From the NCBI GenBank assembly GCA_035221665.1, contig JAVHYY010000289.1:1-64000 (forward strand): a stretch of 64,000 bases of DNA, in the 5' to 3' direction. The first letter of the stretch is position 1, and every line of letters begins with the position of its first letter. Made by a program: the position numbers and the translations under genes. The DNA comes from Okamejei kenojei. Lineage: Eukaryota. A model generated the notes under the pieces. It ran no database searches. It was not told the DNA's origin and saw only the letters and a list, made by a program, of their open reading frames with translations. This document shows, in pieces, positions 1 to 64,000 of this stretch.

Positions 1-297
1 ACCCCACCCCGCTGGTCCACTCCTCCACGCTTGGTCCGGAGCTCACGATCCTGCGTTTCGGGTGCCTTCATGGCTCGTGTACGGGTCCACAACAACTCCT
101 CACTTCTCTCCTTCCTCCCACCCTCCAGGTAAGAATGACCTGCTCGGATCACTACAGATCACTGAACCCACCAGCGTTAAGCGGGTCTTGTTGATCCAAA
201 TCACTTTCATGCCAGTTTTAGGAATGAAGACGGGACCATACTGTGGGATCATAAATGGAAAAGTTCAGAATTTTAGTTGAGACCAGCTGTTACTAAA

Positions 298-635
298 GGG
301 CCTGTCCCAACTTACAACGAACGCGACTGCCGCAACCCCGCCGTAGAACGTTTGCAGGTCCGTCCCTCTAAAATAGTTCCAACACTGTTGAAAATTCCGC
401 GGCGACCAGAACAAGGACTACTCATAGGGGGGCACTACCATGACCATACCGCTTCACCCCGCGACATGTCGCCTGTATGGTCGGTGAGTAGACTCATCAG
501 TCGCCCAAAGAGTCGTAGCCATCCTTCTGTCGCCGTGAATTTTCAACATGTTGGAAATTTTCGGTGACCAGCTCTGCGACTGTGACGGGGGCTGGGCAGC
601 CGCTGAAAAAAAATTGCGTAAGTGGCTCAGGCCTC
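298..635. mobile_element. PIF/Harbinger-type MITE (degenerate copy)
   Basis: Ends GGGCCTGTCCCA...AGTGGCTCAGGCC. Internal sequence is shared with the 18335-18554 copy. Confidence 0.7.
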
Positions 636-1019
636 TTTATGGAAAGCCAGGGCAAGAAAATCCAAACAGTTGTCTATAAAATAACTTGAAGACGTTTATG
701 TCATCACATAAAGACTGATCAATGGCAATCAAACAATACACTGGCTAGATTATTGCAAACCAGGTAGCAGAAAAAACTCGTGTTAAAAAGTAAGTTGGGT
801 GTTTATGATTGAAAAAACAGAACTAAGGAGCCGTCAACTGGGATTTGACTCTCTTTCCCACCCATGATCAGCCTGAACATGTCAGGGCACAATTGATATG
901 GTGCTTGCTGGAACCCCTGCTGCATCCGATTAGTAACACGGAGCAACATGAATGAGAAAAGCAACTATTTCACCCTGTGGGGCCAGCCTGGATTCCCTCA
1001 GTTTTTAAAATGTCACATG

Positions 1020-1745
1020 CTGATATCGCAGTCTTAACTCGACCATAGCGTCCACCATCGCGAGAACTTTTCTGATGACCTCGAAAAGCTCATCCACACA
1101 TTACTCCTCGCGCCTAGATTACTGCAACTCCCTCTACACTGGTCACTACAGCCAATCTTCCCCTGATCCGCCTGCAAACAGGTCCAAAACGCCGCAGCGG
1201 GACTCCGACGGCTAACCAACAAAAGGGACCACATCACTGCACCGATCTCTGGCCTCTCCTCCACTGGCTCCCTGTGCGGTTCCGAATAAATTTCAGATCC
1301 TCCTTTATGTCTACAAAGCCCTTAAACGGGCTTGGCCCCCACCTACAAATTCAAAAGTCGCTCACAACCACCAAACCACCTCCATGCCCTCAGATCGGCC
1401 GACATGGGGTTACTGAAGGATCCCGCGGTCTAGGCATAAGCTTCAGGGCGACCGGACCGCGCCTTTTGCTGTTGGCAAGCTCCTAGACTGTGGAACACAT
1501 CCCTCTTCCCATCAGAACATGCCCCCTCTCATCAACACTTCAAGTCGAGACTTAAAACTCATCCTTTACTCTCAAGCCTTTCCTGACATCCTCTAGGGAG
1601 GGCTATATGTATGTATTTTGCATGTACCTTATCTATGAACCAATGTTGTATAACGTTAGTACCTCCACCCCAGTAAAGCACTATGGTCAAAGAGAGTTTG
1701 TTTTTTTTAAATGTGCTAATAGAATAAAAGAGACCTTGACTTGCC
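1020..1745 (+). mobile_element. L2-type LINE 3' fragment
   Basis: Frameshifted C-terminal ORF2 motifs (RLDYCNSL..., QNAAA...DHIT...LHWLPV) and a tail AATAAA...CTTGACTTG. Confidence 0.75.
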
Positions 1746-2559
1746 CATAAACACAACCTTACAGTAAAGGTGGCATTCTTTTTCTCCAACTCTGGACACT
1801 CGTAAGCCTCACTCCTTACACCTTTGTACCACTTGCTGTGTATGTTGCACTGTTTTCTCACAAGCACCAAAACTCACTCGCAAGATGGAAAACTATCTGA
1901 AATAAATTAGTGGCTGACTCTCCCTGCGACAGCAGAGCAAAATCATAAATGGTTTTAGAGGTATCAAGGTCCCCCTCGACCTCTTGCAGATTGGGATGAA
2001 GAATTCTGCATTAGATTACTTTCCCCGTTTCACTTCAGAACAATGCGAGGAAGAGAATGAAATAATCATTCATGCCCCTGACTGACTGCACTGCCACTTT
2101 CTTCTGAAGGCAGCATCATGAGTCCTAGTACCACTCAGCTCACACTCGTGAGTGCACTGTTTACACACTCAGTCACTTGGGCCACATGAGTCTGTTTTTT
2201 TGCTCTCAAACACTTTTGGTGGAGGGTGATTACGTGTATGTCAGACTTGAAACTTTTCAGTGATACTGAGATCAAAGCCTTCAGCTGCGTAGAAGCAGAG
2301 GTCCATACACTGTGTCTGTTCTGACAGGAACAAAACATTGTCATGTATGATGTAGTCCATTTCATAATCCTCCTACTTTAAGCAAAATGGCGACAATTCC
2401 TTTCACAAATAGTTAGTGCGTGATATAGAGTGGATGAACAGTTTGTTGCAGTGGCACAGACATTTGTAAGCCTATTATTAACAGTGAACATTTGTTCTTG
2501 CTATGTGGGAAAATTCTTGTTTTGGTGACTCTTGTTTTTGTGGAATCTTGTGACTCCAT

Positions 2560-5500
2560 TAGTGAGAGGTACGGACATGGTTACTTTCGCGCAACAGACA
2601 GGATCGAGAATGGTGTGCTGCCTTCCTGGTGCCGGATCCCGGATGTCACGGATAGAGTGCAGAAAATCCTCAGGTCGAAGTTGAAACAGCCGACATGTAG
2701 TGCATGTCAGCAACAAACGATGACGAAAGAAGGGAGAATATTCTGCAGCCGTGACTATAGAGAAGAGAGCTCGAAAAATGCTGAAAAGCAGGACCACCAG
2801 GTTGTTATCTCCAGTTTGCTTCCAATTCCTCGTGCTGGGCGAGAGTCAGGACAGGGAGAATACGGGAACCTGAATGTGTGGCGTGGAACTGGTGCCGGGG
2901 GCTAGGGATTTAGATCTTAGCTCACTGGGATCTGTTTTGGAGTAAGGGGGAAACTGTACAACAGGGACGGATTGCATCTTAACTGTTGGGGGACCAGCCA
3001 TTCCTGGCAGGCAGGTTGCCACTGCTACCACTGGTGGTTTTTAAACTGAATAAGGGTGGTGGGGTGTTAAATGGGAGAGTCAAGGGATGGGTTGGACGGG
3101 AAAAGAGTAAAGGGATGGTTAATGACACCAGATTAACGGAAAGGAAGCTCACAAGGATAGGAGAATAGGCCAAGTGTAATAAGGGATCGATGTGAAAGGT
3201 GAGAAGCGTAAGAATTAAAAGTATTGTATATGAAATGCGCAAAGTATAAGAAGTAAAGTAGATGAGGCTCAGTTAGAGGTTGGTAGATATGACAATGGGG
3301 GATTATTGAGACGAGCAGCAGGATGATCAGGCCTGGGAACTTTTAATATTCAGAGGTTATACATCCTATAGAAAGGACCAGGCAGGTGGCAGAGGAGGGC
3401 TAGCTCTCGAAGGGGATGGAATCAGTCCACCCTTGCGAGGGAAGACATAGGGACTGATGAACAGGAAGAGTACACTGGTGGATTGAGTTGAGGAATTGTA
3501 AAGGCAGAGAAGACACTAATTGGTGTTATTTACAGACCCCCAAATAGTAGCCTGGAATGTAGGGTGTACGATGGCAGCAAAGGAGTTTAAAAAACTGCAT
3601 GTAACAAAGGTAATGCCACTGTGTGATGGGGGAATTCAATAATGCAGGTAGACTGGGAAAATCAGGTTGTTATCCAGACCCCCAAAGTAAGAGAGTTTGT
3701 AGAAATGCACTCCAGAGATGGAGTTCATAGAGCAGCTTGTAAAGGAGCCGACCAGAGAAAAAGGCAATTCTGGTTTTAGTGGTTGTCCAATGAACCCGAT
3801 ACGATAAGAGAACTCCGAGGTAAAGGAAACCGCTTGGAGGAAGTGGAATCAAAATATGATTAGTTTTAATCTGCAAATATGAGAAGGAGAATGTTAAATC
3901 GGAAGTGGCAGTGATGCAGGAACAAAGGGGACTAAATGAAGGCATGAAGGGGAGCTGGCCAAAGTAAGACTGGAAAGGGATCCTAGAGCAGAATGACGGT
4001 GGAACAGCAATGGAAAGGAATCCTGGCATAAACCGGAAGACGCAGGATTATTTCAAATTCCAAAAAGGAAGAAAGATTCTAAGGGAAGTAAAGAAGGCAA
4101 CCGTGGCTGACGAGAAGTAGTTTCAGGATAAATAAAAACTAAAAAAAAGATGTAAAGACAGCAAAGAGTAGCCGGAAGCCGGAGGATTGGGAAACATACA
4201 TAGGACAACAGAAAGGAAACAAAACGGGCAATACGGGCTGAAAAGAAGAAGTAATGAGGGGAAGCTGGCCAGAATATAAAGAAGGACCGTAAAAGCTTCT
4301 TTAGAAATTTTAAGGGGAAAAAAGAGTAGCAAAGTCAAATGAGGATCCCTTGAAGGCAGACACGGTGAAATTATTAATGGGGGACCAAGAAATGGCAGAA
4401 AGAGTTGAATAGGGTACATCGATCATGTCCTTCACTACGGAGAACACAAACAATCTCCCGATGAACTGGGAGACAGAGGATATAAGGGGGTAGAGGAACT
4501 GAAAGACATTTTCATTAGGCGAGAAATTGTATTGGGTAGCTAATGGGACCGAATGATGATAAATCCCCTGGGCCTGATGGTCTGCATCCAGGCTCCTCGG
4601 GAGGTGGGCTATATGAAAAAGTGGACCATTGGTGGATTCATTTTCCAATGTTCAATAGATTCAGGATCAGTTCCTGTGGATACTAATGATATTCCACTTT
4701 GCAAGAAAGGATCAGAGAGAAACGGGAATTACAGACCAGTTAGACCTTACTTTGGTGTGGGAAAGGAGATGCTGGAGTCCAATTATTAAAGCGGTAATAA
4801 TGGTGCATTTGATAGCAGTAAAAGGATTAGTCCAAGTCAACATGGATTTAATAAAGGGAAATCATGCTTGACTAATCTTCTGGAAACTTTTGAGGATGTG
4901 ACAAGCAAAATGGATGAAGGGTGCCATGGATGTAGTGTATCTAGACATTCAAAAACCTTATAAGGACCTGCACGGGAGAATGGTGCATAAAATTAGAGCA
5001 AAACATGGTATGAGGGTAGGGTGTTTGACATGGATAGAAAATTTGGTTGGCAGACCCAGTAAGCAAAGAGTAGGAGTGAACAGTCCTATACAGAATGGCA
5101 AGGCAGTGGCGAGGGGAGATGCCGCCAAGGCTCGTGGTTTGGGCCCCAACTGATATATATATGAATGATTTGGACGAGGGAATTAGGAGCCAACACTACC
5201 AGTTTGCGGATGACCACAAAGCTGGGTGGCAGTGAGAACTGTGAAGAGGATGTTAGGAGGTTGCAGGGTGACCTGGACAGGTTGAGTGAGGGGCAGAAGC
5301 GTGCAGATGCAGTATAATATAGAGAAATGTGGAGGTTATCCACTCAAAAACCAAGGGGGCAGAATAACTCAGTGGGTAGGTTAGGTAAGGGTACAGGCGA
5401 ACCAGGGTGGTCCTTGTACACCGGTCACTGAATGTTGCGTGCAGGTACGCAGGCAGTGAAGAAAGCAATATGGAAATTGTTGGCCTTCAAAACAAGAGGA

Positions 5501-6114
5501 TTTCAGTATAGGAGTAAGAGGTCTTCTGCGGTTAAGGGCTCTGGTGAGACCACATCTGGAGTAAGAGTACAGTTTTAGGTCTCCTCATATTGAGGAAGGA
5601 CATCCTTGTGATTGAGTCAGTGTTGCGTATGTTTCACGAGATTGATCCCTGTGGGATGCGGACGGTCAATGAGAAAGATTGAAAAGACTAGGCATGTATT
5701 CCACGTGGAGTTTTAAGGGTGAGGGGGGTGATCTTATTAGAAACATATAAAATTATAAAGGACTGGAAAGCTAGAATCAGGAAAAAAGTTTCCCAAAGAT
5801 GGCGAGTCCAGAACCAGGGGCCACACTTAGAATAAATGGGGAGGTCATTGAAGACCGAGTGAGAAAAAAAAAATTTCACACCACAGAGATTGTGAATTTA
5901 TGGAATTCCCTGCCACATAGGGCAGTGGAGCCAAGTCACTGGATGGATTTTTACAGAGAGTTGATAGAGCTCTAGGGCAAGTGGAGTCAAGGGATATGGG
6001 GAGAAGGCAGGCACGGGTTATTGATAGTGGACGATCCCATGATCGACAATGATCGCGGTGCTGGCTCGAAGGGCCAAATGCCCTCCTCCTGCACCTATTT
6101 TCTATGTTCTATGT
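2560..6114 (+). mobile_element. Near full-length CR1 LINE, indel-rich
   Basis: Remnants of ORF1 esterase, APE and RT are collinear with the cleaner CR1 copies in the window. 3' end is CTCCTGCACCTATTTTCTATGTTCTATG. Confidence 0.9.
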
Positions 6115-6459
6115 TTTAATCATGCAATGTGATATGTCACACATGTGGTTTTGCAAGATAGCTCAAATCCCGTCCATATCAGTGACCGTGGTGTATTTCC
6201 CCATCGCGGTGTCAGGGGGGACATCGCCTCATATGAAACTTGGCAGAGTATGGCTACTCTCCGTGTGTCAAATACTGTATCGACCTACAAGAACATTTTG
6301 TATTGCTTACCCTTGCTGATTATAACCAAACACAGTCCATTCCTTGTAGCATTCCTTGCATTCCCCGAGTTTCTCCTTTTGGACTGAGGTCTGTGTCCGG
6401 AAGGTGGGCTAATAAAATCTGTGGCAATTTGTGCTAACCACGGTTTTTCACCAAAATGT

Positions 6460-6983
6460 TCAAGTTCAAGTGAGTTATTGTCCGTGTGTCGCTGATAGGA
6501 CAATGACATTCTTGCTTTGCTTCAGCACACAGAACATAGAAGGCATTGACTTACAGAACAGCTCAGGTGTCCATATACCATATATAAATATATACACATA
6601 TGAATAAATAAACTAATAAAGTGCAAATAACAGATAATGGGTTATTTAGTTATCAGAGTTTTGTCCCGAGCCAGGTTTGATAGCCTGATGGCTGTGGGGA
6701 AGTAGCTATTCCGAAACCTGGTCGTTGCAGTCTTCAGGCTCCTGTACCTGCTACCTGAAGGTAGCAGGGGAGGATGGTGTGTGGCCATGAGTGGTGTGGG
6801 TCTTTGATGACACTGCCAGCCTTTTTGAGGCAGTGACTGCGATAGATCCCCTCGATGGAAAGGAAGGTCAGAGCCGATGATGGAACTGGGCAGTGCTTTT
6901 TACTACTTTTTGTAGTCTTTTCCTCTCCAGGGTCGCTCAAGTTGCCGAACCAAGCCACGAGGCAAGCGGATCAGCTAGCTCTC
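6460..6983 (-). mobile_element. Rex/Babar-type LINE 3' fragment
   Basis: Encodes SIEGIYRSHCLKKAGSVIKDPHH. The 3' UTR and tail are nearly identical to the 27927-29288 copy. Confidence 0.85.
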
Positions 6984-7054
6984 GGTTGCTCGTTGGATTT
7001 CGGATCTTATAAATGGGTTGTAATAATAGAATGACAAATTCCATACGCAGCCAG

Positions 7055-7190
7055 TTACTTTATTTCACACTTTCCTGCCCAACAATGATACTGGCCGGGT
7101 TAGAACCGTCTGAGAATGTCACATTGAGTATTACTCTGGTAGAAGAACTTCGGCAGACATTTCGAATTATTACAGCGGGACATTCTCCAC
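7055..7190 (-). CDS. IgW: Cysteine-rich secretory tail exon of short-form IgW (indels in assembly)
   Basis: Acceptor TTCCAG|GTGGAGAATGT. Reading across the indels gives GGECP/CNNSKCLPKFFYQSN/LNVTFSDGS/../QYHCWAGKCEIK-TAA, which resembles the skate IgX secretory tail. Phase is compatible with the CH2 donor. Confidence 0.85.
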
Positions 7191-7805
7191 CTGGAATTGG
7201 AAGATTCATTGGTTTAAATGTTAAGAGATTTTCACCTCCTGTGTTGAGGAAAACAGGAGAATCCACATATTTCCCAGTCTGTTGTCCTAAGTTTTTATCA
7301 GCATGAGATTATGCTGACCACGATAAACTGCATCACTTTGTCCATGATCAACAACACTTTAAAAGAGGGTGGAGATGAGTTCAAAAGTAATACCAGGGCA
7401 CCGACATTTCAATGAAGGGAAATCTACAGAACAGACTCTCCGGAAACAGTGGGAAGTGGATGGATTTGGAGAAACTAACACAATGAAGACAGTGAGAAGG
7501 GAAGTGAGATATTCTCCAGATATCGGATGGGACCTGTGGTTTATTCACTGTTCCATTTTTCTTACCACATACTGCACATAAAGACAACTAGAGGAGTGAG
7601 AGTAAACACACTGGTGACCTTCCTCTCTCCATGCCCTGTAGAATGAGTTAGAATTACTGATGGAAAGTATTGGCTTACTTAATTGCAAAAGCCAAATCCT
7701 GAACATAATATATCGCTCAACAGGACTGATCTAAGGGACAGGAATTTGGTGGAAATGTCAGTAAGATTGTTTAATACTGTAAGTAAATTAACAGACCACC
7801 ATTAC

Positions 7806-8114
7806 CCTCTTGATATCTCATGTTGATCCTGTCGCTGAAGCCGGAAGGTGCGTGGGTCACTTCACAAGTATATTCCTGCTTTATTGGTCCATTCCTCCAC
7901 ACGCAAACGGCAGGTAAGCAACTGTTTCAAATCCACCGTTAGTTCCCTGAGTGGATGGGAGAGAAATCGACGCCCACTTGATTTAAGTCCAGATTTTTTC
8001 CAGGAAACTTTAATATTGTCAGGGAAGAATCCGGATATTCATGCAGCCCAGCGACAGCAGTTGTTTGATTGTGGAGAACCTCCGGGGATGGAACAAGGGG
8101 GATGAGCTGTGGAG
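7806..8114 (-). CDS. IgW: IgW CH2 exon (several 1-bp indels in this assembly)
   Basis: Bounded by TTACAG| and G|GTAAT. Reading across the indels gives APQLIPLVPSPEVLHNQTTAV/LGCM/ISGFFPDNIKVSWKKSGL...PSTQGTNGGFETVAYLP/RVEEWTNK/QEYTCEVTHAPSGFSDRINMRYQE, a C1-set domain matching my recollection of skate IgX CH2. Confidence 0.88.
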
Positions 8115-8545
8115 CTGTAACATATTTAATATCTGTTATTTACATGATTCCTTCAGCCACAGTGTAGGACTTCCACTCTCCCAGCATCTGGGACAAGTGC
8201 CCCAGTTCCAGCCCTCCCCACAATGCTGGTGATATGCCGGTGATGTGTTGATATGGTGGGTCCCACAGTCAGATGCTGGTCAGAGCTGCGATTTGGGAGG
8301 CTGGGTTAGAACCCACGGCTTCCCCAGCAGTGTGGGCCACTCTGCAGTGATAAGGGTGGAGGTGGGTAAGGGGCGTACAGACCATCCGTGATCTCAGTGT
8401 GTGCTGGAGCAGACACAGGAACAGCATGGCCATCACCGTGTTCCAGTGAGCAGGAACAGATGAGACAACTGTTTTCTACTGGCAGGAGGTTTGGCAATCA
8501 CAACGTTAGGGTGTCGTCACCTCTACTTTGTTTGTAACTCGTTTT

Positions 8546-9318
8546 AGACGATAGACAATAGACAATAGGTACAGAAGTAGGCAATTCGGCCCTTCGAGCC
8601 AGCACCGCCATTCAATGTGATCATGGCTGATCATCCCCAATCAGTACCCCGTTCCTGCCTTCTCCCCATATCCCCTGTATCTGCTATCTTTAAGTGCCCT
8701 ATATAGCTCTCTCTTGAAAGTATCCAGAGAACCGGCCTCCACTGCCCTCTGAGGCAGAGAATTCCACAGACTCACAACTCTCTGTGTGAAAAAGCGTTTC
8801 CTCGTCTCCGTTCTAAATGGCTTACCCCTTATTCTTGAACAGCGGCCCCTGGTTCCAGACTCCCCCAACATCGGGAACATGTTTCCTGCTTCTAGCGTGT
8901 CCAAACGCTTAATAATCTTATATGTTTTAATGAGATTCCCTCTCATCCTTCTAAACTCCAGAGTATACAAGCCCAGCCGCTCCATTCTCTCAGCATATGA
9001 CAGTCCCGCCATCCGGGGAATTAACCTTGTAAACCTACGCTACACTCCTCAATAGCAAGAATGTCCTTCCTTAAATTAGGGGACCAAAACTGCACACAAT
9101 ACTCCAGATGTGGTCTCACTACGACTCTATATAACCACAGAAGGGATCCCTCTTTGCTCCTATACTCAACACCTCTTGTTATAAAGGCCAACATGCCATT
9201 TGCTTTCTTCAGTGCCTGCTGTACCTGCATGCTTACTTTCATTGACTGATGAACAAGGAGCCCCAGATCCCGTCGTACTTCCCTTTTCCCAACTTGACAC
9301 CATTTAGATAATAATCTA
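8546..9318 (-). mobile_element. CR1 LINE 3' fragment
   Basis: ORFs 8641-9012 and 9021-9329 encode the CR1 ORF2 C-terminus (RPHLEYCVQFWSP; RRMRGNLI...LWNSLP). (ATTGTCT)n tail. Confidence 0.92.
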
Positions 9319-12264
9319 ATGGTTTTCACCTAGCCCCCCAGCTAACAATGGCCATGCCTCCTTTATCAGCATTACTTTTTTGCATATCTTTCGTTCATTA
9401 GCTTGCTGCTGCTGGCTCCGATGATGTTTCCTGCTCTCCATGGCCATGGTGTACTGATCCTTGCTGTTTTGTATGTGTTTGTTCGTTTGTGTCGTGTGTG
9501 AAAACCCTACAAAGATTACTTTCACTAGAGAGGGACTCATAAACATCGGACATACGGGACCTCCAAACATCGTTCCGGATTTCGCTCATTCGTTGGATTA
9601 TTTGGGACGTACTCGTTGGCGGGGCTGTCTTGAGATGGAGGACCCGTGGGAGGCTCTCTGGAGCACTCACCCGACTCCGGTGACGAGGATCACTCACACC
9701 ACTCCCGAGCATTTTACCCTGGCAAAACGTCGTTCTCTCAAGAACAAACTGGACGAACTGCAACTCCTGCATCGGACAAACAAGGACTTCTCTCGAGCCG
9801 CTGCCCGAGGCCTGGCTTTGTGAGTCGACCCCAGACAGCGCGCTGCAACTGGCTGGCTTCCAACTTCACAAGTGGATCGCAAAGTGGAGGCAGTGGGGAA
9901 ACCAAGAGGCGGTGGAGTACGCTTCTATAGCAACCAGGACTGGTGCAGCGACATCGCGGTACTGTCAAACTTCTACTCTCCCAACCTAGAATCCCCCTCT
10001 ATAAACTGCAAACCCCTGTGCTCTCGAGGGAATCTAACTCCTTTATTCTCACTGGAGTTTACATTCCCCCCACAAACCTGCGTATGTGAGGCGCAAATGC
10101 AACTCACTGATCAGGTAATGAGGGTAGAGAGTGACTTCCCGGACTCCATGGTCATTGTTTTGGGGGACTTTAACAAAGCTAACCTCAGCCGTGACCTTGC
10201 AAAGTACAGACTTCATGTTACCTGCCCCACCAGAGGGGAGAGAACACTCGATCACTGTTATACGGCAATCAGGAACGCATATCGCTCTGTTCCCCGGGCG
10301 GCTCTGGGTCTCTCTGATCATTGTCTAGTTCACCTTATTCCGACCTACAGGCAGAAACAAAACTGCTAAGCCTGTGGTCAGAACAACGAAAAGGTGGACA
10401 AGCGAGGGCATTGAGAACCTACACTCCTGCTTTGACTGCACGGATTGGAATGTGTTCAGGGAAGCAACCACAAGCCTTGATGAGTATGCGGACACTGTAT
10501 CATCATATGTCAGCTTTTGTGAGGACAGTTGCATTCCAACTAAGACCCGGACATGGTTCAACAACAACAAGCCCTGGTTCACTGCAAAACTCAGACAGCT
10601 CCGACAGTCTAAAGAGGAGGCCTACAGGAGCGGGGATGCAGACCTCTACAGGCAGGCCAAGTACAAGCTGAGAAGAGGAATAAGAGCTGCCAAGGAAAGG
10701 TACTCTGAGAAGATGAGGAGCAAGTTCTCAGCTAATGACTCTTCTTCAGTTTGGAAGGGCTTGCAAAGAAATGACCAGCTACAAGAGGAAAGCCCCCCCA
10801 CTCGTTGGACAGTCGTCAGCTGACCAACGACCTGAATAAGTTTTACTGCAGGTTTGAAAATCAGAAACGTAACCCTGGTACCCCCTCCCCCACCAACACA
10901 GCCAGATTCCAGTCTGCAAAGAATGGACTCCGCACCCTCTCCTTCCCATTCACCACTTCACACCTATTTAAGGCAAGACTCCAGTATGAAAAGACTGGAA
11001 CATTTCCCACCCCAACCAACACTTCACACCCACTCACAGCCTGGCCTCAGTCTGCAAAGACTGGGTCCAGGAAGCAAAGGGTAGGAGTAAACGGGTCCTT
11101 TTCAGAATTGCAGGCAGTGACAGGTGTGTACCGCAAGGCTCAGTGCTGGGACCCCAGCTATTTACAATATATATGAATGATTTGGACGAGGAAATTGAAT
11201 GCAACATCTCCAAGTTTGAGGATGACACTAAGCTGGGGGGTAGCTGAGGATGCTAGGAGGCTGCAAGGTGACTTGGATAGGCTGGGTGAGTGGGCAAATG
11301 CATGGCAGATGCAGTATAATGTGGACAAATGTGAGGTTATCCACTTTGGTGGCAAAAACAGGAGGGTAGACTATTATCTGAATGGTGCAGATAAGGAAAA
11401 GGGAGATGCAACGAGACCTGGGTGTCATGGTACACCAATCATTGAAAGTAGGCATGCAGGTGCAGCAGGCAGTGAAAAAAGCAAATATAGCGAAAGGATT
11501 TGAGTATAGGAGCAGGAAGGTTCTACTGCAGTTGTACAGGGTTTTGGTGAGACCACACCTGGAGTATTGCATATAGTTTTGGTCTCCAAATCTGAGGAAA
11601 GACATTCTTTTGTTTTTTTTTGTTAAATTTTTTATTATAGAAACATATTTATGAAAGTTACAATGTTTTACATAAACGAAAAATCATTATATACTTTCAT
11701 AATATTATACACTTTCATAATATTAATAATATTGATATTATTATTAATATTAAAATTTAAGACTGTATGCTTCTATACGCTTTTTTTAATTATTTTTTTA
11801 TAAAGTAGGAAAAGATAGAGATAAATAATGAAGAAAATATGAAAGCGAATGGAGTGTTAATCATTAATCCGTCATTGGAGATATAGGCATGATTTATTAT
11901 ATATATTTCTTCATCCATTCTAATATTCAGGCCTCAGTCAAGCCCTTGTACCGAGCCGTTATGACTCTGTAAATATTCAATATATGGAGACCATATCCCT
12001 CTGAAGAGATCTAACCTGTCCATTAGGACAAGCCACAATCTCTCCAGATGAAGAGTCTCCGACATTTCTGTATTCCACATTTTGATTGTAGGGGATGTAG
12101 GGCCTTTCCAAAATTTTAATATTAATCTTTTCCCAATTATTAACCCATAATCAATAAAAATTATTTGATTCGTTGTTACTAATTGTTCTGTTTCCAGTAT
12201 TCCTAGTATTATTAAGCTTTTGAATCAGGTGTCAATGTTATATTAACAACATTCGAAATAATCC

Positions 12265-12911
12265 TAATTATTACCCATATCAGCCATCTGAGGTATGGTT
12301 TTACCAAATTATATTCCCTTCCTTTTTACTGCCAGCAGGGCTAACAGGGGAATATTTTCTTATATTCCCCTTTCTAGCCAACCCCTATGGAGTTTACCTG
12401 TTTAAACAGCGGGGAATATAACCTTATATTCCCCTGGTCTCACATCCGGGAACGTGACGCTGCGTGACGGCAACGTCACGCTGCGTGGGAAATTTAAAAT
12501 TTATTCTCAAAAAAAAAAAATGGCTGCCGGTTGCGAGAAAAGGTTCCCGTTTTAAAACTTCGACCTTCACATTGTCACATAAATGAATGACATAAATTAC
12601 ATAAATGAAACATAAATGTTTACATTGTTTTAGTACCCTTATTTACAATGTTGCAATGGTTTTAGTACCCTTCTTTACAATGTTGCAATGCATATTGCAA
12701 AATGTATAGATACATTCATATCATATGAGATGTTCAGATTTTCCTCTAGATGTCTGATAATGGGTAATAATAACAATATTGACTGTCCTCTTTCGGGAGA
12801 TACGACATATATTGTCCTCACTAGATCCATATTGCCCTCGTCTTCGACTCGGGCAATATGAATCTACTTCAGGCAATATATGTCGTATCCCCCTCAAGGT
12901 CAGTCAATATT
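12265..12911. mobile_element. Non-autonomous hairpin element, Crypton/Eulor-like
   Basis: Short inverted repeat (TATTACCCAT-ATCAG / CTGATAATGGGTAATA) and a ~137-nt terminal palindrome at 12775-12911 centred on CCCTCGTCTTCGACTCGGG. Interrupts L1 sequence. The family assignment is inference. Confidence 0.55.
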
Positions 12912-13212
12912 CTATTAATATTTCAGTCCAGAATTTTGTAATTTTTATACAGTTTGTAAATGAGTGTGACAAATTGGCTTCTAAATGTTGACATTTATCA
13001 CATATGGGGGATACTTTTGGAAACATATTATGTAATTTGGATTTTGAATAATATAGTCTATGTAGTATTTTAAACTGTGTAAGAGAGTGTTTAGCGTTTA
13101 GCGAACAATGATGTATATGTTGTAAACTATCATCCCATACTTCTGGTCTTAAAGTTTGGCATAATTCATTTTCCCAAGATTGTCTATGTATTTCTGTTGA
13201 TGGAACATCACC

Positions 13213-13443
13213 NNNNNNNNNNNNNNNNNNNNNNNNNNNNNNNNNNNNNNNNNNNNNNNNNNNNNNNNNNNNNNNNNNNNNNNNNNNNNNNNNNNNNNNN
13301 NNNNNNNNNNNNNNNNNNNNNNNNNNNNNNNNNNNNNNNNNNNNNNNNNNNNNNNNNNNNNNNNNNNNNNNNNNNNNNNNNNNNNNNNNNNNNNNNNNNN
13401 NNNNNNNNNNNNNNNNNNNNNNNNNNNNNNNNNNNNNNNNNNN
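13213..13443. other. Assembly gap (231 N)
   Basis: Run of N in the sequence. Confidence 1.
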
Positions 13444-13833
13444 GTATTCGAATGTTTATTTAAACATTCATCTAATATTTCTGTCTTTTTATTTCTGAGT
13501 TCTTGCGTATTTGCTTTAACATAATCTCTAATTTGTAAATATCTAAAGTAATCTTTAGAGTGTAGTCCATAAATTTGTTGTACATCTTGAAATGAAAGGA
13601 AGGAGTTTTCCCTATAGAGATCACCGATAATCTATTATTTATGAAATAATTCCATTATTTTTCCATTGTAAAAAAGCTTTATCCATTATTGAAGGTTTAA
13701 ACGTAACATTATTTACAATGCTAAGAGATAGTGGTATAGATTTTAGTTTTAATGTTTTCTTTATTTGTTTCCAAATACGTATTCCACTTCCTATTATTGG
13801 GTTTTCACTATACGTTTTCTTAGCTAGATTAAT

Positions 13834-13966
13834 AGAGGGTATGGAGAGAAGGCAGGTACGGGATACTGAGTTGGATGATCAGCCATGATCATATTGAATG
13901 GCGGTGCAGGCTCGAAGGGCTGAATGGCCTACTCCTGCACCTAATTTCTATGTTTCTATGTTTCTA
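13834..13966 (+). mobile_element. Short CR1 3' tail inserted in L1
   Basis: GAGGGTATGGAGAGAAGGCAGG...CTATGTTTCTATGTTTCTAT. Confidence 0.85.
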
Positions 13967-16900
13967 TATTAGCGAATATTATAGAACTAATTTCAAAAGG
14001 AGAACAATCTTCTTTTTCCATATTTAACCAAGTTGATTGGTTATCTATTTCTTCTAACCAAAAATTCATATTTTTAATGTTAACTGCCCAATAATAAAAC
14101 ATAAAATTTGGTAGTGCTAGACCTCCATTTATTTTTGATTTACATAAACGTTTTTTATTTATTCTATGGCTCTTATAATCCCAAATGAAGTTAGTGACTA
14201 GGGAGTCCACCTTTTTAAATACATTTTTAGGGAGATATATCGGGATTTATTGGAAAAGGTATAATAATTGTGGAAGAAAAAAACATTTTTATTATATTAA
14301 TTTCACCTAACATTGAAATAGGTAAAGTTTTCCAATATAAGATATTCTTATTTAATTTATTCAATAATGGAAAATTAGCTTTAAATAATGAGTCAAATCT
14401 TTTTGTTACGAAAATTCCAAGATATTTATTTTTTTCATTTGTTATCTTAAAAGGGAATTGTTGTAATATGTGTAAATTATTTACCGTTATTGGCATAAGT
14501 TCACTTTTATTCCAGTTAATACTATATCCTGAATAGGATCCAAATTCAGTTATTAATTTTAACAAATTACGAATACTAGTTTCTGGTTTTGTGATGTAAA
14601 GTAATACATCATCAGCGTATAAAGAAATTTTATTTTTAGTGTCTCTAGTATCGTATCCATATATTTCCGGATGTGATCTCACCCTCAGAGCTAGCTGTTC
14701 TATTGCCAGTGCAAACAGTAAAGGGGATAAAGGGCAACCTTGTCTACAACCTCGAGATAAATTGAATTTAGGTGATAACATTTGGTTTGTTATTATTCTA
14801 GCTGTCGGATTTGTATATAGCAATTTGATCCAGGTAATAAACTTTTCTCCCAGTTTGAAAGCTTCCATAACCGAGAACAAATAAGGCCATTCCACTTGAT
14901 CAAAGGCTTTCTCTGCATCTAACGAAATAACTGCTAGGTCTTTATTAATATCTCTTTTCGAGTATAATATTGAATAACCGTCTCAAATTATATGAAGAGT
15001 ATCGTTTTGGTATAAATCCTGTTTGATCAGGATGAACTAATTTATTAACAACTGAACTTAACCTTTGTGCTAATATTTTAGTTAATATCTTTTGATCAGT
15101 ATTTAAAAGAGCTATTGCTCTAAATGGCCCTGGTTCATCCAAGTCTTTGTTTATTTTAGGTTAAAGTGTTATAGTAGATTCATTTAATGTTTCTGTAGTT
15201 TTTGCTGTATATATATATATATATATATGTTCATATAATAATTTCAAACGTGGTACAATCTGATCATAAAATATTTTATAAAATTCCGAGCCAATGCCGT
15301 CTGGTCCCGGTGTTTTTTACCCTTTTTTAATGATCTGATAGATTCTTGGATTTCTTTTATCGTGATATCAGCATTCAGTAACTCTATATTTTGTGAGTCC
15401 AACCCTTTCAGGTTACATTTTTTTAAGAATGCTTCAATTCCTATTTTATTATCTGTTGTTTTCGCAGTGTATAAGTTTTTATAATATTGCATAAATCTTT
15501 CATTAATATCTTTAGGCTATGTTAACAATTCACCATTATGTGATTTAATCCTATGGAAAGACATTCTTGTCATAGAAGTTTCACCAGACTGATTTCTGGG
15601 ATGTCAGGACTTTCATATGAGGAAAGACTGGATAGACTCGGCTTGTGCTCGCTAGAATTTAGAAGACTGAAGGGGGATCTTATAGAAACTTACAAAATTC
15701 TTAAGCGGCTGGACAGGCTTGATGCAGGAAGATTGTTCCCGATGTTGGGGAGGTCCAGAACAAGGGGTCACAGTCTAAGGATAAGGGGGAATTCCTTTAG
15801 GACTGAGATGAGGAAAACATTTTTCACACAGAGAGTGGTGAGTCTCTGGAATTCTCTGCCACAGAAGGTAGTTGAGGCCAGCTCATTGGATATATTTAAG
15901 AGGGAGTTAGATGTGGCCCTTGTGGCTAAAGGGATCAGGGGGTATGGAGAGAAGGCAGGTACAGGATACCGAGTTGGATGATCAGCCATGATCATATTGA
16001 ATGGCGGTGCAGGCTCGAAGGGCCAAATGGCCTACTCCTGCACCTATTTTCTATATTTCTACATCCACCCCTCTCCAATCACCACTTCACACCCAATTAC
16101 CCACACCCTCCTTGCTGAACAACATCACTTCACCAACAATAAAAATAGGAGGTGGAGAGGCTTTTCAGAAGACAGAAAAGCCGGAAATCTCCAGGACCTG
16201 ACAATGTTTCCCCCTGTGTGCCAAACAACAGGCACCAGTCCATACATACATTTTTAACGAGTCCCTGCAAACATGTACTATCCTTGCCTGCTTCAAAGTC
16301 TCCACTATTGTCCCTGTACCCAAAAAGGCAAGGATTACTTGTCTTAATGACTACAGGCCTGTCACACTGACCTCTGTAGTCATGAAGACCCTTGAAAGGC
16401 TTGCCCTGGCCAAGCTGAAAAATATCACGATCCCCTGGCTGGATCCTCTGCAGTTGCATATCGGGCCAATAGATCTGTGGATGATGCAGTCAACCTGGGC
16501 CTGCACTTCATCCTACAGCACCTAGACTGCCAGGGGACCTAAGCGAGGATCCTGTTTGTTGATTTTAGCTCTGCATTCAACACCATTGTGTCAGAGCTAC
16601 TACACTCCAAATTTTCCGAGCTGACTGTGCCTGGACCCCTCTGTCGGTGGATCACCAGCTTTCGGACAGACAGGAAGCAGCATGTGAGGCTGGGAAAGCA
16701 CATCTCGGACCCGCAAACCCTCAGCATAGGAGCACCGCAAGATGCGTACTCTCCCCTCTCCTCTACACCAACGACTGCACCTCCACAGACACCTCTGTCT
16801 AGCTTCTCAAGTTTGCGGACGACACAACCCTGATTGGACTGATCCAGGACGGGGAGGAATCTGCCTACAGACAGGAAGTGTCACAGCTGGCGTCCTGATG

Positions 16901-17682
16901 CCATCGCAACAACCTAGAGCTCAATGCTTTTAAGACAGTGGAATTGATTGTAGACTTTAGGAGAGCTTCCCCTCCCCTCACCATCAACAACACCACAGTC
17001 ACATCTGTGGAGTCTTTTAAGTTCCTGGAAGCCATCATCTCCAAGGACCTTAAGTGGGGGGCCACCATCAACTCCACAGTCAAAAAGGCACAGCAGAGGA
17101 TGTACTTCCTGCGGCAGCTGAGGAAGCACAATCTGCCACCGGCAATGATGGTCCAATTCTACACGGCCATCGTGGAGTCTGTTCTCACCTTCTCCATTGT
17201 GGTCTGGTTTGGCTCAGCCACCAAGCACGTGGCTGTTGCAAATCGTCGGATCAGCAGAGAAGGTTATTGGCTGCATCCTTCCGTCCATTGATGAACTGTA
17301 CACTGCAAGGGCCAGGAAGCGAGCGGGCAAGATCATCTCTGACCCCTCTCACCCTGGCCACAAACTCTTTGAATCACTTCCCTCTGGAAGGCGACTCCGG
17401 ACTGTCAAAGCTGTCACAGCCAGACATAAAAACAGTTTTTATCCATGAGTAGTTGCTCTACTCAACAGCCAAAAATCTGTAGCCTCCCTTTGATCTGGTA
17501 TTTTGTTGGTTCACATGCTTGATCAATGGTGTTTTATCATTAATGTTTAATTATTATTATTAATGTTTAGTGTTTTCGGAGTCATTTAGTAACTGTCACT
17601 GTGTGTCATGTTGTTACTTGTGGGCGGAGCACCAAGGCAAATTCCTTGTATGTGAATAGTTGGCCAATAAACTTACTTACTT

Positions 17683-17863
17683 CTATATCTCTATATCACC
17701 GTCTAAATCTCTCTTTTCCATTTCACCAACTCTCAGTCTGAAGAAGGGTCTCATCCAGAGACGTCACCAACTCCTTTTCACCAGAGATGCTGTCTGACCT
17801 GCTGAGTCACTCCAGCTGCCTATCTTCGCTTTAAACCAGCATCTGCAGTTCCTTCCTACACAA
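17683..17863 (+). mobile_element. Penelope-like element pseudo-LTR, 3' half (5' half at ~9320-9399)
   Basis: Collinear with the 26140-26556 and 63290-63462 copies. Degenerate hammerhead core at 17738-17765. Confidence 0.75.
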
Positions 17864-18334
17864 CTTTAAGTTCAATGGGAAAGGAGGTCAGATGGACGAG
17901 AAATTTACTTTGTTATATGACAGCAAGTGAGTGGAAGCAGATTTATGTCATTTTCACAAGGAGACTGGATTTCACTTGGTGAGGGGTCGGCTGCAGGGTT
18001 GAGGGAAAAGTGCAGGAAGAGTAAGGAAGGTTTAAATCTCCACACTGCGCATGGGCACTATAGGCGTGGCTCTGTGCACAGCAGCTGATCTGGAGGGAAT
18101 GTGTTTGGGTGGTAGAGAGCTGCAGGAATTAGACAAAGCAGTGGATAGAATGGAGGCAGATCAAGATGAGATGCTTCCTCCGTGAACCCCCCCCCCTCCC
18201 CCACCCACCCACCATTATTCCCTTCCACGTAAATTCTCACTGTCTTTTTCCTTGAGCAGCAGCACTCTGGCTGATAGGAGGAGAATAAATGAGCAAAATA
18301 ATTAATTCGCTTCCTCCTACATTGTTCGACTTAA

Positions 18335-18554
18335 GGGCCTGTCCCACGTCATAGGGTGCCGAAAATTTCCAACATGTTGAAAATTCAGCGGCGACCAGAA
18401 AGACGCTACGACTCTTTGGGTGACATGTCGCGGGGTGAAGCCTGTATGGTCATGAGTAATCGCCCAAAGAGTCGTACCTTGTTCTGGTCGCCGCTGGACT
18501 TTCAATGACGATTGCCGGCAGTTGTCAAAAAAGTCACGCAAGTGGGACAGGCCC
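18335..18554. mobile_element. PIF/Harbinger MITE with TAA TSD
   Basis: TAA-GGGCCTGTCCCAC ... GTGGGACAGGCCC-TAA: a perfect 13-bp TIR and 3-bp TAA duplication, ~60 bp past the CH1 donor. Confidence 0.85.
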
Positions 18555-18615
18555 TAAAGGCTTCCACTTCAGTTCTATTGTCAGCTTTAAATAGACAACA
18601 AAGTCTCATACTGAC

Positions 18616-18924
18616 CTTGAGGTGTCTGGATCTGTTTTATCACCATGCTGTCCGGCTTGTATCCTGCCTTGCAGTAGTAGATGTTTTTCCTATTCCAATC
18701 TTCCACAGGGACTCGCAGCAAGCTGCTCATTGTGTGCTTGTCGTTTTGTCCCAACACTGGTGGGTACTTTGTGAATCCAGTGGTGATGTCCCCAGTGCTG
18801 GTGGACCATGTCTGACTGATGATCGCAGGCTGGTAGTCCTTGACCAGACAGAGGACGCTGATCTCTTGGCCAGATTCTGTGTTGCAGGGAGAGGTGATGT
18901 GGACTGAAGGCAAGGTCTCAACCT
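18616..18924 (-). CDS. IgW: IgW CH1 exon
   Basis: 309-nt phase 1-1 exon (TTTCAG| ... G|GTCAGT), open frame: EVETLPSVHITSPCNTESGQEISVLCLVKDYQPAIISQTWST...KYPPVLGQNDKHTMSSLLRVPVEDWNRKNIYYCKAGYKP. C1-set Cys/Trp/Cys plus an extra N-terminal Cys typical for light-chain linkage. The YQP...SQTW...YCKAGY pattern is IgW-type from recollection. Confidence 0.92.
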
Positions 18925-19065
18925 CTGAAATGTAAATAAATTAACAGTTGGTTCTGTAGTAAATGGATTATTACCAGCGTGTGCAACAGGAAGGCGCTGC
19001 AGAGAGTAGTGCTTTCGGCCGAACGCACTATGGGAACTACGCTCACCCCCCTGTAGGACCTAGCT

Positions 19066-19226
19066 CAGCTCAACTCTGCCTGTCCCACCAGATCAACCTA
19101 CAGCCCTGCCTGGACTTGGGGGAAATATGGCCCAGGTTTACAACCTGCGCGGAGAAGCAGCGCTGGTGTCCCGTCAGTCCAGGCAGGGCTGTAGGTTAAC
19201 CTGGCGAGATAGGCAGAGTTGAGCTG
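19066..19226. repeat. Inverted repeat, ~51-bp arms with ~59-nt loop
   Basis: CAGCTCAACTCTGCCTGTCCCACCAGATCAACCTACAGCCCTGCCTGGACT pairs with AGTCCAGGCAGGGCTGTAGGTTAACCTGGCGAGATAGGCAGAGTTGAGCTG. Confidence 0.9.
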
Positions 19227-19797
19227 CATTTAGCGCTGGATTGAGCCTCCGAAGCCTCGCGTGTGTGCGTGTGAGACTGCGCATGCCAAGAAATTGTGTG
19301 TCCCTGTCCCCTCCATATTTAATAGCGATTTCCGTGCCTGTATGTGACAAATAAAGTTGACGACTTGACTTAACTGAGGTTCGTGCTGATTGTTGAGTAA
19401 ATGCAGGTGATTCAGGCTGAGAGACGGCCAGGCAGAGCAGAGAAATGGTTCCTTTCCCAATCCCTTTCACACTGTGCATGACCAAGCAGTGAAATGCTGA
19501 TCTCACACCGGCCACTGGGGAGGCAACTTCTGCCAACCAGAGGGACAAAGCGGCCTGTGCTGTGGGTGATGTGTCCCAGGTCAGGAAGCACATGGTACGG
19601 TGCCAGATGGACCATATCCACAACCACCGGGCCAAATGGTGCTGGATCTGGCCTGTTGTAGACCTTCCTCACGCTGGGCCCGGGGAGTGTTGTACAAGTA
19701 AGGGATCTTGGAGTACAGGTACACAGATCCCAGGAAGCGTTGTCACTGGTAAATAGGCTGGTAAAAAAAGCTCTTCATGAGTCAGGGAATTGATATA

Positions 19798-19855
19798 CAG
19801 TAACCCCTCGTTTTAACGGACCCCTTTATAACAGATTTTGGATATAGCGGATCGA
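19798..19855 (+). mobile_element. pogo/Tigger-like TIR end
   Basis: TA-CAGTAACCCCTCGTTTTAACG followed by sub-terminal reiterations. The other end was not found. Confidence 0.5.
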
Positions 19856-20420
19856 GCTGCCAATACCACCCTGCCACGCATGGCTCCTGACCGCTTAGAG
19901 CCCCGGCTTCCAACTCCACCCCCCCACTCGCAAGTGAGCCCTTCTTCACCCACTGTATGGTCCGTGATGCTGCTGTTGTTGCGGCTCACGGAGCCCCCGA
20001 GATGAACGCTTTCTTCAAGCTGCCGTCCTCGACAGGATGTGCGTGGTCACCATGAGGCTCCCTCCCCTCCCACCTGCTGCTGCTTCAACCTGTCAGTTCT
20101 TCACTTTGTTCCCTCCCTGCTCAACCACCATCTCCCCCTTGTCCTCCCCTCGCTCTGTCCACTCTGCCTCTTCCCCCTCCCCCTCCCCCTTCCAGCGCCA
20201 TCTCCTCCCCTCGCTCTGTCCACTCTGCCTCTTCCCCCTCCACCGCCATCTCCTCCTCCTTCTCCCTGGAGTCACCAACATACTGCACCTTGGAAGCAGC
20301 AGCTGGTGAGAGGAGAGGGTGCCCCATGGTGACCGTGCACCCTGTCAGTGGCAGCAGCCTGAAGAAAGCACTGCCAGCCAGAGGCTACAATGTGAGCCAC
20401 AACCACAGCCGGGTTTCAGA

Positions 20421-20815
20421 TTCCTTGGGCTTCATGATGCTGTCTGTTCACTAATGTACTCTAACAAACCTCTGAGGCCTTCACAGAACAGCTGTATTTA
20501 TACTGAGATTAGATTACACACAAGTGGGCTCTATTTACTAATTAGGTGACTTCTGAAGGCAATTGGTTGCACTGGATTTTATTTAGGGGTATCAGAGTAA
20601 AGGGGACTGAATACTTTTGCACGCCACACTGTTCAGTTTTTTTATTTGTAAAAAAATTTGAAAACCATGTATCATTTTCCTTCCACTTCTCAATTATGCG
20701 CCACTTTGTGTTGGTCTATCACATAAAATCCCAATAAAATACATTTACGTTTGTGGTTGTAACGTGACAAAATGTGGAAAAGTTCAAGGGGTATGAAAAC
20801 TTTTGCAAGCCACTG
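20421..20815 (-). mobile_element. Tc1 transposon 5' end
   Basis: Minus strand begins TA-CAGTGGCTTGCAAAAGTTTTCATACCCCTTGAACTTT. An inner direct repeat at ~20600-20632 gives the IR/DR structure. Truncated just after the putative transposase start ATGAAGCCCAAGGAA. Confidence 0.8.
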
Positions 20816-20949
20816 TAGGTGTAAGATGAATGTGTGGGGAACTTTTTAAAACACACAGGGTGGTGGGTATATGGAACAGGATGCCAGAGGATTGTTCCCC
20901 TTACTATATAGGAGCGATCCTTCTTTCCCTGATGAAACTGAACAATAAT

Positions 20950-23223
20950 ATACAAGAAGAATCCAATTACTCACAGTATAATACGAATTTGGAAACAAAT
21001 TAAATTAACTTTAAAATTAAGAAATTTATCGCTTCTTTCTCCAATAGCTAATAATCCCTCATTCAAACCATCTATTATTAACCATATAATATAACCATAT
21101 AACAATTACAGCACGGAAACAGGCCCTCTCGGCCCTTCCAGTCCGTGCAGACCATTTGTTTTCCCCTAGTCCCATCTATCTGCACTCAGACCATACCCCT
21201 CCATTCCCTTCACGTCCATATACCTATCCACTTTACTTTTAAATGTTAAAATCGATCCTGCTTCCACCACTTCTGCTGGAAGCTCATTCCACACAGCCAC
21301 CACCCTCTGAGTAAAGAAGTTCCCCCTCACGTTACCCCTAAACTTCTGTCCCTTAATTCTCATGTCATGCCCTCGTTTGAATCTTCCCTACCCTCAATGG
21401 GAAAAACGTATCCACGTCAACTCTGTCTATCCCTTTCATCATTTTAAAGACCTCAATCAAGTCCCTCCTTAACCTTCAGCGCTCCAAAGAATAAAGACCT
21501 AACTTGTTCAACCTTTCTCTGTAACAGAGTTGCTGGAACCCTGGCAACATTCTAGTAAATCTCCTCTGTACTCTCTATTTTGTTGACATCCTTCCTATAA
21601 TTAGGCGACCAAAATTGTACACCATACTCCAGAATTGGTCTTACCAATGCCTTGTACAATTTTAACATTACTTCCCTACTCCTATATTCAATGCTCTGAT
21701 TTATAAAGGCCAGCACACCAAAGGCTTTCTTTACCACGCTATCTACATGCGATTCCACCTTCAGGGAACTATGCACAGTTATTCCTAGATCCCTCTGTTC
21801 CACAGCATTCCTCAATTCCCTACCATTTACCATGTACGTCCTATTTTGATTTGTCCTGTCAAGATGTAGCACTTCACACTTAACAGCGTTAAACTCCATC
21901 TGCCATCTTTCAGCCCACTTTTCCAAATGGCCCAAATCTCTCTGCAGACTTTGAAAATCTACTTCATTATCCACAACACCACCTATAATACTTCATTATC
22001 CACAACACCACCTATAATACTTCATTATCCACAACACCACCTATTATTGATAAAACGTGTATCCATTGGGAAAGAATAGGAATTAAAATGATGGGAGATA
22101 TGTATGAAATGGGAAAACATTTATGAATCCAACAATTACAACTAAAATATAATTTGAAAAGTAATCGATATTTTAAATATCTTCAAATTCAAGATTATTT
22201 GAAAAAATATATACAGGGATATCAAACTCTAACCCAAGATTTATTAGAGGAAGGAATGAATAGAAAGGCAGAATCAAGCAATTTAATATCATACTTATAT
22301 AATATAATTCTAAATATAGAAACACCAACGACAGAGGCAATTAGAAGGGAACTGGGAACAAGAGTTATTGATTAAAATTCCGAACGGAAAATTTTTTTTT
22401 GTTATATGTACATAAATGTTCAATTAATGTAAGACATAACCTAATTCAATTTAAAAATTTACATAGATTATATTATTCGAAAACTAGACTGAATAAAATA
22501 TTTTCAAATGTTTCCCCCATCTGCGACAAATGTCTAACTCAAAATGCCACTATAGCACATTCCTTTGTCTCTTGTACAAAACCGCATAAATTTTGGAATG
22601 AAATTTTTGGAACTTTTACAAAACTATTTAACACAAAATTGAACCCCAATACAGAACTGATTATCTTTGGATCAATGAAAGAAGGAAGTAAACTAACTAT
22701 ATTCCAAGAAGCTCTTCTTAATTACGGTTTAATAACAGCAAAAGAACTTATCCTCAAATTCTGGAAAAACGCAACGACACCAAGGTTCAAAATATGGATT
22801 TTAAATATGTTGTAAACGCTACATCTTGAAGAAATGAGATTCCTCCTACTAGGCAAAGTAGACCAATTCTTAAAGACTTGGTCTCCTTTTATCAACTTTT
22901 TACAAGCATATGGTGCAACATAACATAACCTTAGAAATTAAATGGTTCAGAACCGGGTGATGGATGGGTAAATACGAAATAGGTAGATCTCTCCTAATTT
23001 CTCTTTTCTCTACTTTCTCTTTTTCTTTCAATCTTTTTAGCTTTTCATCTCTGCTCTTCATTTCTTTCGCTATCTGTTTCTACTCGCTTGTCTATCTATG
23101 CCGACACTCTTTATTTCTTTTTCCTTTCACTGTTCTTTTATTATTAAATTAAAAATTTATATATATATATATATATAATATATATATAGGAGAAAAATGT
23201 AAACTTAAAAAACAACAAAAAAA
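20950..23223 (+). mobile_element. L1-clade LINE 3' portion, interrupted by CR1
   Basis: ORFs 22154-22375 and 22399-22815 encode the L1 C-terminal Cys-rich region (QFKNLHRLYY...CDKC...H...C...FW). AT-rich 3' UTR and A-rich tail. Confidence 0.85.
21081..22045 (-). mobile_element. Young CR1 3' fragment with (TTATATGG)n tail and CTATTATT TSD
   Basis: Near-identical to 48220-49130. The flanking L1 sequence CTATTATT is duplicated at ~21072 and ~22041. Confidence 0.9.
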
Positions 23224-23299
23224 GTGGTATTAGCATGGTTGTCAGAAACTGTACTGAAATAGTTTGATGACAGAGCACTGAAGTGAAAGGGTGACTGCT

Positions 23300-23462
23300 C
23301 ATAGAAACATAGAAAATAGGTGCAGCAGCCCTAGTGAAATAGGTCCATTCAGCCCTCCGAGCCAGCACCGCCATTCATTGTGATCATGGCTGATCGTCCC
23401 CAATCAATAACCCGTGCCTGCCTTCTCCCGATATCCCTTGATTCCACTAGCCCCCAGAGCTC
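23300..23462 (-). mobile_element. CR1 3' tail fragment
   Basis: CATAGAAACATAGAAAATAGGTGCAG... conserved CR1 3' UTR. Confidence 0.8.
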
Positions 23463-23654
23463 TCCCCACAGATGCTGCCCGAGCTGCCGAGTGTTTCGTG
23501 CAGGAGGCTCAATAATGTCGGGCGGTGAGATTTGCAGCTCACAGTGTTTTCCATCCCGGGATCAGTAGGTGGTGAGTGCAGTTTAAATTGGATCAATGTT
23601 CCTAATGTGGTCAGGAGGTGGGCCAGGGACTGGAAAACACATCATACTGGCAGC

Positions 23655-23786
23655 AGCGTGCTGGGGTGAGGATCTGGGTCTAGCAGGGTGCTGGGATGAG
23701 GAGCAGGGTGCTGGGGTGGAGCAACAGGGTGCTGGGGTGAGGAGCTAGTGCTGGGGTGAGGAGCTGGATGCTGGGATGGGGAGGGG
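23655..23786 (+). repeat. G-rich minisatellite (~20-bp unit GTGCTGGGGTGAGGAGCAGG) in the J-C intron
   Basis: About six degenerate copies are visible. Confidence 0.85.
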
Positions 23787-24719
23787 CAATAAACTGCCCG
23801 TCTGGCTTGCCATTCTGGGGGCATTTAGTGCCAATCGCGTTGCTGGGTCAGGGGTCAGAAATCGGTTCGACTGGGTAAGGACAACAGATCTCCTCCGCTG
23901 AGGGACAGCAGGGAAACTGAGAGGCCATCATTACTGTGGATTAGTGCGCAAAACCCCGGTTACCAACAAAAGGAAATCTGACAGGTCCAGTCTGTCCCAG
24001 ATTACGAACAGAGTTTAAATCCCACAGTTGCGGAATTAAACTGGGGTCTGATTGCGGCCTGATGCCTGTCCATTGGATCACTGTATCTGTGGAGTCTCGG
24101 ACAACATTTCCCCCTCACCAGCGGTTTGTGATTCTGCTGTGTCCCTCCTTCACAACGCGGCTCTACTGTGAACATGCCTCACTGTCTGTGAAGGGCTCGG
24201 GGACACCATGAAAGGTGCTCTGTGAATGACCACTGACATTCACTGAGACACCCGCAGCCCTGGTTAATGGAGCAAAGCACTTGTTGGACAAACCCAGTCG
24301 GCTGGCGGAGGAGGGCAGGAAATTACAGCCGTTCCTCCATCTGTGAACTGGGAAAAAGCAGTTCTTTTGTGCAGCAAAACTCACGTCAAAAACACCAAGC
24401 AACTTGACTCAGAATCTAAACTACCAGCATCAGTGAATTCACAATGAGGATTAAAAGGTATTGACTCACTAAGGATCTCTGAATGTTGAAATTCAATACT
24501 AGACACAAAGAAAACCTGGTGTACTAAAACCCACATCTAGAACCATGTACAACATTCTCTCATTATGTTCAAATCATTCATTATTGTGAACCTTTGTTTT
24601 TGAACCAAACAGCATCAATTTGTTTTACAATCTAGAGAACGTTTTGTGTTTTGAAGCATTTACATAAGGAGTGTTTGACAGAGCAATCTAGAGGGAGCTT
24701 GACTGTGTCAAGCACTCTG

Positions 24720-25025
24720 TCCCTGCACTGGGAGTATGTAACAGTGTGGAGGGAACTTCACTCAGTGACTAACCCGTACCCTGGGTGTGTGGGGACAGTG
24801 TGGAGGGAACTTCACTCAGTGACTAACCCGTACCCTGGGTGTGTGGGGACAGTGTAGAGGGAACTTCACTGCTTGTTTAACCTGTGCTGCCCCTTCCCTG
24901 GGAGCATTGGGACAGGACAGAAGGAACTTTGTAACTAATCTGTAGCTGACAGTACAGTGACACAGGGAGATTTATTCTGCATTTGACTCGTGCTCTGTCT
25001 GCCCTGGATGTGTTTGATGGGATCT
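24720..25025 (+). repeat. Satellite-like tandem repeat, ~54-60-bp unit
   Basis: ACAGTGTGGAGGGAACTTCACTCAGTGACTAACCCGTACCCTGGGTGTGTGGGG occurs exactly at 24741 and 24795, with more degenerate units flanking. Confidence 0.85.
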
Positions 25026-25084
25026 CTTTGCGGGAGCAGGTACTGGAGTCATAGTTATAGATGAATACAGTGTGGAAACAGGCA

Positions 25085-26130
25085 GATTAATCTCCAAAAG
25101 ACTGGAGGGTGGCTGATACTGAAGTGTAATAGAAGAAGGACATTAGGGCCAAGCCAGGGATCTACACCAGTGAGCCTGATATCATTGGTGGGAATGTCCT
25201 TAGGGACAGGAACGACCAGTATTTGGATAGGCACGGACTGATTAGGGATAGTCTTAGGTTTACAAGATCTAGATCCCTTGGGAGGGTGGGCCAAGGATTA
25301 GGGACAGCATGGCTTGTGTTTGGGAAATTGTGCCTCATGAACCTGAGAGGGTTCAACAAGGTCTGGCATGGTGGGCTGGTGTGGAAGGTTAGATCACATG
25401 GAACCCAACATGAGCTAAATTAGCTTGGAGGAAGTGGACTGCTGCAGGGGTCAGTGCTGAGACCACTGTTGTTGGTTATCTACATTAACAGTTTGCCATA
25501 CAATATAGTGGACATTGATAGTAAGTTTGTAGATGACCCCAAAATCAGTGCATGAGTGGACAGTGAGAAGCATAAGTTTACAAGAAGAACTAGATCAGTT
25601 GGGAAGGGGTGCCAAGGAATGCCAAATGGAATTTAACTCTGACAAGTGAGGGGGTGTTGAACTTTGGTAGATCAAACCAGAGCTGGACTTACACAGTAAA
25701 TGGTAGAGCCTGGAGAGTGTTGTAGAACAGACAAATGGGGAAATACAGGGGCATGGTTCACTGAGAGTGGTGAGTTAGGTGGACAGGGAGCTGAGGTGGC
25801 TTTTGGCAGACTGCCTTCAAAGGGAAGGGAACTGAGTATAAATGAGGGGCATGTATAAGGTGCACGCTCACAGGCCTTTTCCCAAGATAGAGGTTTCTAA
25901 AACACGAGGGCACAGGCATAAGTTGCGCGGGGAGAGATTTAAAAGGGGACTTCAGGGGCATTTTTATTCTCATTGGGTAGGCAGTATCTGGAATGAGTTG
26001 CCAGAGGAAACTATAGAAGCAGATAGAAATTCCAATTACCAAACTCATCCATATGGATGAGAAGGATATGTGGCCAATGGGATGAGCCCAGAAAGCCAGC
26101 TTGGTCGGCATGCACAAGATGGACTGAAGG
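25085..26130 (+). mobile_element. Old, internally deleted CR1 fragment
   Basis: Degenerate RT motifs (SKFVDD-like, WQMEFNSDK-like) and CR1 C-terminus. Confidence 0.75.
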
Positions 26131-26139
26131 CAGGTGATG

Positions 26140-26556
26140 CCGAGACTCAGGGAAAGAACAGCACCTCATATTCCGCTTGGGGAGTCTGCATCCTCTGGGC
26201 TTGAATATTGAATGTTCTCAATTCTGTTAACCCTTGCTGTCTCCTCCCCTTCCCACCTCTCCCTCAGCCCTCGGGCCCTGGCATTCCCTCTATCTCTATC
26301 TCCCTCCCCCACCCCAGTCGCACCAGCTTCTCATTTTCACACCACAAACAGCTTACAATGGCTTGTTCCCTTTATCACCGATACTTTTTTGCATATCTTT
26401 CACTCATTGTTCCTTATCTCTCCACATCACCGTCTATATCTCTCGTTTCCCTGATCCCTGACCAGTCTGAAGAAGGGTCTCGACCCGAAACGTCGCCTAT
26501 CTCCTTCGCTCCTTAGATGCTGCTGCACCCGCTGAGTTTCTCCAGCTTTTTGTGTA
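26140..26556 (+). mobile_element. Penelope-like element remnant (end of GIY-YIG endonuclease plus pseudo-LTR)
   Basis: Encodes EQHLIFRLGSLH..GLNIE, followed by a pyrimidine-rich pseudo-LTR containing a hammerhead core. Confidence 0.8.
26461..26500 (+). ncRNA. Minimal type I hammerhead ribozyme motif
   Basis: CTGAAGA-A-GGGTC(TC)GACCC-GAAA-C-GTC at 26467-26494. It has an intact CUGANGA/GAAA core, helix II, a palindromic minimal helix III (ACGT) and a GUC cleavage triplet. Helix I is weak. Confidence 0.7.
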
Positions 26557-26760
26557 ACCCTCAGGGACAGAACAGCCTGTGGGGTGGTGGGAAATGTACT
26601 GTTGCTGGGTAGATTCTAACTCTGGAGAAACCCGCCTGTCTCCGGGATATCCGTGCAATTGTTCCAAATATCTCACAGAGTTCAGAATTACAGAATTCGC
26701 GCAGACCATAAATTAACAAAACACAACTTGGTAAAGATGGAATTGAGGAATTGGTCTTAC

Positions 26761-27108
26761 CTGCAGTCACTGTCAGCGAGGTTCCTGCACCCCAGTTGTA
26801 AAGCTGGCTGCACGCACAACAGTAATAGGTGGCCGTGTCGCCCAGTCTCAGGCCGTTCATTTGGAGATAGACGTCCCCGCTCACCCTGGAAACCTCGAAT
26901 CGGCCGCTGTAGGCAGGCGCGTATTTTTTGTCACCATCATACTTTATCCTCGCCACCCACTCCAGCCCTTTCCCCGAGACCTGTTTCACCCAGTGGAAGT
27001 TGCAGTTACTGTGGTTGAAGCCGCTGGTTGCACAGGTCAGTTTGACGGACCCTCCGGGCTTTGCCACCGCGGTCGGGGTCTGGTCCATCCCGGTCGCGGA
27101 TCGAACGC
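26761..27108 (-). CDS. IgW: Germline-joined VDJ exon of IgW heavy chain (in frame)
   Basis: Translates to GVRS-ATGMDQTPTAVAKPGGSVKLTCATSGFNHSNCNFHWVKQVSGKGLEWVARIKYDGDKKYAPAYSGRFEVSRVSGDVYLQMNGLRLGDTATYYC-CACSQLYN-WGAGTSLTVTA. It has the V-set Cys/Trp/YYC, the GLEW motif and the J motif WGxG-T-L-TV. Acceptor TTGGCAG and donor G|GTAAG are present, and there is no RSS between V and J. Confidence 0.95.
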
Positions 27109-27215
27109 CTGCCAATAAAAGAGAAAAAAAAAAGTTTAATTAACTGTTGAAGAGGCAGAGGGTCAAAGAGTGTCCGAGAAGCAGCCCGGCCCCGAGTGGG
27201 GACGACGACACCCAC

Positions 27216-27261
27216 CTGGCAGACAGACCAGAAGGAGACAGACATAAGCAGCGACCCCCAT
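27216..27261 (-). CDS. IgW: IgW heavy-chain leader (signal peptide) exon
   Basis: Minus strand ATG GGG GTC GCT...CTG CCA G|GTGGG reads MGVAAYVCLLLVCLP(G). It is 46 nt with a phase-1 GT donor, the classic VH leader size, followed by a 107-nt intron ending in a poly-pyrimidine tract and CAG. Confidence 0.93.
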
Positions 27262-27349
27262 CACTCTGATCACTGACACACACTTGGACACTCCAGGAAT
27301 GGGCGGCTTCAGCTCAGGCGGGCTTTGTCGAGAGCCGCGGTCAGCGCTG

Positions 27350-27357
27350 TTTAAATA
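27350..27357 (-). promoter_or_regulatory. TATA-like box (TATTTAAA) of the VH promoter
   Basis: TATTTAAA lies ~90 nt upstream of the leader ATG in GC-rich context. A CACCC box (~27417) and an ETS-like CAGGAAG (~27442-27449, minus) lie just upstream. No octamer is seen nearby. Confidence 0.6.
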
Positions 27358-27926
27358 GGGAAGTGAGCTGTGAGTGAGAGGGAGAGAGAGAGAGGGAGCT
27401 GCGGCTTGAACAGGTTCCCACCCACTGAAACCAGAGGCGCGGCTTCCTGGCCCTGCCCCCAGCACCCAGTTCAATTCCCCAAAAGATGCTTGTCTCCACA
27501 ACAGGCGGCGGGAGGAGGGACAATGATGAGATCCGGATTAAAGATTGATCCCACTCTGCTCCATCCACTCATTGCAATGCTGAACACTTTGTGGAGCAAG
27601 AGGACACTCAGATACCCCAGTGAGGGGCTGAGTTAAAAGTCGGTGTACAGATATCCCCCTGAGACAGAGGGACACCTGTCAATGTAGATATCCCCTTGGG
27701 AGAGTGGGGCTAAGGTTCACCGGTCAGTGTACAGCTATCCCCCTGAGAGAGAGGGACAGAGAGACACAAGTTAGTGCAGATATCCACATCAATGAGAGGA
27801 CTGAGAGACACTGGTCAGTTTGAGTTGAGATTGAATTGAGTTTATTGTCACATGTACCGAGGTACAGTGAAAAGCTTTAGTTGCGAGTTAACCAGACAAC
27901 AGACATACAATACATGATTATAATCC

Positions 27927-29288
27927 ACTATCGACCTGTGGCACTAACGCCTGTGGTGATGAAGTGCTTCGAGAGGTTGATCAGGCACAAATCAACTCCT
28001 ACCTCGACAAAAACCTGGACCCACTGCAGTTCGCTTACCGCCACAACAGATCGACAGTGGATGTGATCTCGCTGGCCCTCCACTCCGCTCTGGACCACTT
28101 GGAAAACAAAAACTCATATGTCAGGCTGTTATTCATCGATTACAGCTCGGCATTTAATACTATCATCCCCTCCAAGCTGGATACTAAACTCGCAGAACTG
28201 GGTCTCTGCGCATCCCTCTGCAAATGGATCCTCGACTTCCTCATCCACAGACCACAGTCTGTTCGTATTGGGGGAAATGTGTCAGACTTGATAACAATCA
28301 GCACTGGGGAGCTCCTCAAGGCTGCGTGCTCAGCCCCCTGCTGTACTCACTCTATACTCATGACTGCGTAGCCGGTTATAGTGCGAACTCCATCATCAAG
28401 TTCGCTGACGACACCACTGTAGTGGGACGTATCACTGATGGGGATGAGTCGGAGTACAGAAGAGAGATCGAGCAACTGTCCATATGGTGCCAGCACAATA
28501 ACCTGGCCCTCAACACCAGCAAAACCAAGGAACTGATTGTGGACTTTGGAAGGAGTAGGATGGGGACCCACAGTCCCGTTTATATCAACGGGTCGATGGT
28601 TGAAAGGGTCAAGAGCTTCAAATTCCTGGGCGTGCACATCTGTGAAGATCTTTCCTGGTCCGAGAACACTGATGCAATTATCAAGAAAGCTCATCAGCGC
28701 CTCTACTTCCTGAGAAGATTACGGAGAGTCGGTTTGTCAAGGAGGACTCTCTCTAACTTCTACAGGTGCACAGTAGAGAGCTTGCTGACCGGTTGCATCG
28801 TGGTTTGGTTCGGCAACTTGAGCGCCTTGGAGAGGAAAAGACTACAAAAAGTAGTAAACACTGCCCAGTCCATCATCGGCTCTAACCTTCCTTCCATCGA
28901 GGGGATTTATCGCAGTCGCTGCCTCAAAAAGGCTGGCAGCATCATCAAGGACCCACACCATCCTGGCCACACACTCATCTCCCCGCTACCTCCAGGTAGA
29001 AGGTACGGGAGCCTGAAGACTGCAACGAGCAGGTTCAGGAATAGCTACTTCCCCACAGCCATCAGGCTATTAAACCTGGCTCGGACAAAACTCTGAACAT
29101 TAATAACCCATTATCTGTTATTTGCACTTTATCAGTTTATTTATTCATGTGTGTATATATTTATTAATGGTATATGGACACACTGATCTGTTTTGTAGTC
29201 AATGCCTACTATGTTTTGTGCTGAAGCAAAGCAAGAATGTCATTGTCCTATCAGCGACACATGACAATAAACTCACTTGGACTTGAAC
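27927..29288 (+). mobile_element. Rex/Babar LINE 3' half (RT domain)
   Basis: ORFs 27964-28371 and 28224-29096 (LFIDYSSAFNTI; GAPQGCVLSP; KFADDTT) with single frameshifts. TAATC flanks both sides. Located ~670 bp upstream of the IgW ATG. Confidence 0.92.
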
Positions 29289-29439
29289 TAATCGAGCCAT
29301 CCACAGTGAACAGATACATGATGAAGGGAATAACGCGAATAAAGTTCAGTGCAAGATAAAACCAGTAAATTCCGATCAAATATAGTTCAAGGGTCTCCAA
29401 TGAGGTAGATAGAGCACACAAGTCAAGCTACAACAGCCA

Positions 29440-30260
29440 GTCATGATGCTATGAGTGAAGTCCATCTACGCCTATATCGGCGACAATCTACACAATCTAT
29501 GACCATACCAGCGCCATGTTATGATAATACCGGCGACAACCTACGACAGCTGGCGACCATCGGCGACAGTTGACGCGACTAGCTACACCAGGCTACGACA
29601 GTGTCTCCTTTTTCTCCAGAAGAGGGCCCAACCCATGTCTTCAGCTCCTGAAACAGCTCAGGGGGGAGCCTGGTGAAGTTTCTGAAGGCAGCCTCATCTT
29701 CTTGTTGGAGCTCAGTCATCAGGTTGTCATACTGGCCCAACCTGGGTCTCTACAGGGACAAGGGCTTCAACCACACACACCTCTTCTTGGGCTTCCACTT
29801 CCCCATCCTTCTTGTCCTTCTGTCTTGCTGATCTTTAAGCTCGAGGGCTGCTGCAAGCAGCAGGGCTTCTTCTTGTGAGAGCAATGCCCTCAGATGTTGG
29901 AAACAAAACATCCCCTTTTATAACTGGGTGATTCCATTGTTTTGACATGAATTGTCTTCAGTTGTCTCTGACAGTCGTAACTAGTCGTGGCCTGTCGCGG
30001 GCGGACGTAGGTTGACTTCGGTTGTCGCCTGTGTGGTCGTAGATTGTCGTATGTGTCGGCGTAGGTTGTCGTAGGTGGACGTCCCAAGTCGCGACGATTG
30101 TGTCACCGGTTGTCGGTAGCTTGCCTCAGCTTGACGTCGACTAGGTGGTAGGTTGTTGTAGCTTGTCGGAGACATTGTTGTAGGGGGTCCAGTCGCCGGT
30201 TTTTCAGCGACCTGCTACGACTATGACAGTCGCAGGCAGTCGCCTAAGTGGGACAGGCCC
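29440..30260 (-). mobile_element. Internally deleted PIF/Harbinger transposon with transposase N-terminal remnant
   Basis: TIR AAGTGGGACAGGCCC-TTA at 30246-30260. Minus strand 29602-29890 reads KKRCVWLKPLSL*RPRLGQYDNLMTELQQEDEAAFRNFTRLPPELFQELKTWVGP/LLEKKET. Confidence 0.75.
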
Positions 30261-31552
30261 TTAAATGGCTTGATTGTAATCATGCATTGTCCTTCTGCTG
30301 ACAGATTAACACACAACAAAAGCTTTTCACTGTGCCTCGGTACACATGAGAATAAACTCAACTGAGCTGAACTGAAGTCAATGATGCAGTTGCAGAGGTG
30401 AGTACGGACTCCAAGTCCCTCGAGTTTGGTGATGAGCTTGGCTGGTATAATGGTGTCAGACTGTAGATATCCCACGAAAGAGTGTACAGATATACCCCTG
30501 ACAGTGGCACACTGGTCAGTGTAGATGTCCCAAGAGAGAGGGAATGAGGGAGACCGATCTGTTTACAGAAGGGAGAGAGGGAGAGAGGGGGAGAGGGAGA
30601 GAGAGGGGGAGAGGGAGAGAGAGGGAGAGAGGGAGCATGCGCTAGCTGTCAGTATACACATATCGAGAGAGAGAGGGTGAGGGAGAGAGAGCGCTACCTG
30701 TCAGTGTACAAATATCCCAAGAGAGTGGGACTGAGAGACACTGGTAAGTGTGCAGATATCCCCATGAGAGAGAGGGATTGGGAGAAACTGGTCAGTGTAG
30801 AGCAGAAAGATAAGAATAGGTGCAGGAGTAGGCCATTGCAGAGGTTTCCACAGATTCACAACTCAGTGTACAGATATCAAGCTGAGAGAGAGGGAGTAAG
30901 GTTCACCGGTCAGTATACAGATAACCCTCTGAGAGAGAGAGAGAGAGAGACTGAAAGCTGCATAGAAACTGTGAGCAGTGTAAAGTTAGCCCCCTGAGAG
31001 AGAGTGACTGAGCGAACCCATGCAGTGAGGGAAAGGGACTGAATTGATAAAGCTAATTTGCAGAATCTTCTGCCTCCACCAACCTTGGAAGAATCAATGT
31101 GAACCAGAATTTCTTGGGTGGAAGGAGGATTATATACTGATCAGGAATTTTCTCTCCCAGAGATTAAAATAGAGTTTCAGTACTGGGCAGGTGTGCCATC
31201 ACTACTATTAGAAACCCCTTGATCTGTGTCAGCCGTGGGTCTTTTGATCCAAGTTTTCAAGAACAGGAAGTGCAACACTAAGAGAAGCATATGTACTGAG
31301 AAACAGGAGGCTGCCCAGTCAAGGGGGCAGCCAAGTGCTGCTGGACGGGTCAATGGCAGGAAATCCCAGGGAGAGACGTTCTGTGGAGCATCTGTTCCTT
31401 CTTCAGAATGGTCTCACGACAGTTCCAAATCATGCACCTCCAACAGACATAGAGCAACAAACGCTGCTCAATCCAACTCCCATGGCAGCTGAACAGATGT
31501 CCTGTTTCCCTTTCAACCTCACTTTTACCATTGCCATTTGTCCTTTTACAGG

Positions 31553-31703
31553 AACATAGAAACATAGAAAATAGGTGCAGGAGTAGGCCATTCGGCCCTT
31601 TGAGCCTGCACCGCCATTCAATATGATCATGGCTGATCATCCAACTCAGTATCCTGTACCTGCCTTCTCTCCATACCCCCTGATCCCTTTAGCCACAAGG
31701 GCC
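31553..31703 (-). mobile_element. CR1 3' tail fragment
   Basis: Conserved CR1 3' UTR and (CTATGTTT)n tail. Confidence 0.85.
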
Positions 31704-31875
31704 AAACTTGGGACATTTAATGGAGGCGTCTTGAGGGCAGTGAGTATTATGGACTTGGAGGTGCTCGATGTCCTCAGGCGTATGACAGTAGATAAGACCT
31801 ATGAAGATTGTACAAAACATTGATGTCTGGAATGCATTACAAGGGGACGTTGTGGAAGCAGATACGATAGCAATG

Positions 31876-34800
31876 ATTTTACTTCACAGAGGTTTTTCTG
31901 CCAGTTTCACAGCCCGACGAGTGAGCCGGTTATGGACTGTGGGGAAACCCCGGTCCCACAGCGGAAGCGGATAACTGGCAAAAAGATCGGGTTGTGAGAT
32001 AAGGAGCCGTTGACAAGGCAGTCAGAGGCTCCCAGCCTGCGGGGATGCCTTAGAATGGCAAGGAAATAACACCAGAGTCGCTGACAGTGTGGTCAGCGGC
32101 TCACAGATGTCGGTCCCCAGGCAGGGAATAAAATTGGGGAGAAAGGACTCGTTCAGCCCTATTTGGACTCGGGTGAGTCGGGCTACAAGGGTTTGTCTCT
32201 TATAAATAAAGTTTAATGTATGTTATAGTGTTTTCTTAAAGTTAAAAGTTAAAGGCAAAGTTAAAAGTCATAAAAGTTATTGTCATATGTCCCTGACAAT
32301 GAAATTCTTCTTGTTTAGCACAAGTTGCTGTGAAGGGTTAAAAATTGCTTTAACCCTTCACAGGTAATTCTGTACGCTAAAAATTTGGATTTAGTGAGCC
32401 TACACAGTAATAGTGCGGGCCTATGGGACAGGCCACGCTAGCAGCGCCTGACAGGGCTGCTTCATGTATGAAAGTGCTGGCCTACGGGAGAGCCGCACCA
32501 GCAACGCCTGATACAGGGCTGTTTCATTTGTAACATTGCCGGCCTACGGGAGAGCCGCACCAGCAACGCCTGATACAGGGCTGTTTCATTTGTAACATTG
32601 CCGGCCTACGGGAGAGCCGCACCAGCAACGCCTGGGACAGGGCAGCTCAAGTTCACACATAAGTCTGCTAGGCCCACGGAGTCGGAGGATGATTCCCCAC
32701 TGGGCTGGATAGCAAGGCCCATGGAGTCGGGGGATGATTCCTCACTAGGGCTGGATAGTGCGTTTGAAACGACTATCCCAAATGCAGCAACTGTTGCATA
32801 CAGTGCTACAGTTGGGCACAAGCCAACAGGAGTGTCAGCGCCACCCTGAACTAAAAGGCGCCAGCAGCATCTAGTAGAGAACTGTTTGATAGCACCTTCA
32901 TAGATGAGGAGGCACGGGCCATGGGCCAGTTTAGTTCTGACCCCGACTCTGATGGTAAGGTTGAGCCGGAAATTCTACCTCTGCAGGCCGCACCAGCAGC
33001 TCCAGTTGACAGAGCTGCTACAGGTCTCCCTCTTGGAGGCAGAGGCCAAGACAGGCCAGTATCCTGCTGACGCTGAGTCTCAGGGTCTGGCCGTGGGGCA
33101 TACCCCAAGGGATGAAGGGCACATGACAGAGGTACCTTTTTTCCTGACAACAAAGTTGCCATCTCAGCAGAATGTTCTATTCAGGTATAGGTCCAATGGG
33201 TTCATATCAGTATAGGTATCCTGCGGTAGTGCATGGTTAGGGCTGCCTACGAATCGCCCTCTCTGAGGAGAGAAGAGCAAAAGGTCAAGATAGAACTGAT
33301 TCCAGGCTCTAAAAAAGTCAATAGAACATACTGAAGCACATATGTGCCGGAAGTGAACAGCGCCAACAGGGGGATGTGAGAGCCAGCCGCCGAATCTGTT
33401 ATTCAGGTAGGCCTATTCAACAGGGGAAGAAAACCTGGCAGACAAATCAATTAAGGCCAACAGCGGCCAAAGGTCATCGTTTCAGAACGCACCCCAGGCG
33501 CTCATCGGCAGTCGGTGGTTCACTGGATCTGGGGGCAGCATGATAGCACAGAAATTCCATGCACCTTACCAACCCTACTCAACAAAGTGGGTCTAGCACT
33601 TCCAAAACATGGGTAAGTGCACCATTCACAAGTAGTAATATTTACATTTGTTTATGCAACACACAAAGGATAAAAACATCTGGTTGAGGTACAGTATTAG
33701 CATTCCAAGCAAGTTTGGATTATGGCCAGGGTTATCTTTGAAGTTATGGTTCGGAAATCGGGCCAAAGTTCTCATGCAAACCACCCATGGAATAAGGCGG
33801 AGTGGCATGTTTATTATGAAAAATGGAGAGTGTCGGGCATATGAACTTTCCGAATATGAAAACTTATTTTCCTGACTAACAACAGATTCATAAGGGTCTC
33901 AAAGATCCATGCTTTGCAATTCCCATTACAGAGGTTATCAAAGACAATATAACTGTACTAATAACAGTAAAACATTGCGGAATGGGATAAACTGTTCGTT
34001 GGTCATTGGGATTTACCTTTAATTATTAATTAGCCTATGATTCCGCCCTGTGGGAAGAGATTGGAGTTAATAGCAACCTGTTATAAACTGACTTTTATTT
34101 CTTCAAGAGTAATTGGCAATATAGTAGCGGTATTTCAGCTGAGCAAATCAAGGAACTGATATTGTGCAAAGTAGCGACCTCTCAAAGGACATGTAGACCA
34201 TTGTTAACAACCTTATGCTACTGTCAGCTGAAGCTACCTCAGTCACAATGATGAAAAAACAGCATTCAGCATTGCTGAACATGACAATAAACTTATTTGA
34301 ACCTGAACTTGAACTTGCTTCAGTAGTTTGGTCGGTCGAATTCAGTTATTACAAACTGATGCAAAGGACTCTAAGGTGAGAAGTTCCGAATACCATCTCT
34401 AGTTGGAGGTAGTGGAGATTTTCATGAGTTACCAATTCTTCAATTGTTGGTATCAACTAAATATATACACTAGATGCACCCCATGGGTAAGGGGCTATTG
34501 AGCGAATATACATATTCTACATGCTCAATTTCAAGTTGCTGCTCTATGATGGTGACATATGTTAGTCACATGGCAATCAAGTAAAAGTATCCTGTAATAA
34601 TTACCTTGTCTCCTTTGCCACTGGTGTATCATCCAGTTCAGATTAGGTATTGGATATCAAAGTATTATGAAAGTATGGTTCAATGCTACATCGAATATCG
34701 ACATGTTGGTTCATGTTCATTCATTCACTGATTGCAAAAATATGTGGCACAACAGTGCGGAGAAAAACATTCTCGCTACAAAAGGAGGAATGTTCTTTTG

Positions 34801-36399
34801 TCTTCCTCCATTTTTTGCCTCATTAGCCGGGTCTTAAAACAGTCAGCAACACCTCGCTTGGGTTTGTACTGTCAGACAGGCTAAGCAGCCATGTTGCCTG
34901 CTGCATCAGGCATAATAATACAACGTTATACGGTTATTCCAAAAAACAAAAACTTGCTGGTTCAAACTGTGGTTCAGGGGACCGGCCTTTGCATAATAAA
35001 ACAATTATTGACTTACACATTTTGAATGGATTGACTTATGGCTCAGGTTGTCACATAAAGCCATGAATGTGCTCACTGCAGAGTGCAGGGATAGCACCCA
35101 CAAAAGCAGTATATTCCTATAGAGGGGATCGAAAATGATTTCTTTAAATGTTAATGTTACAGTTAATATGGTACAGATTACTGACATCTTCCAGTTCATT
35201 CTTAAATGGTATTTGACAATAATTCAGTTATAGAGACACTACAGCTGCAACAAACGGGAACTACTCTGTTGGGTTCAATCCCGAATATCGAGTTGTTAAA
35301 GAGATCTTGACACAAGTTCTCCCACTACAAGAATATGCAGTTGGTTATTGAAAATGTGTTAACATGACTTCACCAAGGGGTTCCAGCTACATCCTTAGTT
35401 ATGACACTAACATCAGCACAATGACAGCAAACATTGCAAACGCTGTGGTGATCTAGGATGGAATTGGCTGCAGGTGTCATTACATTTTACATTCTGGTCT
35501 ACACAAGCAGAGCAGGCCAGGGGTGACAGGATTTAAGATCATTTTTCGGATACCCCACGGTCTCACGTCTGTGTGGGAGGGCAGGCTTGCTATATTATAT
35601 CAAGGCCACCAGAATCCTAAGTGTGGAATCTGCATTGTTTATTAATCAACAAACAACTACACAAAGGAAGGTCGGATCAGACTATTTCAAGGTGGCTGCA
35701 GCAGGTTCTGGGTTATGCAGGTATTAACACTGACGATTGTATATCTCATTCCACCAGGTCAGCATCAACGTCAGCGGCCAGAGCAATGGACATGCCCTTC
35801 GACCATATCCTCGGGACCACAGGATGGTGAACTGAATTGATTTTTAATTTTTTACCATAGGCTGGTTACTGACCCGGGGTTTTGCCCATTCTGTTTTGCG
35901 TCCACTTTAGCCTCCCATGAGTTACAGGGGTTGCTATTGATTTCTTTATTAATGTAAACCATTAATACATTTGAATCAATGTAATGCTTAATGCATTTTT
36001 GATTATTCACTCATCCTGAGTCAATCGATGCAGTGAGACGCCTTGATTTGGATCTGCGGCATGAAATCACAAAGCTTCGAACTCTATTGAAGTAAAATAG
36101 TAAGATTAAATGAGAACTTACCAGTTTGAAGTTTGATCTTGATTTTACGAGGAGTTACATTGGTGATTACGTGCCCTCCACGCCCAACCCTCTCTCATAA
36201 AGATCATCTGGTAGTTCTCGAGTCACGCATCTTACTATGTCACTTCGGTAATTGTTATTTGTGATTTCATACCGCTGCTTCGAAGATTGACAAACATGTG
36301 GCCTGGACGGGCTTCGTCACGTAATCACCAACGTACGTAACTCCTCATAAAATCAAAATCAAACTTCAAACTGGTAAGTTCTCGTTTAATCTTACTATT
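31876..36399 (+). mobile_element. Degenerate DIRS1-like tyrosine-recombinase retrotransposon
   Basis: YR C-terminus QTISRWL...AGI...SHSTRSASTSAA...GW (35621-35830) and a methyltransferase-like PPF..LISRVLK remnant at ~34800. The ICR at 36082-36173 is complementary to both the left end (ATTTTACTTCA) and the right end (36318-36399). Confidence 0.85.
32415..32642 (+). repeat. 62-bp tandem repeat (~3.5 copies) inside the DIRS element
   Basis: TGCCGGCCTACGGGAGAGCCGCACCAGCAACGCCTG starts at 32537 and again at 32599, with degenerate upstream copies. Confidence 0.9.
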
Positions 36400-36524
36400 A
36401 AAAGGCATTTAGACATATACACAGGCAATACTAATTTATGGAAGACATTGATAGATTAGACATTCAGTATTTTCTTTCTCCCAGGGTATGAATGTTTTGG
36501 TTCCACTTGTATTCCAAAGTATGC

Positions 36525-37095
36525 TTTGCCGTTGAGCCTCACATCAGTGGTAGGGAAGCAATTGGAGAGGATTCTTTGGGATAGGATTCACTACCATTTG
36601 GAAAGCAATGGGCTATTTAGGAACCATCAGCATGGTTTTGTATGCCGCAGATCATGTCTTACTAACTTGAATGATTTTTTTGAGGAGGTGATAAAGGTGA
36701 TCGATGAAGGTAGGGCAGTGGATGTTGTCTATATGGACCTTAGTAAGGCATTTGTGAAAGGTCTCCATGGTTGGTTGGCCCAAGAAGGTCACAATGCACG
36801 GCATTCATAGTGATTTTGTCGTCTGCTTCAATACAGGCTTACTGTTAGAAGATAGAGGGTTGTGGTGAAGGGCATTATTCAGACTGGAAGTCTGTGACCA
36901 GCTGAATTCTGCAGGGATCTGCGGACAGTGAGCAAGGATGTTAAAGTATAGATATGCGAGTAGGATGCTATGAGGCTGCAGGATGACTTGGATAGGTTGG
37001 GTGAGTGGGCAGATGCACTCTAAAGTATAGTGGGTATAGATCAGTTCAGAAATTGGCAGAGAAATGGAAAATGAGGTTTAATCCGACCAAATGCT
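36525..37095 (+). mobile_element. CR1 RT fragment
   Basis: SLTSVVGK...QHGF...SCLTNL...VDVVYMDLSKAF. Confidence 0.85.
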
Positions 37096-37586
37096 GAGTT
37101 GTTTTTCTAAAAATGACCGACGTTTTCCACACTTGCATGAAGCACATCTCTTCATCATCCTCTGTCTTCAGAGTCAATCCTATTGGTCGGTTATCTTTTC
37201 AGTAACGTAAGAATTGTTTATAGGTGTTGGTCCTTAAGTCAGGAACATATTTCCATATGTCAAGCAGCCTGCTTGTTCTTTTTAGCAAGTCTGTTCCCTG
37301 TGGGAGCCCCCCCTGTTCAGATTAAGACAATCTGCCATCTCCTACAGGAAATCAGAGGTGAAGGAAATAGTCCCCACATCACTGTCCAGTTTCACACACC
37401 CGTCGACAGTCAAAATATGAAACGTGTTTCTGGTAAATCAACAGCTGCACGCAGAGATTGTGTTCAAATTTGTCCCATGCATAGAGGATCAGCAGCAGGT
37501 TCTTCAACCCTCCAGCCCATCCCCACTCTCTGCTGATCTGTGTTTGAACTCCATTTATCCACCTTGGTTCTCTGTCCTTTAATCAC

Positions 37587-39810
37587 CAAAGAAGGCGGAT
37601 CAACTGTGGCTAACGAGGAAAATTAGGGATAGTATTAAATCCAAGGAAGCGTATAAATTGGCTAGAGGAAGCAGCAAACCGGAGGACTGAGGGAAATTTA
37701 GAATTCAGCAGAGGAGGACAAAGAGGTTAATTAAGAGGGGAAAAATAGAGCATAAAACAAAAGCTTGCAGGGAATATAAAAACTTACTGTAAAAACAGTT
37801 TTTTATACTGTTCTGTATGTGAAGAGGAAAAGATTAGTGAGACAAATGTAGGTGCTTCAAAGTCAGAAATGGATGAATTTATAATGGGAAACAAGGAAAT
37901 GGTAGACCAGTTAAACAAGTACTTTGGTTCTGTCTTCACCAAGGAAGACACAATCTCCCAGAAACACTAGGAGACCGAGGATCTAGCTGAAGGGAATTGA
38001 CATCAGTCATGAAATGGTGTTGGGTAAACTGTTGGGACTGAAGGCCGATAAATCCCCAGGGCCTGATGGTCTGCATCCCAGAGTACTCAAGGAGGTGGCA
38101 CTAGAAATCGTGATTTAATTGGTGATCATTTTCCAATGTTCTATAGACTCTGGATCAGTTCCTGTGTACTGGAGGGTAGCTAATGTGACCCCACATTTTA
38201 AGAAAGGAGGGAGTGAGAGAACGGAGAATTCTAGACCAGTTAGCCTTACATTGGTAGAGGGGAAGATGCTGGAGTCGATTATTAAATATGTAGTAGCAGC
38301 ACATTTGGAAAGCAGTGACAGGATCGGTCAAAGTGAGCATGGATTTATGAAGGGGAAATCATGCTTGAATAATCTTCTGAAATTTTTTGAGGATGTAACA
38401 AGTAGAATGGATAAAGGAGAGCCAGTGGATGTGGTGTATCTGGATGTTCAAAAAGCCTTTGACAATGTCCCACACAAGAAATTAATGCGCAAAATGAGAG
38501 CACAAGGTAGTGGGGGTACGGTATTGACATGGATAGAGAACTGGTTGGCTGACAGGAAACAAAGTGTAGGAATTAATGGGCCCTTTTCAGAATAGCAGGC
38601 AGTGACTAGTGGGGTATCTCAAGGCGCAGTGCTGGGCCCTAATTATTCACGATATACATTAACGATTTAGACAAGGGAATTAAATGTAACATCTCCAAGT
38701 TTGTGGATGATACAAAGCTGGGTGGCAGTGTGAGCTGCGAGGAGAATGCTATGAGGCTGCAGGGTGACTTGGATAGGTTGGGTGAGTGGGCAGATGCATG
38801 GCAGATGCAGCATTATGTGGATAATTGTGAGGTTATTCACTTTGACTATTTACAATATACATCAATGATTTAGATGAGGGGATTCAAAGTAACATTAGCA
38901 AATTTGCAGGTGACTCAAAGCTGGGTGGCAAGTGTGAACTGTGAGGAGGATGCTATGAGAATGAAAGGTGACTTGAACAGGTTGGGTGAGTGGGCAGATG
39001 CATGACAGATGCAGTTTAATGTGGATAAATGTGAGGTTATCTACTTTGGTAGCAAAAACAGGAAGGCAGATTATTATCTAAATGGTGTCAAATTGGGAAA
39101 AGGGGAAGTACAACGGGATCTGGGGGTCCTTGTTCATCAGTCAGTGAAAGTAAGCATTCAGGTACAGCAGGCAGCGAAGAAAGCGAATGGCATGTTGGCC
39201 TTCATAACAAGAGGAGTTGAGCAGAGGAGCAAAGAGGTCCTTCTGCAGTTGTACAGGGCCCTAGTGAGACCACACCTGAAGTATTGTGTGCAGTTTTGGT
39301 CCCCTAATTTGAGGAAGGATATTCTTGCTATTGAGGGAGTGCAGCATAGGTTCACCAGGTTAATTCCCGGGATGGTGGGACTGTCATATGCTGAGAGAAT
39401 GGAGCGGCTGGGCTTGTACACTCTGGAAATGAGAGGGAATCATATTGAAACATATAAGATTATTAAGGGTTTGGACACACAAGAGGCAGGAAACATGTTC
39501 CTGATGTTGGGGGAGTCCAGAACCAGGTGCCACAGTTTAAGAATAAGGGGTAAGGCAATTAGAAAGGAAACAAGGAAACACTTTTTCACACAGAGAGTTG
39601 TGAGTGTGGAATTCTCTGCCTCAGAGGGCGATGGAGGCCGGTTCTTTGGATACTTTCAAGAGAGAGCTGGATCGGGCTCTTAAAGATAGCGGAGTCAGGG
39701 AATATGGGGAGAAGGCAGGAACGAGGTACTGATTGGGGATGATCAGCCATGATCACATTGAATGGTGCTAGCTCGAAGGGCCGAATGGTCTACACCTGCA
39801 CCTATTGTCT
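37587..39810 (+). mobile_element. CR1 LINE (ORF2 portion), chimeric with ~200-bp internal overlap
   Basis: ORFs 38119-38595 and 39009-39683. The FADD-region segment occurs twice (38640-38845 and 38846-39050) in two diverged versions. Confidence 0.9.
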
Positions 39811-40444
39811 ATCCTTCCTGAGCGGTGCTGCCTTGAATCACACCCAGAGCTCCAGATGTGGTCTAACCAGAGGTCTATTAAACAGCAGCATAAAGCCCAC
39901 ACCCTTTGTATCCCAGCGTTTCCCCATCAACTGAGGCACGTTAAGAGCATTGGGTTTAAATTCAAGCTCAGGATCAATCCAAACCTACCAGTGGCCTCTC
40001 TACACAAAGCAAACCTTCCTGCTTTGCTCTTGTACCCAATGCAATTGGTCATTTGCTTATGGAATCACTGATTGTCCGCAGTGACTAACTAAACAACAAC
40101 CTCTGTTTCTCTCCTCACCATTCCTGTTACCGCTGACATTGTTTATCCATATACCTCTCCATACCTAGCTGTTGCCTGTATTCAAGTCAGGTTTTTTTTT
40201 AATTTCCAGTCTTACTGGAAATTTAAAAAATCCAGTAAGATCTTGATGGCAATCTCACCACTGGCTACCCAGCACCTGACAGAGAGATTGGGAGTGGGTG
40301 ATGGAGAGCAAAATGAGGGGAAAATACCGAGCACAGAAGGAGAATGGGGAACAAGAAGAGAGACAGGAAGAATTAAGACAGATAGAGAAGTGATTTAGGA
40401 AAGGATGGGGTGGGGGGGGGGAGAGAAGAGAGGGGTGAAACAGT

Positions 40445-40822
40445 CAAGAGTCAAGTCAAGAGAGTTTTATTGTCATGTGTCCCAGAGAGGACAATATTGT
40501 AAGCATAATACAGAACAAATCAGTGTGTCTATATCCCATAGACCATATATATACACATAAATAAAGAGATAGTGCAATAGGCTGTTATTGTTCAGAGTTT
40601 GTTTGATGTCGTGTTTAATAGCCTGATGGCTGTGGGGAAGAAGCTGTTCCTGAACCTGAATGTGCCAGATTTCAAGCTCCTGTAACTTCTTCCCGATGGC
40701 AATGGAGAGATGAGTGTGTGGCCAGGATGGTGTGGGTCTTTGATGATGTTGGCAGCCTTTTTGAGGCAGCGACTGCGATAGATCCCTTCGATGGTGGGGA
40801 GGTCAGAGTTGATGATGGACGA
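40445..40822 (-). mobile_element. Rex/Babar LINE 3' fragment
   Basis: SIINSDLPTIEGIYRSRCLKKAANIIKDPHHPGH...FRNSFFPTAIRLLN. Confidence 0.88.
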
Positions 40823-41749
40823 TGAAAGAGAGGGGAAAGTGGAAATGAGAGAGAAATAGTGTGGATAGGATGAGAGCTGGGGAAGAGAGGCGAGAGAAAG
40901 CAGGGAAGAGATATAGTTTGGGTGTGGGAGAAAGTCAGGAAGGGAAAAGGGGTGAGGGAAAGGAGTGGGAAAGATGAGAAAGAGCAGGGAGTGAATGAGA
41001 GAATGTGGGGAGGGTAGCAGAAAGAGATAGTGAGAAGGGGGAGGGGGGTTCCACACTCTCAGCCTCCAATCTGAACGGCAGCTGAGCTGCCAACCACAGC
41101 CTCCTTCCATCACAATGACTGATCTTCACCTCCACAACATTGAACATCTGTGGCCTCGGTCCATTTATATACTTAGTAGTTTTCTTGTGAAAAGATGCAA
41201 CACAAATGCAAGTCTTTGTTGTTGGGATGAGTGGCCTTCCTCTAAGAAACTGTTAATCTGCAGCCGTGCCATTTTTGCAGACCAAAACTTAGACTGGGTT
41301 CCCTTTATATTGTTCTATGGAGTCCTCTGTCTATGCGCTGTTTTCTGTGTAATCTCATAGCTGAGGCGTGGGTGATGAATTAGCTTGTGCTATTTTAACC
41401 AAGACTTCACATATCCAGGAGATGATCATGTTATAATATGGCAGAAACTTTCCTCTGTACTGATCTGCGCTGCATCTGCTATGGAGTGCTGATGGGAAAG
41501 TGCTCAGGATCCTTTACAGAAAATCTGCTCCAATGTGATAATAATGTTCTGAAGAAGCTTCATGTTGTAGACAATCATGTTGTACAGATAGTGATAGCAA
41601 TGGGGAAAAGGGGGAATAGGGGGTTTCGGGGCGAGAGTGTTTCAGATTCGCAATGAGAAAGTTACTTTTCCGATATGACTTTTTAACATAAAGGTTTTTT
41701 CAAAACCAATAATTTTCCTTTGTTACTTCAAACTAAAAACACTAAAGGC

Positions 41750-42742
41750 TGGGCTAAAAAATAAAGTGCTGGAGTAACAATGGGTCAGGCAGCATCTCTG
41801 GAGAACACGGTCGTCATGTTTCAGGTTGGGATTCTTCTTCATTGATTGTGGTGGTGGCTGTGGGGGGGGGGGGTTGGACAAAGTCTGGCAAATGATAGGT
41901 GGATAGAGGCGAGGGGGAGTATTGATAGGAATTGCAGATGCTAGTTTACACCGAAATAGGCACAAAATGCTGGTGTAACACAGCGGGTCAAGTAGCATGT
42001 CTGGAGAAAAGGAATAGATGACATTTCGGGTCGAGACCCTTCTTCAGACTGAGTCAGGGGAAAGGTAAACCATAGGTACGAAAAGGTACAGAACAAATGA
42101 GAGCCAGCATTGATGATTCAGGAAAGTTGGAGCCCACAATGGTCCATTGTTGGCTTGGATGAAGTGATAACGGAGGGATACAAACAGTGAAACTAGCAAG
42201 TTGAGTAGGGTGGTGGAGGGACGGAGAGAGAGGGAGTGCAAGGGACCCCGACCGTCCTCTTAGGTGAGGCAGAGGTTCACTTGCACCTCCTCCAACCTTA
42301 TCTGCTGTATCTGTTCTGTGTGGACTCCAATATATCGGCGAGACTAAGCACAGACTGGGCGGTCATTTTGCTGACACACCTACACTCAGTCTGCCTTGAC
42401 CTTCGAGACCTACCAGATGCCAAAGATGTCAACTCCCCTTCCCATTCCCACATTGACCTTTCTGTCCTGTTCCTCCTCCACTGTCAGACTGAGGCCACAT
42501 ACAAATTGGAGGAACTAGCACCTCATAATTTGCTTGGGCAGCTCACAACCCAGCAGTATGAATATTGATTTCTCCAACTTCAAGTAACCCTTGCATTCTC
42601 TCTCTCGCCTCTCTCCTCAGACAGAAGAAGGGTCCCGAGCTGAAACGTCCCAAACCCATTTTCTCCAGAGATGCTGCCTGACCAGTTGAGCTACTCCAGC
42701 ATTTTGTGTCGATATTTGGTACAAACCAGCATCTGCAGATCA
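41750..42742. mobile_element. Penelope-like element cluster: inverted pseudo-LTRs plus GIY-YIG endonuclease remnant
   Basis: Plus 42250-42590 encodes YIGETKHRLG/HLHSV...NSPSHSH...GSSQPSSMNIDFSNFK across frameshifts. Hammerhead-like cores at 42020-42047 (minus) and ~42620-42650 (plus, degenerate). Confidence 0.82.
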
Positions 42743-43664
42743 TTTATATTATATTCTATAATACAATATCATGACTGCTAATGGCAGACAAATTGACCCT
42801 GCAGAAACCAAATAAACCATTGAAGAAATCAAAACCTCACAATACCACCCATGGGCCACAGACTGCCACATGTTTCTCTGGGCTTTAAGAGGAGGGAGAT
42901 CCACTTAATTACATTAACCTGCATTACATTTCATTACATTAACATTTGCATTAACTTGGATGAAAACTTCATGAGGAATCAAAGATAACCATTGATTTAC
43001 TTGAATCGCTGCAACCATTTGTTATTAGTAACTGCCAGATGTCTGAAACTCTGAGAACATTTAGACCCAGTCCTTCTCCTTACACTTCCTCTCAGGTTGC
43101 ACAGGCAGGTTTAATTTGGGCAGGGGGGCCTCCCAGCAGAGCTGTGCTACTAAAAAGAATAAACAAGCTGCTTTACATATTGAAATACAATTCTGATGCT
43201 GTGTTTTGCACCAACAGGTTCATGTTTACCACACAAAATGGGTCTGAAAGAATGAAAACCAATGGGCAATGAAGACCCTCTCCGCATTTCAGTAAATTTG
43301 CCACATTTAGAAACGGGCTCAAAGTACTGGTGATTGTCACTGATCATGATTACACTGATTAATTAATGGGAACGAGCTGTCCAGATGTATGTACATCTGC
43401 ATTTTAGGTTCTGATGGAGCTGAGAGACTCCCACCAGCAACTTATTCTGTGTTTGCTCGAGCTGATCATAGAGATCCACCCTGATGGCTGTAGTTGAAGT
43501 GATCGGGTAGATGGGAATTGGCAGCATCAAAGCAATAAACAAAGGACAAACTAAAAAGTTGCACGAGCTGCCTTTGAAACATTACAAAAAGCCGTGGGCA
43601 GAATCCCTATGTTATATGCATTGGGCAGAATCCTTGCATTATACGCGCATGGGCAGAATCCCTG

Positions 43665-44252
43665 CATTGGAGCGCAGAAGGTTAAGGGGGGACTTGATTG
43701 AGGTCTTTAAAATGATCAAAGGGATAGACAGAGTTGACGCGGATAAGCTTTTCCCATTGAGGGTAGGGAAGATTCAAACAAGAGGGCATGACATGAGAAT
43801 GAAGGGACAGAAGTTTAGGGGTAACATGAGGGGGAACTTCTTTACTCAGAGGGTGGTGGCTGTGTGGAATGAGCTTCCAGCAGAAGTGGTGGAGGCAGGA
43901 TCGATTTTAACATTTAAAAGTAAAGTGGATAGGTACATGGACGGGAAGGGAATGGAGGGGTAGAATTCCACAGACGCAGAGGCAGAGAATTCCACAGACG
44001 CACAATTCTTTGTGAGAAAAAGTGTTTCCTCGTCTCCGTTCTAATAGCTTACCCCTTATTCTTAAACTGTGGTCCCTGGTTCTGGACGGAATCAGGTCTG
44101 AATCACTGTGGAAACTGTGATTTTGATTGGCTCTGAAGATGAAGGGACCATGAGTGCAGGTAGATGGGACTAGGGGAAAATAAATGGTCGGCACGGACTG
44201 GAAGGGCCGAGAGGGCCTGTTTCCGTGCTGTAATTGTTATATGGTTATATAT
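43665..44252 (+). mobile_element. CR1 3' fragment with an inverted CR1 piece inside
   Basis: LERRRLRGDLIEVFK... and TTATATGG tail. 43963-44090 is a minus-strand piece duplicating ~44543-44632. Confidence 0.85.
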
Positions 44253-44335
44253 GTTTGAGCTGATGTTTGCTGATGAGAACCAAGGTTGCTCAGTGAATCA
44301 GGTTTAATGCTGAACCAGCAGCCTGGGCCACACTC

Positions 44336-46070
44336 AATAGACATTAGACAATAGACAATAGGCGCAGGAGTAGGCCGGTCAGCCCTTCGAGCCAGCACCG
44401 CCATTCAATGTGATCATGGCTGATCATCCACAATCAGTACCCTGTTCCTGCCTTCTCCCCATATCCCCTGACTCCGCTATCTTTAAGAGCCCTATCTAAC
44501 TCTATCTTGAAAATATCCAGAGAACCGGCTTCCACCGCCCTCTGAGGCAGAGAATTCCACAGACGCACAATTCTTTGTGAGAAAAAGTGTTTCCTCGTCT
44601 CCGTTCTAAATAGCTTACCCCTTATTCTTAAACATAGAAACATTAGGTGCAGGAGTAGGCCATGCCCTTTTTCCATGGATCGGTACCTGATATCACTCTT
44701 AAATATAGCCAATGTGGCTGTGTTCCAGAGACTGTGTGAGTGGATTTTTATCCTTAAGCTGTGATTGGGACTTCCCCAACATCGGAACAATCTTCCTGCA
44801 TCTAGCCTGTCCAAGAATTTTGAAGTTGGATCTCCTAAATTCCAGAGACTATCACAGTCCTGACATAATGGCAATAATGTACTTCCTCAGATTTGGAGAC
44901 CAAAACTGTACGCAATAACCAAGACCCTGTACAACTGAAGTAGAACCTCCCTGGTACTCAAATCCTTTTGCTATGAAAGGCTGGTAGTGGATGATCTGCC
45001 AGGTCACCTTGCAGGCCCCCAGCTTAGTGTCATGGATCATTTAATATATATTGTAAATAGCTGGGGTTGAGCCCTGACCCCACTAGTCACTGCCTGCCAT
45101 TGTGAAAAGGACCCGTTTACTCCTACAGCCAGTTCTCTATCCACATCAATACTGAACCCCTAATACCGTATGCCTAATCTCTTATGTGGGACCTTGTCGA
45201 AAGCCTTCTGGAAGTCAGATATACCACATCCACTGAGTTACATCCTCGAAAAATTCCACAAGATTCGTCAGACATGATTTACCTTTCGTAAATCCATGCT
45301 GACTTTGTGAGGCAGTGATGTTAGGGTCTGGTTTTCTCTCTCCCTCCCTTTTAAAAAGAGGGGTTACATTTGCTATCCTCAGGAACTACTCCAGAATCTA
45401 AAGGTTTTGAAAGATTATCACTGAGCTACTTCCTTAAGTACTCTGGGATGCAGCCTATCTGGCCCTGGGGAGGCCTTTAATCTGACTTGGGACCCACAGT
45501 CCCCTGCTATTTCCGGCAGATTATTTTATGTCTTCCTTAGTGAAGACGGAACCAAAGTAGTTATTCAATTGATATCCTTGATGATCAACTGTTTCTGACT
45601 GCAAGGGACCTACATTTGTTTTAACTAACCTCTTTCTCTCTTCACATATCGCAGTCAGTTTTTATGTTCCCTGCCAAATTAAGCCCTTTTTTTGAATTTC
45701 CTGCTTTTTCTGGCTACTGCTTTGATACTATCCCTGATATCCACGGATGCACTGATTTATTCTTTTGGGGATGAACAATTTTTGTAGTTCATCCATGCAG
45801 TCTTTGGTATATCCACCGGAATTAATTGCCAGTCAATCTTGGCCAATTCACGTTCTCATACCCTCAAAGTTACCTTTCTTTAAGTTCAGAACCATCCTGG
45901 TCACTCTTGCCCAAGGGCACCCCTGCCAATTTGATTCTATATGTAGATTGAAGTCACCCATTATAACTGGCACGCATGGAGCTACTGACACAGCGTTCTG
46001 CCCCTTAGTGTTTTGTAGCTTTACCCATTCCAAGCTAATGTCCTTCCTTTCCATTGCGTTAATGTACTTT
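44336..46070 (-). mobile_element. CR1 tail plus a serially micro-deleted CR1 copy
   Basis: 44336-44632 is a clean 3' end. 44633-46070 consists of short blocks collinear with 55700-58231. Confidence 0.8.
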
Positions 46071-46071
46071 T

Positions 46072-49000
46072 TAAACTAGAAAGGCTGGGGGGAGGGACTC
46101 GGGCAGACCTCCCCCAGGGGTGCTTAGGGGTCAGGGTGTGGGGCAAGAGGCAGAGAAGGGAAGCACTCGGATCCAAAATGTAGGCGAGAAAGATGAAAAA
46201 AGATAATGAGACAGAGAATAAGGGATGGTGGGTTTCTAAAATGTGTATATTTTAATGCTAGGAGCATTGTAAGTAAGGTGGATGAACTTAGAGCCTGGAT
46301 TGACACCTGGAAATACGATGTTGTGGCAATCAGTGAAACATGGTTGCAGGAGGGCTGTGATTGGAAACTAAATATTCCAGGATTTCGTTGCTTCAGGTGT
46401 GATAGAATTGGAGGGACCAGAGGGGGCGGTGTTGCATTGCTTGTCAGAGAAGATATTACAGCAGTGCTTTGGCAGGATAGATTAGAGGGCTCGTCTAGGG
46501 AGGCTATTTGGGTGGAACTGAGAAGTGGGAACGGTGTAGCAACACTTTTAGGGGTGTATTATAGACCGCCAAATGGGGAGCGAGAATTGGAAGAGCAAAT
46601 ATGTAAGGAGATAGCAGATATTAGTAGTAAGCACAAGGTAGTGATTGTGGGAAATTTCAATTTTCCAAAAATAGACTGGGAAACACATTCTGTAAAGGGG
46701 CTGGATGGTTTGGAGTTTGTAAAATGTGTACAGAATAGTTTTTTGCAGCAGTACATAGAGGTATCAACCAGAGAAGGGGCAGTGCTGGACCTCCTGTTAG
46801 GAAATGAGGCAGGTCAGGTGACGGAGGTATGCGTTGGTGAGCACTTCGGGACCAGTGATCACAATACCATTAGTTTCAATATAATTATGGAGAGAGTCAG
46901 AACTGGACCTAGGGTGGAGATTTTTGATTGGAGAAAGGCTAACTTTGAGGGAATGCGTAAGGATTTTAAAGGAGTGAATTGGGACACTTTGTTTCATGGG
47001 AAGGATGTAGAAGAGAAATGGAGTACATTTAAAGGGGAAATTGTAAGAGTACAGAATCTTTATGTCCCTGTTAGGTTGAAAAGAAATAGTAAAAATTGGA
47101 AAGAGCCATGGTTTTCAAGGGAAATTGGACACTTGTTTCGAAAAAAGAGAGATATCTACAATAATTATAGGAGGCATGGAGTAACTGAGGTGCTAGAGGA
47201 GTATAAAGAATGTAAAAAGAATCTTAAGAAAGAAATTAGGAAGGCTAAAAGAAGATATGAGGTTACTTTGGCAAGAAAGGTGAAAGTAAACCCAAAGGGT
47301 TTCTACAGCTATATTAATAGCAAAAGGATAACGAGGGATAAAATTGGACCATTAGAGAACCAGAATGGACAGCTATCTGCAGAGCTAAAAGAGATGGGGG
47401 AGATATTGAACAATTTATTTTCTTCGGTATTCACCAAGGAGAAGGATATTGAACTCTGTGAGTTAAGGGGAAAAAGTAGAGTAGCTATGGGAAACTATGA
47501 GATTCAAAGAGGAGGAAGTACTGACACTTTTGAAAAATATAAAAGTGGATAAATCTCCAGGTCCTGACAGGATATTCCCTAGGACATTGAGGGAAGTTAG
47601 TGTAGAAATAGCAGGAGCTATGACAGAAATATTTAAAATGTCATTAGAAACGGGAATAGTGCCGGAGGATTGGCGTACTGCGCATGTTGTTCCATTGTTT
47701 AAAAAGGGTTCAAAGAATAAACCTAGCAATTATAGACCTATTAGTTTGACGTCAGTGGTGGGCAAATTAATGGAAAGGATACTTAGAGATAATATATATA
47801 AGCATCTGGATAAACAGGGTCTGATCAGGAACAGTCAACATGGATTTGTGCCTGGAAGGTCATGTTTGACAAACCTTCTTGAATTTTTTGAAGCGGTAAC
47901 TAGGGAAATTGATGAGGGTAAAGCAGTGGATGTTGTCTATATGGATTTCAGTAAGGCCTTTGACAAGGTTCCCCATGGAAGGTTGGTTAAGAAGGTTCAA
48001 TCTTTGGGTGTTAATGGCGGAGTAGCAAGATGGATTCAACAGTGGCTGAATTGGAGATGTCAGAGAGTAATGGTGGATGGCTGTTTGTCAGGTTGGAAGC
48101 CGGTGACCAGTGGGGTGCCTCAGGGATCTGTGTTGGGTCCACTGTTGTTTGTCATGTACATCAATGATCTGGATGATGGGGTGGAAAATTGGATAAGTAA
48201 GTATGCAGATGATACTAAGATAGGTGGTGTTGTGGATAATGAAGTAGATTTTCAAAGTCTACAGAGAGATTTGGGCCATTTGGAAAAGTGGGCTGAAAGA
48301 TGGCAGATGGAGTTTAATGCTGATAAGTGTGAAGTGCTACATCTTGGCAGGACAAATCAAAATAGGACATACATGGTAAATGGTAGGGAATTGAGGAATG
48401 CTGTGGAACAGAGGGATCTAGGAATAACTGTGCATAGTTCCCTGAAGGTGGAATCGCATGTAGATAGGGTGGTAAAGAAAGCCTTTGGTGTGCTGGCCTT
48501 TATAAATCAGAGCATTGAATATAGGAGTAGGGAAGTAATGTTAAAATTGTACAAGGCATTGGTAAGACCAATTCTGGAGTATGGTGTACAATTTTGGTCG
48601 CCTAGTTATAGGAAGGATGTCAACAAAATAGAGAGAGTACAGAGGAGATTTACTAGAATGTTGCCAGGGTTCCAGCAACTATGTTACAGAGAAAGGTTGA
48701 ACAAGTTAGGTCTTTATTCTTTGGAGCGCAGAAGGTTAAGGGGAGACTTGATTGAGGTCTTTAAAATGATGAAAGGGATAGACAGAGTTAACGTGGATAC
48801 GTTTTGCCCATTGAGGGTAGGGAAGATTCAAACAAGAGGGCATGATATGAGAATTAAGGGACAGAAGTTTCGGGGTAATGTGAGGGGGAACTTCTTTACT
48901 CAGAGGGTGGTGGCTGTGTGGAATGAGCTTCCAGCAGAAGTGGTGGAGGCAGGATCGATTTTAACATTTAAGAGTAAAGTGCATAGGTATATGGACGAAA

Positions 49001-49131
49001 AGGGAATAGAGGGGTATGGTCTGAGTGCAGGTAGATGGGACTAGGGGAAAACAAATGGTCGGCACGGACTGGAAGGGCCGAGAGGGCCTGTTTCCGTGCT
49101 GTAATTGTTATATGGTTATATGGTTATATGG
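46072..49131 (+). mobile_element. Young CR1 LINE with nearly intact ORF2 (APE + RT)
   Basis: ORF 46206-47552 (NARS, SETW, GGGV, YRPP, SDH) overlaps ORF 47497-49044 ([14 protein letters not shown]). Single frameshift near 47490. (TTATATGG)3 tail. Confidence 0.96.
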
Positions 49132-50490
49132 TCTCCAAGTGTATCCCTGGGACTGAGGAGCATACTTATGAAGAAAATCAGGAGGGCAAAAAGGAGGAAG
49201 AAGATATCTGGCAAATGAGAATCCAAAGAGATTTGGTAAGTACATTAAAGGAAAAGTAACGAGAGAGAATAAACATAAAATATAGCCCCTCAGAAAGCAA
49301 GGGATCATCTATATGTGGAGCCACAGGAGATGGGCAAGGTCCTCAATGAGTCCCTCATGTGTGTTTTTAGTTGGAAAAAGACATGAAGGCGAGGGAACTT
49401 GGGAAAGTTAATGGAGATGGTTTCAGGACAGTCCATATTATACAGCTGAGGTGCTGAATGTCCTAAGGCACATGAAGGTAGATAAATCCCCTGGGCATGT
49501 TCAGATATATCCGAGGAAATTGTGGAACGCTAGAGAATTAATGGTAGGAGCCTTGGCTGATGTATAAATATGCTCAGAAATCTGCTCAGAAGGGTAGGGA
49601 AAAGAAGAGGAAGGCAATAGTAATAGGAGGGCAATAGTTAGGGGGTCAGATAGGCGATTCTGTGGACGCAGTCAGGAGACCCGGTTGGTAGTTTGCCTCC
49701 CTGGTGCCAGGGTCTGGGATGTGTCTGAACGTGTCCAAGGTATCCTGAAATGGGAGGGAGAGGAGCCTGAGGTCGTGGTGCATATAGGTACCAATGACAT
49801 AGGTAGAAAAAGAGAAGAGGTCCTGAAAGGAGAATTTAGGGAGTTAGGAGGAGAGTTAAGGAGAAGGACCGCAAAGGTAACAATCTCAGGATTACTGCCT
49901 GTGCCACGCGACAGTGAAAGTAGGAAATGGAGCGAGGTGGAGGATCAATGCGTGGCTAAAGGACTGGTGCAGAGGGCAGGGATTCAGGTTTCTGGGATCT
50001 CTATTGGGGAAGGTGTGACCTGTACAAAAAGGACAGGTTGCACTTGAACCCGAGGGGGACCAATATCCTGGCGGGGAGATTTGCAAAGGCTACTGGGGAG
50101 ACTTTAAACTAGAACGGTTGGGGGGGAGGGACTCAAATAGAGAAAGCTGGTAGTCAGTGTGTGAGGCAGGAGGCAGAGAAGGGAAGGACTCAGACCCAAC
50201 ATATAGGGGAGAAAGAAGAAAAAGATAATAAACAGAGAATAAGAGGTGGTGGGTTTCTTAAATGTGTGAGCAGAGAGACAGAGGGGTGTAAAATGAGGGT
50301 AGAAGCAATAGGTAGCAAGGTGAAAAGTAAAAGTGGCAGGCAGACAAATCCAGGGCAAAAATCAAAAAAGGCCTCTTTTCAACATAATTGTATAAGGGGT
50401 AAGAGTGTTTAAAAACAAGCCTGAAGGCTTTATGTCTCAATGCAAGGAGCATTCGTAATGAGGTGGACGAGTTGAATGTGCAGATAGTTA

Positions 50491-53386
50491 TTTCATTTCG
50501 GAGTCACGTGAGTGATTCCGTGAAGAAGCCCGTCAGAATGCATACGCGTCAATACGTCGACGCATGGCGTAACGCTGACTGGCGGGCGCGCTGTTCCAGC
50601 CAGCGGTAACCAGACTGATTCCTGGGATGTCAGGACTGTCTTATGAAGAAAGACTGGATAGACTCGGTTTATACTCTCTAGAATTTAGGAGATTGAGAGG
50701 GGATCTTATAGAAACTTACAAAATTCTTAAGGGGTTGGACAGGCTTGATGCAGGAAGATTGTACCCGATGTTGGGGAGGTCCAGGACAATGGGGTCACAG
50801 CTTAAGGATAAGGGGGAAATCCTTTAGGACCGAGATGAGAAGGACTTTTTTCACACACAGAGTGGTGGGTCTCTGGAACTCTCTGCCACAGAGGGTAGTG
50901 GTGGCCAGTTCATTGGATATATTTAAGAGGAGTTAGATGTGGCCCTTGTGGCTAAGGGGATCAGAGGGTATGGAGAGAAGGCAGGTACGGGAAACTGAGT
51001 TGGATGATCAGCCATGATCATATTGAATGGCAGTGCAGGCTCGAAGGGCCGAATGTCCTACTCCTGCACCTAATTTCTATGTTTCTATGTAAGTTTAACC
51101 CTGAAGATAAGTTTTTAAACTTCAGGTTAGGCTTCCATTGCGGGAATCTCTTCTTACAGAGTTTCCTGCTGGATTTCGGGGTGAAGTCGGGACCGTGGGG
51201 AAACCTTTTTGGACCGCAGGGAATCCCAGTCACGGACCGTGGGGAATCCCGGTCATGACCTGCGGCTTCAGACTGGTGCCGGCAGCACCTTGGCAAACCC
51301 ACTTGGAGGGCAGCCACGGAGAAAGTCCGTACGGCCCGATGACTCAAACGAGTCGGGCCAGGAGGATTCCTATTGAGAGGATCCCCTCCTTCAATAAGTA
51401 CCGTTCTTCGGACGTCTAACCCACATGGAGCACCTATCGGAGAGGTGCTCCACAATGGTATGCTCCAAGGAGGGAGTTATATTACCTGCGGGGCCCGCGG
51501 CAACAGCACCTGTGTACAGGGCTGCACACTGTCTCCCTCTCTGAAGAGGGGAGCAGTCGGGGTCAGCTCTGTCTGACTTGGAGCTCAGAGGTATTGCCGG
51601 GAGCATGCCACGAGGCACGAAGGATATGGCCCGTGGAGGGGCCACATCAGCGCAGGTCTCCTCGGGGCCTGCGGCAACAACACCTGTGTACAGGGTCGCA
51701 CACTGACTGCCTCTCTGAGCAACGGAGCAGTCGGGGTCAGTGTGTAACTGACCCCAAACACGGAAGTATGTCCATGGCACATACTGGAGTCCCTGAAAGT
51801 ACTGGCAGAGAACAGCGCTATCAAGGGTGATGTTGGCGGGGCATGGTACCCCAGGAAACCAGCCGCCGTATCTGCTATTCAGGTAAAGCCTATTCAACTG
51901 GCGAGACCTGCATGAGGGAGCTAAAGCTATCGAACTACAAGTACAGCCTCATCGTTTCGGCGACAATACACCCCACACCTCTATCGGCAGCAAGCGGTTC
52001 ACTGAAGCTGGTGGCAGCCAGCAAGCTGGGCACAGGGCTTTAAGCCAAGGCCCAAGCCGGTCTCAGGAAAAATATGGGATCCACGTACCCTACTAGTCCT
52101 CTCCAATCAAGGATGGAAATAGAACCCGCATGAGGGGCCTTTGGGCTTACCATAAGACCACCGGTAGCCATGAAGGTAGGTGGGTCTGGTTCTTTCCTAA
52201 ACATGGGGTATGTGGACCAGTTACAAGTTGGAAACCCTTGTAAAAACCTGTAAACAACCTTATTGTCATGAAGCAGTCTCTATTCATCAAGAGTATTGGC
52301 AATATAGTGGCTGTGTCTTCAGCTGTGCATTTGGACCTTGCATTTTCAGTGCCATGTACGCCAGTAGGGTCCAGCTACATCTCTATACCTGGTCAAACTC
52401 ACTTACAAAGTGTTTATGCTTATGACGCTAATCTCAGCACAAATGGTTCAGCCACTAGTTATTGCGACTGGACAGGATGGCTACATCTGCTAATAGAGGG
52501 GCGTCAGGTCCCAAGCTACTTCTCATGGCATACCCCATGGACCTTTGGTTGTCTGTAGTCAGTCATTTACAACAATACGTCAAGGTCACCAAGAGCCTTA
52601 GAGGATCTGCACTAGCAATGGTTGTTAGTTACTAAAAACCTCATAAAAGGTTTCTATCCAGACCATCTCTAGGTGGTCAAACAGGGTTTTGGCTAATGCA
52701 GAAGTAGATACTATATCTTCTATCTCACTCCACTAGGGCTGCTACTACATTAGCAGCAAGGGTCATGTACGTTCCACTGGACCACACCCTAGCGGCTGCA
52801 GGATGGTCAACCGAATGAACATTCCACCATTTTATGATAACCCATTGCCATATTTGCCAAATTCCATTTATGATTTGTTTCATAGTATCCCCCAGGATGG
52901 AAGGGGTCACTATTATTCTCCTTTGATGATTAAAGCATCAGCATTTTTAACAAACGATGTCATGGCTGAATACATTAATCTTTTTTCACTCATCCATGGT
53001 CAATTGATGCAGTATGCGACGCCTGGACTCGTATCCGGCATGAAATCACAGAGCTTTGTAGTCTTCACAGAATCACTCTCATGACTCCGAAATTGAAATA
53101 GTAAGATTAAATAAGAACTTACCAGTTTGAAATTTGATCTTTATTTTATGAGGAGTTACGATGAGCGATTACGTGCCCACCGCTCCCAACCCTCGTATCA
53201 TAAAGGTCATCTGGTAGTTCTCAAGTTCTCTCCAATCTTACTATATTCAGGTCAACAACACACCGCTGCTTTGAAGATTGTTGCGTATGCATTCTGACGG
53301 GCTTCCTCACGTAATCGCTTATCGTAACTCCTCATGAAATAAAGATCAAACTTCAAACTGGTAAGTTCTCGTTTAATCTTACTATT
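50491..53386 (+). mobile_element. Internally deleted DIRS1-like element with complete ITR/ICR termini
   Basis: Left end 50491-50547, ICR 53063-53175, right ITR plus extension 53283-53386. YR remnant SHSTRAATTLAARVMYVPLDHTLAAAGWST at ~52723-52812. Confidence 0.9.
50610..51088 (+). mobile_element. CR1 3' fragment nested in DIRS
   Basis: MSGLSYEERLDRLGLYSLEFRRLRGDLIETYK..., CTATGTTTCTAT tail, GTAA on both flanks. Confidence 0.9.
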
Positions 53387-55699
53387 AATGAATATGATAT
53401 AATTGGGATCTCGGAGACATGGCTCCAGGGTGACCAAGACTGGGAGCTGAACATCCAGGGATATTCAATATTCAGGAGGGATAGACAGAAAGGAAAAGGA
53501 GGTGGGGTAGCGTTGCTGGTTAGAGAGGAGATTAACACCATAGAAAGGAAGGACATTAGCTTGGAGGATGTGGAATCGTTATGGGTAGAGCTGCGAAACA
53601 CTAAGGGGCAGAAAACGCTAGTGGAAGTTGTGTACAGGCCACCTAACAGTAGTAGTGGAGTTGGGGATGGCATCAAACAGGAAATTAGAAATGCGTGCAA
53701 CAAAGGCAAAAAAAATGGGCGACTTCAATCTACATATAGATTGGGTGAATCAAATTGGCAGGGGTGCTGAGGAAGAGGATTTCTTGGAATGTATGCGGGA
53801 TAGTTTTCTAAACCAACATGTAGAGGAACCAACGAGAGAGCAGGCTATTCTAGACTGGGTAATGAGGAAGGGTTAGTTAACAGTCTTGTTGTGCGTGGCC
53901 CCTTGGGCAAGAGTGACCATAATATGGTTGAGTTCTTCATTAGGATGGAGAGTGACATAATTAATTCAGAAACAAGGTTTCTGAACTTAAAGAATGGTAA
54001 CTTTGAGGTTATGAGACGTGAATTTGCCAAGATAGACTGGCAATTGATTCTTAAAGGGTTGACGGTGGATAGGCAATGGAAGGCATTTAAAGACTGCATG
54101 GATGAACTACAACAATTGTTCATCCCAGTTTGCCAAAAGAATAAATCAGGGAAGGTAGTGCATCCGTGGATAACAAGGGAAATCAGGGATAGTATCAAAA
54201 CAAAAGATGAAGCATACATATTAGCCAGAAATAGCAGTCTACCAGAGGACTGGGAGAAATTCAGAGTCCAGCAGAGGAGGACAAAGGGCTTGATTAGGAA
54301 AGGGAAAATAGATTATGAAACAAAACTGGCAGGGAACATAAAAACTGACTGCAAAAGTTTTTATAGATATGTGAAAAGAAAAAGATTAGTTAAAACAAAT
54401 GTAGGTCCCTTGCAGTCAGAAACAGGTGAATTGATCATGGGGAACAAGGACATGGCAGATCAATTGAATAACTACTTTGGTTCTGTCTTCACAAAGGAAG
54501 ACATAAATAATCTGCCGGAAATAGCAGGAGACCAGGGGTCAAATGAGATGGAGGAACTGAGTGAAATCCAGGTTAGCCGGGAAGTGGTGTTAGGTAAATT
54601 GAGTGGATTAAAGGCCGATAAATTCCCAGGGCCATATAGGCTGCATCCCAGAGTGCTTAAGGAAGTAGCCCCAGAAATAGTGGATGCATTAGTGATAATT
54701 TTTCAAAACTCTCTAGATTCTGGAGTAGTTCCTGAGGTTTGGAGGGTAGCTAATGTAACCCCACTTTTTAAAAAGGGAGGGATAGAGAAAACGGGATAGA
54801 TGAAAATTGCTAGAGTCAGTTATTAAAGATTGGATAGCAGCACATTTGGAAAGTGGTGAAATCATTGGACAAAGTCAGCATAGATTTATGACAGGTAAAT
54901 CATGTCTGACGAATCTTATAGAATTTTTCGAGGATGTAACTAGTAGAGTGGATAAGGGAGAACCAGTGGATGCGTTATATCTGGACTTTCAGAAGGTTTT
55001 CGACAAGGTCCCACATAAGAGATTAGTATGAAAACTTAAAGCACACGGTATTTGGAGCTCAGTATTGATGTGGATAGAGAACTGGCTGGCAGACAAGAAG
55101 CAAAGAGTAGGAGTAAACGGGTCCTTTTCAGAATACAGGCAGTGACTAGTGGGGTACTGCCAGGCTCAGTGCTGGGACCCCAGCTATTTACAATATATAT
55201 TAATGATCTGGATGGGGGAATTGAATGCAACATCTCCAAGTTTGCGGATGACACGAAGCTGGGGGGGCAGTGTTACCTGTGAGGAGGATGCTAGGAGGAT
55301 GCAAGGTGACTTGGATAGGTTGGGTGAGTGGGCAAATGCACGGCAGATGCAGTATAATGTGGATAAATGTGAGGTTATCCACTTTGGTGGCAAAAACAGG
55401 AAATTAAACTATTATCTGAATGGTGGCCGATTAGGAAAAGGGGAGATGCAACGAGACCTGGGTTTCATGGTACACCAGTCATTGAAAGTAGGCATGCAGG
55501 TGCAGCAGGCAGTGAAGAAAATGAATGGTATGTTAGCATTCATGTGGCTAAAGGGATCAGGGGGTATGGAGAGAAGGTAGGTACAGGATACTGAGTTGGA
55601 TGATCAGCCATGATCATATTGAATGGCGGTGCAGGCTCGAAGGGCCGAGTGGCCTACTCCTGAAATTGTTGCAATACTCTTTTATATTATTAGTAGCTT

Positions 55700-58231
55700 A
55701 CCTTCCTACAAGGGCCACATCTAACTCCCTCTTAAATATAGCCAATGAACTGGCCTCAACTACCTTCTGTGGCAGAGAATTTCAGAGACTCGCCACTCTC
55801 TGTGTGAAAAATGTTTTTCTAATCTCGGTCCTAAAGGAATTCCCCCTTATCCTTAGACTGTGACCCCTTGCTCTGGACCTCTCCCAACATCGGGAACAAT
55901 CTTCCTGCATCTAGCCTATCCAACCCCTTAAGAATTTTGTAAGTTTCTATACGATCCCCCTTCAATCTTCTAAATTCTAGCAAGTACAAGCCAAGTCTAT
56001 CTAGTCTTTCCTCATATGAAAGTCCTGACATCCCAGGAATCAGTCTGGTGAACCTTCTCTGTACCCCTTCTATGGCAAGAATGTATTTTCTCAGATTTGG
56101 AGACCAAAACTGTACGCAGTTACTCCAGGCGTGGTCTCACCAAAACCCTGTACAACTGCAGTAGAACCTCCCTGCCCCTATACTCAAGTCCTTTTGCTAT
56201 AAATGCTAACATACCATTTGCTTTCTTCACTGCCTGCTGCACCTGCATGCTTACTTTCAATGATTGGTGTACCATGACACCCAGGTCTCGTTGCATTTCT
56301 CCTTTTCCTAATTTGCCACCATTAAGATAATAGTCTACCCTCCTGTTTTTGCCACCAAAGTGAATAGCCTCACATTTATCCACATTCTACTGCATCTGCC
56401 ATGCATTTGCCCACTCACCCAGCCTATCCAAGTCACCTTGCAGACTCCTAGCATCCTCCTCACACCTAACACTACCCCCCAGCTTAGTGTCATCCACAAA
56501 CTTGGAGATGTTGCATTCAATTCCCGCATCCAAATCATTCATATATATTGTAAATAGCTGGGGTCCCAGCACTGAGCCTTGCGGTACCCCACTAGTCATT
56601 GCCTGCCATTCTGAAAAGGACCCGTTTACTCTTACCCTTTGCTTCCTGTCTGCCAGCCAGTTCTCTATCTACATCAATACTGAACCCCCAATACCGTGTG
56701 CTTTAAGTTTGAAAGCCTTCTGAAAGTCTAGATATAACACATCCACTGGTTCTCCATTATCCACTCTGCTAGTTACATCCTCAAAAAAGTCTATAAGATT
56801 CGTCAGACATGATTTACCTTTCGTAAATCCATGCTGACTTTGTCTAATGATTTCAAAAGTACTGCTATCCCATCTTTAATAACTGACTCTAGCAGTTTCC
56901 CCACTACCGATGTTAGACTAACTGGTCTGTATTTCCCCGTTTTCTCTATCCCTCCTTTTTAAAAAAGTGGGGTTACATTAGCTACCCCCCAATCCTCAGG
57001 AACTACTCCAGAATCTAAGGAGTTTTGAAAAATTATCACTAATGCATCCACTATTTCTGTGGCTACTTCCTTGAGTACTCTGGGATGCAGACTATCTGGC
57101 CCTGAGGATTTATCGGCCTTTAATCCATTCAATTTACCCAACACCACTTCTCGGCTAACCTGGATTTCACTCAGTTCTGCCACCTTATTTGACCCCCGGT
57201 CCCCTGCTATTTCCAGCAGATTATTTATGTCTTCCTTAGTGAAGACAGAACCAAAGTAGTTATCCAATTGGTCTGCCATGTCCTTGTTCCCCATGATCAA
57301 TTCACCAGTTTCTGACTGCAAGGGACCTACATTTGTTTTAACTAATCTCTTTCTCTTCACATATCTATAAAAAAAATTGCAGTCAGTTTTTATGTTCCCT
57401 GCCAGTTTTCTTTCATAATTTATTTTCCCTTTCCTAATTAAGCTCTTTGTCCTCCTCTGCAGAACTCTGAATTTCTCCCAGTCCTCTGGTAGGCTGCTTT
57501 TTCTGGCTAATTTGTATGTTTCATCTTTTGTTTTTATACTTTACCTGATTTTCCTCATTATCCATGGATGCGCTACCTGCCCTGATTTATTCTTTTGCCA
57601 AACTTGGATGAACAATTGTTGTAGTTCATCCATGCAGTCTTTAAATACCTTCCATTGCACATCCACTGTCAACCCTTTAAGAATCACTTGCCAGTCTATC
57701 TTGGCCAATTCACTTCTCATACCTTCAAAGTTACCTTTGTTTAAGTCCAGAACCCTTGTTTCTGACTTAATTATGTCACTCTCCATCCTAATGAAGAACT
57801 CAACCATATTATGGTCACTCTTGCCCAAGGGGCCCCGCACAACAAGACTGCTAACTAACCCTTCCTCATTACTCAATACCCAGTCTAGAATGGCCTGCTC
57901 TCTCATTGGTTCCTCTACATGTTGGTTTAGAAATCTATCCCGCATACATTCCAAGAAATCCTCTTCCTCAGCACCCCTGCCCATTTGATTCACCCAATCT
58001 ATATGTAGATTGAAGTTACCCTTTATAACTGTTTTACCCTTGTTGCACGCATTTCTAATTTCCTGTTTGATGCCATCCCCAACTCCACTACTACTGTTAG
58101 GTGGCCTGTACACAACTTCCACTAGCGTTTTCTGCCCCTTAGAATTTCGCAGCTCTACCCATATCGATTCCACATCCTCCAAGCTAATGTCCTTCCTTTC
58201 TATTGCATTAATCTCCTCTCTCACCAGCAAC
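55700..58231 (-). mobile_element. CR1 LINE ORF2, inverted relative to the neighbouring copy
   Basis: ORFs 57541-58233, 56959-57360, 56387-56599, 56120-56383 and 55831-56031. Same subfamily as 53387-55662. Confidence 0.93.
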
Positions 58232-58935
58232 ATACGAGGGATTTGATTTGCAACACAGTCATACTAATAAAAAGCAACAGAACACACAAAATATATTTTA
58301 ACATACACATCCACCACAGTGACTCCTCCACATTCCTCATTATGATGGATGGCGAAAAAAAGTTAAATCTCTTCCCTTTTTTGTCCTCCAGCGGTCGGGG
58401 GCCTCTAACCTTCTGTTGACGGGACGATCTTAGTCCCATAGCCAACAGCAGGCGTCCTCGTTGGGGCAATCAAGCTCCTGCATCGGGGATGGAATCTCAG
58501 CTTCCCTGCGCCGGGCGATCAACCTCAGGTCGGGGCTAGTCGAACGTTGTGCGGTTCTGGAGCTTCCCGACTCTGACCTTCCCGAGACCGCGAGCTCCTT
58601 GATGTTAAAGTCAGCAGGTTGCGATTGGAGGCCCAAGCAAGGAATCGATCCCAAGCAAGGAATCTGCTCCGATGGTAAGCCCACATCCCCGCTGGGGGGG
58701 GGGGGCTCAAAGTCGGTCTCGAGCAAGGCCTCCAGCTCCACGAAGTTAGGCTGCAGAGCGACCAGAGATACGATCCGGAAAACAATCGCATCTCCGGAGA
58801 TTGATAAAACGTTCACCCCCCCCACAAAAAACAAACCAGAGAACATTAACAAAAACTTTTTAAACACGCTAAAAATAACAAAAAAAAATACGAAAAGGAC
58901 AGACAGACTGCAGGCGAGGCTGCCATCAAAGTGCC
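58232..58935 (-). repeat. Unclassified interspersed repeat (probable non-autonomous retroelement)
   Basis: GC-rich 5' portion and a T-rich tract, with a LINE-like 3' end (CAAATCAAATC). It truncates the adjacent CR1. No credible protein. Confidence 0.4.
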
Positions 58936-58959
58936 ACCTGGTGAAGGTGATAAAGTCAC

Positions 58960-61582
58960 CTGGCCGGATGGACTGCATCCGAGCGTTCTGACAGAGGTGG
59001 CTTTGGAGATTGTGGAGGTATTGATAGTGATATTTTAAGAATCACTAGAGTCAGGAGTGGTCCCAGATAATTGATAAATTGCCAACAGTACACCGCTGCA
59101 CAATAGTCAGCATGTGAAGGGGAGGTCTTGCTTGAAAAATTTGCTGGAGTTCTTTGAAGAAGTAAATAGCAGGACAGACAAAGGAGAGTCAGTAGATGCT
59201 GTTTATTTAGATTTTCAGAAAGCCTTTGATAAGGTGCCACATGTTAGGCTGCTAAGGAAGATGAGAGCCCACGGTATCTAAGGACAGATACTAACTAGCA
59301 TGGATAGCAGGTTGTCTGGATGGCAGAAGACAAAGAGTGACAATAAAGGGGGATTGGCTGCCAGTGAGTTCCGCAAGGGTTGGTGCTCAGACCACTACTC
59401 TTCACGTTGTATATTAATGATTTGGACGAGGGGATTGAATGTTTTGTGGCCAAGTTTGCGGATGATACAGAAATAGGTGGAGGGGCAGGTAGTGTAGAGA
59501 AAGCAGGGACTCCGCAGATGGACATGGATAGGTTGGGAGAGTGGGCAGAGAAGTGGCTGATGGAATGTAGTGAAGCAAAGTGTGGAATCATGCATTTTGG
59601 AAGTAGTAAGAATAAAGGCGTGGTCTATTTTCTAAATGGGAAGAGAATCCTGGAATCGGAGGTGCAAATTGACTTGGGAGTGCTGGTGCAGGGTTCCCAA
59701 AAAGTTAATCTCAAGGTTTCAAAGGTCTTTTATTGTCACTTGTACCAATTAAGTAGGTATGTTACAAAACTTACCTTCAGCGGCGCTGTAGATCTGCCAC
59801 TGGCCGTGCGCTCGACTTTGGCGCCTTTGATTGGGGGGGGGCGGCGGGGGGGGGGGGGGCAGGGTTAAAATGCAGTGTTTCTCTTACCTGTCCAAAATAT
59901 ATTTTACTCGGAGCACAAGCGTTTGCTGAAGAATTGTTCCGACTGCCGTTCTGTGACTTTTTTTTTTTAATTGCCCAACAAGTTCAGCGCTGGAGTACTT
60001 TAAAAATCAGTTTCTAAAGCCGTCAACGCCAACATCGGGGACGGATTTCACGTACGGGACAGGTAAAGGAAAGCCGTTTATTTTATGTATAAAAGTGCTT
60101 TTTAAGATGCGTTTAATCCACATTTTACGTTGCGAAACAGTGATTTATTCTCCATACGAACTGGCAGTATTTTACCTGCCGATATGGGGTTCAAATTCAC
60201 CGCAACCGCAACGTTCCAATTGATCGCGTTCCACAAAAACCCACTCGCAAGCTGATTTAAATGCCCATTAATTTACGGGAATCAAACATTAAATTCCTTC
60301 CATTTGGCCTATAAATGCATGACAATGTGATTTAAAAATCATGTTCTATTGTGAATTCTTGTGTGAATGTTATTTGAACACTTAGGCTATTTAAAAATGT
60401 TAATTTTTAAATAGCCTAAGATCTAAGAACATAGATCTAAACATAGTTAGATGTTTAGATCTAGTAATTGAATTTTGTAATTGGCTACAATTGGGTAATT
60501 AATTATATGCTTTAATTTCAGGTCATCCAAGCATGATTCTTTCATATTTTTCAGAATGCTTCAATGTATAATAACTGAAAATGTCTTTCAGTTCTCCTAA
60601 TTTTTAAGAAAGTTATGGCTTTTGACTGTCCTTGATCATAGCTTTTGTGTTAAGTCAATGGAAAAACAATAGGGAACAAGAGGCTAATTTCTGAGTATGA
60701 AAATGGTCATAACTTTTTTAATAATTATATGCGTTGAATTTAAACCCCATATCGGCAGAAAAAACACTGCCGGTTCGTTTGGGGACTAAATCACCTTTTC
60801 ACAACGTAAAATTTGGATTAAGGCCATCCTAAGAAGCACGTTTATATGTAAAATAAACGGCTTTTAATAATTCACAGAACGGCCGTTGGAACAAATCTCC
60901 AGCAAAACCTCGCACCCCAAGAAAGTATAATCCAGGACAGGTAGGAGAAAAACCGCATTTTAACCCCCCCCCCCCCCCCCTCAAAGTCGCGCACACGACC
61001 AGTGACAGAACTGCAGCGCCGCTGAAGGTAAGTTTTGTAACATACCTACCATATATGAGGAAGGACGTGCTGGCTCTGGAGAAAGTCCAGAGAAAGTTTA
61101 CAAGAATGATCCCAGGAATGAGTAGATTAACCTCTGCTGAGCCTTTGTCGGCACTGGACCTGTACTTGCTGAAGTTTAGAAGAATGTGGGGGACACCTCA
61201 TTAGAACATACAGAATAGTGAAAGGCTTGGACAGAGTGGATGTGGAGAGGATGTTTCCACTAGTTGGAGAGTCTAGGACTAGAGGTCATAACCTCAGAAT
61301 TAAAGGACGTTCTTTTAGGAAGGAAATTAGGAGACATTTCTTTAGTGAGAGGGTGGTGAATCTGTGGAATTCTTTGCCACAGAAGGCTGTGGAGGCAAAG
61401 TCAGTAATATTTTTAAGGCAGAGATAGATAGATTCTTGATTAGTGCAGGTGTCAGAGGCTATGGGGAGAAGGCAGGAGAATGTGGTTCAGAGAGAGAGAT
61501 AGATCAGCCATGATTGCATGGCGGAGTAGACTTGATGGGCTGAATGAACTAATTCTACTCCTATCTTATAACCTTGTGAACT
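58960..61582 (+). mobile_element. Old CR1 copy interrupted by a long-TIR element
   Basis: RT motifs at 59380-59712 (YINDLDEGIECFVAKFADDT). The C-terminus and 3' UTR resume at 61050. Confidence 0.85.
59753..61049. mobile_element. Non-autonomous DNA transposon / foldback element with ~350-450-bp imperfect TIRs
   Basis: GTAGGTATGTTACAAAACTTACCTTCAGCGGCGCTG...CAGCGCCGCTGAAGGTAAGTTTTGTAACATACCTAC is a perfect 36-bp terminal match. Pairing continues inward (poly-G with poly-C; 60070-60205 with 60731-60864). No ORF. Confidence 0.88.
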
Positions 61583-61617
61583 TGTGAGAAGTTAAACCGG
61601 GCAGGCATCACAGGGAG

Positions 61618-62392
61618 ATAGGGTGGTAGAGAAGGCTTTTGGTGCATTGGCCTTCATCAGTCAAGATATTGAGTGTAGAAGTTCGGACATTGTGTTCCAG
61701 TTGCACCAGACGCGGGCAAGGCTGCATTTGAAGTATTGTGTTCAGTTTTGTTCACCCTGCTGTAGGAAGGATATCGTTAAGCTGGATAAAGTGCAGAGAA
61801 GATTCATGAGGATGTTGCCAGGTCTCGAAGGGTTGAGCTAGAGGGCATGGTTGGGCAGGCTATGGTTTTATTTGTTGGCGCGCAGGAATCTGAGGGGTGA
61901 ACTTATGGAGATTTATAAAATCATTTGGGGAATCTAGTACAGATAGTCTTTTACCCAGAGTAGGGGAATCAAGAAGCAATGGACATGTGTTATAGACAAT
62001 GGACAATAGGTGCAGGAGTAGACCACTCGGCCCTTCGAGCCAGCACCACCATTCAATGTGATCATGGCTGATCATCCCCAATCAGTACCCCATTCCTGCC
62101 TTCTCCCCATATCCCCTGACTCCACTATGTTCAAAGTGAAAAAGGGGAAAGATTTAATAGGAACCTCTTTGTCAACTTATTTCACACAGAGGTCATTGAT
62201 ATAGAACGCGCTGCCAGGGGAGGCAGTTGAGGCCGATAATACAACAGCATTTAAAAGACACTAGAATAGGTACATGGATAGGAAAGGTTTAGAGAGATAC
62301 ACAAACCAAACACATGCAATTGGGACTAGCTTTGTTGGGATAACTTAGTCACGAATGACGTTGGGTCAAAGGTTCTGTTTCTGAGCTGTATG
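61618..62392 (+). mobile_element. CR1 3' fragment with a short inverted CR1 tail inside (~61992-62127)
   Basis: KAFGALAFISQDIE...LKYCVQFCSP...RRFMRMLPGL. Confidence 0.85.
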
Positions 62393-62779
62393 CGTCAATG
62401 ACTATCTGCCAAACCTTTCTTTCTGATAGCAAGACAGTAATATGCCTATGATTTGTATCTGTAACAGCCCTGCATCTGTGAATAAAGTAACAACACTTTA
62501 ACTGGTTTTGTGTCTCTTTGAATTGTGGAACCATTCTGATAAGGATAGGTCACACCTGCAACTAACTGTTCCGGAGAATGTGCAGCGATGGTGCTCATTT
62601 ATTGTTCGGGGAATTATATCTTCTGGTTTAAGGAGTTGGTCTATTTATCAAATAGACTGAGGATCGCAACATAACCTCATTTACAGTGTAGGACTGGTTG
62701 CAGAGGACAGGACATATTTGACATTTACTGTATTAAATATACACATTAAAAACATAAAACATTCATGATTTTTGCTGAA

Positions 62780-63462
62780 GACAGACACAAAATGTTAGAG
62801 TAACTCAGCGGGACAGGCAGCATCTCTGGAGAGAAGGAATGGGTGATGTTTCGGGTCGAGACCCTTCTTCAGACTGAGAGTAAGGGGAAAGGGAAACTAA
62901 ACATATAGGCGGTGATGTAGAGAGATGCAGAACAAAGGAATAAAAGATATGCAAAAAAGCAATGATGATAAAGGAAACAGGCCTTTGTTAGCTGTTTGCT
63001 AGGTGAGAACAATAAGCTGGTGTGACGTGGATGGGGGTGGGATGGAGAGAGAGGGAATGCAGGGGTTACTTCACATTAGAGAAATCAATATTCATACCAC
63101 TGGGTTGTGAGCTGCCCAAGTGAAATATGAGATGCCGTTCCTCCAATTTGCATTTAGCCTTACTCTGACAGTAGAGGAGGCCTCGTACAGAAGTGTGGGA
63201 ATGGGAAGGGGAATTAAAGTGTTTAGCAACTGGGAGATCTGGTGTGTCCAGGTGGACTGAGCGAAGATGTTCAGTGAAAGGATCGCCCACATCGCAATCT
63301 ATATCTCTTGTTTCCCTTTCCCTCCGACTCTCTGCCTGAAGAAGGGTCTCGACCCAAAACATCACCTATGTTCTCCAGAGATGCTGCCCGTCCCTCTGAG
63401 TTACTCTAGCATTTTGTGTCTATCATCGGTTTAAACCAGCATCTGCAGTTCTTTCCTACACC
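62780..63462. mobile_element. Penelope-like element: minus EN + pseudo-LTR joined to an inverted plus pseudo-LTR
   Basis: ORF 63066-63365 (EHLRSV...VAKHFNSPSHSH...LEERHLIFHLGSSQPSGMNIDFSN). Hammerhead cores at 62845-62872 (minus) and 63336-63363 (plus, GAAA mutated). Confidence 0.85.
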
Positions 63463-64000
63463 TGAATTTTGCTGCATGGGAGTCCAGGCCTGGGATAATT
63501 ACTCTGAGAAACTTCACCAGAGTCCAACTCGGGGGTTTGGAACCTGCGGCCTTCTAGGCCATTAAGTGCAGCCTTTTGAATGAATCCAAATTTAGTAGAA
63601 CAAATCCTTTTATTTTTCTTAATATGTTTTTGTTCGTCTTTTATTATTTTAATTTTAATCTTAAAATGAACATATTTAAAATACCAAAGCGTAAAAAAAG
63701 ATTTGATGAAATAGACCTCTCTGACTGACGGCCACAATTAGTAAGTCATGAGGGCTATTTTATCACCTGTTATGCTCATGATTTAGTTCTAATGCAACTC
63801 CAGAATGTACGTTAACCTCCCTGCCTGACTGGTGCCACCAAGGCCTGAGGCTGGTTGACAAAAGGGAAAATGTCGGGCAGAGTCCGCTGGCCGTCCAGTC
63901 TTCAGTATTATCAACTTTTGATAGTGGTGCACGTGGCTTTCTGTTTGAAGTTGAATTTGAGAATAGTTAAACTGCGTATTTGTTTGATTGTATTTTTTTT

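Follow-up and report, generated by a model that had tools for sequence, protein, structure and literature searches.

The 64,000-nucleotide stretch of Okamejei kenojei DNA analysed here (the window) carries an IgW heavy-chain cluster in which V and J are fused within a single open exon. We consider it probable (roughly 0.8) that this is an inherited fused cluster, likely derived from one old RAG-type join in a germ cell, and that the family to which it belongs likely specifies an IgW of fixed sequence that needs no rearrangement in B cells. The germline, inherited status of the join is supported by diverged genomic copies, by two DNA samples, by RNA and by the DNA of another organism (organism B).

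Layout and isotype of the fused cluster

The cluster is read from the minus strand of the window. A TATA-like box, TATTTAAA, lies at 27350..27357 (-), ~90 nt 5' of the ATG; the same motif is found in the promoter of one unjoined IgW cluster, and RNA contig starts fall near it, at 27344 and 27359. The leader exon (MGVAAYVCLLLVCLP-G) occupies 27216..27261 (-), with its ATG at 27261 and a donor GT at 27215, and is followed by a leader intron of 107 nt (27109..27215, -; GT..AG) that is precisely spliced out in RNA contigs of a related version. The V-junction-J exon (26761..27108, -) is open over 348 nt and matches the Pfam V-set domain with an E value of 4e-13. It consists of an IgW VH segment running from FR1 to Cys93 (26819..27108, -), a coding junction of 22 nt that is in frame and has neither RSS nor recognisable D (26797..26818, -), and a JH remainder, WGAGTSLTVTA (26761..26796, -), which abuts a donor GT at 26760; the alignment of an RNA contig ends exactly at 26761. 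A J-CH1 intron of ~7.8 kb (18925..26760, -) leads to an open IgW CH1 exon (18616..18924, -; C1-set E 8.5e-13), and the exon boundaries from leader to V-J to CH1 are all of the GT..AG type.

When the whole window was scanned for RSS with up to three mismatches, two weak hits were returned (24504 and 17603) and none at the end of V or the start of J. Both hits were rejected as V or J signals, since they lie in introns a long way from such segments. In each of four unjoined clusters elsewhere in the genome, a comparable scan locates 5-6 RSS within 1.5 kb of V. The scan and the 348-nt exon bear out what an earlier note, made from the sequence of this DNA alone, had described as a V, a short junction and a J forming one open exon that lacks heptamer and nonamer. 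That note had called the exon a pre-joined VDJ, and here the V-J join stands and no D part is recognisable: the 22-nt junction shares 3-4 nt with the D1 and D2 segments of the unjoined clusters, which is not above chance (shuffle P 0.99 and 0.59). The V and the J can be read directly in the exon, and it is from the layout of the unjoined clusters that we infer a D, and with it the designation VDJ. The end of V and the start of J differ from the unjoined segments in the manner that trimming and addition would give, and later mutation blurs the junction.

The constant region has to be considered together with that of a second copy on the same contig. A colinear repeat at 1..39710 (+) matches the other end of the contig (G000:C376:196033-235510), where the V of this second copy (the 222-kb copy) lies at 222205-222552, 195 kb from the window copy, and further C and TM exons reach ~164,500. 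The ends of the contig repeat with a 196-kb period, which might reflect a tandem array or else two haplotypes placed one after the other. The 222-kb copy has an open CH1, an open CH2 (with one 3-nt deletion), an open Cys-rich tail, matches to CH3-CH6 and a TM exon. As assembled in the window, the IgW CH2 exon (7777..8127, -; ends approximate) contains several 1-base insertions and the Cys-rich secretory tail exon of the short IgW form (7058..7190, -; ends approximate) is frameshifted, both being open in the 222-kb copy, and the 5' part of the IgW CH3 (1..243, -) is full of indels and truncated where the contig begins. Over the first 6 kb the two copies differ by 55-66 indels per kb, a rate that falls to 0.5-4 per kb at 10-18 kb and climbs once more toward the far end; because indels concentrate at the contig ends, the frameshifts in CH2, tail and CH3 of the window copy are probably read errors.

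The assignment to IgW, a class also named IgX, IgR or IgNARC, which had been made earlier from the sequence, is confirmed by the identity of CH1, the Cys-rich tail and the nearest relatives. The CH1 of the window copy is 76-80% identical to P0004, P0005 and P0006, the skate IgW-type proteins that made up the compared set, and the nearest database relatives are skate and ray proteins, among them IgX/IgW heavy chains from Raja eglanteria and Leucoraja erinacea. In the 222-kb copy, additional C domains are 83-94% identical to skate IgW-type models. A Cys-rich secretory tail after CH2, together with a long form that has more C domains, is given as a feature of IgW in the consulted part of PMC5192425 (section 3.2). 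Such a short tail follows CH2 here (open in the 222-kb copy and frameshifted in the window), and the 222-kb copy has a long form of at least six C domains, which the contig end truncates in the window. Protein searches and a cluster look-up yielded IgW relatives from skates, rays and sawfish, and the junction occurred in none of those aligned, an absence that carries little weight.

When V residues are numbered from the mature N-terminus of the V alignment, the V of the window copy has the canonical Cys22, Trp36 and Cys93 and an additional Cys32 in CDR1. The CDR3 reads CACSQLYN in the window copy and GACNQLYN in the 222-kb copy, with an additional Cys96. Both genomic copies have Cys32 as well as the CDR3 Cys96, and Cys32 is found in none of the 18 other IgW V regions aligned. 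To judge from the sequence, Cys32 and Cys96 might form an extra CDR1-CDR3 disulfide that would fix the short loop. An AlphaFold2 prediction from a 20-row alignment gave V a mean pLDDT of 93.4 and the all-beta strand pattern of a V domain; a prediction from the single sequence was poor (pLDDT 58), and a PDB search with V returned generic VH/VHH hits only.

Unjoined relatives and the DNA-level join

A search of the assembly with the leader region yielded six IgW matches, three of them unjoined and three joined. The joined ones are the window copy, the 222-kb copy and a decayed copy on C10 (L088, G000:C10:5049039-5049600), the last being an independent joined IgW V-J whose junction is different and very short and whose V has several deletions. 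Two of the unjoined clusters, both on C10, are laid out as V-RSS23, RSS12-D1-RSS22, D2-RSS12 and RSS23-J across ~1.1 kb, and the third unjoined IgW cluster is riddled with indels. This ~1.1 kb of RSS-flanked DNA, which is characteristic of the unjoined V-D1-D2-J clusters, is missing from the joined copy.

To a distance of ~17 kb, the 5' flank of the window V matches its counterparts in unjoined clusters at 79-93%, and the join therefore occurred in chromosomal DNA. A retrocopy is excluded by the retained introns, the promoter and the ~17 kb of flank. The proposal of a join at the DNA level accordingly stands, with promoter, leader intron, J-C intron, splice sites and flanks all kept. About half of the J-C intron aligns to the 5.8-kb intron of the unjoined clusters and ~4 kb of it is without a match; since only these ~4 kb are unmatched, the invasion by repeats is not peculiar to the window cluster. 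A heavy invasion of the introns by transposable elements had been noted earlier. The window as a whole is repeat-rich, and its long open frames at 47485-49044 (+), 14227-14982 (-) and 28188-29096 (+) resemble, by motif, what we take to be remnants of LINE reverse transcriptases.

Several other observations were made on Ig sequences of the same genome. As assembled, all three unjoined IgW V exons (L004/L012, L005/L011 and L089, at G000:C10:3.00, 3.05 and 3.43 Mb) are frameshifted, by 1-base losses in a G-rich CDR2 in two of them and by many indels in the third, and these might be either real pseudogenes or polishing errors. Among the contigs of DNA run X5, the unjoined-type leader is present at ~4x the depth of the joined V. 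Joined exons of a different VH family, which we presume to be probably IgM, are found at L003 (G000:C2:163.80 Mb) and L007 (C24:44.63 Mb), where they are open, in frame and have distinct CDR3s, and at L008 (C2:156.43 Mb), where FR3 runs directly into WGGG and the second Cys is absent; L006 and L010 are unjoined, RSS-bearing members of this family. Arrays of distant V-type Ig domains, with 23-35% identity to the query, lie at G000:C8:21.7-23.1 Mb, at C25:29.5-30.6 Mb, on C988 and on C1046.

Splicing, divergence and inheritance

Evidence for splicing of the joined family comes from two runs of one study, X8 (sample S5) and X9 (sample S6), whose RNA nature is a guess that is backed by their spliced contigs. 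One 529-nt contig of X8 skips the leader intron at GT..AG, spans the whole V-J exon with 17 differences and no gap, leaves the window exon at the donor of J and runs on into IgW CH1; X9 has a matching spliced leader-V contig. Differing from the window copy at 17/347 nt, the X8 version is a third joined version. It has the outgroup letter at 17/17 polarisable V sites at which the genomic copies differ, and at three further sites it differs from both. Its leader and the start of its CH1 are of the unjoined-cluster type, and its J has more than 31 nt in common with unjoined J segments. This version may be a genuine copy that the assembly lacks, or an allele, or it may be partly a graph chimera. 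In the two RNA-type runs no RNA contig was seen that matches the window copy or the 222-kb copy. A close version of the joined IgW gene is spliced in RNA, and hence the family likely provides a fixed, ready-made antibody. The earlier idea of an expressed, invariant and RAG-independent IgW, with its junction spliced to CH1 in RNA, consequently finds support at the level of the family, through a third version spliced from leader through V-J to CH1 (and maybe chimeric at leader and CH1), and is not borne out for the window copy, for which the two RNA-type runs gave no contig.

Intactness in spite of the transposable elements had also been read as a sign of selection, and this is not borne out when synonymous and non-synonymous changes are compared between the two genomic copies. 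The V-J exons give a pN of 0.070 and a pS of 0.068 (pN/pS ~1), and the CH1 exons differ by nine non-synonymous and no synonymous changes, eight of the nine being derived in the window copy (the chance of 8N:0S in CH1 under neutrality is 0.15); an excess of synonymous change is nowhere apparent. These figures, as well as the outgroup letters of the X8 version, favor the view that the join is a germline one but that the window copy is a duplicate undergoing drift, or else a recent pseudogene, with the X8 version or the 222-kb copy as the functional member. Several of the derived CH1 replacements of the window copy fall at positions that are otherwise common to skate IgW, its CH2, tail and CH3 are frameshifted as assembled, and the decayed joined IgW on C10 shows that joined clusters do decay. 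However, the leader, V-J exon and CH1 of the window copy are open, no stop or indel is present in the three versions, WGxG, Cys22, Trp36 and Cys93 are kept, the splice sites and the TATA-like box are intact, the fold is predicted with confidence, and the frameshifts are confined to the high-error end of the contig. We would place the chances of such a drifting duplicate somewhat below one half, and we give about even odds to the window copy being functional; from the common ancestor it has diverged more than the spliced X8 version has.

The two copies on the contig could also be alleles of one polymorphic locus laid in tandem, with the RNA version as a third allele. In keeping with this, the contig ends repeat over 39.7 kb with error rising toward both ends, long stretches are 99.7% identical, and the contigs of DNA runs X1 and X5 show only the window version over V (at flat depth, although contigs can drop variants). 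On the other hand, divergence over the V exon and the adjoining part of the intron reaches 7% (38/541), which is high for alleles, the J-C introns of the two copies differ in length by ~570 nt, and tandem Ig clusters 47 kb apart do exist on C10. We regard the allelic interpretation as possible while leaning against it; it touches copy number only and is compatible with an inherited join.

Differences between the copies pile up at the V exon, with 38/541 in the V exon plus the first 200 nt of the J-C intron vs 24/4883 upstream (Fisher P 3e-23). Patches of 2-7% divergence occur at 26584-27093, 18000-19000, 22500-24500 and 32500-33000, amid sequence of 99.7% identity. An AID-type hypermutation operating in the germ line might explain the pile-up at V, and private changes do radiate from a common core and there are three adjacent substitution pairs (P 0.05); but the changes show no bias toward hotspots (2/13 of the changes at G/C vs 51/272 sites, and 7/18 of those at A/T vs 110/253), and the other divergent patches, around CH1, at 22.5-24.5 kb and at 32.5-33 kb, are such as patchy gene conversion would give. 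Germ-line hypermutation was rejected for the want of hotspot bias and is an improbable source of the pile-up, of which patchy gene conversion is the simplest reading.

The inherited nature of the join can be followed beyond the assembly. The exact junction pattern occurs at two places in the assembly (a reversed control gave 0), and the junctions of the window and 222-kb copies differ at 2/22 nt. Reads were compared by way of assembled contigs for 7 of 24 listed runs. DNA runs X1 (sample S1) and X5 (S2) each yielded a contig that spans the junction and the greater part of V and has 0 differences, at depths of 57.4 and 48.7; they have the same organism label and separate sample and study codes, tissue and individual are not on record, and X1 is possibly the source sample of the assembly itself. 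The earlier note had claimed a germline join as opposed to a read from a somatic B cell, and had looked to DNA reads across the junction for proof; the presence of the junction in two diverged genomic copies and in the S1 and S2 contigs upholds the claim. In DNA run X7, from organism B, a gap-free contig covers 26737-27044, from the J intron to FR1, with 33 differences in 308 nt and a depth of 21.8, and depth arithmetic indicates that unjoined-type letters are absent from it at 26882, 26883, 26998, 27003 and 27008, sites that include the CDR1 Cys codon. Judged by its equal length and these five sites, the contig fits an ortholog of the joined exon, which falls short of proof, and the join would then predate the split from organism B. 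A second bridging contig of X7 (26742-26995) has three 1-base insertions in the junction, which lengthen it by 3 nt, and lacks one base near 26952. Runs X6 and X10, which together with X7 are the three compared runs that have another organism label or none, gave RSS-flanked V and J ends only and no bridging contig, which does not prove absence of the join. An origin of the junction by somatic rearrangement in a B cell or by mis-assembly of the reference, as the unrecorded tissue and an unplaced contig with error-prone ends might allow, is largely refuted and hardly credible in view of the same junction in two diverged copies, S1 and S2 DNA at depths of 49-57 with 0 differences, and an equal-length join in the RNA of another study and the DNA of another organism.

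Origin of the join and comparison with known systems

Germline-joined IgH and IgL clusters are described as standard for cartilaginous fish in the portions consulted of PMC2193153, PMC4279169, PMC5192425, PMC3308330, PMC2435157, PMC6795676 and PMC12227049, and portions of four papers (PMC2193153, PMC2193156, PMC3308330, PMC4279169) attribute the joins to RAG acting in germ cells. By analogy with this published work on sharks, the inherited IgW join most likely began when, in a germ cell, RAG cut a V-D1-D2-J IgW cluster of the usual kind, whereupon the cut ends would have been trimmed, V and J joined in frame, and the joined cluster duplicated or diversified. A cell of the B lineage could then transcribe and splice the joined cluster without rearrangement, as far as splicing is seen for the X8 version, and the product would be a fixed IgW heavy chain, perhaps an early-life one like the nurse shark IgM1gj. 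Germline joining itself is known, so that the phenomenon is textbook material for cartilaginous fish and the surprise is moderate; a joined IgW may be unreported. No report of one was found in the literature that was searched, a body that lies apart from the primary papers on skate IgX and shark IgW.

Open IgW V exons were found in two of the six leader matches in the assembly, and both are the joined ones. Since the sole two open V exons are joined, IgW in this species may, in an idea which we offer as speculation and think rather unlikely, be turning innate-like, with one fixed ligand. On this idea, skates would keep an ancient IgW that is invariant across species, with a single join and a CDR1-CDR3 disulfide lock, as their main or earliest IgW. 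If true, an innate-like IgW with one fixed ligand would offer a first handle on the role of IgW, whose function is termed unknown or poorly understood in the consulted parts of reviews. A single fixed, inherited and spliced sequence lends itself to expression and ligand screening in a way that a diverse repertoire does not, and it would extend to IgW the idea, put forward in the consulted part of Lee et al. 2000 (PMC2193156), that joins made in germ cells can become RAG-independent receptors.

Among the known systems, the skate IgX/IgW chains of Raja eglanteria and Leucoraja erinacea (P0004 and P0005) have a nearly identical leader, a V that is 64-67% and a CH1 that is 76-78% identical, and they share with the joined family the Cys-rich short secretory tail and a long form that has additional C domains. 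They differ in having longer junctions and a CDR1 without Cys, whereas the joined family has a fixed junction of 8 residues and a Cys in both CDR1 and CDR3. Extra CDR1-CDR3 disulfides are carried by IgNAR type II and by camelid VHH, which are like the joined IgW V in having a non-canonical Cys in each of these loops. Unlike them, the joined IgW V retains GKGLEW, an FR2 motif of the VH type, and has a CH1, so that pairing with a light chain is probable.

The joined IgH clusters of horned shark and little skate (VD-J, VD-DJ and VDJ) resemble the present one as fused V(D)J-C miniclusters that lie beside unjoined sisters. In the parts of the sources consulted, these joined clusters are described as IgM, as L chains or without an isotype, whereas the window cluster has an IgW C region. 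Expression of the joined H genes of horned shark was undetected according to the consulted part of PMC2193156 (section 23), in contrast to the joined IgW family, one version of which is spliced in RNA. Another parallel is the nurse shark IgM1gj, which is described in the consulted sources as a fully joined and expressed heavy chain with a pre-set binding site. It is an IgM that lacks one C domain, is dominant in neonates and has a joined sigma-2 L chain as its partner, whereas the heavy chain of the window is an IgW.
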